A stretch of DNA of 64,000 nucleotides from Alphaproteobacteria bacterium (lineage in GTDB: Bacteria; Pseudomonadota; Alphaproteobacteria; Micavibrionales; SZUA-601). Made by a program: the position numbers and the translations under genes. Below are positions 1 to 64,000 of the stretch, in pieces; the first letter of the stretch is position 1, and every line of letters begins with the position of its first letter. The notes beneath the pieces are model-generated. The model made no database searches and was not told where the DNA came from. It was given only the letters and a program-made list of their open reading frames with translations. The DNA lies in the NCBI GenBank assembly GCA_965216395.1, contig OZ244156.1, positions 328,765 to 392,764 of the forward strand, given 5' to 3'.

Positions 1-1476
<1,476 letters not shown>

Positions 1477-1496
1477 TCATGGTTATTTAAAAGTGT

Positions 1497-1531
1497 AAAA
1501 AAAATAAAAAAGGGGCGATATGCACCCCTTT
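1497..1531 (-). terminator. Rho-independent terminator/attenuator between rpmA and obg
   Basis: Hairpin AAAGGGG-N9-CCCCTTT at 1509-1531. On the minus strand it is followed by a long T tract (the plus-strand A run 1497-1511). Confidence 0.5.
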
Positions 1532-1583
1532 AAAATATAGATCATTTTGCCATATACAAATGACGAAATATTGCAGCTTATTA

Positions 1584-1862
1584 CTAAGCCGCTGTTTTTG
1601 TGTTTTCTTCCAAAGCTTCCACAGAAACGAATGTACGGTTCTTGCGACCTTTGAAAAATTTAACATGCCCATCTTGCAATGCATATATGGTGTGATCTTT
1701 ACCAAGGCCAACATTGTCTGCTGGATGGTATTTTGTGCCGCGCTGACGGATAATAATATTACCGGCAATAACCTGTTCACCACCAAATTTCTTAACGCCA
1801 AGACGACGACCGGCCGAATCACGACCGTTTCTGGAACTACTTGCTGCTTTCTTATGAGCCAT
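1584..1862 (-). CDS. rpmA: 50S ribosomal protein L27
   Basis: [31 protein letters not shown] is the canonical L27 N-terminus. Located next to rplU. Confidence 0.95.
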
Positions 1863-1883
1863 AACTAAAAACCCTCAATTATT

Positions 1884-2168
1884 TTATTTGTTTGCAATAT
1901 CTGTGATTTCAAGAACTGTCACGTGTTGACGATGACCCTTCATACGGCGATAGCCTTGGCGACGTTTTTTCTTAAAAATAACAACCTTATCATCACGTTT
2001 TTGTTTGATGATTTTGGCCGAAGTCTTCCCTGTGTTGAGTTTATCACCCACCATCATGGTTTCTAATTCGATTTGATCACCCTCATTACCGACAAGTTTT
2101 TCAACTTCAATCTTGTCGCCTTTGGTAACGCGGTACTGCTTACCGCCTGTTTTGATTACTGCATACAT
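1884..2168 (-). CDS. rplU: 50S ribosomal protein L21
   Basis: MYAVIKTGGKQYRVTKGDKIEVEKL is the canonical L21 N-terminus. Confidence 0.95.
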   Translation of the reverse strand: MYAVIKTGGKQYRVTKGDKIEVEKLVGNEGDQIELETMMVGDKLNTGKTSAKIIKQKRDDKVVIFKKKRRQGYRRMKGHRQHVTVLEITDIANK

Positions 2169-2228
2169 GGATTTTCACCGTTTTCTTATTCAATTAATTA
2201 TTTACCCAAATAGGGCTTAGGCGAGTAA

Positions 2229-2256
2229 ACTATATGAATCGTGCCCAACTTGTCAA
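2229..2256 (-). promoter_or_regulatory. Candidate sigma70-type promoter for rplU-rpmA
   Basis: Minus strand reads TTGACA (2256-2251), a 16-nt spacer, then TATAGT (2234-2229). It lies about 60 nt upstream of the rplU start. Confidence 0.45.
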
Positions 2257-2265
2257 TTGTTAAAT

Positions 2266-3204
2266 TTAATTTTGCGGATTTGTCTGTGGTCCAATATGGT
2301 TAAAACCCCGCTGTCGTGCTAATTCAACCTGTTTTTGACGTTCACGCGCGCGTTTCTTTTTATCATCGGATAAACGGTCATAACATGTCGGGCATGTGAC
2401 TCCGGCTTCATATTTGTCTGATTGTTTATCTTGATCGGTAATGGGTTGGCGGCATCCATGACACATATCATAATCGCCCGGTGTCATATCATGTGTGACC
2501 GTGACACGGTCATCAAAAACAAAGCAATCGCCTTGCCATTTACTTTTATCCTGAGGGATGGTTTCTAAATATTTTAAAATACCACCATCCAATTGATAAA
2601 CCTGATCAAAACCTTGAGATTTCATATAAGCCGTTGCTTTTTCACAACGAATACCACCTGTACAGAACATGGCAATCTTTTTATCTTTTTTATCTTCTAG
2701 GTTTTGAGAAATATATTCGGGAAATTCTCGGAAATTGGTCGTTTTTGGATCAATCGCATTTTCAAAGGTACCAATGCTTGTTTCATAAGCATTACGCGTA
2801 TCAATGACAATTGTTTCTGGATCACTGATTAATTGGTTCCATTGATGTGCATCGACATGTTCACCTGTTTGGCCAATCACATCTACCTTACCCACACCCA
2901 AAGTAACAATTTCTTTTTTGAGGCGAACTTTCATACGAATAAAGGGATTAAAATCTGCATAGGATTCTTTATATTCCATATCTTTCATGCGTGGATCCGC
3001 CCAGATATGATTCATTACAGCATCAATACCGGTACGTGAACCAGCAATTGTGCCATTAATCCCCTCATGTGCGAGGAGTAACGTGCCTTTAACATCGTGT
3101 TGATTGCATAGTTCAAGCAAAGATGCTTGCCAATTTTTAAAATCGGGCAAATCAGCAAACTTGTAGAGCGCAGCAACGATAATATTTTTTTCATTCTTTG
3201 TCAT
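2266..3204 (-). CDS. trhO: Rhodanese-domain protein of the UPF0176/YceA family (tRNA U34 hydroxylase TrhO-like)
   Basis: 312 aa. It has the N-terminal YKF... region, a central rhodanese with the active-site loop FCTGGIRCEKA, and a C-terminal Cys cluster (CHGC...CPTC) typical of this family. Confidence 0.75.
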   Translation of the reverse strand: MTKNEKNIIVAALYKFADLPDFKNWQASLLELCNQHDVKGTLLLAHEGINGTIAGSRTGIDAVMNHIWADPRMKDMEYKESYADFNPFIRMKVRLKKEIVTLGVGKVDVIGQTGEHVDAHQWNQLISDPETIVIDTRNAYETSIGTFENAIDPKTTNFREFPEYISQNLEDKKDKKIAMFCTGGIRCEKATAYMKSQGFDQVYQLDGGILKYLETIPQDKSKWQGDCFVFDDRVTVTHDMTPGDYDMCHGCRQPITDQDKQSDKYEAGVTCPTCYDRLSDDKKKRARERQKQVELARQRGFNHIGPQTNPQN

Positions 3205-3324
3205 GGAAAGCTTTTTAGCACCGATTCACAATAAAAAAAAGTATTTTTACGTTGACTTTGCTCCTTTGGGCTGTTAGGTTCCCGTCTCAAAATAACGTAA
3301 AGATTAATTGTAAAGGTTTGAGTC

Positions 3325-3447
3325 ATGAAATCAAAACCATCATTAAAATCAAGAAAATTAGAGCCGGGCAGTAAAATTGTAAGACGTCGTGGTCGTCAAT
3401 ATGTCGTGAATAAAATTAACCCACGTGCAAAGACACGCCAAGCTTAA
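3325..3447 (+). CDS. rpmJ: 50S ribosomal protein L36 (alphaproteobacterial long type)
   Basis: Absent from the ORF track (40 aa). My translation is [40 protein letters not shown]. It matches the alpha-type L36 pattern (...[23 protein letters not shown]). A terminator hairpin follows. Confidence 0.85.
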
Positions 3448-3471
3448 TCATCTTTTAGCAAGAATTTATTG

Positions 3472-3501
3472 AAAAAAGGGCGATTTCTATCGCCCTTTTT
3501 T
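3472..3501. terminator. Bidirectional rho-independent terminator (rpmJ / rbsK)
   Basis: GGGCGAT-TTCT-ATCGCCC hairpin (3478-3495) flanked by an A run upstream and a T run downstream. It sits between convergent genes. Confidence 0.65.
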
Positions 3502-3557
3502 ATATCTATATTACCACCATTGGTAGATAACTTAGAGAATTTATGCGTTTAAATTTT

Positions 3558-4454
3558 TTAAGATTTGCTTTCAACTTCCGAAACTGTCGGCATAGACGGG
3601 CCAGCGCCAGGCCGAGTGACACATATCGAGGCTGCGATATTGGCAAATTGAACCGCGGCTTTTAAATTTTTACCTTGTGATAATTGCGCGGCAATAGCAC
3701 CAACAAAACAATCACCTGCGCCTGTTGTATCAACAGCACTGACCTCACATCCTTCAACATGAAAATGCTCATTATCTGTAAAGAGCGTGGCGCCTTTTGC
3801 ACCAAGTGTTACAATAATAGATTGCTTAGGTTTTTGGATTGCTGCCACTGCGTTAATAATAGATTCTTTACTGTTCACATCTTGTTTTGAGATAACCGCA
3901 AGTTCAGTTTCATTAACAACCAGAATATCAACTAGGTTAAAAAGATCGTCTGGTATAATTTTTGCGGGTGCTGGATTTAAAATGTTAATGCTACCATGGG
4001 GTTTGCCGTTTTTAAAAAAGGCTGTAATGGTTTCAACTGGGATCTCAAACTGTGAAACCAGAATATCTTTTTGATTTACGGGAATAGATTCAAGAGCTTC
4101 TGGTCGTAGTTCAAAATTAGCACCAGGTATCACAACAATTGTGTTATCTGATGTTTCTTTTGAAACGGTGATAATCGCCGTACCTGTTGGTTTATCACAT
4201 GTTTTGATCTGGTTTTCAATATTTTGTGACTCTAAAAACGTGACTAAATCTGTACCAAACCCATCTTGACCGACCATACCAATCATCACCGTATCTCCTC
4301 CGAGTTTTGCACTAGATACAGCTTGGTTGGCGCCTTTCCCACCAGGAAAATATTGTAAATTAGATCCAAAAACCGTTTCGCCAATTTTAGGATGGGTGTT
4401 TGATGTGGCAACGATGTCCATATTGATACTGCCTGCGATAATCACTTTACTCAT
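3558..4454 (-). CDS. rbsK: Ribokinase (PfkB family)
   Basis: GSINMDIV..., GGKGANQAV and C-terminal DTTGAGDCFVGA are the ribokinase/PfkB signatures. Confidence 0.85.
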   Translation of the reverse strand: MSKVIIAGSINMDIVATSNTHPKIGETVFGSNLQYFPGGKGANQAVSSAKLGGDTVMIGMVGQDGFGTDLVTFLESQNIENQIKTCDKPTGTAIITVSKETSDNTIVVIPGANFELRPEALESIPVNQKDILVSQFEIPVETITAFFKNGKPHGSINILNPAPAKIIPDDLFNLVDILVVNETELAVISKQDVNSKESIINAVAAIQKPKQSIIVTLGAKGATLFTDNEHFHVEGCEVSAVDTTGAGDCFVGAIAAQLSQGKNLKAAVQFANIAASICVTRPGAGPSMPTVSEVESKS

Positions 4455-4674
4455 GTTCTTTTTCTCCTTGTCTTGGCCATGGTGATAGGGCGAATGCCCA
4501 TATCATAATCAATTGTATAAATGGTATAAGTAATAAAAGTGACCAGGCTGGATGACGGCCTGCTTTGGCCAAAACAATACATGCCGCAACGATAAAATAA
4601 ACAAGTAATGGTCCAGCAATGGCCAATTCAAGCCATCGTGGAATAAATTCAAAAATAATACCACCTGTTTGCAT
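4447..4674 (-). CDS. Small membrane protein (2 predicted TM), paralogue of the next gene
   Basis: 75 aa and hydrophobic. Shares the core AG(R/L)xPxxxxxxLIPFIxLxxxxxxxxxxxW with the 71-aa neighbour. Its stop overlaps the rbsK start by 8 nt. Confidence 0.5.
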   Translation of the reverse strand: MQTGGIIFEFIPRWLELAIAGPLLVYFIVAACIVLAKAGRHPAWSLLLLIPFIQLIMIWAFALSPWPRQGEKEHE

Positions 4675-4677
4675 GGG

Positions 4678-4893
4678 TTACTTACTCTCTTTCTTTTTAA
4701 GGGGGGGAACCGTTGTCCAATGGCTATGGGCTAAAATAGATGTGGTAAGTAAAAGCCCAATAAATGGGATTAACACAAAAAAGGCGTAATAAGGTTTTAA
4801 ACCAGCTCTTACATATATTTTATAACAAGGATAGAGACATAATAGGCCAAATACTATGGCGGCAATAGCTGAGGGAAGGGTGTTGAAATTCAT
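4678..4893 (-). CDS. Small membrane protein (2 predicted TM), paralogue of the previous gene
   Basis: 71 aa: RAGLKPYYAFFVLIPFIGLLLTTSILAHSHW. It abuts the upstream gene's stop (4894). Confidence 0.5.
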   Translation of the reverse strand: MNFNTLPSAIAAIVFGLLCLYPCYKIYVRAGLKPYYAFFVLIPFIGLLLTTSILAHSHWTTVPPLKKKESK

Positions 4894-5424
4894 TTATCGG
4901 CATGCTCTCGTAATGGTTTTATAGGCTTGTGTTGTGCCCCGCAAACTGTAATGGTCAATTGTGGCGGTGCCACGATGGGATGTGCCCATAACGGTCATTT
5001 TTCGTCCCATGCGAAGAGCATTAACAAGTTTACGATCCGTGTCGCTATTTCGGCTCCAAGCGGTGTTCTTTTGAGTGAATAACTGAAAAGGCTTTTGATT
5101 GTCGATGGTTACATTGACATCGGTTTGTTCCATATGTTGATACCCTGAAATAAAACTGACTACATCATAGACTTTATCGGATTTTCGATGCGTGATAAAG
5201 GCATAAACGGGATCACGTCTTGAATAATTGCCTTCTGAAAGGGTGGGTTTTGACATCATAAAACACACTTTTTGACCATCTTCATAAGCAGAAAAGGCGC
5301 GCCAATCATGAAATTGTCCAATAAGGGTTGGTGAAATTGGGTTTGCATATGTATAGGATGGGGGTAATAAAACAGAAAAGATTAAATTGATAATGGCAAA
5401 CGCCGTTATTTGAAAATAAGACAT
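4894..5424 (-). CDS. Secreted protein, invasion-associated locus B (IalB)-like
   Basis: Has a signal peptide, then ...DWRAFSAYEDGQKVCFM... and a C-terminal RGTTQAYKTITRAC. Size and pattern resemble the IalB family. The call rests on pattern memory only. Confidence 0.45.
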   Translation of the reverse strand: MSYFQITAFAIINLIFSVLLPPSYTYANPISPTLIGQFHDWRAFSAYEDGQKVCFMMSKPTLSEGNYSRRDPVYAFITHRKSDKVYDVVSFISGYQHMEQTDVNVTIDNQKPFQLFTQKNTAWSRNSDTDRKLVNALRMGRKMTVMGTSHRGTATIDHYSLRGTTQAYKTITRACR

Positions 5425-5462
5425 GGTTTTATTTATAAGCCACTTGACCTGAACTTGAAAGA

Positions 5463-5972
5463 TTAAACGGCAAATCTGTTCATTTTTGCTGTTTTTGGTC
5501 CACCTGGCATCAGCGGGCGATCAGGAAAACGACCACGACTAATCAAGCGGTCATAGATAATTAAAGCACCGGCCACGCCAACATTGACACAAAATTTCAT
5601 CGGTATTTTGACGATAAAGTCACATCGTTTTTGTATGTCATCGGACAAATTACCCTTTTCGGGGCCTAAAATGTAAGCGGCAGCTTTAGGATGTCGAAAA
5701 CTGGGTAATTCAATGGCATCTTCGGTTAATTCAACCCCTACAAGGGCACATTTATTGGGTAAAATTAAATCTTGAGGCGTTGGGAAGTTATAAAGGGGCA
5801 TACTTGTTACCGCACGCGAAGTGTCAGAACTGCGTACAGCTTTTAAATCAACGGCGGGTTTGATAAAGAAGAAAAAACTTCCGCCAAAAGAATGGGTTGA
5901 ACGTATTAGATTTCCTGCATTGTTTTCCTTACTACTGCTTTCAACACCCATGGCAAAATATCCAGACATCAT
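5463..5972 (-). CDS. SpoU/TrmH-family RNA 2'-O-methyltransferase
   Basis: GYFAMGVESSSKENNAGNLIRSTHSFGGSFFF and C-terminal GPEKGNLS...IPM...NVGVAGALIIYD (the SPOUT knot motifs). Confidence 0.7.
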   Translation of the reverse strand: MMSGYFAMGVESSSKENNAGNLIRSTHSFGGSFFFFIKPAVDLKAVRSSDTSRAVTSMPLYNFPTPQDLILPNKCALVGVELTEDAIELPSFRHPKAAAYILGPEKGNLSDDIQKRCDFIVKIPMKFCVNVGVAGALIIYDRLISRGRFPDRPLMPGGPKTAKMNRFAV

Positions 5973-6059
5973 GGTTGATTTTTACCTCTCTATTAAATTT
6001 TAATTTTTAATATATAATAATTGTGTTCAAGCAAAATACCAGAGGTGGTTTTTTAAACT

Positions 6060-6608
6060 ATGAAAAAAAATATACGATTATTCCCAATTTGTTGTGTGGC
6101 TCTCTTAAATTTATACTTTGTATATCCAGCTTTGGTAATGGCGGATGATCACAATGATATGGTTTTAAAGGCGCAAGATAAAACGATTAAAACATCTGAA
6201 GAATCCGTTGATACACAAGAACAAGAAATGGAAATAAAGGAAGAGGTTATCAATTATCAAAAAATTCTTTCTTTCCCAATAGACAGAGAAAAGCTGATTT
6301 CTTTTGTTACATTGGCCGATAAAATTAATCGTGTGAATCGCAAATGGGATATGCTGATTAGTGGTGCTGAGACGGAAAGTCTGACTTTGGAGTATATCAC
6401 CTTATTGAACGAAGAAATGACGCAAGTTTTAAATAATGCTCCTATGATCACATTAGCAGAATATAACGAAATATTTGCACTGACCACGCGTGATGAAGAA
6501 TTTAAAACCATCGTGGATGCTTTTCATGATTATCATGTTGTGAGACCACGTTTAGAGGCCGAAATTGTGATTAATCAAGATGAAAGTTCAGCAATATCTG
6601 AAAATTGA
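6060..6608 (+). CDS. Hypothetical secreted protein
   Basis: N-terminal signal-like segment LFPICCVALLNLYFVYPALVMA. No recognisable domain. Its 3' end overlaps the convergent CoA-ligase gene by 34 nt. Confidence 0.4.
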   Translation: MKKNIRLFPICCVALLNLYFVYPALVMADDHNDMVLKAQDKTIKTSEESVDTQEQEMEIKEEVINYQKILSFPIDREKLISFVTLADKINRVNRKWDMLISGAETESLTLEYITLLNEEMTQVLNNAPMITLAEYNEIFALTTRDEEFKTIVDAFHDYHVVRPRLEAEIVINQDESSAISEN

Positions 6609-8554
6609 TCAAGACTTTCTGGATTAGCCAAAGCTTCACGGTTTTTAATTTTTTGCCCGTTGACCATGTTACGCACGGCGATCTCTGATATTTTACCACT
6701 TTTGGTTCTTGGGATATCAGAAACTTGAATAATTTTTGCGGGAACATGACGTGGTGAAGCCCCTTTTTTAATGGTTGTTTTAATCTTTAACTTTAATTCT
6801 TTATCAAGCGTATTTTTATCATTTAAAACAACAAACAGAACGATTCGTTCATCATCACGCCATTTCTGACCGATTGCGATGCTTTCTATGACTTCCTCTA
6901 ATTGTTCAACTTGGCGATAAATCTCTGCTGTACCAAGCCTGACACCCCCTGGGTTGAGGGTTGTATCGGATCGTCCATGAATAATAAATCCGTGACTGGG
7001 GGTTTTTTCTGCAAAATCACCATGCTGCCATATATTTTCATAGGTTGAAAAATAGGCGTTTTGGTAACGTTCACCTGTTTCATCGCCCCAAAAATTAATC
7101 GGCATAGACGGAAATGGTTTTGTGCATACCAATTCACCTTTTTCACCAATTTCGGCTGGTTTTCCGTCATCATTAAACACATCGACAGCCATGCCCAGCC
7201 CAGCTGTTTGTAATTCTCCACGCCAAACGGCACGTACGGGCACACCTAAAACAAAACAGGAAATAATATCCGTTCCCCCTGAAATAGAAGCTAAATGGAC
7301 ATCTTGTTTGATATTTGAATAGACATAGTCAAAACTTTCAGGTACCAGAGCCGATCCGGTAGAGGCAATTGTCTTGAGGTATTTCAAATCATGGCTGGTT
7401 TTGAAGTCATAATTTCGTTTTTTTAGTGCATCAATAAACTTCGCAGCTGTGCCAAAAAAGGTTGTTTTGGTTTTTTCAGCATAATCAAAAAGTACGTTAC
7501 CGTTTGGATAAAAAGGTGACCCATCATAAAGGATTAATGTGGCTTGGCTGGCCAAAGCGCCAACAAGCCAATTCCACATCATCCAGCCACAGGTTGTATA
7601 ATAAAAAACGCGATCTCCTGGCTTGATGTCACAATGTAATTGATGTTCTTTTAAATGTTGAATCAGCGTGCCACCAGCGCCATGGGTGATACATTTAGGC
7701 GCCCCAGTCGTACCCGATGAAAACATAATAAAGAGCGGATGATTGAATGGTAAATGCGTGTATTCGACGTCTTTGGTAGTAAAAGGATCTAAAAACATTT
7801 GCAATAGTGCCGTCTTTTCATTTTGCAAAAGCCGATGTTCTTCTATTTCCATTCCTTTTCTATATGGAATAATAATCAGTTTTTCTAAGCTGGGGATGAG
7901 TGGAATAAGTTTTTCAATTTTATCAAGGCATGAAATCCATTTACCATTATGATAATATCCATCTGTGGCAAAAAGTACCTTTGGATTGACTTGGCCAAAA
8001 CGATCAGCGATACCTTGGACGCCAAAATCAGGCGAAGTGGATGACCAAATTGCGCCAATACTTGTTGCTGCCAACATAGTAGCAATTGTTTCCGGCGTAT
8101 TGGGCAGTAATCCGGCTACACGGTCATTTGCGGTGATACCACTTTCTTTTAATGCTTGTTGAATAAGACTGACCTGTATGTGTAAATCTTGGTAACTCCA
8201 TTCATATTGAACTTTACCTTCTCCATTAAAAATTAGAGCGGTATCTTTATTTTTCTTGCGGAGTAAATTTTCTGCGTAATTGAGGCGTGCTTCTGAAAAA
8301 AAACGTGCGCCTGGCATTTGATTTATATCTTCAACTGTTTTTGTCCCCTTTTCTGGGGCGATAATTTTACAAAAATCCCAAATACACGTCCAAAATTCAC
8401 CAATATTGTCAACCGACCATTGATAAAGTTCTCGATAATTACTTAACTTCGTTTGATGTTTCTGGTTCAAATATTGACGAAAATCATTGATATTTGATTG
8501 CGTGATAAGGTCACCATTAGGTTCCCACATGATTTGATTTTGGTGTTTTGACAT
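6575..8554 (-). CDS. Acetoacetyl-CoA synthetase (acetoacetate-CoA ligase, AMP-forming)
   Basis: 659 aa. The N-terminus ...YRELYQWSVDNIGEFW is typical of acetoacetyl-CoA synthetases. AMP-binding motifs FSSGTTGAPK and IPRTKSGK are present. Confidence 0.8.
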   Translation of the reverse strand: MSKHQNQIMWEPNGDLITQSNINDFRQYLNQKHQTKLSNYRELYQWSVDNIGEFWTCIWDFCKIIAPEKGTKTVEDINQMPGARFFSEARLNYAENLLRKKNKDTALIFNGEGKVQYEWSYQDLHIQVSLIQQALKESGITANDRVAGLLPNTPETIATMLAATSIGAIWSSTSPDFGVQGIADRFGQVNPKVLFATDGYYHNGKWISCLDKIEKLIPLIPSLEKLIIIPYRKGMEIEEHRLLQNEKTALLQMFLDPFTTKDVEYTHLPFNHPLFIMFSSGTTGAPKCITHGAGGTLIQHLKEHQLHCDIKPGDRVFYYTTCGWMMWNWLVGALASQATLILYDGSPFYPNGNVLFDYAEKTKTTFFGTAAKFIDALKKRNYDFKTSHDLKYLKTIASTGSALVPESFDYVYSNIKQDVHLASISGGTDIISCFVLGVPVRAVWRGELQTAGLGMAVDVFNDDGKPAEIGEKGELVCTKPFPSMPINFWGDETGERYQNAYFSTYENIWQHGDFAEKTPSHGFIIHGRSDTTLNPGGVRLGTAEIYRQVEQLEEVIESIAIGQKWRDDERIVLFVVLNDKNTLDKELKLKIKTTIKKGASPRHVPAKIIQVSDIPRTKSGKISEIAVRNMVNGQKIKNREALANPESLDQFSDIAELSS

Positions 8555-8652
8555 TTTTTTCTATTTTTTATTAAAGACTGTCATTATTTATCAACTATTT
8601 TACTCGATAATCAATGGTTCAAATCTAAAAAATGAAAATTTAAGGAATAAAA

Positions 8653-9396
8653 GTGATTAAAGTAGTAGCATTCGATTGCGATGACACATTATGGCATGAT
8701 AGCCATCTTTTTGATGAAGGAAAAGATTATTTTAAGTCAATAATTATGAAATATTCTTCTCAAACAGGTGTTCGTGAAGCGTTGGCTCAAAGCCATATTA
8801 ATCATTTGGATACATATGGTTATGGCATAAAAAGTTTTACATTAACCATGGTTGAATTAGCCATTAAGATCACAGACAGCAAAATTAGTGCGCAAGATAT
8901 TCAAAAAATTATTGATATGGGGAAAAATATGCTCCATACACCCATTGTTCTGTGTGATGGCGTTGAAAAAACTCTCCAAAAGTTATCAAAAATGAAAGAA
9001 TATCAAATATTTGCAATCACCAAAGGCGATCTATTTGCCCAAGAAATTAAAATGGAGCGTTCAGGTCTAAAAAGTTTTTTTGATGTTATTGAAATTGTTT
9101 CTGAAAAAACTTCACAAACCTATCAAGATATATTTGCGTTGCATAATGTTAAGCCGAGTGAAGTTTTAATGATTGGCAATTCTTTGAAGTCAGATATTTT
9201 ACCTGTATTAAAAATTGGGGGACATGGGGCGCATATTCCAGCGCATAAAACCTGGCGCCATGAAATCGTTGAAGAGGCAAAAATCGCGGATACACAGTTT
9301 TTAATTTTTGATCATATCAGTGAAGTTTTTGATGTTTTAGAACGTGCTAAAACAATTAAAGATAATAATTTCGAAGCCTTATACGCAGTGGATTAA
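8653..9396 (+). CDS. HAD-superfamily hydrolase
   Basis: GTG start. VVAFDCDDTLW (DxDxT motif), ITKGD and GNSLKSD motifs. Confidence 0.65.
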   Translation: MIKVVAFDCDDTLWHDSHLFDEGKDYFKSIIMKYSSQTGVREALAQSHINHLDTYGYGIKSFTLTMVELAIKITDSKISAQDIQKIIDMGKNMLHTPIVLCDGVEKTLQKLSKMKEYQIFAITKGDLFAQEIKMERSGLKSFFDVIEIVSEKTSQTYQDIFALHNVKPSEVLMIGNSLKSDILPVLKIGGHGAHIPAHKTWRHEIVEEAKIADTQFLIFDHISEVFDVLERAKTIKDNNFEALYAVD

Positions 9397-9590
9397 TCAT
9401 TTATTTTCCGGGCATGATCAATCAGCATAATAGGGATATCATCATCTATAGGATAGGCTAGGCCCGCTTCTTTGCAAATGAGTTCACCGGTTTTTTTATT
9501 ATAACTCAGGGATGCTTTTGTCAGCGGACAGACAATTTTTTCTAAAATTTTTGGTGAAACTCCGCCCACTTCATGTTTGTTTTTTGTCAA
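9393..9590 (-). CDS. Trm112/YcaR-family small zinc-ribbon-like protein (UPF0434)
   Basis: 65 aa. LEKIVCPLTKASLSYNKKTGELICKEAGLAYPIDDDIPIMLIDHAR is the family pattern. Confidence 0.8.
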   Translation of the reverse strand: MTKNKHEVGGVSPKILEKIVCPLTKASLSYNKKTGELICKEAGLAYPIDDDIPIMLIDHARKIND

Positions 9591-10138
9591 TGATCATCTC
9601 CTTCGAATCTATCAAGTAGAAATCTTTGATAATGATATCCCAGTGAATCAATAAATTTTAAAAGATCGGTTGACTTAATCACGGTGCTTTTATCGTTCTT
9701 TAAAGGGTGGAAAACAACATAATCGCCTTTGAACAGATGCTCATCTAAAATGACGTTTAAGGCTTTGTTTGAATCATTGAGAAGCGCAAAAGGCGTAACA
9801 GAACCTGGTGTAACATCTAATAATTCTTGCATTTTTTCAGCTTTCCCAAATGAAAACCGTTTGGTGCCAATTTTCTTTCTTAATCCATTGAGATCAACAC
9901 GTGTATCATCCTTAGCGATCACCAACCAATAATTATCTGATTTATTCGTCAGAAAAAGTGATTTTCCTCCCGTACCGGGAATATCTTTTTTTAAATCTTT
10001 GCCTTCATCGACAGTCATGATGGGTGGATGTTGATAGGTTTCATGATGTATATCTTGTTTGTCAAAATATTTAAAAAGAGCTATTTGACTAGGCGATAAA
10101 TCTTCCTTTTGAATATTTCCTATCTTTATAGCGTGCAT
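9587..10138 (-). CDS. YbaK/ProX-type aminoacyl-tRNA editing (prolyl-tRNA synthetase associated) domain protein
   Basis: ...HETYQHPPIMTVDEGKDL...GGKSLFL... pattern. I prefer ATG 10138, which is preceded by AGGAG, over the TTG at 10171 used by the track. Confidence 0.65.
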   Translation of the reverse strand: MHAIKIGNIQKEDLSPSQIALFKYFDKQDIHHETYQHPPIMTVDEGKDLKKDIPGTGGKSLFLTNKSDNYWLVIAKDDTRVDLNGLRKKIGTKRFSFGKAEKMQELLDVTPGSVTPFALLNDSNKALNVILDEHLFKGDYVVFHPLKNDKSTVIKSTDLLKFIDSLGYHYQRFLLDRFEGDDH

Positions 10139-10231
10139 TTTTTTTAATCTCCTGATTTTTTTATCTTGCAAAGAATCGAATGATCATTATTATACGCATC
10201 CGCATCAGAATTTTAAATCTTTTGTTATGAT

Positions 10232-10306
10232 GCGAGTGTAGCTCAGCGGTAGAGCATCTCGTTGCCAACGAGAAGGTCGAGGGTTCGAACCCCTTCACTC
10301 GCTCCA
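10232..10306 (+). tRNA. tRNA-Gly (anticodon GCC), CCA encoded
   Basis: Manual cloverleaf: acceptor GCGAGTG/CACTCGC, anticodon stem TCTCG/CGAGA with loop TTGCCAA, T-loop TTCGAAC. Confidence 0.9.
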
Positions 10307-10400
10307 TTCTTTCTGATAAATTTCATCCTCTCTTAATGTTTTTGGTGCAGATTTCATAAAATAATATCTAACCATATACACTATTGAAGAAAGTTTTGTT

Positions 10401-11525
10401 ATGTCTGACAAGAAAAAGTCCAAAGAAAAATTTAAAAAAGAAAAGCCGATTAAATTTGATAAAAAATCAAATGATTTTCTTTATAAATATTTGAATACAG
10501 CTGCACCTGTCAGTTACGAAAAAGAAGGACAAAAGGTTTGGCTCGATTATATTAAACCCTATATTGATGATCAAATTATTGATACCTATGGCACGGCTGT
10601 TGGGGTTATCAATCCGGGTAAAAAATATAGTGTTGTGATTGAAGCACATTCAGATGAAATTTCATGGTATGTCAATTATATCACCGAAAATGGATATATC
10701 TATGTCACCCGTAATGGCGGTTCAGATCACCAAATTGCGCCATCCATGCGTGTTAATTTACACGGAGAAAAAGGTTTGGTACCCGGTGTCTTTGGTTGGC
10801 CAGCCATTCACACACGTTTGCCTGGTAAAGAACAGGCACCATCCATGGAAAATATCTGTATTGATGTTGGGGCTTCTAAAAAAGTAGAAGTCGAAGAAAT
10901 GGGGATTCATGTTGGTACGGTGGCTGTATTCCAAGATGGTCTGACAGAACTTAATAATAATTATCTTGTGGGGCGTGCTCTTGATAATCGTCTGGGCGGT
11001 TTTGTTATTGCCCAAGTGGCGCGACAAATCAAAGAGAAAAAAATCAAATTGCCCTATACGCTTTATGTCGTGAATTCTGTACAAGAAGAAATTGGTCTGC
11101 GCGGGGCTGAGATGATCTCACGTCGCTTAAAACCTAATTGTGCGATTGTTATTGATGTCACCCATGATACAAATTCACCGATGTATAATAAGAAAAAACA
11201 AGGGGATATTTCTTGTAATAAAGGGCCAACCATTACGTACGGGCCGGCGGTACAAAATAATCTGCGTGAATTATTGATTTCGACAGCGAAGAAGAAAAAA
11301 ATACCGTTCCAACGTGAGGCACGATCTCGCTCAACAGGCACAGATACGGATGCTTTTGCTTACTCTGCTGAAGGGATTGCCTCTGCCCTCATGTCTGTAC
11401 CTTTGAAATATATGCATACAACGGTTGAAATGGCACATAAAGCGGATGTCAACCATGCGGTTGATCTATATGTTGAAACTTTGAAAAATATCAAAGGAAA
11501 AGAAGATTTTTTATATTTTAAATAG
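10401..11525 (+). CDS. M42-family metallo-aminopeptidase (FrvX/glutamyl aminopeptidase-like), copy 1
   Basis: 374 aa. Has HSDEI..., ALDNRLG, QEEIGLRGA and ...YMHT..E motifs of the M42 family. Confidence 0.8.
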   Translation: MSDKKKSKEKFKKEKPIKFDKKSNDFLYKYLNTAAPVSYEKEGQKVWLDYIKPYIDDQIIDTYGTAVGVINPGKKYSVVIEAHSDEISWYVNYITENGYIYVTRNGGSDHQIAPSMRVNLHGEKGLVPGVFGWPAIHTRLPGKEQAPSMENICIDVGASKKVEVEEMGIHVGTVAVFQDGLTELNNNYLVGRALDNRLGGFVIAQVARQIKEKKIKLPYTLYVVNSVQEEIGLRGAEMISRRLKPNCAIVIDVTHDTNSPMYNKKKQGDISCNKGPTITYGPAVQNNLRELLISTAKKKKIPFQREARSRSTGTDTDAFAYSAEGIASALMSVPLKYMHTTVEMAHKADVNHAVDLYVETLKNIKGKEDFLYFK

Positions 11526-11564
11526 ACACAAGTCTTGAATAATTAAAATAAAAACCTTAGAAAT

Positions 11565-11598
11565 AAGAGCTGAACATGCCGTTCAGCTCTTTTATTTT
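11565..11598 (+). terminator. Rho-independent terminator
   Basis: AAGAGCTGAAC-ATGCC-GTTCAGCTCTT hairpin followed by TTATTTTG. It lies between the two M42 genes. Confidence 0.7.
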
Positions 11599-11615
11599 GT
11601 TATAAGGATTTTTTC

Positions 11616-12665
11616 ATGACTTTAAATATCAATCTCCTTAAGGAAATTTGTGTTACCCCGGGAACATCTGGTGATGAAGAACGTATTCGCAAGGTAATCT
11701 TGCGTGAGATCAAAGGATTGGTTGATAAGGTTGATATTGACCATATGGGTAATGTTATTGCTCTTAAAAAAGGCAAATCTTCAGAAAAAAAAGCTATGGC
11801 CGCTGCGCATATGGACGAAATTGGTTTTATGATCACGCATATTGATAAGATGGGGTTTGGGCATTTTAAACCTATTGGAGGTTTTGATCCAAAAACACTA
11901 ACCGCTCAACGTGTCATCATCCATGGTAAAAAAGATATTATTGGTGTGATGGGGTCAAAAGCCGTTCATGTCATGTCACCTGAAGAAAAGAAGAAATCTC
12001 CTGAATTAAAAGATTATTTTATTGATTTTGGTTTGCCTGAAAAAGAAGTTAAAAAACTAATTTCGGTTGGTGATTTTATCACACGTGATCGAGATCTAAT
12101 TGAAATGGGTGATAACGTCTGTACAAAGTCAATCGATAACCGTGTATCGGTTTTTATTCTAATTGAGACACTCCGTACCTTGAAGAAGAAAAAGCCAGCC
12201 TATGATTTTTATGCGACATTTACAGTGCAAGAAGAAGTAGGGATGCGTGGCGCTAAAACAGCAGCTTATAAAATAAACCCTGATTTTGCCTTTGGTTTAG
12301 ATGTAACAGCAGCAAGTGATACACCAGGAACAGCCGAAAAAGATTATTGTACAAAGTTAGGTGAGGGAACTGCGATTAAAGTTATGGATGGTGGTACGAT
12401 ATCTGATGTTCGTATGGTTAGATTTATGGAGAAAATAGCTAAAGCAAAAAAAATTAAATATCAAAAAGAGGTCATGCTTGCTGGGGGCACAGATACTTTT
12501 GCCATGCAATTGGCTGGTGACGGTTGTATAGCGGGGGCAATTTCAATCCCTAATCGTTACATGCATACTGTTGTTGAAATGAGTAATAAAAAAGATGTTG
12601 ATGGCGCTGTAAAACTTCTTACCGCTTGCCTTCAAGATCTCGATTCATTCAACATGAAATGGTAG
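11616..12665 (+). CDS. M42-family metallo-aminopeptidase, copy 2
   Basis: 349 aa. Has AAHMDEIGF, SIDNRV, QEEVGMRGA and RYMHTVVE motifs. Confidence 0.8.
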   Translation: MTLNINLLKEICVTPGTSGDEERIRKVILREIKGLVDKVDIDHMGNVIALKKGKSSEKKAMAAAHMDEIGFMITHIDKMGFGHFKPIGGFDPKTLTAQRVIIHGKKDIIGVMGSKAVHVMSPEEKKKSPELKDYFIDFGLPEKEVKKLISVGDFITRDRDLIEMGDNVCTKSIDNRVSVFILIETLRTLKKKKPAYDFYATFTVQEEVGMRGAKTAAYKINPDFAFGLDVTAASDTPGTAEKDYCTKLGEGTAIKVMDGGTISDVRMVRFMEKIAKAKKIKYQKEVMLAGGTDTFAMQLAGDGCIAGAISIPNRYMHTVVEMSNKKDVDGAVKLLTACLQDLDSFNMKW

Positions 12666-13402
12666 AACAAAATAAAGAACGCATTGCCAAAGTGATGGCG
12701 CGCGCAGGTTTGTGCTCGCGCCGTGATGCGGAACGATGGATTACCGATGGCCGTGTTGTTGTTAATGGTGAAAACTTGACCACGCCTGCGCATAAAGTAT
12801 CTGAAGAAGATGTTGTTCTTGTTGATGGTAAACCGTTACCGATGAAAGAAAAAACCCGCGTTTGGCTTTACTATAAACCGATTGGCTTGGTTACTTCAGC
12901 GCGTGATGAGCAAGGGCGGCGAACGGTTTTTGATGTGTTGCCGAAAAATATGCCCCGTGTTATTTCTGTGGGTCGTTTGGACTTAAATTCGGAAGGCTTA
13001 CTTATTTTAACCAATGATGGTGCTTTGGCCCGCATGTTAGAACTGCCTTCAAATAAATTTGAGCGTATCTATCGGGTACGTGTTTTAGGAGACTTGGATA
13101 TAAAGAAATTACATGCTCTTAAAAAAGGGATTACGGTCGATGGTGTGCGTTACGGCTCTATTAAGGTTAAGGTCGAAGACGCGCATCATAAAGGGGCTAA
13201 TCATTGGTTGCGTATTACCCTTCAAGAAGGAAAAAACCGCGAAATTCGTAAGGTTATGGAAGCTGTGGGTTTACATGTTAATCGCCTTATTCGTTTGTCA
13301 TATGGTCCTTTTAACATAGGACGCGTAAAGCGTGGCACTGTTCAGGAAATTCATAGTGATGTTATTGAGAAACTGTTGCAACAGGCTCAGGTTAAAAATT
13401 AG
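12659..13402 (+). CDS. RsuA/RluB-family rRNA pseudouridine synthase
   Basis: S4 domain (RIAKVMARAGLCSRRDAERWI) plus the catalytic GRLDLNSEGLLILTNDG motif. The start is taken at ATG 12659 (MVEQNK...). The track ORF begins at a TTG at 12626, inside the previous gene. Confidence 0.8.
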   Translation: MVEQNKERIAKVMARAGLCSRRDAERWITDGRVVVNGENLTTPAHKVSEEDVVLVDGKPLPMKEKTRVWLYYKPIGLVTSARDEQGRRTVFDVLPKNMPRVISVGRLDLNSEGLLILTNDGALARMLELPSNKFERIYRVRVLGDLDIKKLHALKKGITVDGVRYGSIKVKVEDAHHKGANHWLRITLQEGKNREIRKVMEAVGLHVNRLIRLSYGPFNIGRVKRGTVQEIHSDVIEKLLQQAQVKN

Positions 13403-13984
13403 ATGCGTATCGTTTCTGGAAAATTCCGTGGTCGAAAAATTTTTGTGCCTAATACCCATGCAACGCGCCCCACCATGGATCGAACGCGCGAGGCTGTTTT
13501 TAATATGTTGCTTAATGCCCCGTGGGCGCAACAATCCGATGGACGGTCTATTTTAAATGGTGCGGTTGTTTTAGATGTCTTTGCTGGTTCGGGAGCTTAT
13601 GGTTTGGAAGCATTATCGCATCGGGCGAAATGTGTCACATTTCTTGATCATGGTAAAGAAGCCATTCAAGCGATTAAACGAAATATTGAGACGTTTAATG
13701 TTCAAGAAATGACCCGTATTTTACGCCAATCACCACTCAAGATTTCTAATCGTAGAGAAGGGAATGTGGCCGATATTGCTTTCTTTGATCCGCCTTATGG
13801 GGAAGATTTGATTATTCCATCGGTTGAAGCTCTGCACGTTAAAAACTGGATCAACGAAAAAACTTATTTAGTCTTTGAAACTGAATCTAAAAAGAGCGAA
13901 ACTTTACCTGCTAATTTGGAAATTTTTTCACAGCGCGTTTATGGTAAAAGTAAAATATCAATAGGGTATTTGTTAAAAAGTTAA
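13403..13984 (+). CDS. rsmD: 16S rRNA (guanine966-N2)-methyltransferase RsmD
   Basis: MRIVSGKFRGRKIFVPNTHATRPTMDRTREAVFNML, VLDVFAGSGAYGLEALS and the DPPY motif. Confidence 0.85.
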   Translation: MRIVSGKFRGRKIFVPNTHATRPTMDRTREAVFNMLLNAPWAQQSDGRSILNGAVVLDVFAGSGAYGLEALSHRAKCVTFLDHGKEAIQAIKRNIETFNVQEMTRILRQSPLKISNRREGNVADIAFFDPPYGEDLIIPSVEALHVKNWINEKTYLVFETESKKSETLPANLEIFSQRVYGKSKISIGYLLKS

Positions 13985-14709
13985 GCTTTCTTACCAGAGT
14001 TATGACTGCCGCGAACGATGACATTAAGCGCGGCTATAACAGGATCCATGGGTTCTAAGGTTTTTTGCGCATCATCCAGCACCATCTCAACCATGCGAAT
14101 AGCACTGGGTCTTGGCATATCGGCTTCTAAATTGAAATATTCGGGGTCTTGACGCACGGCCGCATATACTTGTGCAATATCACCAGCCAATTTAGAACCA
14201 AATACTGATAATTTTTCAACATTCGCATCAAAGATAGAACGACTGAGCGGGGGGCGTTGATGGATAAAATCGCCCGCCTCTTCATATTGCGCTTTTTTAT
14301 CACTATCACGTAAATTACGGAGCAATTCATTATATATGGTGATGAACGCTTCGCATTTAATTTTATTCTCGGTCAATTCGCCCGCCAATGATGAGGCTAA
14401 AACGGCTTTTTCACGTTTTTGCACCGATTCTTCATTCATCATCATCTGTGAGATGTGTTTTTCTTGATTTTTAGAGATTTTTCTCAAACCCGAGTGGAGG
14501 AATAGCCCCACTAAAAACAAACCAATAATAGGACCGATCAGGCTGGCCAAAGGTGCAAACCACTCATTATTATTCACAAGCCATTGTTTCCATGACATCG
14601 TGTAAGTTGTATTATGAATGGCGTTTGTCAGATCCGGGAGTTGAGCCCATGCCCCTTTTACGCCGATGAATAAAAAGGCTGTTGCGGCACATATAAATTT
14701 TTTAACCAT
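13981..14709 (-). CDS. Hypothetical membrane-associated protein
   Basis: Signal-like N-terminus plus one TM (LIGPIIGLFLVGLFLH). No recognisable domain. Confidence 0.4.
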   Translation of the reverse strand: MVKKFICAATAFLFIGVKGAWAQLPDLTNAIHNTTYTMSWKQWLVNNNEWFAPLASLIGPIIGLFLVGLFLHSGLRKISKNQEKHISQMMMNEESVQKREKAVLASSLAGELTENKIKCEAFITIYNELLRNLRDSDKKAQYEEAGDFIHQRPPLSRSIFDANVEKLSVFGSKLAGDIAQVYAAVRQDPEYFNLEADMPRPSAIRMVEMVLDDAQKTLEPMDPVIAALNVIVRGSHNSGKKA

Positions 14710-14792
14710 AGAAAATCCAATTGATTACTTAATAAAAAATCAGTCTAATATGGATATATTACTGATTTGTTACCGCTTTTGCGACTTAAAAA

Positions 14793-14869
14793 TGGTCGGG
14801 GCGACTAGATTCGAACTAGCGACCTCTTGTACCCAAAACAAGCGCGCTACCAGGCTGCGCCACGCCCCG
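14793..14869 (-). tRNA. tRNA-Pro (anticodon UGG), CCA encoded
   Basis: The reverse complement folds as acceptor CGGGGCG/CGCCCCG, anticodon stem CTTGT/ACAAG with loop TTTGGGT, T-loop TTCGAAT. Confidence 0.9.
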
Positions 14870-14940
14870 ACACTAAGACAACGGTTTTTAACATCTCTTA
14901 GAACAAAAGAAAAGAGAAAATTAAATTCTTTGCATATTTT

Positions 14941-15768
14941 TTAAAGACTATGAGATACGACATAGTCTAAAATTGCGTTGAAACATTTTTGTCTTTTATC
15001 ATCATATTTTTCCAAGATTTCTGCACATTCTTCAAGATGTTTCTGTATAGACTTTATATTCTGATTAAATTTAGATTGATAGACCAGTTTGTTATCGAGT
15101 AAATCACGCCCTGATATTTCATAGTGAAGACTTGTAGATAACATGTGACCATTACCAATCTTTTTTTCAATAACAGCAGGAAAAACTAAGCCTTTACTAT
15201 TTGTCATATATCCTAAAACTTCAACATCTTCTTCTATGTCAATTACGGGGCCGGCATTGTAGACGGCGGGACAGTCCATTTTACTGTGGCCTGGTAAATA
15301 TAGCGATGACTTTAAAACCACCATATGCGAACTTGTTTGCTTTCTTATTGGATCGGTTAGTTTATTAATGGGGCCAGAGGAAGTGGCTGAATATAAACCT
15401 AATGGTTTTAAATGATTATCGGAAATTTTTGTGTTAATTTTTTCGTTTGTAAGATCATTATTAAATATGATCTCTTGCCCTGCCCAATATTTTCCTCTGC
15501 ATATACCTATATATTTTCCTCCATTTTTAATAAAGTCATGGATAAGATCTTGTCCGTTATTTTTGAGTTGTTTTGAGCAATGTTTTGATTCTCCGCCGGA
15601 GATGACAAGTACGCCATCGAAATTTTCTTTTAATATACCGTTCAAAATATCTGACGCGGTAATTTTAAAGTAATTTAGCTTATTTTTTGCAGCATAATTT
15701 TTCAAAGAGTGATCAATTGGATAATCAACAGTGATTTGATCATCAAATAACATGATTGTTTTAGACAT
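14941..15768 (-). CDS. Class-I glutamine-amidotransferase-like / biotin-protein-ligase N-terminal (BPL_N)-like protein
   Basis: VLVISGGES...FIKNGGKYIGICRGKYWAG resembles the BPL_N/GATase1-like GGxYxGxCAGAY segment. The gene is AT-rich. The call rests on pattern memory only. Confidence 0.4.
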   Translation of the reverse strand: MSKTIMLFDDQITVDYPIDHSLKNYAAKNKLNYFKITASDILNGILKENFDGVLVISGGESKHCSKQLKNNGQDLIHDFIKNGGKYIGICRGKYWAGQEIIFNNDLTNEKINTKISDNHLKPLGLYSATSSGPINKLTDPIRKQTSSHMVVLKSSLYLPGHSKMDCPAVYNAGPVIDIEEDVEVLGYMTNSKGLVFPAVIEKKIGNGHMLSTSLHYEISGRDLLDNKLVYQSKFNQNIKSIQKHLEECAEILEKYDDKRQKCFNAILDYVVSHSL

Positions 15769-15805
15769 GAAATTCAGACCCTTAAAACTCTTTAAAAAAG
15801 ATAAA

Positions 15806-16321
15806 TTACGATTTTAGATTGTTTCTTGTTTTCATGATTAAGCGACCAAGATGATTCTGTCCTTGACCTGTTTTAAGGCAAAAACCAAAAAAATTATCAT
15901 TCCAATCATTACCTTCAATCAAAAGAGCATCCTCTTTATTCAACAACATATTTTTTAATTCAAGGTTTTTATCGCTAAATTTTTGTTCAATAAGCATCCC
16001 CATTGCTTGAATACGCAGATTATCTGTTAAATCTTCACGTATTTGAAATTCATTTGTGCGACTAAAATCTTTTGCTTTCCCAGGTTTCATATTCTGAATC
16101 ATTTGCCTTTGTTTAAAAGATGAACTTTTCCATGCTTGATAGGCATTTTCAACAGTTTCAAAGACCATTTCCGGAAGTTCTTTTTTATTGATAATTTCAG
16201 CAGGCAATATCACGTTGCAAGGCCAAAAATTACTAAGAAAACGATTCTCTCCTTGAAACGCCATAACGATATTGAGTTGCTCTTTTTCTTTGCCGTGAAT
16301 AATTGAAACGGATGTATTCAT
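15806..16321 (-). CDS. NADAR (YbiA/DUF1768) family protein
   Basis: FLSNFWPC...F.TVENAYQAWK and a downstream GNDWNDNFFG-like segment match the NADAR pattern. Confidence 0.7.
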   Translation of the reverse strand: MNTSVSIIHGKEKEQLNIVMAFQGENRFLSNFWPCNVILPAEIINKKELPEMVFETVENAYQAWKSSSFKQRQMIQNMKPGKAKDFSRTNEFQIREDLTDNLRIQAMGMLIEQKFSDKNLELKNMLLNKEDALLIEGNDWNDNFFGFCLKTGQGQNHLGRLIMKTRNNLKS

Positions 16322-16330
16322 ATCAAACTC

Positions 16331-17998
16331 TTACGCAATTTTTTTATATTTGATGCGTGTGGGCATGGCTTCAGAACCGGTACGACGCATGCGATCGGCT
16401 TCATAATCTTCGAAGTTTCCTTCGAACCATTCAACATGACTATTGCCTTCAAAGGCCAAGATATGTGTGGCTAAACGATCTAAGAACCAGCGATCATGCG
16501 AAATCACCACGGCGCAACCTGGGAAGGTTTCTAATGCGTCTTCAAGTGCACGCAAAGTATCCACATCTAAGTCATTCGTGGGTTCATCAAGCAGGAGGAC
16601 ATTTGCGCCACTTTTAAGCATTTTGGCCAAATGAACACGGTTGCGCTCACCACCAGAAAGCTGACCCACCACTTTTTGTTGATCACCCCCTTTAAAATTA
16701 AAGGAAGAAACATAGGCGCGCGATTGCACGGATCGTCCGCCGAGATCAATCACTTCTTGTTTGCCCGAAATTTCTTCCCAAACTGTGGCTTTGGGATCCA
16801 AACTATCACGGGATTGATCAATATAGCCCAATTGCACAGTTTCTCCGACCGTAAATGTCCCGCTATCAGGGGTTTCTTCGCCAGTAATCATCCGGAATAA
16901 TGTGGTTTTACCGGCACCATTGGGGCCAATAATCCCGACAATACCCCCACGGGGGAGATTAAAGGACAGGTCATTAATCAGATATTTGTCTCCAAAAGCT
17001 TTGTTGATATTTTCTGCCTTGATGACAAGGTTGCCTAAACGCTCTGGATTAGGGATAACAATTTGCGCACTGCCTTTGGCGCGTTCTTTATTTTGTGCCG
17101 CCAAATTTTCAAAAGCTGTAATACGGGCCTTTGATTTGGCCTGTCTGGCTTTGGGCGATTGACGCACCCATTCCAATTCTTTTGCCAAGGTTTTTTGGCG
17201 GTCACCTTCTTCTTTTTCTTCCTGTTCAAGGCGTTTTTGCTTTTGTTCAAGCCATTTGGTGTAATTGCCTTCGTAAGGAATGCCTTCGCCACGATCCAGC
17301 TCCAAAATCCAACCCGTAACGTTATCAAGGAAGTAACGATCATGGGTAACCATGACAACCGTGCCAGGATAATCGGCTAAGAACCGTTGTAACCATGCTA
17401 CTGATTCGGCGTCCAAATGGTTGGTCGGTTCATCAAGCAGGAGCATATCAGGCTTTGCCAAGAGAAGTTTGGCCAAAGCGACACGGCGCTTTTCACCCCC
17501 TGATAAATTGGTAACGGGCGAATCACCCGGTGGACACCGCAGAGCATCCATCGCAATTTCAGCTGTCCGGTCAATTTCCCATCCGTCCGCGGCATCAATC
17601 GCTTCTTGCAGTTCGGTCATCTCATCCGTTAAACTTTCAAAATCAGCATCAGGCTCGGCCATGGCGGCCGCTACGGCGTTGTAACGCTCCACTTTGGTCT
17701 TAATTTCGCCTAAGGCATCCATGACATTCTCATGAACAGTTTTGCTTTCATCTAATTGGGGCTCTTGTTGCAAATAGCCGATTTTAATCCCATCGGCTGC
17801 CCATGCTTCGCCATCATAGGCTGTATCCACCCCAGCCATAATTTTAAGAAGCGTTGATTTACCCGCACCGTTATGCCCCAAAACGCCAATTTTGGCACCA
17901 GGATAGAAAGAAAGCCAAATATCATTCAAAACCTTTTTTCCACCAGGGTAAGATTTAGATACACCTTTCATTACATATGCATATTGATAGCTTGCCAT
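16331..17998 (-). CDS. ettA: Energy-dependent translational throttle protein EttA (ABC-F ATPase)
   Basis: 555 aa. N-terminus [31 protein letters not shown]. Two ABC cassettes ([18 protein letters not shown]; [16 protein letters not shown]) and no TM domain. Confidence 0.92.
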
Positions 17999-18092
17999 TA
18001 TTTGCCTCTTATCTTAGTATTTTAAAAATAGGATATATAACTTACAGTATATGTGATTGATCTCAACATGAAAACCATAGAAAGTGATAAAA

Positions 18093-18677
18093 ATGGTCCA
18101 AATCATTAAAACAGGTGAGAAGTTTTTTCTTAAAGATATAGCTGGTGGGGACGCCCCCATACTCGCTATTGGTTTGGGGTGGGATAACCGAAAGAAAAAG
18201 GGGCTCATTAATAAGTTCTTGAAAAAGGAATATGAGGTTGATCTCGATCTTTCGTGTGTTGTCTACAATAATGATGATATTCGCATGGATACCGTTTGGT
18301 ATGCACAATTAAATAGTAAAGATGGCGCCATCAAACATTCAGGCGATGATACACTGGGGAAAGAAGGGGGAGATGACGAAAATATCTCCGTTGATTTATT
18401 TAGGTTATCACCCGAAAGTAAAACAATCTTTTTCGCGATTAGTTCCTTTAGCGGCAACCGTCTCAAACGGATCAAAAATTGCTATATGCGTGTTTTTGAT
18501 GCGCGTTCTGGCAAAAATATTCTGCGCTATGATAAAGGCGGCGAAGAAAGCACAGCCAAGGTCATGTTGCGCCTGAAACGCGAAGAGGGCGGCTGGTCAG
18601 TCAAGGCATTGGGTATTGGCTGCAAGGGGCAAAATATCGAAGATGTTTATCCCGTGATGCGGCGTGAGGTTGAATAA
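18093..18677 (+). CDS. TerD-domain stress protein with canonical Ca2+-binding motifs
   Basis: DLDLSCVVY... and HSGDDTLGKEGGDDENISVDL (the GDD/GDDE TerD calcium sites). The track start is GTG 18084. ATG 18093 (MVQIIKTGEKFFL) fits TerD N-termini better. Confidence 0.85.
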   Translation: MVQIIKTGEKFFLKDIAGGDAPILAIGLGWDNRKKKGLINKFLKKEYEVDLDLSCVVYNNDDIRMDTVWYAQLNSKDGAIKHSGDDTLGKEGGDDENISVDLFRLSPESKTIFFAISSFSGNRLKRIKNCYMRVFDARSGKNILRYDKGGEESTAKVMLRLKREEGGWSVKALGIGCKGQNIEDVYPVMRREVE

Positions 18678-18684
18678 TCAATTA

Positions 18685-19323
18685 ATGCCACAAGATAAAA
18701 TAGAAAAAGAGTGCGTTGCCTTACACAATTCTGGTGATTGTCATGTCATTGATATTCCAGAAAATCAGGATTTTGGTCTTATTGGCGCCTTATTAACATG
18801 GACACAACCACCCGCTTCGCCACGTGCCACTGGTTTTTTGGGTCGGATATTGCCTAAAAGAAAAGAAAAAGTTGATTTGGATATTGGGTGTTTGTACGAA
18901 ACGCAATCAGGTACACGTGGCTGTGTTCAAAGTTTGGGTAATCTATTCGGCGCGATTGACCACGAACCCTATATCAAACTCAGTAAAGATGATGTCTCTG
19001 GTGTGAGTATAGGCGAAGAACTTGTTATTAATGGGCATCAATGGTCACAATTTAAACGGATTGTTATTTATGCTTATCTTTATGATGGTGTAACTGCGTG
19101 GGACCAAGTGGATGCGACGATCACAATGCGCGTTCCTCAATCGCCCGTTTTTCAGATCGCGCCCAGCAGTTATGAGCTGGGCAAGGGGATGTGTGCGTTG
19201 GCTGAGCTATCAAATCTGGATGGTCGGATGCAGATTAAAAATCTCACTGAATATTACCCCGGCCATAGTGAGCTTGATTATGCGCATGGATTCGGCCTGC
19301 GCTGGGTGATAAAGGATAAATAA
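18685..19323 (+). CDS. Divergent TerD/TerA-like domain protein
   Basis: VDLDIGCLYETQSGTRGCVQSLGNLFG..., PYIKLSKDDVSG..GEEL and C-terminal EYYPGHSELDYAHGFGLRW. The maximal ORF starts at GTG 18664; ATG 18685 lies 8 nt after the previous stop. Confidence 0.7.
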   Translation: MPQDKIEKECVALHNSGDCHVIDIPENQDFGLIGALLTWTQPPASPRATGFLGRILPKRKEKVDLDIGCLYETQSGTRGCVQSLGNLFGAIDHEPYIKLSKDDVSGVSIGEELVINGHQWSQFKRIVIYAYLYDGVTAWDQVDATITMRVPQSPVFQIAPSSYELGKGMCALAELSNLDGRMQIKNLTEYYPGHSELDYAHGFGLRWVIKDK

Positions 19324-19901
19324 TGAGGAAAGCAATTATTTTACACGGCGTCTGTGACGATCATGAATTTTTTGATGCAGAGACATCACCGTCAAATTCA
19401 CATTTTTATCCTTGGCTGCAAAAGAAATTTTTGTGTTCTGAGATTTTATGTCAAACCCCAGAAATGCCAACGCCATACAATCCAATATACAGGCAATGGG
19501 TTGAAACATTTGAACAGTTTACACTAGATGAAGAAACTATAATCATTGGGCATAGTGGTGGAGCCGGGTTTTTTCTTAAATGGCTACACCAGAATAATCA
19601 TAGGCATTTTAAGAAAGTAGTTTTTATCGCTCCATATCTAGACCCTTTTAAAAAATACGGTAATTTCTTAGAGTTAGAACTCAGCACAAATGTTGGAAAA
19701 CAATTAGATGAGATCCATTTGCTTCATTCAAAAGATGACCCCGTTATTGGTGTTAACGAGACAACAGAAGAAATTTTAAAAACCTATCCTAAGATAAAGT
19801 TTCATGAATACGAAGACAGAAGACATTTTCTTTTTGATGATATCGGTCTAACTTTCCCGGAACTTTGGGATATTGCCAAACCGAAAGAAAATAATCAATG
19901 A
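19323..19901 (+). CDS. YdeN/RBBP9-type serine hydrolase (alpha/beta fold)
   Basis: AIILHG..., nucleophile elbow GHSGGAG, later SKDDPV and RRHF (candidate Asp/His). The start overlaps the previous stop (TAATG). Confidence 0.6.
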   Translation: MRKAIILHGVCDDHEFFDAETSPSNSHFYPWLQKKFLCSEILCQTPEMPTPYNPIYRQWVETFEQFTLDEETIIIGHSGGAGFFLKWLHQNNHRHFKKVVFIAPYLDPFKKYGNFLELELSTNVGKQLDEIHLLHSKDDPVIGVNETTEEILKTYPKIKFHEYEDRRHFLFDDIGLTFPELWDIAKPKENNQ

Positions 19902-20863
19902 TACACCAACTTAATACAACTGAACTTTTTATGCTTTCTATGGGCGCGATGCTCACAGGACTTTATTTGCTTGTTAAAGGGGGTGAGTGGACGGTAGACT
20001 CATCTGTCTACATTGCGCGTAAGATGGGTATTCCAGCCGAATTTATTGGTTTTACGATTATTGCCTTTGGCACATCTCTGCCCGAGCTGATTGTTTCCAT
20101 TAACGCGAATTTAAGCGGTTTTCCAGGCTTATCAATTGGTAATGTTGTGGGATCCAATATTGCCAATATTCTCTTGATTTTTGGTGTTGCCATGGTGTTT
20201 GCGCCCCTTTCTTTTAAATCAAAGCCAGGACAGAGAGATTTGTTGGCGATGTTATTGGCGACATTTTTGCTTATTTTGGCCAATTATCATGGACTCATCG
20301 AACGGTGGCATGGGTTTGCAATGTTTGTTGCGTTGATTATTTATGTTGTTTACAAATTCAAAAGTAACAAAGGTCAAGCCGCACCTGTCGATGATGATGA
20401 AAAAGTTGTTTTTTCGCATCCCATTTTAGGATGGCTTTTCCTTTTAGGCGGTTTGATTGGCGTTTCTCTGGGGTCAGAGTTTTTGGTTCGTGGTGCGGTT
20501 GAAGTGGCAACGGTTTTAAACGTTCCTGAGGCGGTTATTGGCTTAACGATTGTGGCTTTTGGGACGTCTTTGCCTGAATTATCGGTGGCTATCCAAGCAG
20601 CGCGCCATGGACAAAATGATATTTTAATCGGGAATGTTGTGGGGTCGAATGTATTTAATATTCTCTCTATCCTGGGGATCACAGCATTTGTTAAACCCTT
20701 GGTTATTGAAAGCTCAGTTTTGGCGTTTGATATTGGTTTTATGGCGATAATCAGTGTCGCCTTAGTTTTCTTAGCCGTCTTATTTACGAATTTAAACCGA
20801 CGTGTCGGTGTGTTTGCATTGATTATGTATGTAGCTTATGTGGCGTTGCGCTATATTAGTTAA
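19898..20863 (+). CDS. Ca2+/cation antiporter, CaCA family (YrbG-like)
   Basis: Polytopic membrane protein with the duplicated alpha-repeat signature FGTSLPELIVSI / FGTSLPELSVAI and GNVVGSN repeated twice. ATGA overlap with the previous gene. Confidence 0.85.
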   Translation: MIHQLNTTELFMLSMGAMLTGLYLLVKGGEWTVDSSVYIARKMGIPAEFIGFTIIAFGTSLPELIVSINANLSGFPGLSIGNVVGSNIANILLIFGVAMVFAPLSFKSKPGQRDLLAMLLATFLLILANYHGLIERWHGFAMFVALIIYVVYKFKSNKGQAAPVDDDEKVVFSHPILGWLFLLGGLIGVSLGSEFLVRGAVEVATVLNVPEAVIGLTIVAFGTSLPELSVAIQAARHGQNDILIGNVVGSNVFNILSILGITAFVKPLVIESSVLAFDIGFMAIISVALVFLAVLFTNLNRRVGVFALIMYVAYVALRYIS

Positions 20864-20898
20864 TTATTTTTGATTGATCGCGTTTCGTTTATACTCAC

Positions 20899-21414
20899 CT
20901 AGAGCTTACCAGGCGGTTTAATACTGCTTTTATCATTTTTAAGATTACGAGAACTGCCACCGCCGAAATAAGAACTTCCATCGCCTTCTTTTTTCTTACC
21001 GAAACATGACTTATAAATCACATCGAAATCAGGGATCATTCCCTTTTTAATGTGGGAGATACACATTTTAAAAAAACGCGTGCCATTTTCAAACCAATCG
21101 CGCTCAACCCCTGAAAGCACTTTGCCCATGACTTTAAGGTAAATCGGCGAATAGTTTTTCTTTGTGTCTTGTTCGGCGCGTAATAATAAAATTTGTTTGA
21201 ATGATGGTTGATCTTCTTGGTTTTCTTGGCGGATCATCTGAATTTCACAATCAATGAATTTTTCATCCCCAGACATAGAAATACCAGCGGTGAAGTCTGT
21301 CCCTTTTTCAGCGTTGAAATAATCAAAGGGAATCATTTCATAGGCTTCGAGTGTTTCATCAACACCTAATTTTTTTAAAAAATCATCAACAGATAAAGCC
21401 ATAATTGAAACCAT
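20899..21414 (-). CDS. Hypothetical protein
   Basis: 171-aa ORF with a Gly/Ser/Lys-rich tail and no recognisable domain. An alternative start is at 21402 (MALSV...). Confidence 0.4.
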   Translation of the reverse strand: MVSIMALSVDDFLKKLGVDETLEAYEMIPFDYFNAEKGTDFTAGISMSGDEKFIDCEIQMIRQENQEDQPSFKQILLLRAEQDTKKNYSPIYLKVMGKVLSGVERDWFENGTRFFKMCISHIKKGMIPDFDVIYKSCFGKKKEGDGSSYFGGGSSRNLKNDKSSIKPPGKL

Positions 21415-21487
21415 AGCGTATCTTTTTCTATTTTTCTATGTTAATTTTTGCTTTGAAATTGAAACTGTCTAAAGGATTAAGTGAACC

Positions 21488-21982
21488 ATGAAACTTGTTG
21501 ATATTGTTGCTGTACTCAAAGAAGCAGAAACTCTTTCTTTTACTTTCCTCGATGGCCGTCAGGTTCCATCTCATTTCCATGTAACGGAAGTAGGCAAAAT
21601 ATCTAAGAAATTTATTGATTGTGGCGGTACAATTCGTCAAGAAAGCCGCATCAATTTTCAACTTTGGGATGCGGATGATTATGATCACCGTTTACACCCT
21701 GAGAAATTACTCAAGATCATCACATTGTCACAAGAAAAATTGCAAATCGACGATCAATTAGAGGTCGAGGTTGAATATCAAGATGAAACCATTGGTAAAT
21801 ATGATCTCTCCTATGATCAGGGGCATTTTGTCCTAATTCCACAAAGAACTGATTGTTTGGCCAAGGATAAATGCGGTATTGACCAAAACCCACTATCAAT
21901 GCCGATTAAAGTCGTTAGATCTAAAACACCAGCGGATCAAAAACAATCATCTTGTTGTTCTTCTGATTCCAATTGTTGTTAA
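21488..21982 (+). CDS. DUF6428-like protein with Cys-rich C-terminal tail
   Basis: VPSHFHVTEVGKISKKFIDCGG...QLWDADD resembles the DUF6428 family seen in arsenic-type loci. The C-terminus is SSCCSSDSNCC. Confidence 0.5.
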   Translation: MKLVDIVAVLKEAETLSFTFLDGRQVPSHFHVTEVGKISKKFIDCGGTIRQESRINFQLWDADDYDHRLHPEKLLKIITLSQEKLQIDDQLEVEVEYQDETIGKYDLSYDQGHFVLIPQRTDCLAKDKCGIDQNPLSMPIKVVRSKTPADQKQSSCCSSDSNCC

Positions 21983-22014
21983 TCTTTTAATTTGTTTTGG
22001 AGGATAAAAAAAGA

Positions 22015-22040
22015 CTGGGTGTGGGGCCCAGCCTTTTTCT
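22015..22040 (+). terminator. Weak candidate terminator after the DUF6428-like gene
   Basis: CTGGG-N7-CCCAG hairpin followed by CCTTTTTCT. The stem is only 5 bp. Confidence 0.3.
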
Positions 22041-22199
22041 ACCATTGCTTCCTCCATGTGTGTGTGGAGTGTGTGTCGGGGAAGAAGCAGATCTGTTGCT
22101 ATAATAATTGCAAAGACCGTGCCAAAATAATATTTCATTGATTTTATTTATTCTTCTACGGTTTTGTTTTACAATATAATCACAATTTAAGGAGAAAAT

Positions 22200-22937
22200 A
22201 TGGTGGAAACAAAATTTATTCTCGATACCGATGATGGCCATAAAATTCATGGTGTTTTGAATAAGGCAAAAGGGAAAAAGAATAAGAAAGCAGTCCTTTT
22301 TATTCATGGTCTGCCAGCTAATTGTCGTAGATATGTTCCTTCACTAATGGCACATAGCTTTCCTCAAAAAGGTTATGATATTATTCGTATTGACCTTTAT
22401 AGTTCAAGTTTGGGTGGGCGTAGTATCGTAGATGTAACATTAAAAATTCATGGTCAAGATATAGATACGGTAATAACTCATTTTTCTAAAAATTACGATA
22501 AAATATTTGGTTTGGGTCACAGCTATGGTGGGCCATCTTTAATACTGTCTGATCAAACCAAATTTACAGCTTTTTCGTTGTGGGACCCTACATACCGACC
22601 TTCTATTATTACAAAGCATTATAAGAAGCATGGAAAATTATTCATCTCAACCCGCGGTAGTGGGGCTGTAATAGGTCAATCTCTTTATAACGAAGCAAAA
22701 GATATGGATGAAAATTGGGCTAGAAAGCAATCTAATCAGGTTAAATGCCCTATACAGGTTATATATGCAGGACATAAGGATAACTCTTTTTGGGTGAATG
22801 AGGGCGAATCTTTCCATACCTATGCTTCCACCAAAACCGATGAAAAAATCATAAGAAAGGCTAGTCACTCATTTTATGAGGAAGGCGCATCAGAGATTTT
22901 GTTCAAACACACGCTGAACTGGTTTAATCAATTTTAA
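22200..22937 (+). CDS. Alpha/beta-fold hydrolase
   Basis: AVLFIHGL..., nucleophile elbow GHSYGG and a C-terminal ...ASHSF (candidate His). Confidence 0.6.
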   Translation: MVETKFILDTDDGHKIHGVLNKAKGKKNKKAVLFIHGLPANCRRYVPSLMAHSFPQKGYDIIRIDLYSSSLGGRSIVDVTLKIHGQDIDTVITHFSKNYDKIFGLGHSYGGPSLILSDQTKFTAFSLWDPTYRPSIITKHYKKHGKLFISTRGSGAVIGQSLYNEAKDMDENWARKQSNQVKCPIQVIYAGHKDNSFWVNEGESFHTYASTKTDEKIIRKASHSFYEEGASEILFKHTLNWFNQF

Positions 22938-23601
22938 AGTTTGTGGCGTTTATATCTGCTAATTCTTGTGTCGGCGTTGATAGTTTAAAAAGAGCATTTT
23001 TGTCACCACTAAACTGCAACCAAAGGGTTTTACTCGTTTGTTGCGTGTAGATCGTTCCAAAAGAAAAACTTTCAATATCCGTTATATGGTGCTTCATATC
23101 TCGGTATTTTTGCATATATTCGGATGGTTTTTGGTCTCTAAAAATTTTATCAAGTGGGGGAAATGCATAGCCTTGATAAGTTTTTTGGTTATTATCATTA
23201 ATATAAAAATCAAAGTCTCTATTTGCCTTAAATTTCTTTATTAACAGCGCATGACACTCTTTATCATAGGTTAATTCATACTCTATTTTATTTTGATTGT
23301 TTGGATCAAATTTGATGCCCCTCTTAAAGCGCCCAGTTTTATCAAATTCCCTTCTATAAATAACGGACCCTGTTTTATCAAATTGATCTTCTTGGGCGTA
23401 ATGGCTTTGTGCGTTATATAGACATCTTAGTAAGATAAGTTTATTAGTATTGGTATATATTTTTTCGTATTGTAGTCTTCCACTTGGAAAAAATGTTTTC
23501 TTGGATACCAAAGAATCCGGCTGTCGGTCGGCTCCGTTTAAATTCTGGTCTATATTCTGCAATAGTAAATTAATATCAGACACAATTTTGCTCTCCATCA
23601 T
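22924..23601 (-). CDS. Hypothetical protein
   Basis: 225-aa AT-rich ORF with no recognisable domain. It overlaps the convergent hydrolase gene by 14 nt. Confidence 0.4.
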   Translation of the reverse strand: MMESKIVSDINLLLQNIDQNLNGADRQPDSLVSKKTFFPSGRLQYEKIYTNTNKLILLRCLYNAQSHYAQEDQFDKTGSVIYRREFDKTGRFKRGIKFDPNNQNKIEYELTYDKECHALLIKKFKANRDFDFYINDNNQKTYQGYAFPPLDKIFRDQKPSEYMQKYRDMKHHITDIESFSFGTIYTQQTSKTLWLQFSGDKNALFKLSTPTQELADINATNFKID

Positions 23602-23910
23602 CTTATTTAAGACTATAAAGAGAATTTAAATTATGTCAATGGTGTTTGATTAAAGCTCTGATGCTTTAATAAGAAGAAAAAAGAATGCTGTGGCAAAGCC
23701 GACAAGAAATAAAAAGACCAAGCTTACGGAGGTAACGATTTCTAAAAGCATGATAAAAATACCTTATAATTTTTAATATTTAAAAGTTAGAAAAAAGCTT
23801 TGATGAGGGGATTTATAACGCTCAAATGAGCGGTTTGCAACCATAAAATAATAAAATTTTATTTTTTATATTATTGTTATTTATCAATAGGTTGATTATG
23901 TTTTTGTAAC

Positions 23911-23946
23911 AAAAAAATGATCCAAATTATTTAAATATTTGGATCA
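23911..23946 (-). terminator. Rho-independent terminator of clpX
   Basis: TGATCCAAAT...ATTTGGATCA hairpin (23918-23946). On the minus strand a T run follows it (plus-strand A run 23911-23917). Confidence 0.6.
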
Positions 23947-23980
23947 TTTTATAATTTTAATTTTCACTTAAAAATCTGTG

Positions 23981-25258
23981 TTATTTTTCTTTGCTCGCAA
24001 CTTTCTTTTTCGGTTTTTCAGTCTTTGCTTTAACAAATTTTGGCTTAGCGCCATCGGTTACACATTTTTTATCAAATATGACCTTTGTGACATCGTTCAT
24101 GCCGGGTAAATCATACATAGTTTCAAGCAGAAGACTTTCTAAAATGGAGCGTAATCCCCGGGCACCTGTTTTACGTTCCACGGCTTTATCGGCAATCGCA
24201 TGGAGAGCATCTTCAGTAAACTCTAGCTCAGCATCTTCCATTTCAAAAAGTGCGGCATATTGTTTCGTGAGGGCGTTTTTTGGTTCCGTTAAGATTTGCA
24301 CCAACGCGTCATGATCAAGATCTTCTAATGTCGCGATCACAGGTGTGCGACCAATAAATTCAGGGATTAAGCCGAATTTAACAAGATCCTCTGGTTGTAC
24401 TTCAGCCAAAACTTCACCAATGCGTCTGGCTTCTGGATCTTGGACATCTGCGCCGAAACCGATAGAGGTACCTTTATTACGTTCCGCAATAATTTTATCA
24501 AGCCCAGCGAAAGCGCCACCACAAATAAATAAGACATTGGTTGTGTCGACTTGTAAAAATTCTTGCTGTGGATGTTTGCGCCCGCCCTGCGGTGGTACAG
24601 AGGCCACTGTGCCTTCCATGAGTTTTAAGAGTGCCTGCTGCACCCCTTCGCCCGAAACGTCACGGGTAATGGATGGATTATCGCCTTTGCGACTAATTTT
24701 ATCGATTTCATCGATATAAACGATCCCCTTTTGCGCCGCTTCGACATTGTAATCACAGGCTTGTAAAAGCTTAAGCACAATATTTTCAACATCTTCACCA
24801 ACATATCCCGCTTCGGTCAAGGTGGTCGCATCTGCCATAGTAAAGGGAACGTCTAAAATACGCGCCAGTGTTTGTGCCAAGAGCGTTTTACCGCAACCTG
24901 TTGGCCCTAAAAGTAAGATATTCGATTTTGCTAATTCAATATCAGACGTACCAGAAGACTTGTGTTCCATGCGTTTGTAGTGGTTGTGAACCGCCACAGA
25001 CATAATCCGTTTTGCACGTGCTTGGCCAATCACATATTGATTGAGAAAATCATTGATCTCTTGCGGTGTGGCCACCGTTCCTGATTTGACCAACTCTGTC
25101 TTTTCTTCTTCGCGAATAATATCATTACACAGCTCAACACATTCATTACAGATGAATACGTTAGGGCCGGCGATTAATTTACGCACTTCGTGCTGGCTTT
25201 TCCCGCAGAAAGAACAGTAAAGGGTATTTTTCTCGTCTTTATCGTCTGATTTACTCAT
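23981..25258 (-). CDS. clpX: ATP-dependent Clp protease ATP-binding subunit ClpX
   Basis: Zinc-binding [11 protein letters not shown]...CNEC, Walker A GPTGCGKT and Walker [10 protein letters not shown]. The start is taken at MSKSDDKD (25258). The track ORF extends 10 codons further, to 25288. Confidence 0.95.
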
Positions 25259-25425
25259 TTTATCCTTATCCCATGATTGGGGAATCATTTGGTTTATTTC
25301 TTACTACTATCAAATCCTATCTTAGTAAAAGGGGCGTTAATTTTTTATTGTTTTACACGAATTTGATATCCTACTATAACTTGACTCCGATGAATGACAA
25401 GAGAATAAATACAGTGGTATCTAAA

Positions 25426-25836
25426 ATGCAATTAACGAAAGAAGATCTTCTTGAAAACTTTGAGTTTTTATCAGATTGGGAGGATCGTTATGCTTATTTG
25501 ATTGAATTGGGTAAAAACGTACAGCCTTTGGATGATCATCTAAAGAATGAAAACACATTGGTTAAAGGGTGCACCAGTCAAGTTTGGTTGGTGGCAGAAA
25601 CGGCACAATCAAAATCTGGATTTATTTCTTTTAAAGCGGATAGTGACGCCCATATTGTGCGTGGTTTAATTGCTATTTTAATGACTGTTTATAATGATCA
25701 ACCTGTTGAATTTATTAAAAACTTCCCCATAGATGATTTTTTCTCTCAGCTGGGGCTGGCTTCTCATCTCAGCCCTAATCGGCGCAACGGTTTTTTTGCC
25801 ATGGTCGGGCGCATTAAATCTCTTGCGGATTTGTAG
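25426..25836 (+). CDS. sufE: Cysteine desulfuration protein SufE
   Basis: MQLTKEDLLENFEFLSDWEDRYAYLIELGK and the GCTSQVW active-site Cys motif. The start was chosen by similarity to SufE N-termini. Upstream ATGs at 25390 and 25273 are possible. Confidence 0.8.
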   Translation: MQLTKEDLLENFEFLSDWEDRYAYLIELGKNVQPLDDHLKNENTLVKGCTSQVWLVAETAQSKSGFISFKADSDAHIVRGLIAILMTVYNDQPVEFIKNFPIDDFFSQLGLASHLSPNRRNGFFAMVGRIKSLADL

Positions 25837-26656
25837 ATTCTATACCAATCGTTTCAATAATTTCTTCAAGCAGTTGAGACGCACCAAAGCGCAGAGTGTA
25901 TGAATCAACCCATTCTTTACCCATGACCAGTTCGCTTAGTTTTAAGAATTGAGCGGCAATATTTGCCGTTTTTAAACCACCCGATATTTTTAGACCAATA
26001 TCCGTGTTCTGTTGATTTTTTTGCTGTCGTTCATGTAAGACTTCAAGAATATAAAAAGCCGTTTCAAGTGTTGCACCCGTATGGCCAAAACCAGTTGAAG
26101 TTTTAATAAAATCAGCCCCACAATCAATAGCCATACGCGTGGCGTTTTGAATGTTTTCCTTTGATATCAGCGCCCCTGTTTCTAAAATAACTTTCATGAT
26201 GACATGTTGTCCACATGCCTGACGACAGGCGCGTAGAGATTGAACAACATGGTCAAAATGACCATCAAGGAAAGCTTTGTATGGTAAAACAATGTCAATT
26301 TCTTGGGCGCCCGCATTGACAACATCCTCTGTCATATTGGCGATTTCATTAATATCGTCTTCGCCATGTGGAAAATTAATCACTGTCGCAATTTTAACCG
26401 TATTATGTCGCAAAGAATCAAAGGCGGTTTCAACAAATTTAGGAGATACACAAACAGCCGCCGTTTCGCCAACAGGTGTTGAAGCGCTAGCGCATAAATG
26501 GCGAATATCGTCAGCAGAAGCATCTTCGCTAAGGTTTGTGGGCTCAAGCATGGTCAAAATACGCAATGCTTTTTCGCGTGTGATGACTGTATTGCTGGCT
26601 TCAAAGATCAATGTTTGCGGATCTAAATTTTTATCATTTTCTGAAGGATGATCCAT
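25814..26656 (-). CDS. deoC: Deoxyribose-phosphate aldolase
   Basis: ...DFIKTSTGFGHTGATLE (the Schiff-base Lys motif) and GLKISGG. A TIM-barrel-sized protein. Confidence 0.8.
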   Translation of the reverse strand: MDHPSENDKNLDPQTLIFEASNTVITREKALRILTMLEPTNLSEDASADDIRHLCASASTPVGETAAVCVSPKFVETAFDSLRHNTVKIATVINFPHGEDDINEIANMTEDVVNAGAQEIDIVLPYKAFLDGHFDHVVQSLRACRQACGQHVIMKVILETGALISKENIQNATRMAIDCGADFIKTSTGFGHTGATLETAFYILEVLHERQQKNQQNTDIGLKISGGLKTANIAAQFLKLSELVMGKEWVDSYTLRFGASQLLEEIIETIGIESTNPQEI

Positions 26657-26669
26657 GGATAATTAGACC

Positions 26670-27323
26670 TTAGTGAGCAATTGTTACAATGGCGGGCAAT
26701 AAAACAGAGGAAGCAATTATAAAATAGATAACAGTTCGATAACGTATAAAAAAGCTCAGCTGTTGTGCAGTTAAAAATCGATCCATTTTTTCTTCAACAT
26801 AAAGCCAATCAGTGCAAATCAGCGATAAGCTTGTAACAATAAGAGCCATTTGTCCAAACAAAATTGCGACTATGACACTGAATGCGAGGGGGATATTAGC
26901 AATTTTTCTTGAATTTTCAACGGGATGATTACGCATCATATTCGTTTTTTGTAGATTCGGTATGACGGAAAAATGATTTTTATTGGCTGGATTTTGTTTT
27001 ATTTTGCGCAAAGCTTTTTTAACATCAACAGGGTGCATGACAATTTCTGTGCGAACGGGTAGGGCGCATTCAATGGCTTGCCAATTCAAACTATCAATGT
27101 CTTTGATTTCTCGGGCTTTATACAAAACAATCTCTGAAAATTTTTGTTCTTTTTGGGCTAAATACATGGCTTTGCGCGCATGGCGAATATCATCTGTTTT
27201 TGTGATGATATTGTGCCATCGGCCTTGTGATTTAGCCATAACTTTAAAAATATCACGTGTGAGAATTGTTTCACATGCTTGTTTTTCAATCGTTTGGTGA
27301 ATTATTTTTTGTAAAGGCGTCAT
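26670..27323 (-). CDS. Hypothetical membrane protein
   Basis: 217 aa with C-terminal TM segments (IPLAFSVIVAILFGQMALIVTSLSLI; VIYFIIASSVLLPAIVTIA). ATGA-type overlap with the hisS stop. Confidence 0.4.
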   Translation of the reverse strand: MTPLQKIIHQTIEKQACETILTRDIFKVMAKSQGRWHNIITKTDDIRHARKAMYLAQKEQKFSEIVLYKAREIKDIDSLNWQAIECALPVRTEIVMHPVDVKKALRKIKQNPANKNHFSVIPNLQKTNMMRNHPVENSRKIANIPLAFSVIVAILFGQMALIVTSLSLICTDWLYVEEKMDRFLTAQQLSFFIRYRTVIYFIIASSVLLPAIVTIAH

Positions 27324-28630
27324 GACAGATCATCATTCCAGTTTTTTGGATCCGCCACGACTTGTTGACGTGTCGCCATATTTTTCACTTCATGTTCTTG
27401 TTCATCACTTTGGGGAACGAACCAGACATAGTTAATGCCCTTTTTTTCAGCATAGCTGAGCTGTTTCTGTAATTTTTGCGGCGCGTGATATGTTTCAACA
27501 TTAAAGCCACGTTCACGCAAATCCCGTGCTGTTTGTTGGGCATTTTCGCGTAATTCTTCCGACGGTAACGTCACCAGAATATCGGTTGGTGATTTTTTAC
27601 TTGGTTTGAGATAGTTGTAGTGATGAAGAACTTCAAAAATACAAGTTAGGCCAATTGATATCCCAACACCAGGTAAATGGCGATTGATGTAATTACCCGC
27701 TAAATCGTCATATCGTCCACCGCTACCAATGCTTCTTTTAAATTCAGGAATTTCAGTAAGCTTTGCCTCATAGACTGTTCCTGTGTAATAGTCAAACCCT
27801 CGGATGATAGACAAATCAAATTTCACCGCCCAATCTGGTAAATGAGTTAATTGTTGCATCACAAACTGCAGTTCATTTAATCCTTGTTGCATTTGATCAT
27901 TTGCTGCTGTGATAGTCGATAGATCTGTTGATTCAACTAAGTCTAAGATGGTATTTGATTGTTCATCTGTAAGCTTTGCATTTTCTATAAGCATCTTATA
28001 CACACCATCGCGGTTAATCTTATCAATTTTATCAACAATCCGCGTGACTGCGTAAACGTCTTCTATTCCAAGTGAATCGATCAGACCAAGTAATATTTTT
28101 CGATTGGAGACAACAATTTGAAATTTACCAATATTTAGACCTTTTAAGACCTCGTACATAACCTCAATCATCTCTGAATCAAAGTGAATCGGCAGATGAT
28201 CTGGATTAACCACATCAATATCACATTGATAAAATTCCCTACTACGACCTAGTTGTGGGCGTTCACCACGCCAGACTTTTTGCATTTGATAACGTTTAAA
28301 CGGGAAATCGAGGCTATTGAAATGTTGTGCGGTATAGCGTGCAAAGGGTACAGTTTGATCAAAATGCAAACCAAGGCGCGCATCAGATGTGTCTTTTTCA
28401 TCGGCTTGCAGGCGGGTCAAAGTATAAATTTCCTTATCGGTTTCTCCTTTGGCCAATAAAACATCCAATTCTTCAACAACGGGTGTCTCAATATTCGTAT
28501 AGCCATAGGATTCAAAGACGCGCCGGATATGGTCCATCCATTCTTGCTCAACAGCACGAATTTCGGGAAGCCATTCGGGAAAACCACTGATCGGGCGTGG
28601 TTTATAGATTTTTTTCTTATTTTTACTCAT
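27320..28630 (-). CDS. hisS: Histidine--tRNA ligase
   Basis: PISGFPEWLPE..., class-II motifs (FRYQMQKVWRGERPQLGRSREFYQCDIDV, GSGGRYDDL) and a C-terminal anticodon-binding domain. The start is at MSKNKKK (28630). The track ORF runs 35 codons further, into the upstream gene. Confidence 0.9.
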   Translation of the reverse strand: MSKNKKKIYKPRPISGFPEWLPEIRAVEQEWMDHIRRVFESYGYTNIETPVVEELDVLLAKGETDKEIYTLTRLQADEKDTSDARLGLHFDQTVPFARYTAQHFNSLDFPFKRYQMQKVWRGERPQLGRSREFYQCDIDVVNPDHLPIHFDSEMIEVMYEVLKGLNIGKFQIVVSNRKILLGLIDSLGIEDVYAVTRIVDKIDKINRDGVYKMLIENAKLTDEQSNTILDLVESTDLSTITAANDQMQQGLNELQFVMQQLTHLPDWAVKFDLSIIRGFDYYTGTVYEAKLTEIPEFKRSIGSGGRYDDLAGNYINRHLPGVGISIGLTCIFEVLHHYNYLKPSKKSPTDILVTLPSEELRENAQQTARDLRERGFNVETYHAPQKLQKQLSYAEKKGINYVWFVPQSDEQEHEVKNMATRQQVVADPKNWNDDLS

Positions 28631-28682
28631 GAGTGATAGATTGCCTTTTTTAAGAGAAATGTCAATTAGACTCTTACAATTT

Positions 28683-29237
28683 TTACCCGTTTCGCTCTCT
28701 TTTTTGATGAATTTTTGACAAAATAATATAGGCATTGCTGATGATTTTAAATTTTTCTTCCGCCTTTTGATCGCCTTTATTTTTATCAGGGTGATATTTC
28801 TTAACCAGTTTTCGGTATTGCGCCTTGATCACGTCTAATGTGGCATCGGGCGGTAAACCCAATAATGAAAGGGATTCCATTTCTTCATTTGTGGTTTTGG
28901 GTCTTTTACTCTTTGGGGTGTCTTCATAGACAGCGCGCATTTTAAACGCCATTTGTAAAAGGCGTTGTTCTAATATCAATGGCGCGGTGGCCGGGCGTGT
29001 CGGTCTGTCCCAGCCTGCATCACGGTTATATTGTTCAAAAATATCTTTTTCAGAAAAATCAGCAAAATAATTCCATTGCGCATTATAGGCACGAATATGT
29101 TCAAGACAAAAATAATAATATTCACGCAAGTTTTTTCGTGATTTTGGCGCACGAAATTCGCCCGTTTGTTGGCACCCTTCATGATCGCAAGGGCGAACAG
29201 GCTTTTCTTCTTTATCTTTGTCACGAATATGAAACAT
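28683..29237 (-). CDS. J-domain (DnaJ-like) protein with N-terminal Cys/His cluster
   Basis: C-terminal J domain [37 protein letters not shown] (HPD motif). The N-terminus has CDHEGCQ...FCLEH. Confidence 0.75.
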
Positions 29238-29361
29238 GTCGGCTAATCTACAGAAAAACCAAAAATCATGCTAGGAAAACTCTTTTTCTATAATATATCT
29301 TGCCTTTATCCATAATATCTGTTTTTATTTTGTTTATTGATTCATTAAATAGAGCTTATTT

Positions 29362-29742
29362 TTGTCAGAACTTGTCGAATTTGAATATGAACAAAACTGT
29401 TTAAAGCTTTTGGATAAAAAGAAAACGCAACACAATGAAGCTGTTGCTATGCTTTTTATGAGGAATTCGCTACTCATATTAGGTGGTTTTTACTTTTTAA
29501 ATGAGCCCTTGTTAGAATTGTCGCAAGAGATTACGGATTATGTAGCGCCTAATTCAGGTTGGACCTATGGTTCTGTTCTCTGTGCAACAACAATGCTTTT
29601 AGTCACCGCTGTTAGCACAGTTTGTGCGTTTAAATACGGCCGAAAAATAGAAAATCAAGAATATCAAGAAAATATGCAAGCGCTTCATCACGCTTTCAAT
29701 AAAAATGACCACAAATCTAAAAATGGATGCTTACTAAAATGA
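29362..29742 (+). CDS. Hypothetical membrane protein
   Basis: 126 aa with a non-ATG (TTG) start. Two hydrophobic segments (LLILGGFYFL; VLCATTMLLVTAVSTVCAF). Overlaps the next gene by 16 nt. Confidence 0.35.
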   Translation: MSELVEFEYEQNCLKLLDKKKTQHNEAVAMLFMRNSLLILGGFYFLNEPLLELSQEITDYVAPNSGWTYGSVLCATTMLLVTAVSTVCAFKYGRKIENQEYQENMQALHHAFNKNDHKSKNGCLLK

Positions 29743-30587
29743 CAAATATAGAAATAAAGACGTTGAATGATGTAACAAGCTATATTGAAGGGATTCAAGA
29801 TCCACTTCGTGAATATATGGTTTTACAAGGTGAGTATCTTAGAGATGAAATAGAGAAGTATAAATCTCTGGCTAATAAAACAAGTGATACACCTCTTGAT
29901 CATATTGTCCGTAATAAACATAGCCATGCAACGCATGCTATCAGTTATGCTGAAACAACTAATATGAAACCGGAGATTCAATTTTTAGATGAGATACTAA
30001 AAAGTAAAGATTTTGTCGATGCGGTGCAATCGGCCTGTGCGTTTTATTTATGTGAAGAACCGATTGATATTGTTGAAATGAGTGATGATGAAAAAGGTAT
30101 TTATCAGGATTTAGTAAAAGACAAAGACAATTACCAAGAGTCTCTGCAGTATTTAGAAACGGTAAAACAAAATAAGAAAAAATTTATGCAGCGCACTGGG
30201 ACTACTATGTGTGTTTCTGTTCTTTTTACTGGTTTGGTTTTAGGTATTACCTATTTTAACGATATCATCGAAAATTTAAAAGAATCAGATAAGCCAGAAA
30301 ATGGACCTTTAGTATTAATGGTGGGAATGGTTTTTACAACGCTAGCTATTGTGGGAGTTTCTAAAGTTATATCTCATTTGGCTTATAAAGACAAAATTGC
30401 TGAGGCCAAAGAAAACAGCGCTGATTTAGGCCAAAAATGGCAACAAAGAGAACCAAAATATAATACCCTTCGTGATCAGGAAAAGTTTATTCAAAAACAG
30501 CATAAAGAAAATCAAAAGTTATTTGCAAGGCAGGAACGTGCTCAACAGGTTTCCTTAGCTTTGAACACGAATCCAAAAATTTCATAG
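29727..30587 (+). CDS. Hypothetical membrane protein
   Basis: 286 aa. Soluble N-terminal half, two TM segments (MCVSVLFTGLVLGITYF; LVLMVGMVFTTLAIVGV) and a K/Q/E-rich tail. Confidence 0.4.
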   Translation: MLTKMTNIEIKTLNDVTSYIEGIQDPLREYMVLQGEYLRDEIEKYKSLANKTSDTPLDHIVRNKHSHATHAISYAETTNMKPEIQFLDEILKSKDFVDAVQSACAFYLCEEPIDIVEMSDDEKGIYQDLVKDKDNYQESLQYLETVKQNKKKFMQRTGTTMCVSVLFTGLVLGITYFNDIIENLKESDKPENGPLVLMVGMVFTTLAIVGVSKVISHLAYKDKIAEAKENSADLGQKWQQREPKYNTLRDQEKFIQKQHKENQKLFARQERAQQVSLALNTNPKIS

Positions 30588-31580
30588 CAGACCAAAGATT
30601 TTCGGCATATAGGTCCCCGCATAGGTGATAATATGCCCGCCTGTTCCGATCTTAAAACGGGTCAGCCCGGGAAGATCTTTATTATTAATGCCCCCTAAAT
30701 CCAGATAGCGGATACCGCGTTCTTTAAGTGTTAACATCGCACGCCATAATAAAAGGTTATGCGCGTTATATTGGCGTCCCGTATCATTTGACCATCCGAT
30801 GTGATAGGTTGCGCTATTCCCATGGATGAGGAACATCATACCAGCGATCCGCTCTTTTTTGAGATCAGCGCCTAATGTAAGAATAGGCTGATTATTCGGG
30901 GCGTTTTTAATAAACTGTGTTACGAAATCACTGGGCAGGGACCAATAGCGTCTTTCACGCCGTTGTGTTTTTTCCGCGTCAATCAGCCACTGGTACTGAT
31001 CGGGGCTCTTACCGTATTTTTTGACAGTGATCGGGCTTTTTTCAGCCCGCACCAAAGCGTTGCGCCATTTGCCCTTTAATTGTTGGCGAAGTTTTTCTTG
31101 GGATAAGGATAAGTCAAGCCATATGGTAGAGGCACCGGTAATAACACGCCGATATTTTAGTATTTTATTATGGGGCAGATTGGTTAAATTTGATTCTAAA
31201 ATAAATAGATGTCGTTTGATTGGGTGATGATTTTTAATAAAATTAAGCACGGTTATTTTTTGATCATATGACAGATCTTTAAGCCATATTGGGCCTTTAA
31301 AACAGGCTAAAACCGGTATAAAATTTAGTAAACGATATTGAAAAAATTGGCATAGGGCGATGATATCGGTGTCTTTTTTTATAATGGCTTGGTATGTTGT
31401 GGCGTGGTAATCCATGAACGCCACACCATAAGCATGCGCTTGTTGCAAGGCGACGGGTTCAACGGATTTTTTAAGATCATCGTTCCAATTTTTACCTGTA
31501 ACAGGGTTGGTATCTATTTTATTCCATGTCATAGTAAATGTCATGAAAGTTAGAAAACAACAATCTGGTAAATCCGTCAA
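30582..31580 (-). CDS. FemAB-like / GNAT-fold (PF13480-type) acyltransferase
   Basis: ...ATYHIGWSNDTGRQYNAHNLLLWRAMLTLKERGIRYLDLGG is typical of FemX/BioF2-like acetyltransferase-domain proteins. The true start may be at internal Met 31544 or 31532. Confidence 0.5.
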   Translation of the reverse strand: MTDLPDCCFLTFMTFTMTWNKIDTNPVTGKNWNDDLKKSVEPVALQQAHAYGVAFMDYHATTYQAIIKKDTDIIALCQFFQYRLLNFIPVLACFKGPIWLKDLSYDQKITVLNFIKNHHPIKRHLFILESNLTNLPHNKILKYRRVITGASTIWLDLSLSQEKLRQQLKGKWRNALVRAEKSPITVKKYGKSPDQYQWLIDAEKTQRRERRYWSLPSDFVTQFIKNAPNNQPILTLGADLKKERIAGMMFLIHGNSATYHIGWSNDTGRQYNAHNLLLWRAMLTLKERGIRYLDLGGINNKDLPGLTRFKIGTGGHIITYAGTYMPKIFGLL

Positions 31581-31742
31581 GACACTTGATCTAACCCCCC
31601 CTCAATTAACAAAATGGGGGGCGATTTATGTATTGATATATGCTGGCTTACCGATTATCAGTATTTTACTTATAATCGATGTCGTGTTGTATTTGTATTT
31701 CAAATTTGTTCTGCATACATGTTACGGTATTTTGTGTTGGTT

Positions 31743-34070
31743 TTAATTGAACGTATTTTTCAAACGCTCTATTTCAGAGCCAATCGCAGCGTATTCTTCT
31801 AAGGTTTTTTCAATTAAATCTGTTGATACATCCCCCGCATGTGCCGCATCTTGAACATCCTCTGCGGCATTCCCTAAACGTGGACAACAGGCCGATCGTG
31901 CGCCCCCTTTAAGTGAATGTGCTAAACCATATAATTTTTTAATATCACCATTTTTATGAGCGTTCTCTAAATCATGGATCTGGTCTTTCGTCATATCAAT
32001 AAACATTTGAATCATTTCAAGTGCATTATGATCATATTGACCAATTTGTTGTTCAATCATTTGAGGGTCAATGATCAGGGTTTGATCATCATCTTTATGA
32101 TTTTGAACCGCTTGATTAGGATTGCCAGTGTTTACGTTGGCTTGATTTTTATTGTCTTTAAGCAAACCCCAACGAATAAGAAGCTGTCGCATTTGTCCTA
32201 AACTCACAGGTTTAAGTAAACATTCGTCAAAGCCATATTTTAGATAACTTTGTTGATGAACAAGTTGAACATCAGCCGTCATGGCAATAACGGGCATATG
32301 TTGATCTGTGTCTTTTTCTTTGTCACGGATGGCTTTCACCAAACCGTATCCATCCATTTCAGGCATGTGTAGATCGGTAATTAAAATACCATGTTCTTCT
32401 TTTTGTAAGATATCCCAGCCAATCTGGCCATTATTGGCAAAATCAGCCTCAATCCCAAGATTTTCTAACTGGCGTCTTACAACGTCTTGAACAGTTTCGT
32501 TATCTTCACAGACCAGTAAACGTTTTGGGCCCATAAGGTCAAAACTATCTGTTTGAATGGCTGCAGCCTTAACTGCTTCGCCCAAGCCCAAACGGCTGGC
32601 TGGTTTTGAGAGATATTTACCGCCTAAAAATTTACAAACCTGTTGAATGGAATAATCATCATGCACCGTATAGAGGATCAATCCCATAAAGGGGCGTGCC
32701 TTATTCATTTCCTTAAGCAGTTCAGCCCCCCAGCCATCGGGTAAACCGTGATCGACAATTGCGACATCAAAAGGGCGGGCTAAAAATAATTCTCGTGCGT
32801 CTTGGCATGTTTTAACACTGGTGACATGTGCGCCCATTGATTGGAGAGAAGATTGAATTTCTTTAGCACCACGAGGATGATCTTCAACACTTAAAATCGC
32901 TAAACCATGAAGATCAGGCAATTCGACATCTTGCTTTTCATTAGCTTCGGTTGTAGGAATTTCAAACCAGAATGTCGATCCAACCCCTTCTTGGCTTGTG
33001 ACACCAATTTTACCATGCATCAGCTCAATCAAGCGTTGTGCAATAGATAATCCTAAACCTGTGCCGCCAAAGCGCCGTGTGGTCGAGTTATCCGCTTGGG
33101 TAAAAGGCTTAAAAAGCTTAGTTGCGACAGAATCAGACATGCCAATACCTGTATCAGTGACTTCAAAGCGTAAAGCCAAACCATCATCGGGGACAGGGAT
33201 GTGTTGTGCATTAACACCAATTTTAACTGTGATTCCCCCCTTTTCAGTAAATTTAAGGCCATTACCGATTAAATTAATCAAGATTTGTCTTAAACGTTTG
33301 GGGTCACCCATGACCACAAAGGGCACATTGTCATCAATTTCCGCTTTTAAATAAAGGTCATTCTCAATTTTCTTGACCTCCATGGCTTCAATAATCCCAT
33401 AGGTTAATGTGCGCAAGGGTACTTCAAAATGATCTAATTCCATTTTTCCTGCATCGACTTTGGCTAGATCCAAAATATCATCAAGAATTTCTAACAAACC
33501 ATTGGCTGATCCTTTGGCGATATTGATCATTTCATTAAGTTTGTCAGAAGGGTTTTCTTCACTCATTAATTCCAGCATACCGAAGATGGATTGCATCGGC
33601 GTACGGATTTCATGGCTCATTGTTGCAAGGAATGATGACTTTGCCTCAGCCGCAGCATCGGCAAGCGCTGCTTCTTTTTGGGCGGCACGCTCACTTTTTT
33701 TACTATTTGTAACGTCATTAATCCATATGAAATGAGCCGTTTCATTGATAATTTCTGTCGGTTGTGCCCGAATTTCGAGCCAAGAATCCTCATCTTGATT
33801 AAGTCGCGTGACAATGCTTCTGCTTTCATGAGCTCTCTGAGGAAGGGGGATCAGCGTTTCACCTTCTTCATTGGTACATAAAATTTCAATCATCTGGAGC
33901 AAATCAGGTTGCCCACTGATGTCACTGGATAATAATTTGATCAAAGATGGATTAGCGTATACAAGAGATGCATTGGTAAATCGGCCATCTGCTGTGCCTA
34001 AGATAACAGCCACACCAATCGGGCTATTATTAAAAATAGTGTAAAAGCTTTCTGGTAGACTGGCTGACAC
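31743..34070 (-). CDS. Hybrid sensor histidine kinase (PAS-HisKA-HATPase-REC-REC-HPt)
   Basis: GTG start. H-box ATMSHEIRTPM, G-boxes DTGIGM and GGTGLGLSI, a receiver with ILITDLHMPEMDG, and C-terminal HPt (LAHSLKGGARS). Confidence 0.9.
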   Translation of the reverse strand: MSASLPESFYTIFNNSPIGVAVILGTADGRFTNASLVYANPSLIKLLSSDISGQPDLLQMIEILCTNEEGETLIPLPQRAHESRSIVTRLNQDEDSWLEIRAQPTEIINETAHFIWINDVTNSKKSERAAQKEAALADAAAEAKSSFLATMSHEIRTPMQSIFGMLELMSEENPSDKLNEMINIAKGSANGLLEILDDILDLAKVDAGKMELDHFEVPLRTLTYGIIEAMEVKKIENDLYLKAEIDDNVPFVVMGDPKRLRQILINLIGNGLKFTEKGGITVKIGVNAQHIPVPDDGLALRFEVTDTGIGMSDSVATKLFKPFTQADNSTTRRFGGTGLGLSIAQRLIELMHGKIGVTSQEGVGSTFWFEIPTTEANEKQDVELPDLHGLAILSVEDHPRGAKEIQSSLQSMGAHVTSVKTCQDARELFLARPFDVAIVDHGLPDGWGAELLKEMNKARPFMGLILYTVHDDYSIQQVCKFLGGKYLSKPASRLGLGEAVKAAAIQTDSFDLMGPKRLLVCEDNETVQDVVRRQLENLGIEADFANNGQIGWDILQKEEHGILITDLHMPEMDGYGLVKAIRDKEKDTDQHMPVIAMTADVQLVHQQSYLKYGFDECLLKPVSLGQMRQLLIRWGLLKDNKNQANVNTGNPNQAVQNHKDDDQTLIIDPQMIEQQIGQYDHNALEMIQMFIDMTKDQIHDLENAHKNGDIKKLYGLAHSLKGGARSACCPRLGNAAEDVQDAAHAGDVSTDLIEKTLEEYAAIGSEIERLKNTFN

Positions 34071-34194
34071 GAATTAAATCCAATCAATAACAATAATAAT
34101 TTATGATCTTATTTTGATGATATAAATAAAGCCTTAACCAATACTTAGGATAATATAGGGCGGTTGTTTTTTTACTATTTTGGTATGTTTTTTC

Positions 34195-34830
34195 ATGAAA
34201 ATAAGGTTTTGCTTTCTGGCGATTATGATGGCGTTTTTCGCACCTGTACAGATGTTAAATGCGCAACAAGCCATTCCACAAAGTGTTTCTGAAATGAATG
34301 CTTTGTCTAAGCCAAAATCTGAAAGAATATACGAACCTACAAAGTCCCTACAAGTACCGGCTGTAAAGCATAAAATTAAGGTTGAGACAAAGACGATCCG
34401 TGTTTCGCCGAGTGAATCAAAAACAGTGTCATTATCGCGTGATGCGTCAACGGTTATTGTAGCTAACCCGATGCATGCAACTGTTTTCTTAGATACGCCA
34501 CGTCAATTAGTCATCATGCCGCGCGCGCCTGGTGCTACCCAAGTTAAAGTTTTGGATGATAAAGGGCACGTAATATTTGATAAAGGCGTATTGGTTGATG
34601 GGGCTAGTGATAACCATTTACGCATTCGTCGTATTTGTCATGGTGGAGATGAATGTGAACCGCAAACAATTTATTATTGTCCAGAGGGCAATTGCGCTGC
34701 AATATCTGTGCAAGAGGCACGGGCTATGCCAACTTATTCAGCAGCGCCCACTATAGAGAGACAGCAAATCTCAAAAAATCCAGATGAAAAACTTGCGGAT
34801 CCAGATGAAACTTTGGGAGGGGATTCGTGA
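34195..34830 (+). CDS. Secreted protein with pilus-formation N-terminal (CpaC-N/T2SS-T3SS_pil_N-like) domain
   Basis: Signal peptide MKIRFCFLAIMMAFFAPVQMLNA, then ...IRVSPSESKTVSLSRDASTVIVANPMHATVFLDTPRQLVIMPRAPGATQVKVLD. The track ORF starts at TTG 34180. Confidence 0.55.
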   Translation: MKIRFCFLAIMMAFFAPVQMLNAQQAIPQSVSEMNALSKPKSERIYEPTKSLQVPAVKHKIKVETKTIRVSPSESKTVSLSRDASTVIVANPMHATVFLDTPRQLVIMPRAPGATQVKVLDDKGHVIFDKGVLVDGASDNHLRIRRICHGGDECEPQTIYYCPEGNCAAISVQEARAMPTYSAAPTIERQQISKNPDEKLADPDETLGGDS

Positions 34831-35597
34831 TCAAAAAATATAGTTTTCTCATAACTCTTTCTTTTTTAATCATGGGGTGCACGCCTCATGGTTTAACGAC
34901 ACCTTATTCGAAAAAAGACTCAGCACTTGCTTTAAAAGAGGCATCACGTCAAGCCAGCATTGCTAAAACACCACAACAGGCGCTTAGCTATTATGAAACA
35001 GTGTATAATAAAAATCGTGGTGATCAGATGGTGGCCTATTCTTATGCGAAAGCGCTCAGAGGGGCAGGTTTCTATGACCGTGCAGTGCGTGTTTTAGATT
35101 CTCATTACATGGCGCGTGATGTGTCACAGGAAACAATTTTTGAATATATTAAAAATCATATCGCTGCGGCACGTTTTCAAGAGGCACAGACATTGTTGCA
35201 AAAAAGAATCGATATAGAAACTTCTCAGCTGAAAAAACAAATTATGCAACAATATCTGCAAGATGTTAAACAAGCACGTCTTGAAAGAACGATTGAGCCG
35301 GATCGCCCTGATTTTTCACAGATTGTTGTACATCCGGAATATCATCACCTTTTAGGGGTTGTTTATGATGCGCAAGGGCGTTTCTCTGAAGCTGAGAGGC
35401 AATTTAGAAAAGCCTTATCTGTAAATATAGCAAATGAAGCGGTTGTGAAAAATAACCTTGCCCTATCTTTGGCTCATCAAGGCCAAATAAAAGAGGCGAT
35501 GCAACTGGTTTCACAGGCTTTTATTTTAAATCCAGAACGGCCAGAAATTGCCCAAAATCTTGAATTGATTACGCGCTTATACCAAGAAAAAACATAA
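34827..35597 (+). CDS. TPR-repeat lipoprotein (TadD-like)
   Basis: GTG start preceded by GGAGGGG. Lipobox LIMGC. TPR-like helical repeats (YYETVY..., HHLLGVVYDAQGRFSEAERQFRKAL). Confidence 0.55.
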   Translation: MIKKYSFLITLSFLIMGCTPHGLTTPYSKKDSALALKEASRQASIAKTPQQALSYYETVYNKNRGDQMVAYSYAKALRGAGFYDRAVRVLDSHYMARDVSQETIFEYIKNHIAAARFQEAQTLLQKRIDIETSQLKKQIMQQYLQDVKQARLERTIEPDRPDFSQIVVHPEYHHLLGVVYDAQGRFSEAERQFRKALSVNIANEAVVKNNLALSLAHQGQIKEAMQLVSQAFILNPERPEIAQNLELITRLYQEKT

Positions 35598-35709
35598 TTT
35601 TTATTTTTTGCTTATATCGATTCACTGAATCTTAAGGGGTATCAAGCGATGATGCTATATTCATTCGTTTATAAAAACTAAGTTAATCGAGATAAAGAGT
35701 TTATTTTTC

Positions 35710-36072
35710 ATGCCTAAGACCATATTGATCGTCGAAGATAACGAATTAAATATGAAATTATTTCAAGATTTGTTAGAAGCTCATGGTTATGAGACAATTC
35801 AAACGCGTAATGGTAAAGATGCTTTTGCCATGGCAAAACAGGAAAAACCAAATCTTATTTTGATGGATATTCAATTACCAGAAGTTTCCGGCTTGGAAGT
35901 GACAAAATGGATCAAAGATGATGAGAATATTAAACATATCCCTGTCATTGCTGTTACAGCTTTTGCGATGAAGGGGGATGAGCAAAAAATCCTTGATGGC
36001 GGATGTGAAGATTATATCGCCAAACCCATTTCAGTGGCTAATTTTTTAGATACGGTACAGAAATACCTGTAA
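35710..36072 (+). CDS. divK: Single-domain response regulator DivK
   Basis: 120-aa receiver: [13 protein letters not shown]...[13 protein letters not shown]...[10 protein letters not shown]...YIAKPI. It lies directly upstream of pleD, as in other alphaproteobacteria. Confidence 0.85.
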
Positions 36073-36111
36073 AGTAATCCAATATAATTAAAGACAATAA
36101 GGAGTGTCTCT

Positions 36112-37548
36112 ATGACAGCAAAAATTTTGGTGGTTGATGACATTGCCCCCAATGTGAAGCTTTTGGAGGCCAAATTAACACGTGAATTTTTTAATGTCAT
36201 CACGGCAATGAGTGGTGAAGAGGCCCTTGAAAAAACCCATGAACATAAACCAGATGTGATATTGCTGGATATTATGATGCCAGGTATGGATGGTTTTGAA
36301 GTATGTCGTCGATTAAAAGCAGACCCAGAAACCATGCATATCCCCGTCGTTATGGTGACGGCGTTAACAGATGTGACTGATCGTGTGCGTGGCTTAGAAG
36401 TTGGCGCGGATGATTTTTTAAGTAAACCTGTTAATGATATTGCGCTTATGTCGCGTATTCGTTCACTTGTGCGTTTGAAAATGACAATTGATGAATGGCG
36501 TTTGCGTGAGTCAACGGCTACATCTTTTGGTGTTTTACAGCCTGATTCGATGTTGATGGATGAAAAAACCAGTGATGCAGATATTTTGCTGATTGAAGAT
36601 AAAGCCCAAGAAGCACAAAAAATTATTGAAACATTACAAAGAGATAACCACCAAGTCACCGTTGTTCAAGATGGACAACATGCGCTCAAACTTTGCCAAC
36701 AAAAACAATATGAGTTGATTTTGGTTAATCTTAATCTTGAAAGCGAAGATGGTTTACGTCTTTGCTCACATTTGCGTTTAAACGGCATTACTAAACGGGT
36801 GCCCATCATCATGCTTTCACAACAAGAAGACATGACACGTATCGCTGCAGGGCTTGAATTTACTGGAGCGCATGATTATATTTTGCGCCCGATTGACCGC
36901 AATGAGTTGCGCGCCCGTGTTAAGACACAAATCCGTCGTCGGCGTTACCAAAAACGTTTGAAGAAAAATTACGAAGACAGCATATCTATGTCTTTAACAG
37001 ATCCGCTCACAGGATTGTTTAATCGTCGTTATTTGATGGCGCATATGCAAAAAATGTTGGATGAAGCCCGTGAAACAAAAAGGCCTTTATGTATTTTGAT
37101 GTTTGATATTGATCATTTTAAAAATGTGAATGACACTTATGGTCATGGTGTTGGCGATGAAGTGCTGATTGAGTTTTCAAAACGGTTGGGTGCTAATCTT
37201 CGTTCTTTTGATATGGCGGCGCGTTTGGGCGGGGAAGAATTTGTTATCTTACTTCCAAATGTTCATCGTGATGTTGCTTTTGAAATTGCATATCGTTTGC
37301 GTCGCTTAATCGCGGATGAGCCCTTCGCAGTTTCCGCACCAGAGGGACAAATATCCATTACAACCTCTATTGGGGGTTTGATTCTGGATGATGGTGAAGA
37401 TGATGCTGAGCGCGCCATTGATCGTGTTGATAAATGCCTCTATCAAGCAAAAGATTCAGGGCGTGATTGTATCTATTTTGAAAAACTCGGGCTTATTTCA
37501 CAAGCCAATGTTATGGCTGTCAGTAAAGAAAGTCCGCTTAAGGACTAG
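36112..37548 (+). CDS. pleD: Response regulator / diguanylate cyclase PleD (REC-REC-GGDEF)
   Basis: Two receiver domains followed by GGDEF (RLGGEEFVILLP). Confidence 0.88.
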   Translation: MTAKILVVDDIAPNVKLLEAKLTREFFNVITAMSGEEALEKTHEHKPDVILLDIMMPGMDGFEVCRRLKADPETMHIPVVMVTALTDVTDRVRGLEVGADDFLSKPVNDIALMSRIRSLVRLKMTIDEWRLRESTATSFGVLQPDSMLMDEKTSDADILLIEDKAQEAQKIIETLQRDNHQVTVVQDGQHALKLCQQKQYELILVNLNLESEDGLRLCSHLRLNGITKRVPIIMLSQQEDMTRIAAGLEFTGAHDYILRPIDRNELRARVKTQIRRRRYQKRLKKNYEDSISMSLTDPLTGLFNRRYLMAHMQKMLDEARETKRPLCILMFDIDHFKNVNDTYGHGVGDEVLIEFSKRLGANLRSFDMAARLGGEEFVILLPNVHRDVAFEIAYRLRRLIADEPFAVSAPEGQISITTSIGGLILDDGEDDAERAIDRVDKCLYQAKDSGRDCIYFEKLGLISQANVMAVSKESPLKD

Positions 37549-37552
37549 GCAA

Positions 37553-37582
37553 GAAAAAAGCTCCCAATAGGAGCTTTTTTTT
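37553..37582. terminator. Bidirectional rho-independent terminator (pleD / rpmG)
   Basis: AAAAAAGCTCC-CAATA-GGAGCTTTTTTTT sits between convergent genes. Confidence 0.7.
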
Positions 37583-37633
37583 AATCTTTTATGAACTTGT
37601 AGGACTAAAAGATTTATTCTAATTTTTTTAATC

Positions 37634-37831
37634 CTACTTAAATTTGTTCTTCTTTTCTTCGAAAAGGACATGCGCACCAGGTTTGCCCGTTTTTTCGTTG
37701 ATCGCACGTGGATCGTATTTTTTCTTTTTCAGTTTTTCAACTGTGTTGCGTGGGTTACGTTGGGTTAGGTAGTAATATCCAGTACCAGCACTGCTTTCAA
37801 GTTTAACAAGTGTTTGTGTTCTTTTAGCCAT
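37634..37831 (-). CDS. rpmG: 50S ribosomal protein L33 (with a roughly 10-residue internal insertion)
   Basis: [41 protein letters not shown]...HVLFEE.K matches L33. It is 65 aa, against the usual length of about 55. Confidence 0.85.
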
Positions 37832-37902
37832 TGTTATAATTCCATTTAAAAAATAAATCTGCAGAGCAAGAACATAGTCTTTTTTTTGTCTGAGTCAAGG
37901 AA

Positions 37903-40149
37903 TTAATGCTTTTTTCGTTGCGCTTTATATTTTTTACTACGGTTTTTACGTTTTTTACTTGGTTTATCGCGTTTATTATTGCGTGGTGGCCCTTTGCGCT
38001 GTTTTTGTGGCGCAATATCCGCACCTTTTTCGCCAACCAGTTCAAACACCGTTCTTCCCGTGGCCATATCTGTTTCGACCAATTGCACAATCACAGGCGC
38101 ACATAGGCGATAAACTCGTTTCGTGCGCCGGCCAATCAATGCATGTCTTGTTTCATCATGAATGTAATAATCATTAGGTAAGGTTCGTATTGGTACAAGA
38201 CCATCCGCGCCTGTTTCATTAAGGCGAATAAAAAGCCCAATATTGGTAACACCACTGATCCGACCTGCAAATTCTGCCGCACTATGTTCCGATAAATAGA
38301 GCGCCATATATCGGTCACTGGCGTCACGTTCGGCCAAAGTTGCGCGTCGCTCTGTATCCGATATTTGACCAGAAATCTCATTTAAATGAGCAATTTCATC
38401 ATCTGTGATCCCATCATCACCCAATTTAAAGGCACGAATAAGGGCACGGTGGACAATTAAGTCTGCATAACGGCGAATAGGGGAGGTAAAATGCGCATAA
38501 GAATCAAGGGCGAGACCAAAATGACCTTCGTTATCAGGGCTGTAAATAGCCTGTGACATAGATCGTAAAACCATTTCATGAATCAGTGGTTCTTCTGGCC
38601 GCCCATCAGCCTGTTTAAGAACTTGGTCAAATTCTTTGGGACCTACAGTCCCATTGGATAATTTATAACCCATTTCTTTTAAGAAAGTGCGCGTTGACGC
38701 CAGTCGCGCGGGGTCTGGTTTGGGATGGGTTCGATAAATGAGCGGATGCTCTACTTTTTCAAGTGTTTCTGCCACGGCGACATTGGCTAAAATCATAAAT
38801 TCTTCGATCAATTTATGACTATCAAACCGTTCACGTAGAGTAATTTTGGCGATGCGTCCTTTTTCAATGGTGACTTGTCGTTCTGGCATTTCTAATTCAA
38901 TCGTGCCGCGATTTTTCCTAGCCTTAGCGAGTGTTTTATAAGCACCGTAAAGTGGTTTTAACAAGGTATCAACAATCGGCGCCGTTGTATCATCTGGATT
39001 ACCATCAAGGGCCATTTGTACTTGTTCATAAGTTGTACGAGCGGCTGATTTCATCAGGCCACGAATAACTTTTTTCTTAATCAAATGACCCTTTTTATCA
39101 ATCGTCATCTTGACCGCCATACACGCGCGCACTTCGTTTGGTACCAACGAACATAGTCCATTCGATAATTTTTCAGGCAACATGGGGACAACTCGATCAG
39201 GGAAATACACTGAATTACCCCGTTCATAAGCTTCGCGATTAAGTGATGATCCATCGCGTACGTAATGCGCGACATCTGCAATTGCGACAATTAATTTCCA
39301 ACCGCCACTATTTTTAGGGCTTTGGTCAGGTTCAGCGTAAACCGCATCATCAAAATCGCGCGCATCAGCCCCATCAATGGTGATTAAGGGGATATCTCGC
39401 AAATCAGTTCTTTTTCCCAATTCAGGAACATCCATATTTTTTGTTTCATCTAATGTTTCTTGATCAAAGGATGTTGGAATTTCCCGACTATGGATGGCGA
39501 TCAGACTGATAATATCCGCATCATCATAATGTCCTAAAATTTGTGTGATTTTAGCGGATTTGTTTTCAACGGTAACCTGAACCAAGTCGCCATCACGTGC
39601 ATCCATATCATGACCTCGCATAATTTGGTATGTGCTACGATTTTTGCGGTCCGTGGGTGTAACAAGCCCGTGGTTCTTTCTACGTTCATAAAAACCAATA
39701 ACGTCTTCTACGGAACGTTCAATTTTGCGAATTGGTTTAGCCAAATATGTACCGCTGGGTAAGCGTTCGGTATGGCAAATAAAGGCATCGCCCTGTTTAA
39801 CCGACATAGTTTGTTTTTTGGGCGGTATCGTTAATAAAACCTCTGGCGGCGGACTGTTTTGATCCCATTTTTCTGGTTTTAATAAGATGTCACCATCACT
39901 ATCAATTTCACTGACAATCATTGTTGCGATCGGTGGGAGTGTTTTGGGTAGCTTAAGGGTTCGGTGTTTCCCCATTTCAAGCACATCATCTTCGACCATT
40001 TTTTTCAGGCGATGTTTTAACCCAATACGGTCATGCCCTTTTATTTTAAAGGCTTTGGCAATATCAGATTTCTTAGCTGTTCCGCCTTTTTTGTGTAAAA
40101 AGTCGAGGATATCTTGCTCAGAAGGAATGTGTTTTGGAATTTCTGTCAT
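37903..40149 (-). CDS. rnr: Ribonuclease R
   Basis: 748 aa. RNB-domain motifs (DGADARDFDDAVY, HFGLA...YAHFTSPIRRYADL), an S1 domain and a basic C-terminal tail. Confidence 0.92.
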   Translation of the reverse strand: MTEIPKHIPSEQDILDFLHKKGGTAKKSDIAKAFKIKGHDRIGLKHRLKKMVEDDVLEMGKHRTLKLPKTLPPIATMIVSEIDSDGDILLKPEKWDQNSPPPEVLLTIPPKKQTMSVKQGDAFICHTERLPSGTYLAKPIRKIERSVEDVIGFYERRKNHGLVTPTDRKNRSTYQIMRGHDMDARDGDLVQVTVENKSAKITQILGHYDDADIISLIAIHSREIPTSFDQETLDETKNMDVPELGKRTDLRDIPLITIDGADARDFDDAVYAEPDQSPKNSGGWKLIVAIADVAHYVRDGSSLNREAYERGNSVYFPDRVVPMLPEKLSNGLCSLVPNEVRACMAVKMTIDKKGHLIKKKVIRGLMKSAARTTYEQVQMALDGNPDDTTAPIVDTLLKPLYGAYKTLAKARKNRGTIELEMPERQVTIEKGRIAKITLRERFDSHKLIEEFMILANVAVAETLEKVEHPLIYRTHPKPDPARLASTRTFLKEMGYKLSNGTVGPKEFDQVLKQADGRPEEPLIHEMVLRSMSQAIYSPDNEGHFGLALDSYAHFTSPIRRYADLIVHRALIRAFKLGDDGITDDEIAHLNEISGQISDTERRATLAERDASDRYMALYLSEHSAAEFAGRISGVTNIGLFIRLNETGADGLVPIRTLPNDYYIHDETRHALIGRRTKRVYRLCAPVIVQLVETDMATGRTVFELVGEKGADIAPQKQRKGPPRNNKRDKPSKKRKNRSKKYKAQRKKH

Positions 40150-40207
40150 AGAGACTAAGACATTACCTTAGATTGCCCAGATATACCAGATGAATTTACA
40201 AAGATAA

Positions 40208-40663
40208 TTAGTCACGCAAAGATTTAGCAGCGTCATACACATATTCTAAATTGATTTGTCCCAATTCTGGGATTTGTGCGGTTTTTAATTTAACCCACTC
40301 TTTGACCGCAAAGCGAATGATCACATCCAACTCGCCTTCCATGGACATACCACTAATATCTTTAACATTAAGCCATGAAACCCGTGCATCGGTTAGTGAT
40401 TGTGCCTTGGCCTCTGGTTTGGCTAATCCCGTCCAGAATGAAACAAAAGAGGAGGGGCGCATAATACCGCCCAATTCATGAAATTCTGAGAGATCATTGG
40501 CTTGTAAGCCTGAAACACGGGCCAATTCGCGCAAAGCTACAATTTTATGATTCTCATCATCCTCGTTAAAGGAACCGCCAATACCGGCAATGGTTTTATC
40601 TTTAATAAGGAGTACTTTGGTCAAATCTTCACTAAAAATCAGGGAGGTCACAAATTCTTTCAT
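40208..40663 (-). CDS. NUDIX-like protein with degenerate Nudix box
   Basis: GGSFNEDDENHKIVALRELARVSGL approximates Gx5Ex7REUxEExGU, but the EE pair is replaced (ARV). Confidence 0.35.
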   Translation of the reverse strand: MKEFVTSLIFSEDLTKVLLIKDKTIAGIGGSFNEDDENHKIVALRELARVSGLQANDLSEFHELGGIMRPSSFVSFWTGLAKPEAKAQSLTDARVSWLNVKDISGMSMEGELDVIIRFAVKEWVKLKTAQIPELGQINLEYVYDAAKSLRD

Positions 40664-40679
40664 ATTTTCTACTTCTTTT

Positions 40680-41252
40680 TTATTTCAAGTGTTGGGCAAT
40701 TTTTTCTGCAATTATTTTATAGCCATTTTCAGTGAAATGTACACCGTCTATAATTTCTGAACGAAGTTTTTCTGTCAAGTTTTTATCGCTCAGATCAATT
40801 ATTGGAATAGAAATTCTTTTTGCAACACTAATAGCTATATTATTGTATCTAATTAAATCTTTTTCAAATCTTTGGTAAGGGGAGCTGTCTTTACGAAGAG
40901 AATTATATTGTTCTTGATTAATTGGTGTAATAGTCTTCCAAAATACATTTGTATTTTGGAGTTTTTTTAGTTTAAAAAAAATTTCTTCCAAGTTTTTTTC
41001 AAAAACCTTTGGATTAGTTTGAAGTTTCTTTTCATTAGGACAAAAACGAATATCGTGAAGACCACAATTGACAAGCAAATAATCTGGCTCCTTATCACCA
41101 ACCCAATGATCTAAACTTTCGAGTATATTTTCGCTATCTTTACAGTTTTCATCCGGTCCATCAACAGTCCAGCCTTCTGGTAAAAACTCCAGTAAGAACC
41201 TTTGATACCATATACGGATTGAGTCTCCTATTAGAAAAACATTTTTACTCAT
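40680..41252 (-). CDS. SGNH/GDSL-family hydrolase
   Basis: Block I FLIGDSI, block III ...NCGLHD and block V DGVHFT. The gene is AT-rich. Confidence 0.65.
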   Translation of the reverse strand: MSKNVFLIGDSIRIWYQRFLLEFLPEGWTVDGPDENCKDSENILESLDHWVGDKEPDYLLVNCGLHDIRFCPNEKKLQTNPKVFEKNLEEIFFKLKKLQNTNVFWKTITPINQEQYNSLRKDSSPYQRFEKDLIRYNNIAISVAKRISIPIIDLSDKNLTEKLRSEIIDGVHFTENGYKIIAEKIAQHLK

Positions 41253-43709
41253 TTACTTCTTCTTATTAGGCGTTTTTTTCTTTTTCGTCGTGGCTTTTTT
41301 CTTCTTAGTCGTGGTCTTCTTCTTACCGTATCGGCCGACACCACTGGCAATTTTTTCCTGTTTTTCTTTAATCAATTCAAGTGCGCGGGGCAATTCAATC
41401 GTCAAGACATCTTCATCTTTGGGGATAGAGGCGTAAATTTTATCATATTTGACAAAAGGGCCAAATCGGCCAAGGCCAGCCGTGATTTTATGGTCGGTTT
41501 CTGGGTGTCTGCCAAGGTCACGCGGTAAGCGTAGTAATTCAATCGCTTCTTCCAAAGTGACACTATCAAGGGTCATATGTTTAGGGAGACCGGCACGTTT
41601 TGGTTTTGGTTTTTTCTTCCCCTTAAGCGCTTCTTCCTCTGCTGTGAGGTCTTTTTGCACATAAGGGCCATAGGGGCCAGGGCGCGCTGAAATCATGCGA
41701 CCTGTTTCTGGGTCTTTACCTAATTCACGTGGGCCTTTGGCCGCTTGCATGGCTTCTTCTTCTTGTTCGGCATCAACAACCAGTGGCCGTGTATATTTAC
41801 AATCGGGATGATTAGAACACCCAATAAAGCCACCAAAACGACCTAGTTTTAAACTGAGGCGTCCATCATCGCATGATGGACAGGCGCGGCGATCCGTTCC
41901 GTCTTCCCGCGGCGGATAGAGCATATCTTCCAGTTCTTTATTAAGAACCTTGATTACATCTTGAATACGTAATTCTTTGGTTTCGTCAATTTTGGCAATA
42001 AACGGTTTCCAGAAATTATCCAGCATTTTACGCCAATCCAGCTTTCCGTCAGAGATTGTATCCAATTCTTCTTCTAAATTCGCGGTAAAATCATATTCTA
42101 CATATTGTGCAAAAAAATTCTCTAAAAATGCAGTCACAACACGGCCACGATCTTCGGGAAAGAATCGTTTTTGTTCAAGGCGGACATAATTGCGTGCTTG
42201 AAGAACACTCAAGATACTGGCATAAGTCGATGGACGACCAATCCCCAATTCTTCTAATTTTTTAACCAGTGAGGCTTCGGTAAAACGGGGCGGCGGTTGG
42301 GTGAAGTGTTGATTCGGCGTTACTGTTTTGAGATCAGGTTTATCCCCTTCATTCATCGGGGGTAAAATTTTATCGTTATTATCGTCATCTTTTTCATCAT
42401 CTGTATCGTCACGACCTTCCATATAGACTTTGAAAAAACCATCAAAGGCAACGATAGATCCATTGGCGCGGAATGTAATTTGTTGATCATCGCTGATCAT
42501 GTCCACGGCCACCTGATCCAATAATGCTGTGGCCATTTGACAAGCGATGGTTCGCTTCCATATGAGGGTGTAAAGTTTGAGCTGATCCGCTTCCAGATAT
42601 TTGGCGACATCCTCAGGTTTGCGCGACAGATCCGTTGGACGAATGGCTTCGTGTGCTTCTTGGGCATTTTTCGCCTTTGATTTATATTGTCGTGGACTAT
42701 CAGGGACATATTTTTTGCCATATATGTCTTCAATAACTTGGCGGGCGCTGGCGATGGCTTGGCCACTTAAGGTGACACCATCGGTACGCATATAGGTGAT
42801 CAAACCAACAGTTTCGCCACCGATGTTTGCACCTTCATAAAGACGTTGTGCCGTGCGCATCGTCCGGCTGGCACCAAAGCCAAGTTTACGGGCGGCTTCT
42901 TGTTGCAAAGTCGAAGTGATAAAAGGAGCAGCCGGATTGCGTTTCACCTGTTTCTTTTCGATTTTGGCAATGGTGTACTCTTGACCCTTAATTTTTGAGA
43001 GCGCTGTTTGTGCAGCAGCTTCATTACCAATATCGAATTTTTTAAGTTTTTGACTATCGAGATGTGTCAAACGTCCTTTGAAATTTTTACCTTTTGGTGT
43101 TTTGAAATCGGCTTCGATGGACCAATATTCTTGCGGGTCAAATTTTTCAATTTCTCTCTCTCGTTCACAAATCAAGCGCAAAGCAACAGATTGAACACGC
43201 CCTGCCGAACGCGAGCCAGGCAATTTGCGCCATAAAATAGGTGAGAGGTTAAAGCCAACCAAATAATCGAGCGCGCGACGGGCAAGATAAGCATCCACCA
43301 GTGATTGATCGACATCGCGTGCTTTTTCAAATGCTTTTTGGACAGCCGTTTTGGTAATTTCATTGAACGTCACGCGCCGAACATTCTTAGATTTCAAAAG
43401 CCCTTTTTCAGCAAACATATCGTGAATATGCCATGAAATCGCTTCCCCTTCGCGGTCGGGGTCGGTTGCTAGATAGAGCGTATCGGCCGTTTTGAGCGCT
43501 TTTTTTATTTCAGCCATATGTTTTTTAGACTGTGAGGATTCTTCCCACACCATCGCATAATCTTTATCAGGATCCACTGAGCCATTTTTTGACGGCAGAT
43601 CACGCACATGTCCCATACTGGCCAGTACTTTATAATCAGAACCAAGATATTTGTTAATCGTTTTGGCTTTGGATGGGGACTCAACAATAACGACATTTGA
43701 TGCGGGCAT
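41253..43709 (-). CDS. topA: DNA topoisomerase I
   Basis: TOPRIM N-terminus (VIVESPSKAKTINKYLG), active-site region ITYMRTDG, C-terminal zinc-ribbon (CPSCDDG...C) and a Lys-rich tail. Confidence 0.95.
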   Translation of the reverse strand: MPASNVVIVESPSKAKTINKYLGSDYKVLASMGHVRDLPSKNGSVDPDKDYAMVWEESSQSKKHMAEIKKALKTADTLYLATDPDREGEAISWHIHDMFAEKGLLKSKNVRRVTFNEITKTAVQKAFEKARDVDQSLVDAYLARRALDYLVGFNLSPILWRKLPGSRSAGRVQSVALRLICEREREIEKFDPQEYWSIEADFKTPKGKNFKGRLTHLDSQKLKKFDIGNEAAAQTALSKIKGQEYTIAKIEKKQVKRNPAAPFITSTLQQEAARKLGFGASRTMRTAQRLYEGANIGGETVGLITYMRTDGVTLSGQAIASARQVIEDIYGKKYVPDSPRQYKSKAKNAQEAHEAIRPTDLSRKPEDVAKYLEADQLKLYTLIWKRTIACQMATALLDQVAVDMISDDQQITFRANGSIVAFDGFFKVYMEGRDDTDDEKDDDNNDKILPPMNEGDKPDLKTVTPNQHFTQPPPRFTEASLVKKLEELGIGRPSTYASILSVLQARNYVRLEQKRFFPEDRGRVVTAFLENFFAQYVEYDFTANLEEELDTISDGKLDWRKMLDNFWKPFIAKIDETKELRIQDVIKVLNKELEDMLYPPREDGTDRRACPSCDDGRLSLKLGRFGGFIGCSNHPDCKYTRPLVVDAEQEEEAMQAAKGPRELGKDPETGRMISARPGPYGPYVQKDLTAEEEALKGKKKPKPKRAGLPKHMTLDSVTLEEAIELLRLPRDLGRHPETDHKITAGLGRFGPFVKYDKIYASIPKDEDVLTIELPRALELIKEKQEKIASGVGRYGKKKTTTKKKKATTKKKKTPNKKK

Positions 43710-43735
43710 AATTTATTATTCTCTCAATATCTATC

Positions 43736-44914
43736 TCAGGCTGTTTTGATCAGGCTCACTTTATTGCCTGCATGTCGTTGTATACGCCCTTCGATCTCTA
43801 ATTCAAGTAAAAATGTTAAAATAGTGTCAATTGATTGTCCTGATTCATGAACTAAATCGTCAATTTCTATCGGTGTTGTGCTTAAATAATCGGTCAGAGA
43901 AACAGGTTGTACGATGGGTAAATCAATATCTTCTTTTTCTACTTTTTCGGGTGTTTCGTGTTCATCTTCAAAAATAAAATCGAGTGGTTCTTCCCATAGA
44001 TTCGGTCGTTTAACGGGTTCGATTTGTTGCGGAACCATATCTTTAATTATCTGGATCACATCATGAGCAGATGTAATAAGTTGCGCTTGCTGTCGTTTAA
44101 TTAATTGGTTGGGGCCACCAGCACGAGGATCAGAGGGGTTACCCGGCACCGCAAAAACTTCGCGCCCTTGTTCAAAAGCAAGGCGCGCTGTGATGAGAGA
44201 GCCTGATTTTGTGGTGGCCTCAACAACAATTGTCGCAACACTGATTCCAGAAACAATACGATTACGTCTGGGGAAATGTTGCGCTTTGGGCACCATGCCA
44301 AAGGCATTTTCACTGACGATGATCCCATTTTCGCCAATGGATTGATAAAGTTCTTTATTCTGTGGTGGGTAAATATTATCCACGCCACCGGCCAATACGG
44401 CGATTGTCCCGGTATCAAGGGCGCCTTCATGAACAGCTGTATCAATCCCACGTGCGAGCCCAGAAATAACGGTATATCCAGCCTCACCAAATTCCATAGC
44501 CATTTTTTTGGCCAAATTTTTACCATTAATGGATGCATTACGCGCGCCTACAATTGCAATATTGGGTGTATTCAAAAGTTCAATTTTTCCAATCACACTT
44601 ATGACAGGTGGGGCATCTTCAATCATTTTTAAGCTTTGCGGATACTCGCTTTCGCAAGCCATAATCATCCGCCCGCCATAGTTGTTCAGGCGCTCTAACT
44701 CATTTTCAGCGCGTGAAAGGGGAAAGATACTATATTTTTTACGCCCTGCCTTAGCGGCCAATTCTGGCAAAGCTTCAAGTGCCACGGCTGCATCACCATT
44801 AAAACGTTCCATGATACGATAAAAAGTGAGGGGGCCGATATTGGGCGTGCGAATCAAACGAAGCCAATCAAGACGTTGTTGATCATTAAGCACTTGCGGT
44901 TCAAAAACGGGCAT
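43736..44914 (-). CDS. dprA: DNA-processing protein DprA
   Basis: ...IAIVGARNAS..G...A......G..VISGLARGIDTAVHEGAL... Rossmann-like DprA core plus a C-terminal winged-helix region. Confidence 0.9.
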   Translation of the reverse strand: MPVFEPQVLNDQQRLDWLRLIRTPNIGPLTFYRIMERFNGDAAVALEALPELAAKAGRKKYSIFPLSRAENELERLNNYGGRMIMACESEYPQSLKMIEDAPPVISVIGKIELLNTPNIAIVGARNASINGKNLAKKMAMEFGEAGYTVISGLARGIDTAVHEGALDTGTIAVLAGGVDNIYPPQNKELYQSIGENGIIVSENAFGMVPKAQHFPRRNRIVSGISVATIVVEATTKSGSLITARLAFEQGREVFAVPGNPSDPRAGGPNQLIKRQQAQLITSAHDVIQIIKDMVPQQIEPVKRPNLWEEPLDFIFEDEHETPEKVEKEDIDLPIVQPVSLTDYLSTTPIEIDDLVHESGQSIDTILTFLLELEIEGRIQRHAGNKVSLIKTA

Positions 44915-44916
44915 TC

Positions 44917-45504
44917 TTAGTTTTTCTTTTCACCAATTTTACTCTCTATACCCTTAAGAAGGCGTTTGATATTGCCACGGTGAGTGAACCATATCAACGC
45001 TGCGACACAGTATAAAAAAAGAATTAAATTAGGGTGACCTGCTGCCAAAGCATATAAGGGGGCTTGTAATGTTGCAATTAATGCTGCAAGAGATGAAATA
45101 CGCGATAAAACAGCAACAACAAGCCAAGTAGCAATTAAAAGTCCAGCAATAAATGGATTAATTGCAAGTATAACACCAAAAGCTGTCGCAACACCTTTTC
45201 CGCCTTTAAAGCCAAGCCATATTGGGAAAATATGTCCTATTAATGCAGTAAATCCAGAGATATAGACGCTATTTTCTCCTAACGAAAAATAATGCTGTGC
45301 AATGAAAATAGTGAGAGAACCTTTTGCAATATCTCCTATTAAGGTAAGAATGGCCAAAATTTTATTGCCCGTGCGCAAAACATTCGTGGCGCCAATATTG
45401 CCTGAACCAATTTTTCGAATATCGCCATACCCAAAAAGTTTTGCAAAAATAAGGCCAAAGGGAATAGAGCCAATCAAATAAGAAATAAGAATAAGATATA
45501 TCAT
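44917..45504 (-). CDS. plsY: Glycerol-3-phosphate acyltransferase PlsY
   Basis: YLIGSIPFGLIFAK...DIRKIGSGNIGATNVLRTG and GFKGGKGVAT motifs. Confidence 0.92.
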   Translation of the reverse strand: MIYLILISYLIGSIPFGLIFAKLFGYGDIRKIGSGNIGATNVLRTGNKILAILTLIGDIAKGSLTIFIAQHYFSLGENSVYISGFTALIGHIFPIWLGFKGGKGVATAFGVILAINPFIAGLLIATWLVVAVLSRISSLAALIATLQAPLYALAAGHPNLILFLYCVAALIWFTHRGNIKRLLKGIESKIGEKKN

Positions 45505-45656
45505 GACTAGTATTATTTAAGAGAAATAGAATTCATGCAATAGTTTAATTTCGTGAATGCAAATAATGTGTAATATTTATTTGACATATATTTTTATTTC
45601 GTGCTATCAACCTTGTAATAACGCATTAATCAAAGACCAAATACGGAATAAAAATA

Positions 45657-46070
45657 ATGAAAAATATTACAAAACTTTTCTTGATGACAGCAGTAGCAAT
45701 AACAACATCTTGTTCTTCTTACAAACATGTCAATGATATTTCATGCAGTGAAATGGCTTCTAAAATGGCTTGGGCTGTGCAAAAGAAAGTCGATGAAAAC
45801 CGTAAAAAGGGTATTCCCATGGAAAAGCCAGAAAGAAAGTCTCTTAGAGGTTATAAAGGATTTTCAAGAGATTCGGTGCAAATTCAATATTTTTTGGATA
45901 ATGCAATTCGCTTAACAAATGAAGGGCATGAAGGGCGTGCTTATAATCTGAACATCTTAAATGCATCCGAACTGGCTTCCAGAAATGAACATGTTTATCT
46001 TACTGAAACAGAAAGTGGTGCATTGACTGTTGCTCAAAGAAAGACATTTCCGGCAGCCCTTAAAAACTAG
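45657..46070 (+). CDS. Hypothetical lipoprotein
   Basis: Signal peptide with lipobox AITTSC. No recognisable domain. Confidence 0.45.
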   Translation: MKNITKLFLMTAVAITTSCSSYKHVNDISCSEMASKMAWAVQKKVDENRKKGIPMEKPERKSLRGYKGFSRDSVQIQYFLDNAIRLTNEGHEGRAYNLNILNASELASRNEHVYLTETESGALTVAQRKTFPAALKN

Positions 46071-46543
46071 TTTATTTTTTCGAGAACAGATTTAAGGATT
46101 TGCACAGCGGCCATTTGATCAATGACCGCTTTTCTTTTTTTGCGTCGCATATCTAAATCTTTGATCAACATATTTTCCGCGGCAAAGGTGGAGAGCCGTT
46201 CATCTTGAAAACCAATAATGGGTTTCTCATGAAATAAATCCTGATGTTTGAGTATATTATCGGCAAAGGCTCGTGTGGATTGACATCTGGGTCCCTCAGT
46301 ACCATCCATGTTGAGTGGTAACCCCAAAACAAAGATATTGAGATCCCATTCTTTGGCCAGAGTGGCAATACGTGTTAAATCGGGTATTAATTTGGTGCGT
46401 TTAATGGTTTCAATGGGAAAACCCATCGTTTGTTCGGGGTTGGAAATGGCAATACCAATGGTTTTGCTGCCTAAGTCTAGCGCCATGATTCGACATAAGC
46501 GATATGGTTTTTCTTCTAATTCTTCAAGCTTTATGATTGACAT
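46067..46543 (-). CDS. ruvX: Holliday-junction-resolvase-like nuclease RuvX (YqgF)
   Basis: IMALDLGSKTIGIAIS...GLPLNMDGTEG...DERLST pattern of YqgF. Confidence 0.88.
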   Translation of the reverse strand: MSIIKLEELEEKPYRLCRIMALDLGSKTIGIAISNPEQTMGFPIETIKRTKLIPDLTRIATLAKEWDLNIFVLGLPLNMDGTEGPRCQSTRAFADNILKHQDLFHEKPIIGFQDERLSTFAAENMLIKDLDMRRKKRKAVIDQMAAVQILKSVLEKIN

Positions 46544-46611
46544 TTATCGTGGTTCGTTTTCTATTATGGGCTCTAACTTTTCGATTAAAAATTTAAAGGA
46601 TTTCATATCAT

Positions 46612-46899
46612 ATGTCGATGAATAAAGAAACGGTTGCTAAAGTGTCGCGTTTATCACGTTTGAAAATGACCGATGCAGAGAGTGAAAAAATCGCCGGAGA
46701 ATTGGAAACAATTTTGGGATGGATTGAACAATTAAACGAGGTAAATGTGGATGGCGTTAAGCCTATGGTCAGCGCCGTGCCCCACAAACCGTATCGCCGC
46801 CCTGATGAAGTGACCGATGGTCAAATTGTGGATAAAGTTCTGGCTAATGCGCCTGAAACGGCTGAAGATTTCTTTGTTGTCCCGAAAGTGGTGGAATAA
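46612..46899 (+). CDS. gatC: Asp/Glu-tRNA(Asn/Gln) amidotransferase subunit C
   Basis: 95 aa. [37 protein letters not shown]. Directly upstream of gatA. Confidence 0.9.
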
Positions 46900-46903
46900 G
46901 ATC

Positions 46904-48391
46904 ATGACAGATTTAACCAATTTAACAATGACTCAAGCGCTCGATTTACTCGAAAAAGGTGAGGTGAGTGCCCTAGAATTAACCCAAGCACATATTGATG
47001 GTTGTCAACACGTGAAAGGTTTAAACGCTTTTGTCACAGAAACCTTTGATAAAGCCATTGAAATGGCCAAAGAATCTGATCAGCGTCGCCAAAAAGGTGA
47101 GGTGGGTTTGATGGAAGGTATGCCTGTTGCCGTAAAAGATCTGTTTTGTACCGATGGTGTACGCACGACCGCTTCAAGTAAAATCCTTGATAATTTTGTT
47201 CCCCCTTACGAATCAACGGTCACAGAAAAACTCTGGCAAAATGGGGCTGTGATGTTGGGTAAGGTGGGTATGGATGAATTTGCTATGGGGTCTTCCTCGG
47301 AAACCAATGCATATGGTGAAATTATCAACCCATGGAAAGCCAAAGACAGCGATGCAGATTTGGTCGCTGGTGGTTCTTCGGGTGGTTCTACGGCGATTGT
47401 GGCGGCGCGCGGTGCGATTGCGGCCACGGGTTCAGACACGAATGGTTCCATTCGTTACCCTTCATCCCTTTGTGGTATTGTTGGGTTTAAACCCACTTAT
47501 GGGCGTTGTTCTCGTTATGGGATGATTGCCTTTGCATCATCCCTTGATCAGGCGGGGACAATCACGCGCTCTGTACCAGATGCGGCGATTATGATGCGTT
47601 CCATGGCTGGATATGACCCAAAAGATACGACATCCGTTAATGTAGATGTACCGGATTACATGGCACAAATCCGCGATGGGGTTAAGGGTTTAAAAATTGG
47701 AATTCCAAAAGAATATCGTGAAGTTGACGGACTTTCAGAAGATGTGAATACTTATTGGAATGAAACCGCAACCCTTTTGAAAGAGGCGGGCGCCGAAATT
47801 GTTGACATTACGATGCCTCATGCGAAATATTCTGTGCCGGCTTATTATATTATCGCGCCAGCGGAAGCGTCATCCAATTTGTCTCGTTATGATGGGATGC
47901 GTTATGGTTTGCGCGTTGAAGGCGAGGATTTAACCGATACCTATGAAAAAACCCGCGCGGCTGGCTTTGGATCAGAGGTGAAACGCCGTATTATGATTGG
48001 CACATATGCACTTTCTTCGGGATATTACGATGCATATTATCTCAAAGCACAGAAAGTACGCACATTAGTGGCACAAGATTTTGTAAATGCTTATAAAGAA
48101 TGTGATGTGATTTTAACCCCTACCAGTGCCAGTTCTGCCTTTCCTATTGGGGATAAGATTAATGATCCAGTGGCCATGTATTTAACGGATATTTTTACCA
48201 GCCCAACGTCATTGGCCGGATTGCCTGGAATTTCTGTTCCTGTTGGTTTAGATCAACGTGGATTACCGCTGGGGATGCAAATTATTGGTCGTGCCTTTGA
48301 CGAAGAAACGGTTTTACGCGTGGCGCAGACGATTGAAGAGGGCGTGAACTTTGTTGCAAAGCCACAAATCATCGCAAAAAAGGCGGTATAA
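46904..48391 (+). CDS. gatA: Asp/Glu-tRNA(Asn/Gln) amidotransferase subunit A
   Basis: Amidase signature [13 protein letters not shown]...[16 protein letters not shown]. The start is at MTDLTNLTM (46904). The track ORF begins inside gatC. Confidence 0.93.
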
Positions 48392-48397
48392 TTTTTT

Positions 48398-48868
48398 ATG
48401 TCTGATCTGCGTAAACAATATCGAGACTATATTGCCAATATTCATCTCATGCAATTAGCGACGGCTGATCCGGAAACGGGGCGGCCATGGCTTTGTTCTG
48501 TGTGGTATGTGATGGATGCCGATGATACGGTTTATTGGTGTTCACGTAAAACACGGCGCCACTCTCAAGAAATTACTAAATCTGGTTATGCTACATGTAC
48601 TATGATTGAAAATTATCAAGAAGGTTTGGGTCAAAAGGGACGTTCTCTTGTTTTATCGGGGCGTTCAAACTTGGTACCACGTGAGAAAATTTCTAAAGTT
48701 TATGCGCTTTATTCTAAAAAATATAAAAATACACCTGATTTTTTTCAAGATTTAGAAAGTTTTTTACAAGGCGATAGTCAACAGGCATTTTATCAAATCA
48801 TTCCTGATCAGATTATTTGGTGGGACGAAATTGAACCGGGTGATAACCCAAGAAAAGTGATTAAATAA
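48398..48868 (+). CDS. Pyridoxamine 5'-phosphate oxidase-like (FMN-binding split-barrel) protein
   Basis: 156 aa. ...[21 protein letters not shown]... is typical of the PNPOx-like family. It is inserted between gatA and gatB. Confidence 0.55.
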
Positions 48869-48879
48869 AGAGGGAAAAT

Positions 48880-50334
48880 ATGACACACTATATTCAAGGT
48901 GAAACAGGTCAATGGGAAATTGTCATTGGGTTAGAAGTACACGCCCAAGTGATTTCTAATTCAAAATTATTTTCTGGCTCATCAACAAAATTCGGTGCCG
49001 CGCCTAATAGTCATGTTTCATTGGTGGATGCGGCCATGCCCGGCATGTTGCCTGTGGTGAATGATTATTGCATAGAACAAGCCGTGCGCACGGGTCTCGG
49101 CTTAAATGCGGCGATTAACAGTTATTCTGTTTTTGAACGTAAAAACTATTTTTATCCCGATTTACCCCAAGGATATCAGATTTCCCAATTTCAACATCCC
49201 ATTGTGGGTGAGGGAGAGATTGAAATTGATTTAGATGATGGGACAACGAAGACGATCCGTATTGAACGTCTTCATCTTGAACAAGATGCGGGTAAATCGC
49301 TTCATGATCAACATCCCAAAAAAACCTATGTTGATCTTAATCGTTCAGGCGTGTGTTTAATGGAAATTGTTTCACGTCCTGATATGAATTCAGCCGAAGA
49401 AGCCGGCGCCTATGTTAAAAAACTCCGCTCTATTTTGCGTTACCTTGAAACCTGTGATGGAAACATGGAAAAGGGAAATATGCGCGCGGATGTCAATTTA
49501 TCGGTTCGTCGTCCCGGTGAAGAATTAGGTACGCGTACAGAAACAAAAAATGTGAATTCAATCCGCAACATTATGGCCGCAATTGATTATGAAACCGATC
49601 GTCAAATTGAAATACTTGAATCCGGTGGCACTATTGTCCAAGAAACCAGACTTTGGGATCCTGATAAAGGGGAGACACGCTCCATGCGCTCTAAAGAAGA
49701 AGCCCATGATTATCGCTATTTTCCATGTCCTGACCTTTTACCCATCGAATTGGAAGAAGGCTATGTTGAACGCATTCAAAAAACACTCCCCGAGCTCCCT
49801 GGGCCGAAGAAAAAGCGTTTTCAAGAGAATTATGGTTTAAGCGCTTATGACGCCAGTGTTTTGATCTCTGATAAATCCTTGGCAGATTACTATGAAGTGG
49901 TTGTTGACGGGAAACGCGATGCGAAGAAGGCGGCCAATTGGGTGATTAATGAATTGTTGGGTGGTTTGAATAAGGAAGGAAAATCTATTGAGGATAGTCC
50001 CGTTAAGGCGGAACAGCTTGGGCAACTTCTTGATCTGATGGCTGATGGTGTTATTTCTGGAAAAATCGCTAAGGATGTTTTTGTTGATATGGTTGAAACC
50101 GGCCAAGACCCAGCAGAGATTGTTGACAAAAAAGGTTTGAAACAGGTTACAGACACCGGTGCGATTGAAACCGTAATTGACGAAGTTTTAAGCAGTAATC
50201 CAAACCAAGTGGAACAATATAAAGCGGGTAAAGAGCAATTGCTTGGATTCTTTGTTGGTCAAGTGATGAAGGCAACACAAGGGAAAGCCAATCCGGGCAT
50301 GGTCAATAAAATTTTGAAAGAAAAATTGAATTAA
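48880..50334 (+). CDS. gatB: Asp/Glu-tRNA(Asn/Gln) amidotransferase subunit B
   Basis: [13 protein letters not shown]...[27 protein letters not shown] and a C-terminal YqeY-like tail. Confidence 0.95.
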
Positions 50335-50355
50335 TTTTTAATCCGTTGATTAAAG

Positions 50356-51267
50356 CTATATCTTTAGTGTCGTATTCTTTTTTGCTGAAGAATAAGAGTT
50401 TTCTTTATGATCATCTATCTTCCAATAGGTTGGGTCGTTTTTACGAAAAAGAACTTTTCTTCTGGCTAAACGGAGTTTTCTATCCTTCATTTCTTGATTC
50501 TGTTTTTTGCGATATTCATTTGCACCATAGGTAAACCCTAAACCGCCCGTAATTTCGCAGATACCCGTTACGACTTTTCCTTGAACGATATTGATCACGC
50601 CTGAACCTATTTGAAATAGCGCACGACCAATGATCGTATATCCAGTCCCTTGTTTGATACGATAAAGGAGATTAATTTCTTCCTCCTTTTGAGCAGTAAT
50701 ATCTGAAACGACGTTGATATAGCCTTCTTTTTGTTTAATTTGATCTGTTATTTGTGGATTTTTCTGATTATCGTTTGAGACTTGTTCTTGCAAAGACACC
50801 AGATCAACTTGTGCATCATATATTTTCTTGCTCAACGGCACTGTGATTTGCTTTTTGTTATCCATCAAAAGAGACGTGATCCCCAGCCCAAGATAGGTTA
50901 AAAACGCCAAACCTCCCGCGATTTGTCCCCATTTTGTTGTCGCATCAAACATTTGAAAAGCATTTGTGCCTGCACCCATAAACATAAATCCGGCACGAAA
51001 ACCATTCGCCTGGGCTGTATTAACCGGTTTTTTCTTTTTCTCACGTTTTTTTATATATTCTTCACCGCCAATATAAATAACTGATCGACCAATATTGAGC
51101 AGAGATGTTTTGGTTTGTTCAAATTCACCAATCAGTGCTGACCCTATGCCGACCACAGCATTGGCACCAATATTCCACAGAAATAACTTACCCACCGATT
51201 TTGCATCGGGGGTCAGCTTATACCACTGGTTTACAGAGCTGTTTTTATCATCATAATTGGTTTGCAT
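50356..51267 (-). CDS. Hypothetical membrane protein
   Basis: 303 aa with Gly-rich hydrophobic segments and no recognisable domain. Confidence 0.4.
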   Translation of the reverse strand: MQTNYDDKNSSVNQWYKLTPDAKSVGKLFLWNIGANAVVGIGSALIGEFEQTKTSLLNIGRSVIYIGGEEYIKKREKKKKPVNTAQANGFRAGFMFMGAGTNAFQMFDATTKWGQIAGGLAFLTYLGLGITSLLMDNKKQITVPLSKKIYDAQVDLVSLQEQVSNDNQKNPQITDQIKQKEGYINVVSDITAQKEEEINLLYRIKQGTGYTIIGRALFQIGSGVINIVQGKVVTGICEITGGLGFTYGANEYRKKQNQEMKDRKLRLARRKVLFRKNDPTYWKIDDHKENSYSSAKKNTTLKI

Positions 51268-51394
51268 GAAGACCTCATAAAGTCACAGATTAAATTTAAC
51301 ATAATTTAATTTTTTGAGAAAGTAATTTTTGTGTTTTCTTCTTATTGCGCTCAACACAATGTCATGCTAAAACATGTCACAGTCTTTGTAAGAC

Positions 51395-51486
51395 GGAGAG
51401 GTGGCCGAGTGGCTTAAGGCGACGGTTTGCTAAATCGTTGTACGTGGAAACGCGTACCGTGGGTTCGAATCCCATCCTCTCCTCCA
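51395..51486 (+). tRNA. tRNA-Ser (anticodon GCU), long variable arm, CCA encoded
   Basis: Acceptor GGAGAGG/CCTCTCC, anticodon loop TTGCTAA, long extra arm (GTACGTGGAAACGCGTAC), T-loop TTCGAAT. Confidence 0.9.
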
Positions 51487-51607
51487 GTTTTGCACAATTT
51501 CTTGTGCGTAAACCATTGAAAAGATTTCATTTATAATTCATTTGATTTCATCCTATTGCATGTTGCGCTGCAATGTGTACCACAATGAGAACCATGAGGT
51601 GAACCAA

Positions 51608-52915
51608 ATGAAATATTTAACACTACGAAACGGATGGTATATTTATAATCGTCGTGTCCCAAATTGTTATAAAGAATTTGACACACGACAACGAATTAGA
51701 ATTGCGCTGAATACCAAATGTGAAAAAGTTGCCATGAAACAACTTCTCATCGTTAATGATGAAGTTGAAAATTATTGGAAACTGCTTGTTAAAGAACAAG
51801 AGACGCATTCTATTGATAAATATAAAAGATTGGTCACAACTGCCAAACAATTGGGCTTTACTTATGTCCCATCAAGTAAATTAACTGAAATCCCTTGGGA
51901 AGATTTCTTATCACGCTTTTTATCTCTTAAAAATCATATTCATCAAAAGGAATTGGTTGAAGTTGTTGCAGGAACAGACGACCAAAGGCAATTGCCGTTG
52001 TCCGAAGCTTTAGAGCGTTTTTGGCAATATTCCAAACCATTATTAATTACTAAAACACCCAATCAACAGCGAATTTGGAAAAATCCACGTAAAAAAGCAG
52101 TTCATAACTTTATCAAGCAAGTTGGTGACAAAAATATCTTTGAGATTACCAATCTTGATATGATTGCTTTGCGTGATTGGTGGCTAGAGCGTGTACAGAG
52201 TGACAATATTAAAGCTGATACGGTCAATAAAGACTTTACGCATTTAAAGGGCATTCTTGAAACGGTGAATACTCATGAACAGCTTAATATGGATATTGAT
52301 GTGATTTTCAAAAATATCTATCTCAAAGAAGATAGCACATCAACACGATTGCCATTTGAAACTGATTTTATCATCAATGAACTTTTAAACGATGATAATC
52401 TTACAGGAATTGAAGATGAAGCAAAATATATTCTTTATGCAATGGCTGAAACTGGCGCAAGACCGATTGAATTGCTCAATCTCAATGGCGAAGATATCTT
52501 TTTAAATGAAGATATTCCCCATATTTATATTCGTCCAAGAAAAGGATATTCTCTCAAAACTAAGGATAGTCAACGTAAAATTCCGCTTATTGGCTATGCT
52601 TTGAAAGCATTCAGAAAATATCCCAATGGGTTTTCAAGATATAGAGATAAATCAAGTCAGTTTTCACATTATATCAATGCGTTCTTGCGTGAAAAGAAAT
52701 TAAGACCCACCTTAGATCATACGCTTTACTCACTACGCCATAGTTTTCAAGATAGGCTTACAGAACATGAAATTCCCGATCGTATTCAGTGTCAATTGAT
52801 GGGGCATTCATTCAAAGCGAAAGGGCGTGTCACTTATGGTAAGGGTGCTAGTTTAAAGCATTTGAATGAAGTTATGAAGCGGATTAGTTTGTATGATAAA
52901 ATATTTTCACATTAA
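51608..52915 (+). CDS. Tyrosine-type site-specific integrase
   Basis: N-terminus MKYLTLRNGWYIYNRRVP... (an arm-type N-domain common in alphaproteobacterial island integrases). The catalytic region has ETGARPIEL, LYSLRHSF, LMGHS and ...TYG. The start is at internal Met 51608; the track ORF starts at 51542. Confidence 0.85.
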   Translation: MKYLTLRNGWYIYNRRVPNCYKEFDTRQRIRIALNTKCEKVAMKQLLIVNDEVENYWKLLVKEQETHSIDKYKRLVTTAKQLGFTYVPSSKLTEIPWEDFLSRFLSLKNHIHQKELVEVVAGTDDQRQLPLSEALERFWQYSKPLLITKTPNQQRIWKNPRKKAVHNFIKQVGDKNIFEITNLDMIALRDWWLERVQSDNIKADTVNKDFTHLKGILETVNTHEQLNMDIDVIFKNIYLKEDSTSTRLPFETDFIINELLNDDNLTGIEDEAKYILYAMAETGARPIELLNLNGEDIFLNEDIPHIYIRPRKGYSLKTKDSQRKIPLIGYALKAFRKYPNGFSRYRDKSSQFSHYINAFLREKKLRPTLDHTLYSLRHSFQDRLTEHEIPDRIQCQLMGHSFKAKGRVTYGKGASLKHLNEVMKRISLYDKIFSH

Positions 52916-52918
52916 AAT

Positions 52919-53821
52919 TTATCTCAAATGATTATCAAACATAAAGAAATACCATTTATTTTCTAATATTCTAACACACCCGTACTTTGAATTATTAGAA
53001 AGAAATTCAGCAAAGTAGTCTTCCAAACTAATTTGTTTATTTTTAAGATTGATTTCGATATCTTCATCTAACACAAACCACTTTTTTTCTTTTAAATAAT
53101 TAATCATCAAACTCCTATCTTCTCTCATTTCATCGAATTCTTTTGAAAAGTATTCCAATTCATTTGCTAATACTAATCTAACTTTTTTTAATTCATTTAG
53201 ATAATTTGAATGTGGATAAATACTATGAGCTATGAATAAATTTAAGAGATGTTTCTTACTAACTTTATAGTTATTAATAGGGTCTTTTATTAAAACTTTT
53301 TCATCTGTAACCTTATAAATTTTTTGAGAATATTTTGACTTACTGGTTAACTCCTTTTTTAAATAGCCAAAAAATTGATTTTCGTCAGGATAAATATCAA
53401 TTAGCCTATCTATACGCTCAACTGCGGAAAAGTACTCCGCGCTTTTTAAGTCTTTAGATATTTTAGAATATATATGCTTTTTGTGAGCATCTTCAATGTG
53501 AGTATAATGAAAATATCTAGCTCTTAAAATATTCCTGAAATTATTATAATTGACTAAAGTAAATATTAAAACCAAGATTAATAAAATTCGTTTGTATTTG
53601 TAATTAGTTAACTTTTGTTTTAGAACATCTAACTTATAAAATATTAACCCTAACACAAATAGTAAGATCAATTCAGGAATTGCATTTTTTAATACTGTAA
53701 TTATAAAATCATAATTGTTACTCTTAATAGCATCTGGGGCTAAAGCTTGAATTACTAATAATAAACCAGAAATAAATGAGAATAAAATACCTGCACGCTT
53801 AATTACAATATCAAAATTCAT
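52919..53821 (-). CDS. Hypothetical protein, 3 N-terminal TM segments plus a soluble domain of about 200 aa (island cargo)
   Basis: 300 aa. TM candidates are GILFSFISGLLLVIQALA, IPELILLFVLGLIFY and ILLILVLIFTLV. The rest is Y/K/N/F-rich with no motif I recognise. The DNA is very AT-rich. Confidence 0.5.
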   Translation of the reverse strand: MNFDIVIKRAGILFSFISGLLLVIQALAPDAIKSNNYDFIITVLKNAIPELILLFVLGLIFYKLDVLKQKLTNYKYKRILLILVLIFTLVNYNNFRNILRARYFHYTHIEDAHKKHIYSKISKDLKSAEYFSAVERIDRLIDIYPDENQFFGYLKKELTSKSKYSQKIYKVTDEKVLIKDPINNYKVSKKHLLNLFIAHSIYPHSNYLNELKKVRLVLANELEYFSKEFDEMREDRSLMINYLKEKKWFVLDEDIEINLKNKQISLEDYFAEFLSNNSKYGCVRILENKWYFFMFDNHLR

Positions 53822-53825
53822 AATT

Positions 53826-54941
53826 TCAAAATTTTATTTTATCTATTGTTTTTGTAATATCTCTGCTATTATCTTTTATCGAATTGTCTGTATCATTAAA
53901 ATAAGCTTTAGGCGGATTTTTCAAAAAATCAATATAATGTTTGATATCTGTTGATAAATTAGAATTTTTTGTTTTGTTTAAAATCAATGTAAGTTGTTTA
54001 ATCCTAATATTTTTATTCTTTAACTTTCCATTGTGACAGTCCCAAAATAGGCATCTAGCTAGCAAATGCATATTTAACTGTTTAAGAAATTTATTATTTT
54101 TGTTAACGCTATTTACTTTTTTAAATACAGTGAAAGCATCTTCTATTTTATTTTCTTTTAGCAAAGAAACTCCTTTTAAATACAAGGAGATTGGATAAAA
54201 TTTAGATTTTTCTGTTATTTCTATTTTATCAATATTCCTTTTAGATATTATTTTATAACCGTTATTATATTCAAAAATATCTAGTATTTGTTCTCCATCT
54301 TTAAAATGGGTATCAAAATATTCTTGATTTTCTAGAATACATTTTAAAATCATACATTCATCAACAGTGTGTAATCTTCTTAAGGGATCAGTATCATCGA
54401 GTAAAATCCTATCAAAAGCTTTATTAATAAACCATTTTGCTCTTGAAAATTGATGTACTCTTATCAAATTCCAAGCTGGTCTTAAATAAAAATTTCTTAT
54501 ATATCTCTCAAAATCTATGAAATTAGATGTAAATAATTCATAATCAGAAACTATATAATTAAGGATTTTTTCTTCGGCATCATACTCAGCCTTTGACAAT
54601 AAAAAAGACGTCATTTCAAAAATATCACTGAATTTATTCTTTTCATAAAACCTCTCAAGCTCTGGAAACTTTTTTCTAATCTTTAAAACCTCATCGGGTT
54701 CAATAAAATTCTGCTCATATAAGTAGTAATCATTCTCCTCTAAATAGTATGCTATCGAGCTAAAACCTAAATCATTTCTGAAGTATTTTGGTCTTTGTAT
54801 TGAGTAGCTTAAATTTTCAAGGTTTTCACTTCGTAAATAATCTATAAGCTTTTTCAAGACATTATCTGAAATATAGAATACACCATAAAGTGCAATGAAA
54901 ATGGGAATTACTTTTTTAAGTAATAAATTAGAATATTTCAT
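53826..54941 (-). CDS. Hypothetical protein, N-terminal membrane anchor plus a soluble, partly TPR-like domain (island cargo)
   Basis: 371 aa with anchor VIPIFIALYGVFYI. The C-terminal third is helical-repeat-like (ISLYLKGVSLLKENKIEDAFTVFKKV). A 4-nt gap separates it from the downstream gene. Confidence 0.5.
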   Translation of the reverse strand: MKYSNLLLKKVIPIFIALYGVFYISDNVLKKLIDYLRSENLENLSYSIQRPKYFRNDLGFSSIAYYLEENDYYLYEQNFIEPDEVLKIRKKFPELERFYEKNKFSDIFEMTSFLLSKAEYDAEEKILNYIVSDYELFTSNFIDFERYIRNFYLRPAWNLIRVHQFSRAKWFINKAFDRILLDDTDPLRRLHTVDECMILKCILENQEYFDTHFKDGEQILDIFEYNNGYKIISKRNIDKIEITEKSKFYPISLYLKGVSLLKENKIEDAFTVFKKVNSVNKNNKFLKQLNMHLLARCLFWDCHNGKLKNKNIRIKQLTLILNKTKNSNLSTDIKHYIDFLKNPPKAYFNDTDNSIKDNSRDITKTIDKIKF

Positions 54942-54990
54942 TCATTATAAATTTTACTTTTTTTGATTTAAATAGAAACTAAATTATTAA

Positions 54991-55024
54991 TTAAAACAAA
55001 ACAAGCATTACGGTTTACCGTAAT
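54991..55024 (-). terminator. Rho-independent terminator after the TrwC-type relaxase gene
   Basis: Hairpin ATTACGG-TTTA-CCGTAAT (55007-55024). On the minus strand GCTTGTTTTGTTTT follows it. Confidence 0.55.
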
Positions 55025-55058
55025 AAATAAATGTTTTCTATTAAAGTTAAAAAATATA

Positions 55059-57668
55059 TCATCTCCTCATCAACTCCAAAGCACCTATTCTGTCACCTGA
55101 TTGTTTGGTGGCATTGAGGAGTTCTTGCTTATCGTCGGTATAGATTGTCACGGCTTCACGTCCTCGTGAAACACTGACGTAAAATTGTTTTTGGTTTGAA
55201 GCGTTGAATGTTACGGTAGGTTGATTAATGAGAACATGGTCAACGGTTTTACCCTGTGCGCTGTAAGATGTATTAGCATAAGCATAGTCAAAATTCCCAT
55301 GTCTTTTATTTAAGATTATTGGACTGGTTTTATGGCTTGTTTCTTTAGTAGTTTTAATATTTCCATCTTTGGTAAAGCCAACCACTTTAAGAACTGTACC
55401 ATTATCAAGACGCTTGCCTTTCATATCATAACTGTTTTTGGTTATTCTGATTTCATCACCACGACTTAAATCAATTGGGCATGGTCGATACAAATCAAAA
55501 TAACGTGTCTTATTAAGTGGTAATTCGTGATTATTTCCTTGAATATCTGTGACAATTACACGTCCTTGATGATTATCCACAATTTGTAAAACACTGCCTC
55601 TTTTGATATTTTTTAGGTTTTGATGTGCTTGAATAATCAACCCCTTTTGATAATGACGCACATCTTGCTTATCCCCATCTGTTAAATACAGGCTTTGATA
55701 AGTAGTAAAATTCTTTTGCCTTTTACCGATGTAGTTCAGAGTTTTAAGCTTTTCACGAATACCTAAATTAAGTTCTCTGACATGATTGCGTGTTGGCGAT
55801 ATCACGAGAACAGATTTTTTCTGACCTTTCAGATCAATATAATCACTTATCAAGCTTTCAGATATTTTATCAATAGGAAGCTCAATGATTGAATTGTTTT
55901 CATCCAGTTGCGTAAAACCTTGCTCAATATTGCCCTGACTAATGGCATAAACTGCTTGTTTATAGCTTTCTTGTTTCTGTCTGAATATTTCATTGAGTGA
56001 AACATATGGAATTTGTCCAATCGTTTGTAAAATCCGCATAGCATCGCCTCTTTGTACGGCGCTATGTTGTCTTGGATCACCAACAAAAATAACACGCGCT
56101 TGTTTTTCTTCCGCCAGTTCCAAAATCAGATTTGCATCTTGCGCGCCAAGCATACCCGCCTCATCAATCAAAATAACTTGTCCTTGGATGTCGTGTTGGA
56201 TTGTCTCATTATTAAGCAGTTGAAACACCGTATCAGCATGTTCAAATCCCTCATGGCGTAAAACATCACGTGACGCTGTCGCAGTCGGCGCAAAAATGGA
56301 AACTTTAAAACCTTGATATTCAATAAAAGGGATGAGGGTTTTAAACAGCGTGGTTTTACCTGTTCCTGCGCCACCGCGCACCATTGTCAGAAAATCTTTT
56401 GAACGCATGATATGTTTAAGAGCTTTTTGTTGTTCATTTCCAAGATGTAATTCTAGGGTTTCATCAAAACGCTCATCAAAGGCAGGGTATTTACCAATCC
56501 CGCGACGGGCAATATCAATCATCTGTTTTTCTTCATCATGGACTTTATGGCTTGTGTAGAGATATTGTGTCCCAGATTTAACCTTAAAGAGTTTAGTATT
56601 ATTGGCAAACTTTTCGTCAATTGCCGCTAATGTGACATCCTTATTATCTATCGCATAATAATAGGCATGGGTTAAAATCTGTGTTTTACGCCTTACAGAA
56701 TTACGGGTAAAAGATTTTTCAATAGCAAAATTAACCGTTTTATGTGCGTTCAAATCAAGATTTTGTGTGGGTTGTTCTTCGGGTTCATCATCAATGCCAT
56801 ATTCGGTTAGTTGGTCTTGCCATTGTTCTTTTAATTGTGGAAGCGTTAGCGTATTATTCTTGCGCTGTCTAGTTTGTGCGCCAAGTTGGTCTAGAGCTTT
56901 AGCATTGGTAATATTCTTAGACTTGGCGACTTCGCCAATCAAATTGGTGCGTTTTGAAAAAAGCGCGATGGCATTTTTGGGAACAACCGATAGTTCAAAA
57001 CCATTACTGGTTTTTCGAATACCATAGCCCAATTCACTGTAACGGTCGGCTAAACGCTTTAAAAATCGAGCTTGGTAATAAGGCATATCTTTTTTAATCT
57101 GATAAAATTGTCCTGCTTTAAAGCGTTGTTCAACCTCATCATAGGTAGTATTAAAGACAAAAATATGCTGATGAACGTGGCAATCGGGCGCAAAATTTTC
57201 AACAGGGCGGGCGGTCAAATGAGTAAAGTCACACCAAATCATTTCGCCTGTGACACGATCATCATTTTTACCATGTTTGCGGATGCGTGTTTGGGTTGCA
57301 GTTTCGATTTCCAACATGGTTTCATAAACACAAGTTTGAAAGGCTTGTAAGATAGTTTTATCAAGTGTTATCCCATAAAGAATAGACACAGATTTAGGAC
57401 AATGGAAACTTATATCATAACCAACGCGTCGATAATCAAATGTTCTTGGTGTTAAGGCTTGTCCAGTTTGGGGATTGATATTATCGCACAATAAATCAAA
57501 AGTTGATTTTATGATGGGCTTATCCTTTAAATCAAGTCGTTCGGCAATTTTACCGTAAAAATGACCGCTTGATTCTTGCCCCTCAATATAATAATCCGCC
57601 TTTGATAAAGAGGAAGCAAAATAAGTTTTTGTTTGGACAATATTACTTGATTGGTGCATACGTATCAT
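55059..57668 (-). CDS. TrwC/TraA-type (MOBF-like) conjugative relaxase fused to a RecD-like helicase
   Basis: N-terminal TrwC relaxase pattern (...ADYYIEGQESSGHFYGK...; THLTARPVENFAPDCHVHQHIFVFN histidine triad). Helicase Walker A GGAGTGKTT and Walker B ILIDEAGML. ATG 57668 is preceded by AAGGAG with an 8-nt spacer. The track's GTG at 57677 overlaps that SD. Confidence 0.85.
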   Translation of the reverse strand: MIRMHQSSNIVQTKTYFASSLSKADYYIEGQESSGHFYGKIAERLDLKDKPIIKSTFDLLCDNINPQTGQALTPRTFDYRRVGYDISFHCPKSVSILYGITLDKTILQAFQTCVYETMLEIETATQTRIRKHGKNDDRVTGEMIWCDFTHLTARPVENFAPDCHVHQHIFVFNTTYDEVEQRFKAGQFYQIKKDMPYYQARFLKRLADRYSELGYGIRKTSNGFELSVVPKNAIALFSKRTNLIGEVAKSKNITNAKALDQLGAQTRQRKNNTLTLPQLKEQWQDQLTEYGIDDEPEEQPTQNLDLNAHKTVNFAIEKSFTRNSVRRKTQILTHAYYYAIDNKDVTLAAIDEKFANNTKLFKVKSGTQYLYTSHKVHDEEKQMIDIARRGIGKYPAFDERFDETLELHLGNEQQKALKHIMRSKDFLTMVRGGAGTGKTTLFKTLIPFIEYQGFKVSIFAPTATASRDVLRHEGFEHADTVFQLLNNETIQHDIQGQVILIDEAGMLGAQDANLILELAEEKQARVIFVGDPRQHSAVQRGDAMRILQTIGQIPYVSLNEIFRQKQESYKQAVYAISQGNIEQGFTQLDENNSIIELPIDKISESLISDYIDLKGQKKSVLVISPTRNHVRELNLGIREKLKTLNYIGKRQKNFTTYQSLYLTDGDKQDVRHYQKGLIIQAHQNLKNIKRGSVLQIVDNHQGRVIVTDIQGNNHELPLNKTRYFDLYRPCPIDLSRGDEIRITKNSYDMKGKRLDNGTVLKVVGFTKDGNIKTTKETSHKTSPIILNKRHGNFDYAYANTSYSAQGKTVDHVLINQPTVTFNASNQKQFYVSVSRGREAVTIYTDDKQELLNATKQSGDRIGALELMRR

Positions 57669-57839
57669 AGAAATCACTCCTTAAATTAATCATGAAGTGA
57701 TTATTTACCCTATCTATAATGAGGGTGGTACGCACAGTCTGTACTCATAAATAAGGTTAATGTAATTTTTAACGCAGTGCTTTTATTTCTTTATGAATGA
57801 GTATGCAAAGTAAAATTTTAGGGGGATTTAAATTTCTTG

Positions 57840-57868
57840 CACTGCAAAATTTAAGAATTTTTGCAGTG
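57840..57868. repeat. Perfect 10-bp inverted repeat upstream of the TrwC-type relaxase gene (candidate oriT/operator element)
   Basis: CACTGCAAAA (57840-57849), a 9-nt spacer, then TTTTGCAGTG (57859-57868). It lies in the 284-bp non-coding gap 57669-57952. Confidence 0.6.
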
Positions 57869-57952
57869 TTATGATATGTCAGACATCTCCCCGCGTTTTT
57901 TAGCGGGCGTGATTTTCAAAATAAACCTAACGTTTTTTCGAATAAAGAAACT

Positions 57953-59653
57953 CTATTTTATGTTCTTCTCAATTTCTAGAACATCGAATATTTTTTTAAG
58001 AGGGTATTTATCTTTATTATTAGGATAAATATTGCTAACATAACGTTCAAATGGTAAATTCATTTTAGCCATATCATTCTCATCGTATTTTTTATTGAAT
58101 TTTCTTTCAAAACGCTTCAAATATTGAAAATAACCATCCGCTAGTTCTCTTATATCAAAATGTGGCAGTTGATGAATTTTTTCTATTAAAAAAGATATGT
58201 TCATGAAAAGTAAATTCTCTATCTTTTTAAAAGTATTAGTCAAATCTTTCTCTAAGTTTAATCTTGCTTTGAATTCACCATTCAGATAACGATTAACTCC
58301 TGGCATACTAAAGAAATTATCTGTATAGATTATTATTGGATATATTATAAGATTTCTTTGCTTCAACTTTAATTCTTTATAGCTTTTGTCCTCAAATGGC
58401 TTATCCATAAGTTTTTTTAATTGCTTAACAATCTGTCCTGTTCCTTTTGATTTTGTATTATATTTGGTATCGATGGCACTTTTAATTTTTTCATAATCTA
58501 AAGAATTAATTGCCTTAGCAGGAAAATAGGCATCTTTGATTTCGAAAAGAAAAATAAATTTCCCAAATCTGTAATATGCATCGGGGAAACCATCATTTTT
58601 GTAATCATCAAATTTTAAGATTGAATGTTTCTTATTCAAATAATGAGAAAGGACTTTTTTAAAAATATGATCTTCAGTTACTTCTTGACCTAAAAAATTT
58701 TTAAAATCCGGAAAATTTTTAAATTTTGGATTATCAGCAATTCCGGAGCTTGCATAAAAATCAAAAACTAATCCCTCATAAGTTTTATTAATAATAAAAT
58801 TCCAATTAAAGACAAAAAACTTATTCGGTTGTATTTCAATTAAAGGTGATTGTTTTAGACCATTGAAATTCTTTTTATCTTTTACATACTCTTTTTGATA
58901 TTCATCAAGTTTTAAAGTGAAATTTTCGAGTATTCTCTCTGTAATATCTCCTTTTTTGATTACAAAGGGTGTTGAGTCTTTATCTGAAATATCTTTTGAC
59001 CAACTCGCTTGCAATGTATTTGTTATTGTCATTATATAATGCCAATAACTTTCTTTTTGATTATATCTCGTAAATGCATCAACATAGCCGTCAAATTCTG
59101 GATGTTTTTTTAGAACATTAAAAAACACAAGCGAGCGAATAAGATTATGCATTGGTCTAATATGATGATTAACCTCATATTGATCTATAAAAGTAGGCCA
59201 TGTTTTTACTTGAAAAAATTCGCCATTATCGTCATTTGAATTAAATGAATGCTCATATCTTTTATTTATCGTACTGGTAATTACTAAATATGCTTTAAAA
59301 AAATTCAATTCTTGTTCTGGTGTAGTGTCTACAATTGAAAAATCACGATAATTTATTAATTCATAATGAATGAATTCTAAGCTATATCTAATACTAAAAA
59401 TATCAACTCTTTGTTCAGTTTCATATTTTGAAAGTCGATCTAAAATTCGATTTCTTAAAACACTATCAAATCGTCTAGAAATTAAATCAAAAAGTTTTCT
59501 TTGAGTTGCTCTTTTACCCAAAAACAACTCAGCATTAATAAGGCAAAGCATACTAAGTGTCACATTCGATGGAATATCTTTTAGTAAATCTGTTAATTTT
59601 GGTATCTCATCATCGAAAATATCTGAGTAGGTAGGTGTAATAATAAATTCCAA
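57953..59653 (-). CDS. Hypothetical protein with C-terminal PD-(D/E)xK nuclease-like motif (island cargo)
   Basis: 566 aa. Residues 355-373 read GFPD-AYYRFGKFIFLF-EIK (D358/E371/K373, nt 58535-58582), followed by GQIVKQL. The N-terminal 340 aa or so are unassigned. Confidence 0.55.
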   Translation of the reverse strand: MEFIITPTYSDIFDDEIPKLTDLLKDIPSNVTLSMLCLINAELFLGKRATQRKLFDLISRRFDSVLRNRILDRLSKYETEQRVDIFSIRYSLEFIHYELINYRDFSIVDTTPEQELNFFKAYLVITSTINKRYEHSFNSNDDNGEFFQVKTWPTFIDQYEVNHHIRPMHNLIRSLVFFNVLKKHPEFDGYVDAFTRYNQKESYWHYIMTITNTLQASWSKDISDKDSTPFVIKKGDITERILENFTLKLDEYQKEYVKDKKNFNGLKQSPLIEIQPNKFFVFNWNFIINKTYEGLVFDFYASSGIADNPKFKNFPDFKNFLGQEVTEDHIFKKVLSHYLNKKHSILKFDDYKNDGFPDAYYRFGKFIFLFEIKDAYFPAKAINSLDYEKIKSAIDTKYNTKSKGTGQIVKQLKKLMDKPFEDKSYKELKLKQRNLIIYPIIIYTDNFFSMPGVNRYLNGEFKARLNLEKDLTNTFKKIENLLFMNISFLIEKIHQLPHFDIRELADGYFQYLKRFERKFNKKYDENDMAKMNLPFERYVSNIYPNNKDKYPLKKIFDVLEIEKNIK

Positions 59654-59664
59654 ATTATATATTT

Positions 59665-60429
59665 TTAACGTTTAAAACCACGATCACGTTTTTGTTCAAT
59701 CTCATTTTGGTTCTCTTTGAACTGGCTTTCTCTTAGCTTTTCGTAGGCTTGGTCAAGCTTATTATTTGTCATTTCAAGCTTATGTTCTTCAAAATCCTTC
59801 AATTTTTCATTCGGTATTTCTTGTGATTGATCAAACTTATTATTTTGCTCTTGAAGCTTTTCTTGATTTTGTAATTGATCAATTGGACTGTTTGTTTTTT
59901 TTATCCTTTCTTCGCTACTATTTCTTTCTTTATGATATTCTAGTGAGTCATTTGCTACTTCTTGTGATTGATCGAGAGTTTTATTTTGTTTTATTCGTTT
60001 ATCATATCTGACAATGTCATTTTTGTTTTCTCTAAATGGCTGTAGTTTTCGATTGTTTATAACTTCGTCACGCCCTTTTTCAATAAAGGTTGGTAATTCA
60101 TTCGTAGAAAATTCTTTTAACTTATCTACTAATTCATCGCCACCCATTTCCTTACAGTGGTCATGAGCAACTTTTTCTATCTTTTTAGCATTCTGATCTA
60201 ACTGTTCTTTGAAGCGTTTCTCTCTACTCTTTTTATCCTTTGATTTGTCAAGTTTATAGGTTCTTGGCGGTAATTTTTTAGCCCAACTAGGCTTTGGCGT
60301 ATAGTCTAGCTTATTATAAGTCGTGTCCTTATGATAATCCGCTTCAATTTGTTTTCTCTCATCTAAAAGCTCTTTAATTTCAATAAGATTTCTTAGAACA
60401 TCCCTTAATTCATTATAGTTTGTTGACAC
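59665..60429 (-). CDS. K/E/Q-rich protein with internal repeats, likely coiled-coil (island cargo)
   Basis: 254 aa with a GTG start and no obvious SD. Repeated peptide K(L/F)DQSQE(V/I), encoded by the 15-nt direct repeat TTCTTGTGATTGATC at 59818 and 59959. An 11-nt gap separates it from the downstream 566-aa gene. Confidence 0.45.
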   Translation of the reverse strand: MSTNYNELRDVLRNLIEIKELLDERKQIEADYHKDTTYNKLDYTPKPSWAKKLPPRTYKLDKSKDKKSREKRFKEQLDQNAKKIEKVAHDHCKEMGGDELVDKLKEFSTNELPTFIEKGRDEVINNRKLQPFRENKNDIVRYDKRIKQNKTLDQSQEVANDSLEYHKERNSSEERIKKTNSPIDQLQNQEKLQEQNNKFDQSQEIPNEKLKDFEEHKLEMTNNKLDQAYEKLRESQFKENQNEIEQKRDRGFKR

Positions 60430-60475
60430 TTGATAAGTTTTATGTTAAGTTACAATAATTAATTGAGGTGCAAAA

Positions 60476-60847
60476 ATGAGCGAGTTTGTGGAAACACCAG
60501 AAAGATTAAAAGCCTACAATACAGAAAATATCGAGTTTAAAGACAAGGCTCGAAGACTTATCATTAAAGAATTAGGATTTGAACCGAACCTTAGAGCTTC
60601 TTTAGGATTTGAATTACTGATAAGACATATGTTAAAAAATGTTTACATAGGTAAGCTTTCGAAAAAAAAGCTTAGACAGCATTTATTAGTTTTGTGTAAT
60701 GCCACACGAGATAGTATTAGACGAGAATGCCCCGAACAAGTTTATCTCTTAGAGAAAAAACGTCCTAGCGTTTCTTACCTCTATCTTGGGCTTGGTTTTC
60801 TCGGGCTTTGTCTTCTTGGTGTTCTAGCATTTTTTTGGTTTGGCTAA
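60476..60847 (+). CDS. Small basic protein, possible DNA-binding regulator, hydrophobic C-terminus (island cargo)
   Basis: Strong SD (GAGGTG) 7 nt before the ATG. 123 aa. The last 28 codons or so are antisense to the K/E-rich 3' end of the relaxase gene, which mechanically yields a Leu/Phe-rich tail. Confidence 0.45.
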   Translation: MSEFVETPERLKAYNTENIEFKDKARRLIIKELGFEPNLRASLGFELLIRHMLKNVYIGKLSKKKLRQHLLVLCNATRDSIRRECPEQVYLLEKKRPSVSYLYLGLGFLGLCLLGVLAFFWFG

Positions 60848-61838
60848 AGGCATCTTCGAGTGTTCGTGAACGCGTTATACCATCGCCATTATCGCTAAAT
60901 TCGCTTTTTTTCTTTTCCCATCGTTCCTCTTTAAAATCTTTAATCAGTTTTTCAAAGCGTGCGCTGGCTTGTCCGATTTCATCTTTAGTGACCATGTTAA
61001 AAGCATTTTCAACTATCACTTTTTTCTTATATTGGATATCTTGTTTTTTCTCAGCTTTCTTTTCTTTACTCTGTGATCGCTCTTTTTTTAAATCCTCAAC
61101 TTTGGGGAGTTGCTTTATGATCGGTTGCAGTTTTTGCTCAACGTGTTTTTTCTTCTCACCCGTAAAGCGCATCAGGGAATGAACTTGGTTTTTATCACTA
61201 ACCAGAACGACACCACGCCTGCCAATCGCTAAATTGAAGCCTGCCTTTTTTAAGGCGGTTTGTAATTCTTGCGGGTTTGAGTGTTGTTGATAGAGTTTCT
61301 TTATGCGCGCTTTCAATTGTTTGGGCGTATAGCCATCACGAATAGTTTGTTGGCGTTCATTCATTGTGTCCCAATTGGAACCAAACTCAGCTTTGAGCGT
61401 TTTATGTTTAAAACGTTGTTCTAAATCACGCCCAAGTTTTTTATGAATGTAATAGTCATTTTTTGTGTCAATGACTTTACCTTGTTCTACATCCGTGCGT
61501 TGCCAGACAACATGAATATGGGGACGTCCGCCTTTTTCATGATAGACAACCGCGCGCGGTTGATTGGTTAACCCTAAGCGGTTTTCCATTTCATTGACAC
61601 TATATTGCCATTGTTGGGGTGTCATGGTTTCACCGATGGCAGGATTAATCTGTGCGTGATAAAGCCCTGTCTTGGCTTTGGTCATCTTTGCGGTCAGTTC
61701 CATGTCTTTCAAGGCTTGGGTGAGGTCTTGTGTCGCTGTACCCGTAATCTCAACCACGACAATACGCTCATTATCATCTTTAAGGAGATGTTGAGCTAAA
61801 CTCGCGCCATTGGAACGTTTCCCCCCTTTACAGATCAT
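60765..61838 (-). CDS. MobA/VirD2-family relaxase (mobilization nuclease domain)
   Basis: N-terminus MICKGGKRSNGASLAQHLLKDDNERIVVVEITG and YHEKGGRPHIHVVWQRTD (HxE...HxH metal triad). These match the alphaproteobacterial MILKGSQRGG...AAHLL...FHEKEGRRHAHCVW relaxase family as I recall it. Confidence 0.8.
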   Translation of the reverse strand: MICKGGKRSNGASLAQHLLKDDNERIVVVEITGTATQDLTQALKDMELTAKMTKAKTGLYHAQINPAIGETMTPQQWQYSVNEMENRLGLTNQPRAVVYHEKGGRPHIHVVWQRTDVEQGKVIDTKNDYYIHKKLGRDLEQRFKHKTLKAEFGSNWDTMNERQQTIRDGYTPKQLKARIKKLYQQHSNPQELQTALKKAGFNLAIGRRGVVLVSDKNQVHSLMRFTGEKKKHVEQKLQPIIKQLPKVEDLKKERSQSKEKKAEKKQDIQYKKKVIVENAFNMVTKDEIGQASARFEKLIKDFKEERWEKKKSEFSDNGDGITRSRTLEDAFSQTKKMLEHQEDKARENQAQDRGKKR

Positions 61839-62175
61839 ATCCTAGAGCTTGACGGAGATCTGTACGCATGGCTTCAATTTGTTTCAATAAAGATTGCCCT
61901 AATGCAACATCCGTTGGATTGCCACTATTGTAATGTTTGGCGATTTGATTGATATTCCCGCCAATCTTACCCCAAGAAGCCAAAAGCTTAATCAACAGGG
62001 CTGTTTCAGCGCCTGATTTCAGCGGTTTGGATTTCAGCGCGGTTTTGCGAAAATAATCCGCGCCACTTAACCCCGCTTGTTCACAGCGCGCCAGAAAGTT
62101 TTGTTTTTCCTGTGCTGTCAGGCGAAATTGCACCAATTCATTGCGCTGTCGCTTTTCACTTCTTTTTTTCTTCAT
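61828..62175 (-). CDS. mobC: MobC-family relaxosome accessory protein
   Basis: RNELVQFRLTAQEKQNFLARCEQAGLSGADYFRKTAL plus ...GGNINQIAKHYN is the MobC pattern. Overlaps the relaxase start by 11 nt. Confidence 0.8.
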   Translation of the reverse strand: MKKKRSEKRQRNELVQFRLTAQEKQNFLARCEQAGLSGADYFRKTALKSKPLKSGAETALLIKLLASWGKIGGNINQIAKHYNSGNPTDVALGQSLLKQIEAMRTDLRQALGYDL

Positions 62176-62204
62176 AACTCAAAAAAAAATAACTCAACCC
62201 TTAT

Positions 62205-62290
62205 CGGGGAGGATTAAACGGACGGGGAGTTTCCCCTCCTTTACAAGGGTGGCGGTATGACCGCCCCATACCTTGCATCTGCCACTCAAT
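62205..62290. other. Candidate oriT of the MobC/MobA module
   Basis: GC-rich structured patch directly upstream of mobC. Hairpins GGGG-AGTTT-CCCC (62224-62236) and GGCGG-TATGA-CCGCC (62251-62265), followed by CCTTGCATCTGCCA (62271-62284). Confidence 0.45.
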
Positions 62291-62438
62291 AGAAGTTTTT
62301 TCTTAAATAAAGATAAGGATTTATTTGTAAAAACGATGCGCTTATCACTTTAAAAATATTCACCAAACACACGAAATAGGATGTATTCTGGTAAGATTTT
62401 GGGGGCAATGCCCCGCATTTTAGGGCTTTAAGATTTTC

Positions 62439-62466
62439 TTGACTCTTGTTCGATAATATGTATAAT
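62439..62466 (+). promoter_or_regulatory. Near-consensus sigma70-type promoter for the 337-aa gene
   Basis: TTGACT (62439-62444), a 16-nt spacer, then TATAAT (62461-62466). It lies 30 nt upstream of ATG 62497. Confidence 0.5.
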
Positions 62467-62496
62467 AATTAGGAACTGTAATAACAGAGAATTGTC

Positions 62497-63510
62497 ATGG
62501 ACGCGTTTTCATTTCGGATAAGTTTAATCGAGTTAACAAAGCCTGTATTAAATAATGCGCATGACGCTGTTCAAGGATTAAACGCCATCAAACAAGCAAT
62601 TGACTTTCTTCTACTTAGTAACGATGAAATAGATCATCAAGAAAGACAAGAACTCATCAATAAGAGTTTTGATATTATCGGTGGTCAATATGATTTACCC
62701 GAAACAAAACAGGAATTTTTGCAAACAAACCCTGATAAAGTGATTTATGGTTTGACACAGCACTTAAAAAGTCAAAATCCATTATCAACGCTTTATAATT
62801 ATGACATTCCGTCCAATCTTCCCAAGAATGCACAATCTGATTATGTGGAACGTTTGAGAACTTGTGCAAAAGACTCAGCCTTTTATGATTGTTATTTACG
62901 AGATACCAGTCGGCTTGACAATTTAGAGGGGATTAGTTCATCACCCGCAGAACCGAATTCCGATGAATTGGGGTATATCCATCCAAGAGAACGTGAATAT
63001 AAAGCCTATAAAGCAAGACAAAGAGAAATTGAATTAGAAGAAGCTAGAGAAGCATATGAAGCACTCAACCGTTCATTTCTTCGTGATGAGAATGGTAAAG
63101 TCAATCTTAATGAATACAAAGGTGGCGAAGATTTTTTGGAAAAGATACATTTTCTCAAACACAGCTTTTGGTCGCTAAGAGATGCGGGTAAGATTCCTAG
63201 TAATAGTGATTTCGCAACCTTTAGAACGCTTGATTATGATTTCATCATGGGAAAGCTTATAGAAAATCAAATTGTGGTAGATTATCCTGAATATCGATCC
63301 CTTGAAGATGAAAATGTCAGACAAGCCCATTATGAGCAGAAAGCACAAGAATTTGGTGTCAGTGTTGAACTCCTAACAATGGATATTCGTGATGTACCTA
63401 ATCAAGATGATAGCCTCAATGCTTTTAGGGAAAATGCCCAAGAAGTTTCATTAGGTCAACGGCTTGTCAATGGCGTCAAAAAAGCGGTTGATTTTGTTAA
63501 ATCCCTTTAA
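62497..63510 (+). CDS. Hypothetical protein (island cargo)
   Basis: 337-aa acidic, helical-looking ORF with no recognisable motif. A promoter-like element lies upstream. Confidence 0.5.
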   Translation: MDAFSFRISLIELTKPVLNNAHDAVQGLNAIKQAIDFLLLSNDEIDHQERQELINKSFDIIGGQYDLPETKQEFLQTNPDKVIYGLTQHLKSQNPLSTLYNYDIPSNLPKNAQSDYVERLRTCAKDSAFYDCYLRDTSRLDNLEGISSSPAEPNSDELGYIHPREREYKAYKARQREIELEEAREAYEALNRSFLRDENGKVNLNEYKGGEDFLEKIHFLKHSFWSLRDAGKIPSNSDFATFRTLDYDFIMGKLIENQIVVDYPEYRSLEDENVRQAHYEQKAQEFGVSVELLTMDIRDVPNQDDSLNAFRENAQEVSLGQRLVNGVKKAVDFVKSL

Positions 63511-63563
63511 TTGAATTGATTAATTTATCAAAATATTATTTTTCTTACTTAACATATAAATTT

Positions 63564-63607
63564 TTATTGTATTTTCATGGTTGAATAACCGTAAAAAAAT
63601 ACAATAA
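63564..63607. repeat. Long imperfect inverted repeat / stem-loop abutting the next start codon
   Basis: TTATTGTATTTT (63564-63575) pairs with AAAATACAATAA (63596-63607). There is an inner GGTT-GAAT-AACC stem. The 3' arm ends 1 nt before ATG 63608. Confidence 0.55.
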
Positions 63608-64000
63608 ATGAGATTTATTAATCTTGGTAAAAAACGTCGTTCAAAAAATAGACTTAGAAATACCAATCCTATGATTGTTAATATCTTATGGTATGCATTG
63701 GTAATTTATTCAATTATATCTGCATTTGACAAGAAATCCTACCTTGGTCCTTGGCTTTTGGTTTTAATAATCTTCTTGGTTGCTATTTCTTTTATCCACA
63801 GTTACAAATTTATTAAGTTTCATAAATATGCTGATAAATTTGAAAATAATGATCCTTGGTTACCGAAAAACTTTGAGATTAAACTTCCACCAACTTTACA
63901 AAAAATTGTAGATCGTAATGCTGATGATGTTCGTAAAGAAATGGGCGTTGAAAAATATATTGAAGCCCTTGAAGCCGAATTAGAATTTCTTCATGAACAT
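63608..64000 (+). CDS. Hypothetical membrane protein, N-terminal part (continues beyond the window)
   Basis: Not in the ORF track because it is truncated. My translation is MRFINLGKKRRSKNRLRNTNPMIVNILWYALVIYSIISAFDKKSYLGPWLLVLIIFLVAISFIHSYKF... It has two TM segments and stays open to the window edge (131 codons). Confidence 0.45.
   Translation, partial: MRFINLGKKRRSKNRLRNTNPMIVNILWYALVIYSIISAFDKKSYLGPWLLVLIIFLVAISFIHSYKFIKFHKYADKFENNDPWLPKNFEIKLPPTLQKIVDRNADDVRKEMGVEKYIEALEAELEFLHEH

Follow-up and report, generated by a model that had tools for sequence, protein, structure and literature searches.

A predicted PD-(D/E)xK nuclease carried as a single-gene cassette at a base-precise site in a mobilizable genomic island

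Sequence comparison indicates that a gene encoding a 566-aa protein forms by itself a cargo cassette, placed immediately behind the stop codon of a 254-aa gene in a mobilizable genomic island. Conserved motifs and a structural model predict that its product is a PD-(D/E)xK nuclease with the D…(D/E)xK residues on adjacent strands. The overall explanation that we favor, with somewhat better than even confidence, is that the protein is a solitary PD-(D/E)xK endonuclease, carried as cargo of the mobilizable element and having a restriction-like or defence role. The positions of the relevant features are given in Table 1, where the window is the whole 64,000-nucleotide stretch of alphaproteobacterial DNA that was analysed.

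Table 1. Positions, in the window, of the nuclease cassette and the surrounding island features
Feature	Position	Strand	Basis or remark
Element boundary: tRNA-Ser (51395-51486) and DUF6538/tyrosine integrase (51542-52915)	51395..52915	+	
Second variable cargo slot: 371-aa and 300-aa genes, unknown function	52919..54941	-	
TrwC-type relaxase-helicase, 872 aa	55059..57677	-	PF08751 and AAA_30 among others
Conserved non-coding segment bounding the slot, three stem-loops	57777..57935	-	
Right direct-repeat copy AAACGTTAG, 17 nt past the 566-aa stop	57927..57935	-	Comparison with L031
566-aa predicted PD-(D/E)xK nuclease gene, cargo cassette	57953..59653	-	ORF call, TTG start
Motif IV, K403-G404-T-G-Q407, start of helix 405-417	58433..58447	-	Conservation
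Catalytic motifs I-III of the nuclease	58535..58675	-	Conservation in 48 sequences and AF2 model
E371-x-K373	58535-58543	-	
D358 of P357-D358	58580-58582	-	
E327, motif I-III set	58673-58675	-	
Left direct-repeat copy AAACGTTAA, contains the 254-aa stop codon	59665..59673	-	Junction alignments
254-aa K/E/Q-rich protein with internal repeat, backbone gene	59665..60429	-	GTG start
123-aa small protein, hydrophobic C-terminal segment, divergent backbone gene	60476..60847	+	
NikA-like accessory (61828-62175, PF21983) and MobA/VirD2-type relaxase (60765-61838, PF03432)	60765..62175	-	

The initial annotation of this DNA had recognized a GFPD…EIK motif in the 566-aa protein and read it as a PD-(D/E)xK core, and the core proved to be genuine and conserved. 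Residues 355-373 are GFPDAYYRFGKFIFLFEIK, nt 58535-58582 span D358 to K373, and the spacing from D358 to E371 is 13. D358, E371 and K373, the residues whose conservation it had proposed to check, are invariant in 48 homologues reaching down to ~20% identity, as are K403 and Q407; E327 and G404 are each 98% conserved in the 48 sequences. Q407 matches the motif IV glutamine of four-motif PD-(D/E)xK nucleases such as Shedu and EndoMS (bioRxiv 10.1101/2023.08.10.552793). The TTG start of the ORF is supported by homologues whose alignment begins at residue 1.

The structure of the protein is a prediction only, an AlphaFold (AF2) model with pLDDT 90.2 and pTM 0.89. An all-helical domain (residues 1 to ~312) is followed by the nuclease core (~313-500) and then by a helical tail. 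The modelled core has the topology α-βββ-α-β (H314-339, E344-348, E359-363, E366-373, H405-417, E436-443), with E327 in helix 314-339 and D358 and E371/K373 on strands 359-363 and 366-373. Restriction-fold proteins were the only recurrent Foldseek matches to this model, though weak. In the PDB, the top such match was the small subunit of R.BspD6I (E 0.028, prob 0.94), with further weak matches to Nt.BspD6I, Hjc, RecU, McrC (E ~2-3) and LmuA; in BFVD, weak matches included a phage restriction endonuclease (E 0.017, prob 0.95), resolvases and VRR-NUC. All fold matches had E >= 0.017, with global TM-scores of ~0.2 or lower. Because no fold match reached E <= 0.001, the nuclease-fold assignment is made mainly on motif conservation and predicted topology. 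The D…ExK active-site strands are common to the C-terminal core and to R.BspD6I/Nt.BspD6I, Hjc/RecU, McrC and LmuA, its best though weak structural neighbours, whereas neither the N-terminal domain nor the C-terminal helical tail has a counterpart in the restriction-fold enzymes matched. Neither Pfam nor the solved folds of the PDB gave a match to the first ~310-345 residues, and there is no counterpart in NCBIfam or PADLOC either, in agreement with the earlier impression that this region is unlike anything known.

The family of the 566-aa protein is large and uncharacterised, and it is in none of the libraries searched. A homologue search gave 93 matches, and at E <= 1e-3 the family amounts to 2,214 clusters at 50% identity. 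Among the best 150 of these 2,214 clusters, nearly all members are 540-600 aa long and are matched end to end, with the same N-terminal region. Across the family this region has 2% gaps and a median identity of 32%, versus 46% for the core, and the two are co-conserved; by this measure the N-terminal domain is fixed rather than swappable or modular. The 566-aa protein itself has no match in Pfam, NCBIfam, PADLOC or PHROG. PADLOC-DB 2.0.0 is without a model for the family, which is consistent with novelty and equally with a non-defence role. Two automatic labels are attached to single sequences: one family member is named 'NERD domain-containing protein' by UniRef, and one has a sub-threshold match to DUF4143 (E 1.5e-4). 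We take NERD and DUF4143 to be PD-(D/E)xK nuclease domains. At E <= 1, Pfam NERD matched 0 of 48 family members.

A collection of 185,579 species yielded 28 confirmed loci with distant homologues, a patchy distribution in a search where detection needed two peptide patterns. Mucilaginibacter is one cultured carrier of the family. These loci have no conserved neighbour. The genes around them are mostly housekeeping, metabolic or unknown, and 8 of 10 large immediate neighbours have no PADLOC match. The homologue in L028 adjoins a SIR2-APAZ-pAgo fusion and that in L012 adjoins a PD-T4-1-like gene; at other loci HamB, RmrA, type II/IIG restriction-modification genes, integrases and transposases are no more than three genes away. 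These contexts, taken as a plain listing, are suggestive of defence-island enrichment.

The host element is, as far as its genes and boundaries tell, a mobilizable genomic island with two relaxases, integrated at tRNA-Ser. Similarity to the sister element L031 stops at 51468, within the 3' end of the tRNA, and the backbone has 94-97% protein identity and 92-93% DNA identity to L031, with 95% aa identity for the TrwC-type relaxase-helicase and 94-96% for the NikA-like and relaxase pair. A T4 coupling protein is present in sister elements. The initial annotation had placed the nuclease gene between two relaxase modules, as island cargo. The modules are indeed there, the NikA-like and PF03432 pair on one side and TrwC on the other, and the cargo claim is upheld by the tRNA/integrase-bounded element and by the presence or absence of the gene between near-identical elements. 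The second cargo slot of the island has a GC content of 24.5% and no DNA counterpart in L031, L033 or L001, and neither of its two genes has a match in Pfam, PHROG, PADLOC or the PDB.

Comparison of filled and empty sites defines the nuclease cassette to the base. The cassette is 1,738 bp, the length by which the window exceeds L031 between the repeat copies, and a copy of an 8-bp direct repeat, AAACGTTA, stands on either side of it. L031 has a single repeat copy, which is the stop of its 254-aa homologue; the site is empty, its sequence is GGTTTTAAACGTTAGGTTTATTTTG, and the flanks are 92-95% identical. In L033, a different insert of 572 bp is found at the same site. The GC content of the cassette gene is 26.5%, versus 37-44% for the backbone. 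The non-coding segment that bounds the slot on the TrwC side shares 95% identity with L031 and, over its first 59 nt, 97% identity with L033; the sequences flanking it diverge. The segment contains inverted repeats, has a folding z of -2.96, and may be a terminator, an operator or an oriT upstream of TrwC.

This arrangement is like the variable cargo hotspots of integrative conjugative and mobilizable elements, in which an integrase, relaxase and coupling backbone has discrete sites of alternating unrelated cargo. Integrated mobile elements often carry defence systems (PMC10201445). The alternating cargo here includes nucleases: the window has the 566-aa protein, and L033 has a receiver-Mrr_cat nuclease in the stretch from the 254-aa gene to TrwC. 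L033 also carries CTD7, MC3 and LmuB_C (Lamassu-related) genes. In contrast to cargo hotspots in general, the insertion point is base-precise, follows a backbone stop codon and has an 8-bp direct repeat, and the nuclease cassette appears to be without its own promoter. No slot-specific recombinase was identified. The junction GTTAGGT agrees with GTTRRRY, the consensus for an integron site. An integron gene cassette was considered and rejected: only 17 nt lie between the 566-aa stop and the right repeat, visual inspection of the final ~50 nt of the gene revealed no inverse core site that would complement GTTAGGT, and no integrase is adjacent to the slot.

A defence or restriction-like role of the 566-aa nuclease is plausible. 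We postulate that the cassette is read through from the promoter of the 254-aa gene, most likely so because that gene lies only 11 nt upstream. The enzyme would cut DNA by the usual Mg2+-dependent mechanism, and the N-terminal domain would gate or target this activity, which would make a nuclease without a methylase tolerable to the host. In Bacillus cereus SduA, the nuclease is kept in check by an inhibitory N-terminal domain (bioRxiv 10.1101/2023.08.10.552793); by analogy, such inhibition may serve as a working model for tolerance here. The gene could then help the carrier element by providing restriction or a similar defence when phage or competing mobile DNA comes in.

We also entertain, tentatively and as a clearly less probable proposition, a bolder combination of these elements: an immune nuclease of a new single-gene kind, directed against phage or plasmids, together with a dedicated cassette platform after the 254-aa stop. 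The all-helical N-terminal domain, with no solved fold relative, would then be a new type of sensor or autoinhibitor. Promoter-less, unrelated cargo would be captured at the AAACGTTA core, with its expression driven by a promoter of the backbone, so that the slot would work like an integron without an integron integrase.

Against a solitary cargo endonuclease, the strongest rival is an orphan type II or IIS-like restriction enzyme with its methyltransferase elsewhere, or a modification-dependent type IV-like enzyme, and we consider this unlikely. The best fold matches of the 566-aa protein are the type IIS-related R.BspD6I/Nt.BspD6I and a phage restriction endonuclease, its size and two-part layout resemble those of recognition-plus-cleavage enzymes, and an Mrr-type nuclease occupies the same inter-relaxase region of L033. 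However, no methyltransferase is conserved beside the 28 homologues or linked to them: 0 of ten tightly linked upstream neighbours tested is one, methyltransferase matches among 138 neighbours are single and isolated, and there is none beside the 566-aa gene in the window. Global TM-scores to Nt.BspD6I are ~0.2, the N-terminal domain matches no PDB recognition domain, and there is no match to Mrr_cat, McrB/C or any other type IV protein (Pfam, NCBIfam, PADLOC; 48 members by Pfam).

More doubtful still is a nuclease that serves itself or the element, by homing-type self-insertion at AAACGTTA or in conjugation, exclusion or maintenance. The precise single-gene insertion with its 8-bp direct repeat, in elements otherwise 92-95% identical, and the position between two relaxase modules could both be read in this way. 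However, an unrelated cassette is at exactly the same site in L033, and thus the insertion site is not specific to the nuclease gene. The 28 other loci share no flanking motif and are without a homologue of the window relaxases, except for one marginal match (E 0.006) in L026, and relaxases are missing from the 25 Pfam families seen most often in their neighbours.

Somewhat lower again we rank a housekeeping-type nuclease of DNA repair or recombination that is carried on the element by chance, which we think improbable. Many of the genes beside the distant homologues belong to ordinary metabolism, and the fold matches include Holliday-junction resolvases. This is opposed by the patchy distribution of the family, by a genomic context that varies completely and has integrases, transposases and defence genes nearby, and by the presence or absence of the gene between near-identical elements.

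Even less probable, in our estimate, is a very distant variant of Shedu (SduA/DUF4263) whose N-terminal sensor domain would hold the nuclease inactive until there is invading DNA. The general logic is the same, since SduA likewise combines, in one chain, a non-catalytic N-terminal domain with a C-terminal core that has motifs I-IV (E; D; ExK; Q), the motif IV glutamine included. The Shedu-like label of the initial annotation nevertheless did not survive. There is no DUF4263 or PADLOC Shedu match for the 566-aa protein at E <= 1 or among 48 family members, and the family profile, run against all PDB sequences at E <= 10, retrieved only one unrelated 55-residue protein. The Foldseek comparison that had been suggested returned no Shedu or EndoMS structure among the 50 matches listed. 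Unlike Shedu, the family (~570 aa) shows no tie to DUF4263 in sequence, profile or fold. The D-to-E spacing of 13 had been equated with that of SduA, but this is incorrect for the B. cereus protein: its D249 is 15 residues from E264 of E264/K266 (bioRxiv 10.1101/2023.08.10.552793). Spacing between motifs II and III is not diagnostic of Shedu in any case. The N-terminal domains of Shedu homologues are reported to be remarkably diverse, with many alternatives (bioRxiv 10.1101/2023.08.10.552793), whereas that of the 566-aa family is fixed and co-evolving.

Least probable of all, and given hardly any weight here, is the initial proposal of a three-gene system made of the 566-aa nuclease effector, a K/E/Q-rich 254-aa accessory protein and a small divergent 123-aa regulator. 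The three ORFs are present as described, with 11 nt between the 254-aa stop and the 566-aa start on the same strand and a 46-nt divergent spacer (60430-60475). Homologues of the 254-aa ORF align from its first residue, in support of its GTG start, and the 15-nt repeat reported in it is real and above chance: TTCTTGTGATTGATC occurs exactly twice, at 59818 and 59959, against an expectation of 0.05, and 0 of 100 shuffles reach two. GAGGTG does precede the ATG at 60476, but what had been called a strong Shine-Dalgarno sequence is modest evidence only, because such motifs precede only 14 of 56 window genes, versus a 4.5% background. The 123-aa ORF runs antisense to the relaxase gene and shares 83 nt with the 3' end of that gene. 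The trio recurs in L001 and L002, and in L001 the 254-aa and 566-aa homologues overlap stop and start; this overlap and the 11-nt gap make co-transcription likely, and the 254-aa gene is probably co-transcribed with whichever cassette comes after it.

All three genes co-occur, however, only in the window and L001/L002. Homologues of the 254-aa protein are confined to this family of elements, where they keep the same position whether or not the nuclease is there. Those of the 123-aa protein are in L033 (74% over all 123 residues), L031 (52%), L034 (a tandem pair, 43-45%) and L001 (38%). Both genes stand at the same position, beside the NikA-relaxase pair, in four further elements without the nuclease (L031/L032, L033, L034/L035), which carry other genes or nothing in its place. 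Neither is encoded at any of the 28 distant nuclease loci, where the initial annotation had suggested looking for co-occurrence, and by the comparison of empty and filled sites the inserted unit is the nuclease gene alone. There is thus no three-gene system, because both supposed partners are, by these comparisons, ordinary backbone genes of the island. A caution follows for similar loci: tight spacing and an apparent operon made two backbone genes resemble system components, and the comparison of sister elements alone exposed them as backbone.

If the solitary cargo endonuclease is a defence nuclease, as we favor, its family would be a widespread single-gene system missed by current defence-finding models, and its N-terminal domain of unknown fold could bring to light a novel mechanism by which foreign DNA is sensed. 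The base-precise site shows mobilizable islands swapping nuclease cargo between near-identical backbones, and the window and L031 provide a clean natural pair of filled and empty sites for experiments.

Comparison with related elements indicates that the gene for the 566-aa nuclease is a base-precise cargo cassette in a mobilizable island. The element is integrated at a tRNA-Ser gene beside a DUF6538/tyrosine integrase, with chromosomal GatA and GatB to its left. Its backbone is closely matched by L031, a nuclease-free version with an empty site: the DNA is 92-93% identical and the backbone proteins 94-97% (NikA, 96%; relaxase, 94%; a 337-aa protein, 97%; TrwC, 95%). At the 3' end of the 254-aa homologue in L031, the final 116 nt (92% identical) pass without interruption into non-coding DNA with 95% identity to window 57935-57777, which starts 17 nt past the nuclease stop codon; the empty-site sequence is GGTTTTAAACGTTAGGTTTATTTTG. 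At this site the window has 1,738 bp more than L031, an excess flanked by the direct repeat AAACGTTA (59673→59666 and 57935→57928). L033, another version without the 566-aa nuclease, carries a different insert. Immediately behind the stop codon of the 254-aa backbone gene, and to the base at the same point, stand two unrelated cassettes: that of the 566-aa nuclease (window) and that of the 99-aa plus 65-aa ORFs (L033). A direct repeat of the form AA(A/G)CGTTA(A/G) flanks each of them. The GC content of the nuclease gene is 26.5% (GC3 19%), against 37.5% for TrwC, 41.5% for the relaxase and 44% for NikA.

Features of the window and of related loci (positions refer to the window unless a locus is named; a slash marks the insertion junction)
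Feature	Position	Strand	Remarks
566-aa gene	57953-59653	-	TTG start
D358 to K373 codons	58535-58582	-
254-aa gene	59665-60429	-	GTG start
123-aa gene	60476-60847	+
Overlap of 123-aa ORF and relaxase gene	60765-60847		83 nt
15-mer TTCTTGTGATTGATC	59818, 59959		two copies
Repeat copies, window	59665-59673, 57927-57935		…GGTTTTAAACGTTAA/AAATATATAATTTGG…[566-aa gene]…TTATTCGAAAA/AACGTTAGGTTTATTTTGAAAATC…
Repeat copy, L031	10661-10669		empty, single copy: …GGTTTTAAACGTTAG/GTTTATTTTGAAAATC…
Repeat copies, L033	about 10668-10676, 11249-11257		572-bp insert flanked by AAGCGTTAA … AAACGTTAG
Diverged stretch	60056-60789; L031 9629-10374
Conserved non-coding segment	57777-57935	-
Second variable slot	52919-54941	-	371-aa and 300-aa genes, 24.5% GC
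tRNA-Ser	51395-51486
GatB	48880-50334
Element	51487-64000
L031/L032, after 254-aa homologue			MAG labelled Kordia sp. TARA_039_SRF; 169-aa, DUF6879 (183 aa) and 68-aa genes
L033, after 254-aa homologue			uncultured Kordia; 99-aa and 65-aa ORFs, then receiver-Mrr_cat nuclease, MORN protein
L034/L035, after 254-aa homologue			Cellulophaga MAG; 196-aa and 267-aa genes
SIR2-APAZ-pAgo fusion, L028	6775-9930		1,051 aa
Two large genes, L030	3608-8350, 8370-9902		shared with L028

The slot looks like a site-specific place for promoter-less cassettes. With only 11 nt upstream of it, the nuclease gene would probably be expressed by read-through from the 254-aa gene. Self-homing by the nuclease gene was considered, and the flanks of 28 distant homologues share no common motif; the repeat therefore belongs to the slot of the element and not to the nuclease gene. 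The junction GTTAGGT fits the integron core-site consensus GTTRRRY, but an integron-cassette reading was set aside for lack of an IntI and of space for an attC. The slot-boundary 21-mer GTTAGGTTTATTTTGAAAATC had two chance matches in metagenome contigs, with no element genes.

The initial annotation had joined the three ORFs into a nuclease-based system. Its description of them was exact in coordinates, strands and lengths, in the 11-nt gap between the 254-aa stop and the 566-aa start, in the 46-nt divergent spacer, and in the placement of the trio between relaxases (a NikA-like protein and a PF03432 relaxase on one side, a TrwC relaxase-helicase on the other). Alignment of homologues from residue 1 onward supports the TTG and GTG starts. 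The repeated 15-mer in the 254-aa gene is likewise present (chance expectation, 0.05). GAGGTG does precede ATG 60476, but its reading as a strong SD is modest evidence only, since SD-like motifs precede just 14 of 56 window genes (background, 4.5%). The 123-aa ORF and the relaxase gene are convergent and overlap, as they do in L033; in L031 the relaxase and the 123-aa homologue are set apart by an additional stretch of about 420 bp that contains a 90-aa ORF.

The closest nuclease homologue (60% identity) lies in a sister element, L001/L002, in the order NikA, relaxase, small ORF, 212-aa gene, nuclease and TrwC, which is the arrangement of the window. Taken alone this layout could suggest a system, which a wider set of loci contradicts. 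Homologues of the 254-aa protein form only four further clusters. L031-L035 share the order NikA-relaxase, small ORF on the opposite strand and 254-aa homologue, followed in L031-L033 by a variable region and then TrwC; in L034/L035 TrwC is at the other end of the locus. None of L031/L032, L033 and L034/L035 has a nuclease homologue. The 123-aa protein has homologues in L033 (74%), L031 (52%), L034 (a tandem pair, 43-45%) and L001 (38%). Conversely, no homologue of the 254-aa or 123-aa protein occurs at the 28 loci of distant nuclease homologues, found by a genome scan built on a 23-sequence alignment. The 254-aa and 123-aa genes are, judging by this distribution, backbone genes of the element and not partners of the nuclease, and the proposed three-gene system dissolves.

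The backbone pair has a variable history of its own. The 123-aa gene and most of the 254-aa gene differ far more between window and L031 (52% protein and 71% DNA identity) than the remainder of the two elements, which is 92-95% identical; over the final 116 nt of the 254-aa gene, identity is 92% again. This stretch is either a recombination patch or the product of fast diversification of the divergent gene pair. L034 has a tandem duplication of the 123-aa homologue that yields 223 aa.

The 566-aa protein is a predicted PD-(D/E)xK nuclease, conserved in sequence and with an N-terminal domain outside known families. Scans of the 566-, 254- and 123-aa proteins against Pfam, NCBIfam, PADLOC and PHROGs gave no significant match, and Pfam on 48 family members gave scattered noise and one DUF4143 match at 1.5e-4. 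The exact protein has no record in the contig index. A word-indexed search returned 93 homologues, mostly of 540-600 aa with some shorter fragments, whose named members are Bacteroidota. When 1.84 billion representatives were searched in full with an HMM, 2,214 clusters passed E <= 1e-3 and 978 passed E <= 1e-30; of the best 150 among the 2,214, nearly all are 540-600 aa long and match end to end, about a dozen being shorter fragments. Across a 48-sequence alignment reaching down to about 20% identity, P270, D358, E371, K373, K403, Q407, P439 and G452 are invariant and E327 is 98% conserved. Residues 355-373 read GFPDAYYRFGKFIFLFEIK. In the AlphaFold2 model (pLDDT 90.2, pTM 0.89), E327 lies in helix 314-339, D358 opens strand 359-363, E371 and K373 close strand 366-373, and Q407 lies in helix 405-417, followed by strand 436-443: a predicted canonical four-motif restriction-endonuclease core. 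The nuclease core recognized in the initial annotation is thus borne out by both invariance and predicted topology.

Foldseek of this model gave no match at E <= 0.001. The weak local matches that recur are all to the restriction-endonuclease fold, in the PDB to the R.BspD6I small subunit (E 0.028, prob 0.94), Nt.BspD6I, Hjc, RecU, McrC and LmuA, and among viral structures in BFVD, over the nuclease core only, to a phage restriction endonuclease (E 0.017, prob 0.95), resolvases and VRR-NUC proteins. The family profile had a single irrelevant match among PDB sequences (E = 1). Modelled alone, residues 1-345 reach pLDDT 87.9 and have no PDB match (best E 0.19, prob 0.09); together with the Pfam, NCBIfam, PADLOC and PHROG scans, this agrees with the earlier remark that the N-terminal region resembles nothing known. 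Median identity is 32% over residues 1-312 and 46% over 313-500. The N-terminal region is nearly gap-free and co-conserved with the core, and is an integral part of the family.

Membership in Shedu, which the initial annotation had raised as one possibility in the form of a distant variant, was rejected for want of a profile or fold link. Neither the 566-aa protein nor any of the 48 members matches DUF4263 or PADLOC Shedu, no Shedu chain was found among PDB sequences at E <= 10 with the family profile, and the 50 Foldseek matches listed contain neither Shedu nor EndoMS structures. The likeness is limited to logic: in both, a single polypeptide joins a four-motif core to an N-terminal domain that is not catalytic. 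Gu et al. (bioRxiv 10.1101/2023.08.10.552793) place the B. cereus SduA motifs at E204, D249, E264/K266 and Q295, so the D-E spacing there is 15 and not 13 as in the initial annotation. Their abstract describes remarkably diverse N-terminal domains among nearly 8,000 Shedu homologues, whereas the 566-aa family has one fixed domain.

Among the 28 distant loci, the only homologue of either window relaxase is one marginal match (L026, E 0.006). Apart from integrases, which 8 of the 30 clustered loci have, there are no conserved neighbors. Tightly linked upstream genes are mutually unrelated (alpha/beta hydrolase, PDDEXK_9, epimerase, NUDIX, SIR2_2 and an AAA protein), and a linked restriction-modification partner was rejected, as none of 10 such neighbors is annotated as a methyltransferase. 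In L012 a distant homologue abuts a PD-T4-1-like gene, and at other loci HamB, RmrA, type II and IIG restriction-modification genes, integrases and transposases lie within three genes. The inter-relaxase region of L033 holds an Mrr-type nuclease, and L033 also carries CTD7, MC3 and LmuB_C genes. Against this, many neighbors of the distant homologues are housekeeping genes, and 8 of 10 large immediate neighbors have no PADLOC defense assignment.

At L028, the nuclease homologue is directly downstream of a SIR2-APAZ-pAgo fusion (full-length PADLOC pAgo match, E = 0). The related loci L028 and L030 share proteins of 1,549-1,580 aa and 510-629 aa, the latter with weak AAA_24/AAA_25 Pfam matches in its L030 copy.

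The gene is solitary, has the status of accessory mobile cargo and encodes a conserved nuclease active site. The context of L033, L028, L012 and other loci is suggestive of defense and, weighed against the neighbors that have no such assignment, leads us to infer that a restriction-like or defense role is the most likely function. We give the element anatomy and this role, taken jointly, slightly better than even chances; the anatomy alone is much firmer. We postulate Mg2+-dependent cleavage that would use E327, D358, E371 and K373 and be assisted by K403 and Q407. Target discrimination or autoinhibition, needed if a nuclease without a methylase is to be tolerated, would come from the N-terminal domain.

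The non-coding segment beyond the cassette is 95-97% conserved between elements with differing flanks and contains the stem-loops CCCGC-N8-GCGGG, GAGATGTC-T-GACATATC and CACTGCAAAA…TTTTGCAGTG (DNA folding, z = -2.96). Possible roles are those of terminator, operator or oriT upstream of TrwC. The second variable slot lies between TrwC and the integrase. No counterpart of its gene pair occurs in the DNA of L031, L033 or L001, and searches against Pfam, PHROG, PADLOC and PDB sequences gave no match. Downstream of TrwC, L033 has 194-aa and 187-aa ORFs and then its CTD7, MC3 and LmuB_C genes, so the pair may be another unrecognized conflict module.

The host chromosome looks alphaproteobacterial by GatB, whose best named relatives are Alphaproteobacteria and Rhodospirillales MAGs (70-74% identity). 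Relatives of the element carry Flavobacteriia labels, as given by their sources. One copy, 92% identical, comes from a MAG with the label Kordia (Flavobacteriia); a further relative, from a Cellulophaga MAG, adjoins CarboxypepD_reg/OMP_b-brl_3 receptor genes, presumably of Bacteroidota type. An alphaproteobacterial GatB beside Bacteroidota-labelled relatives of the nuclease and of the element fits horizontal spread, with nothing further to be read into it; the alternatives are that the element crosses phyla and that some MAG labels or bins are in error.

A solitary PD-(D/E)xK nuclease as mobile-element cargo is of an already-known kind. What remains is a widespread uncharacterized nuclease family with an N-terminal domain without known fold, a mobilizable island with a clean site of cassette exchange, and a role in defense that is plausible but unproven.
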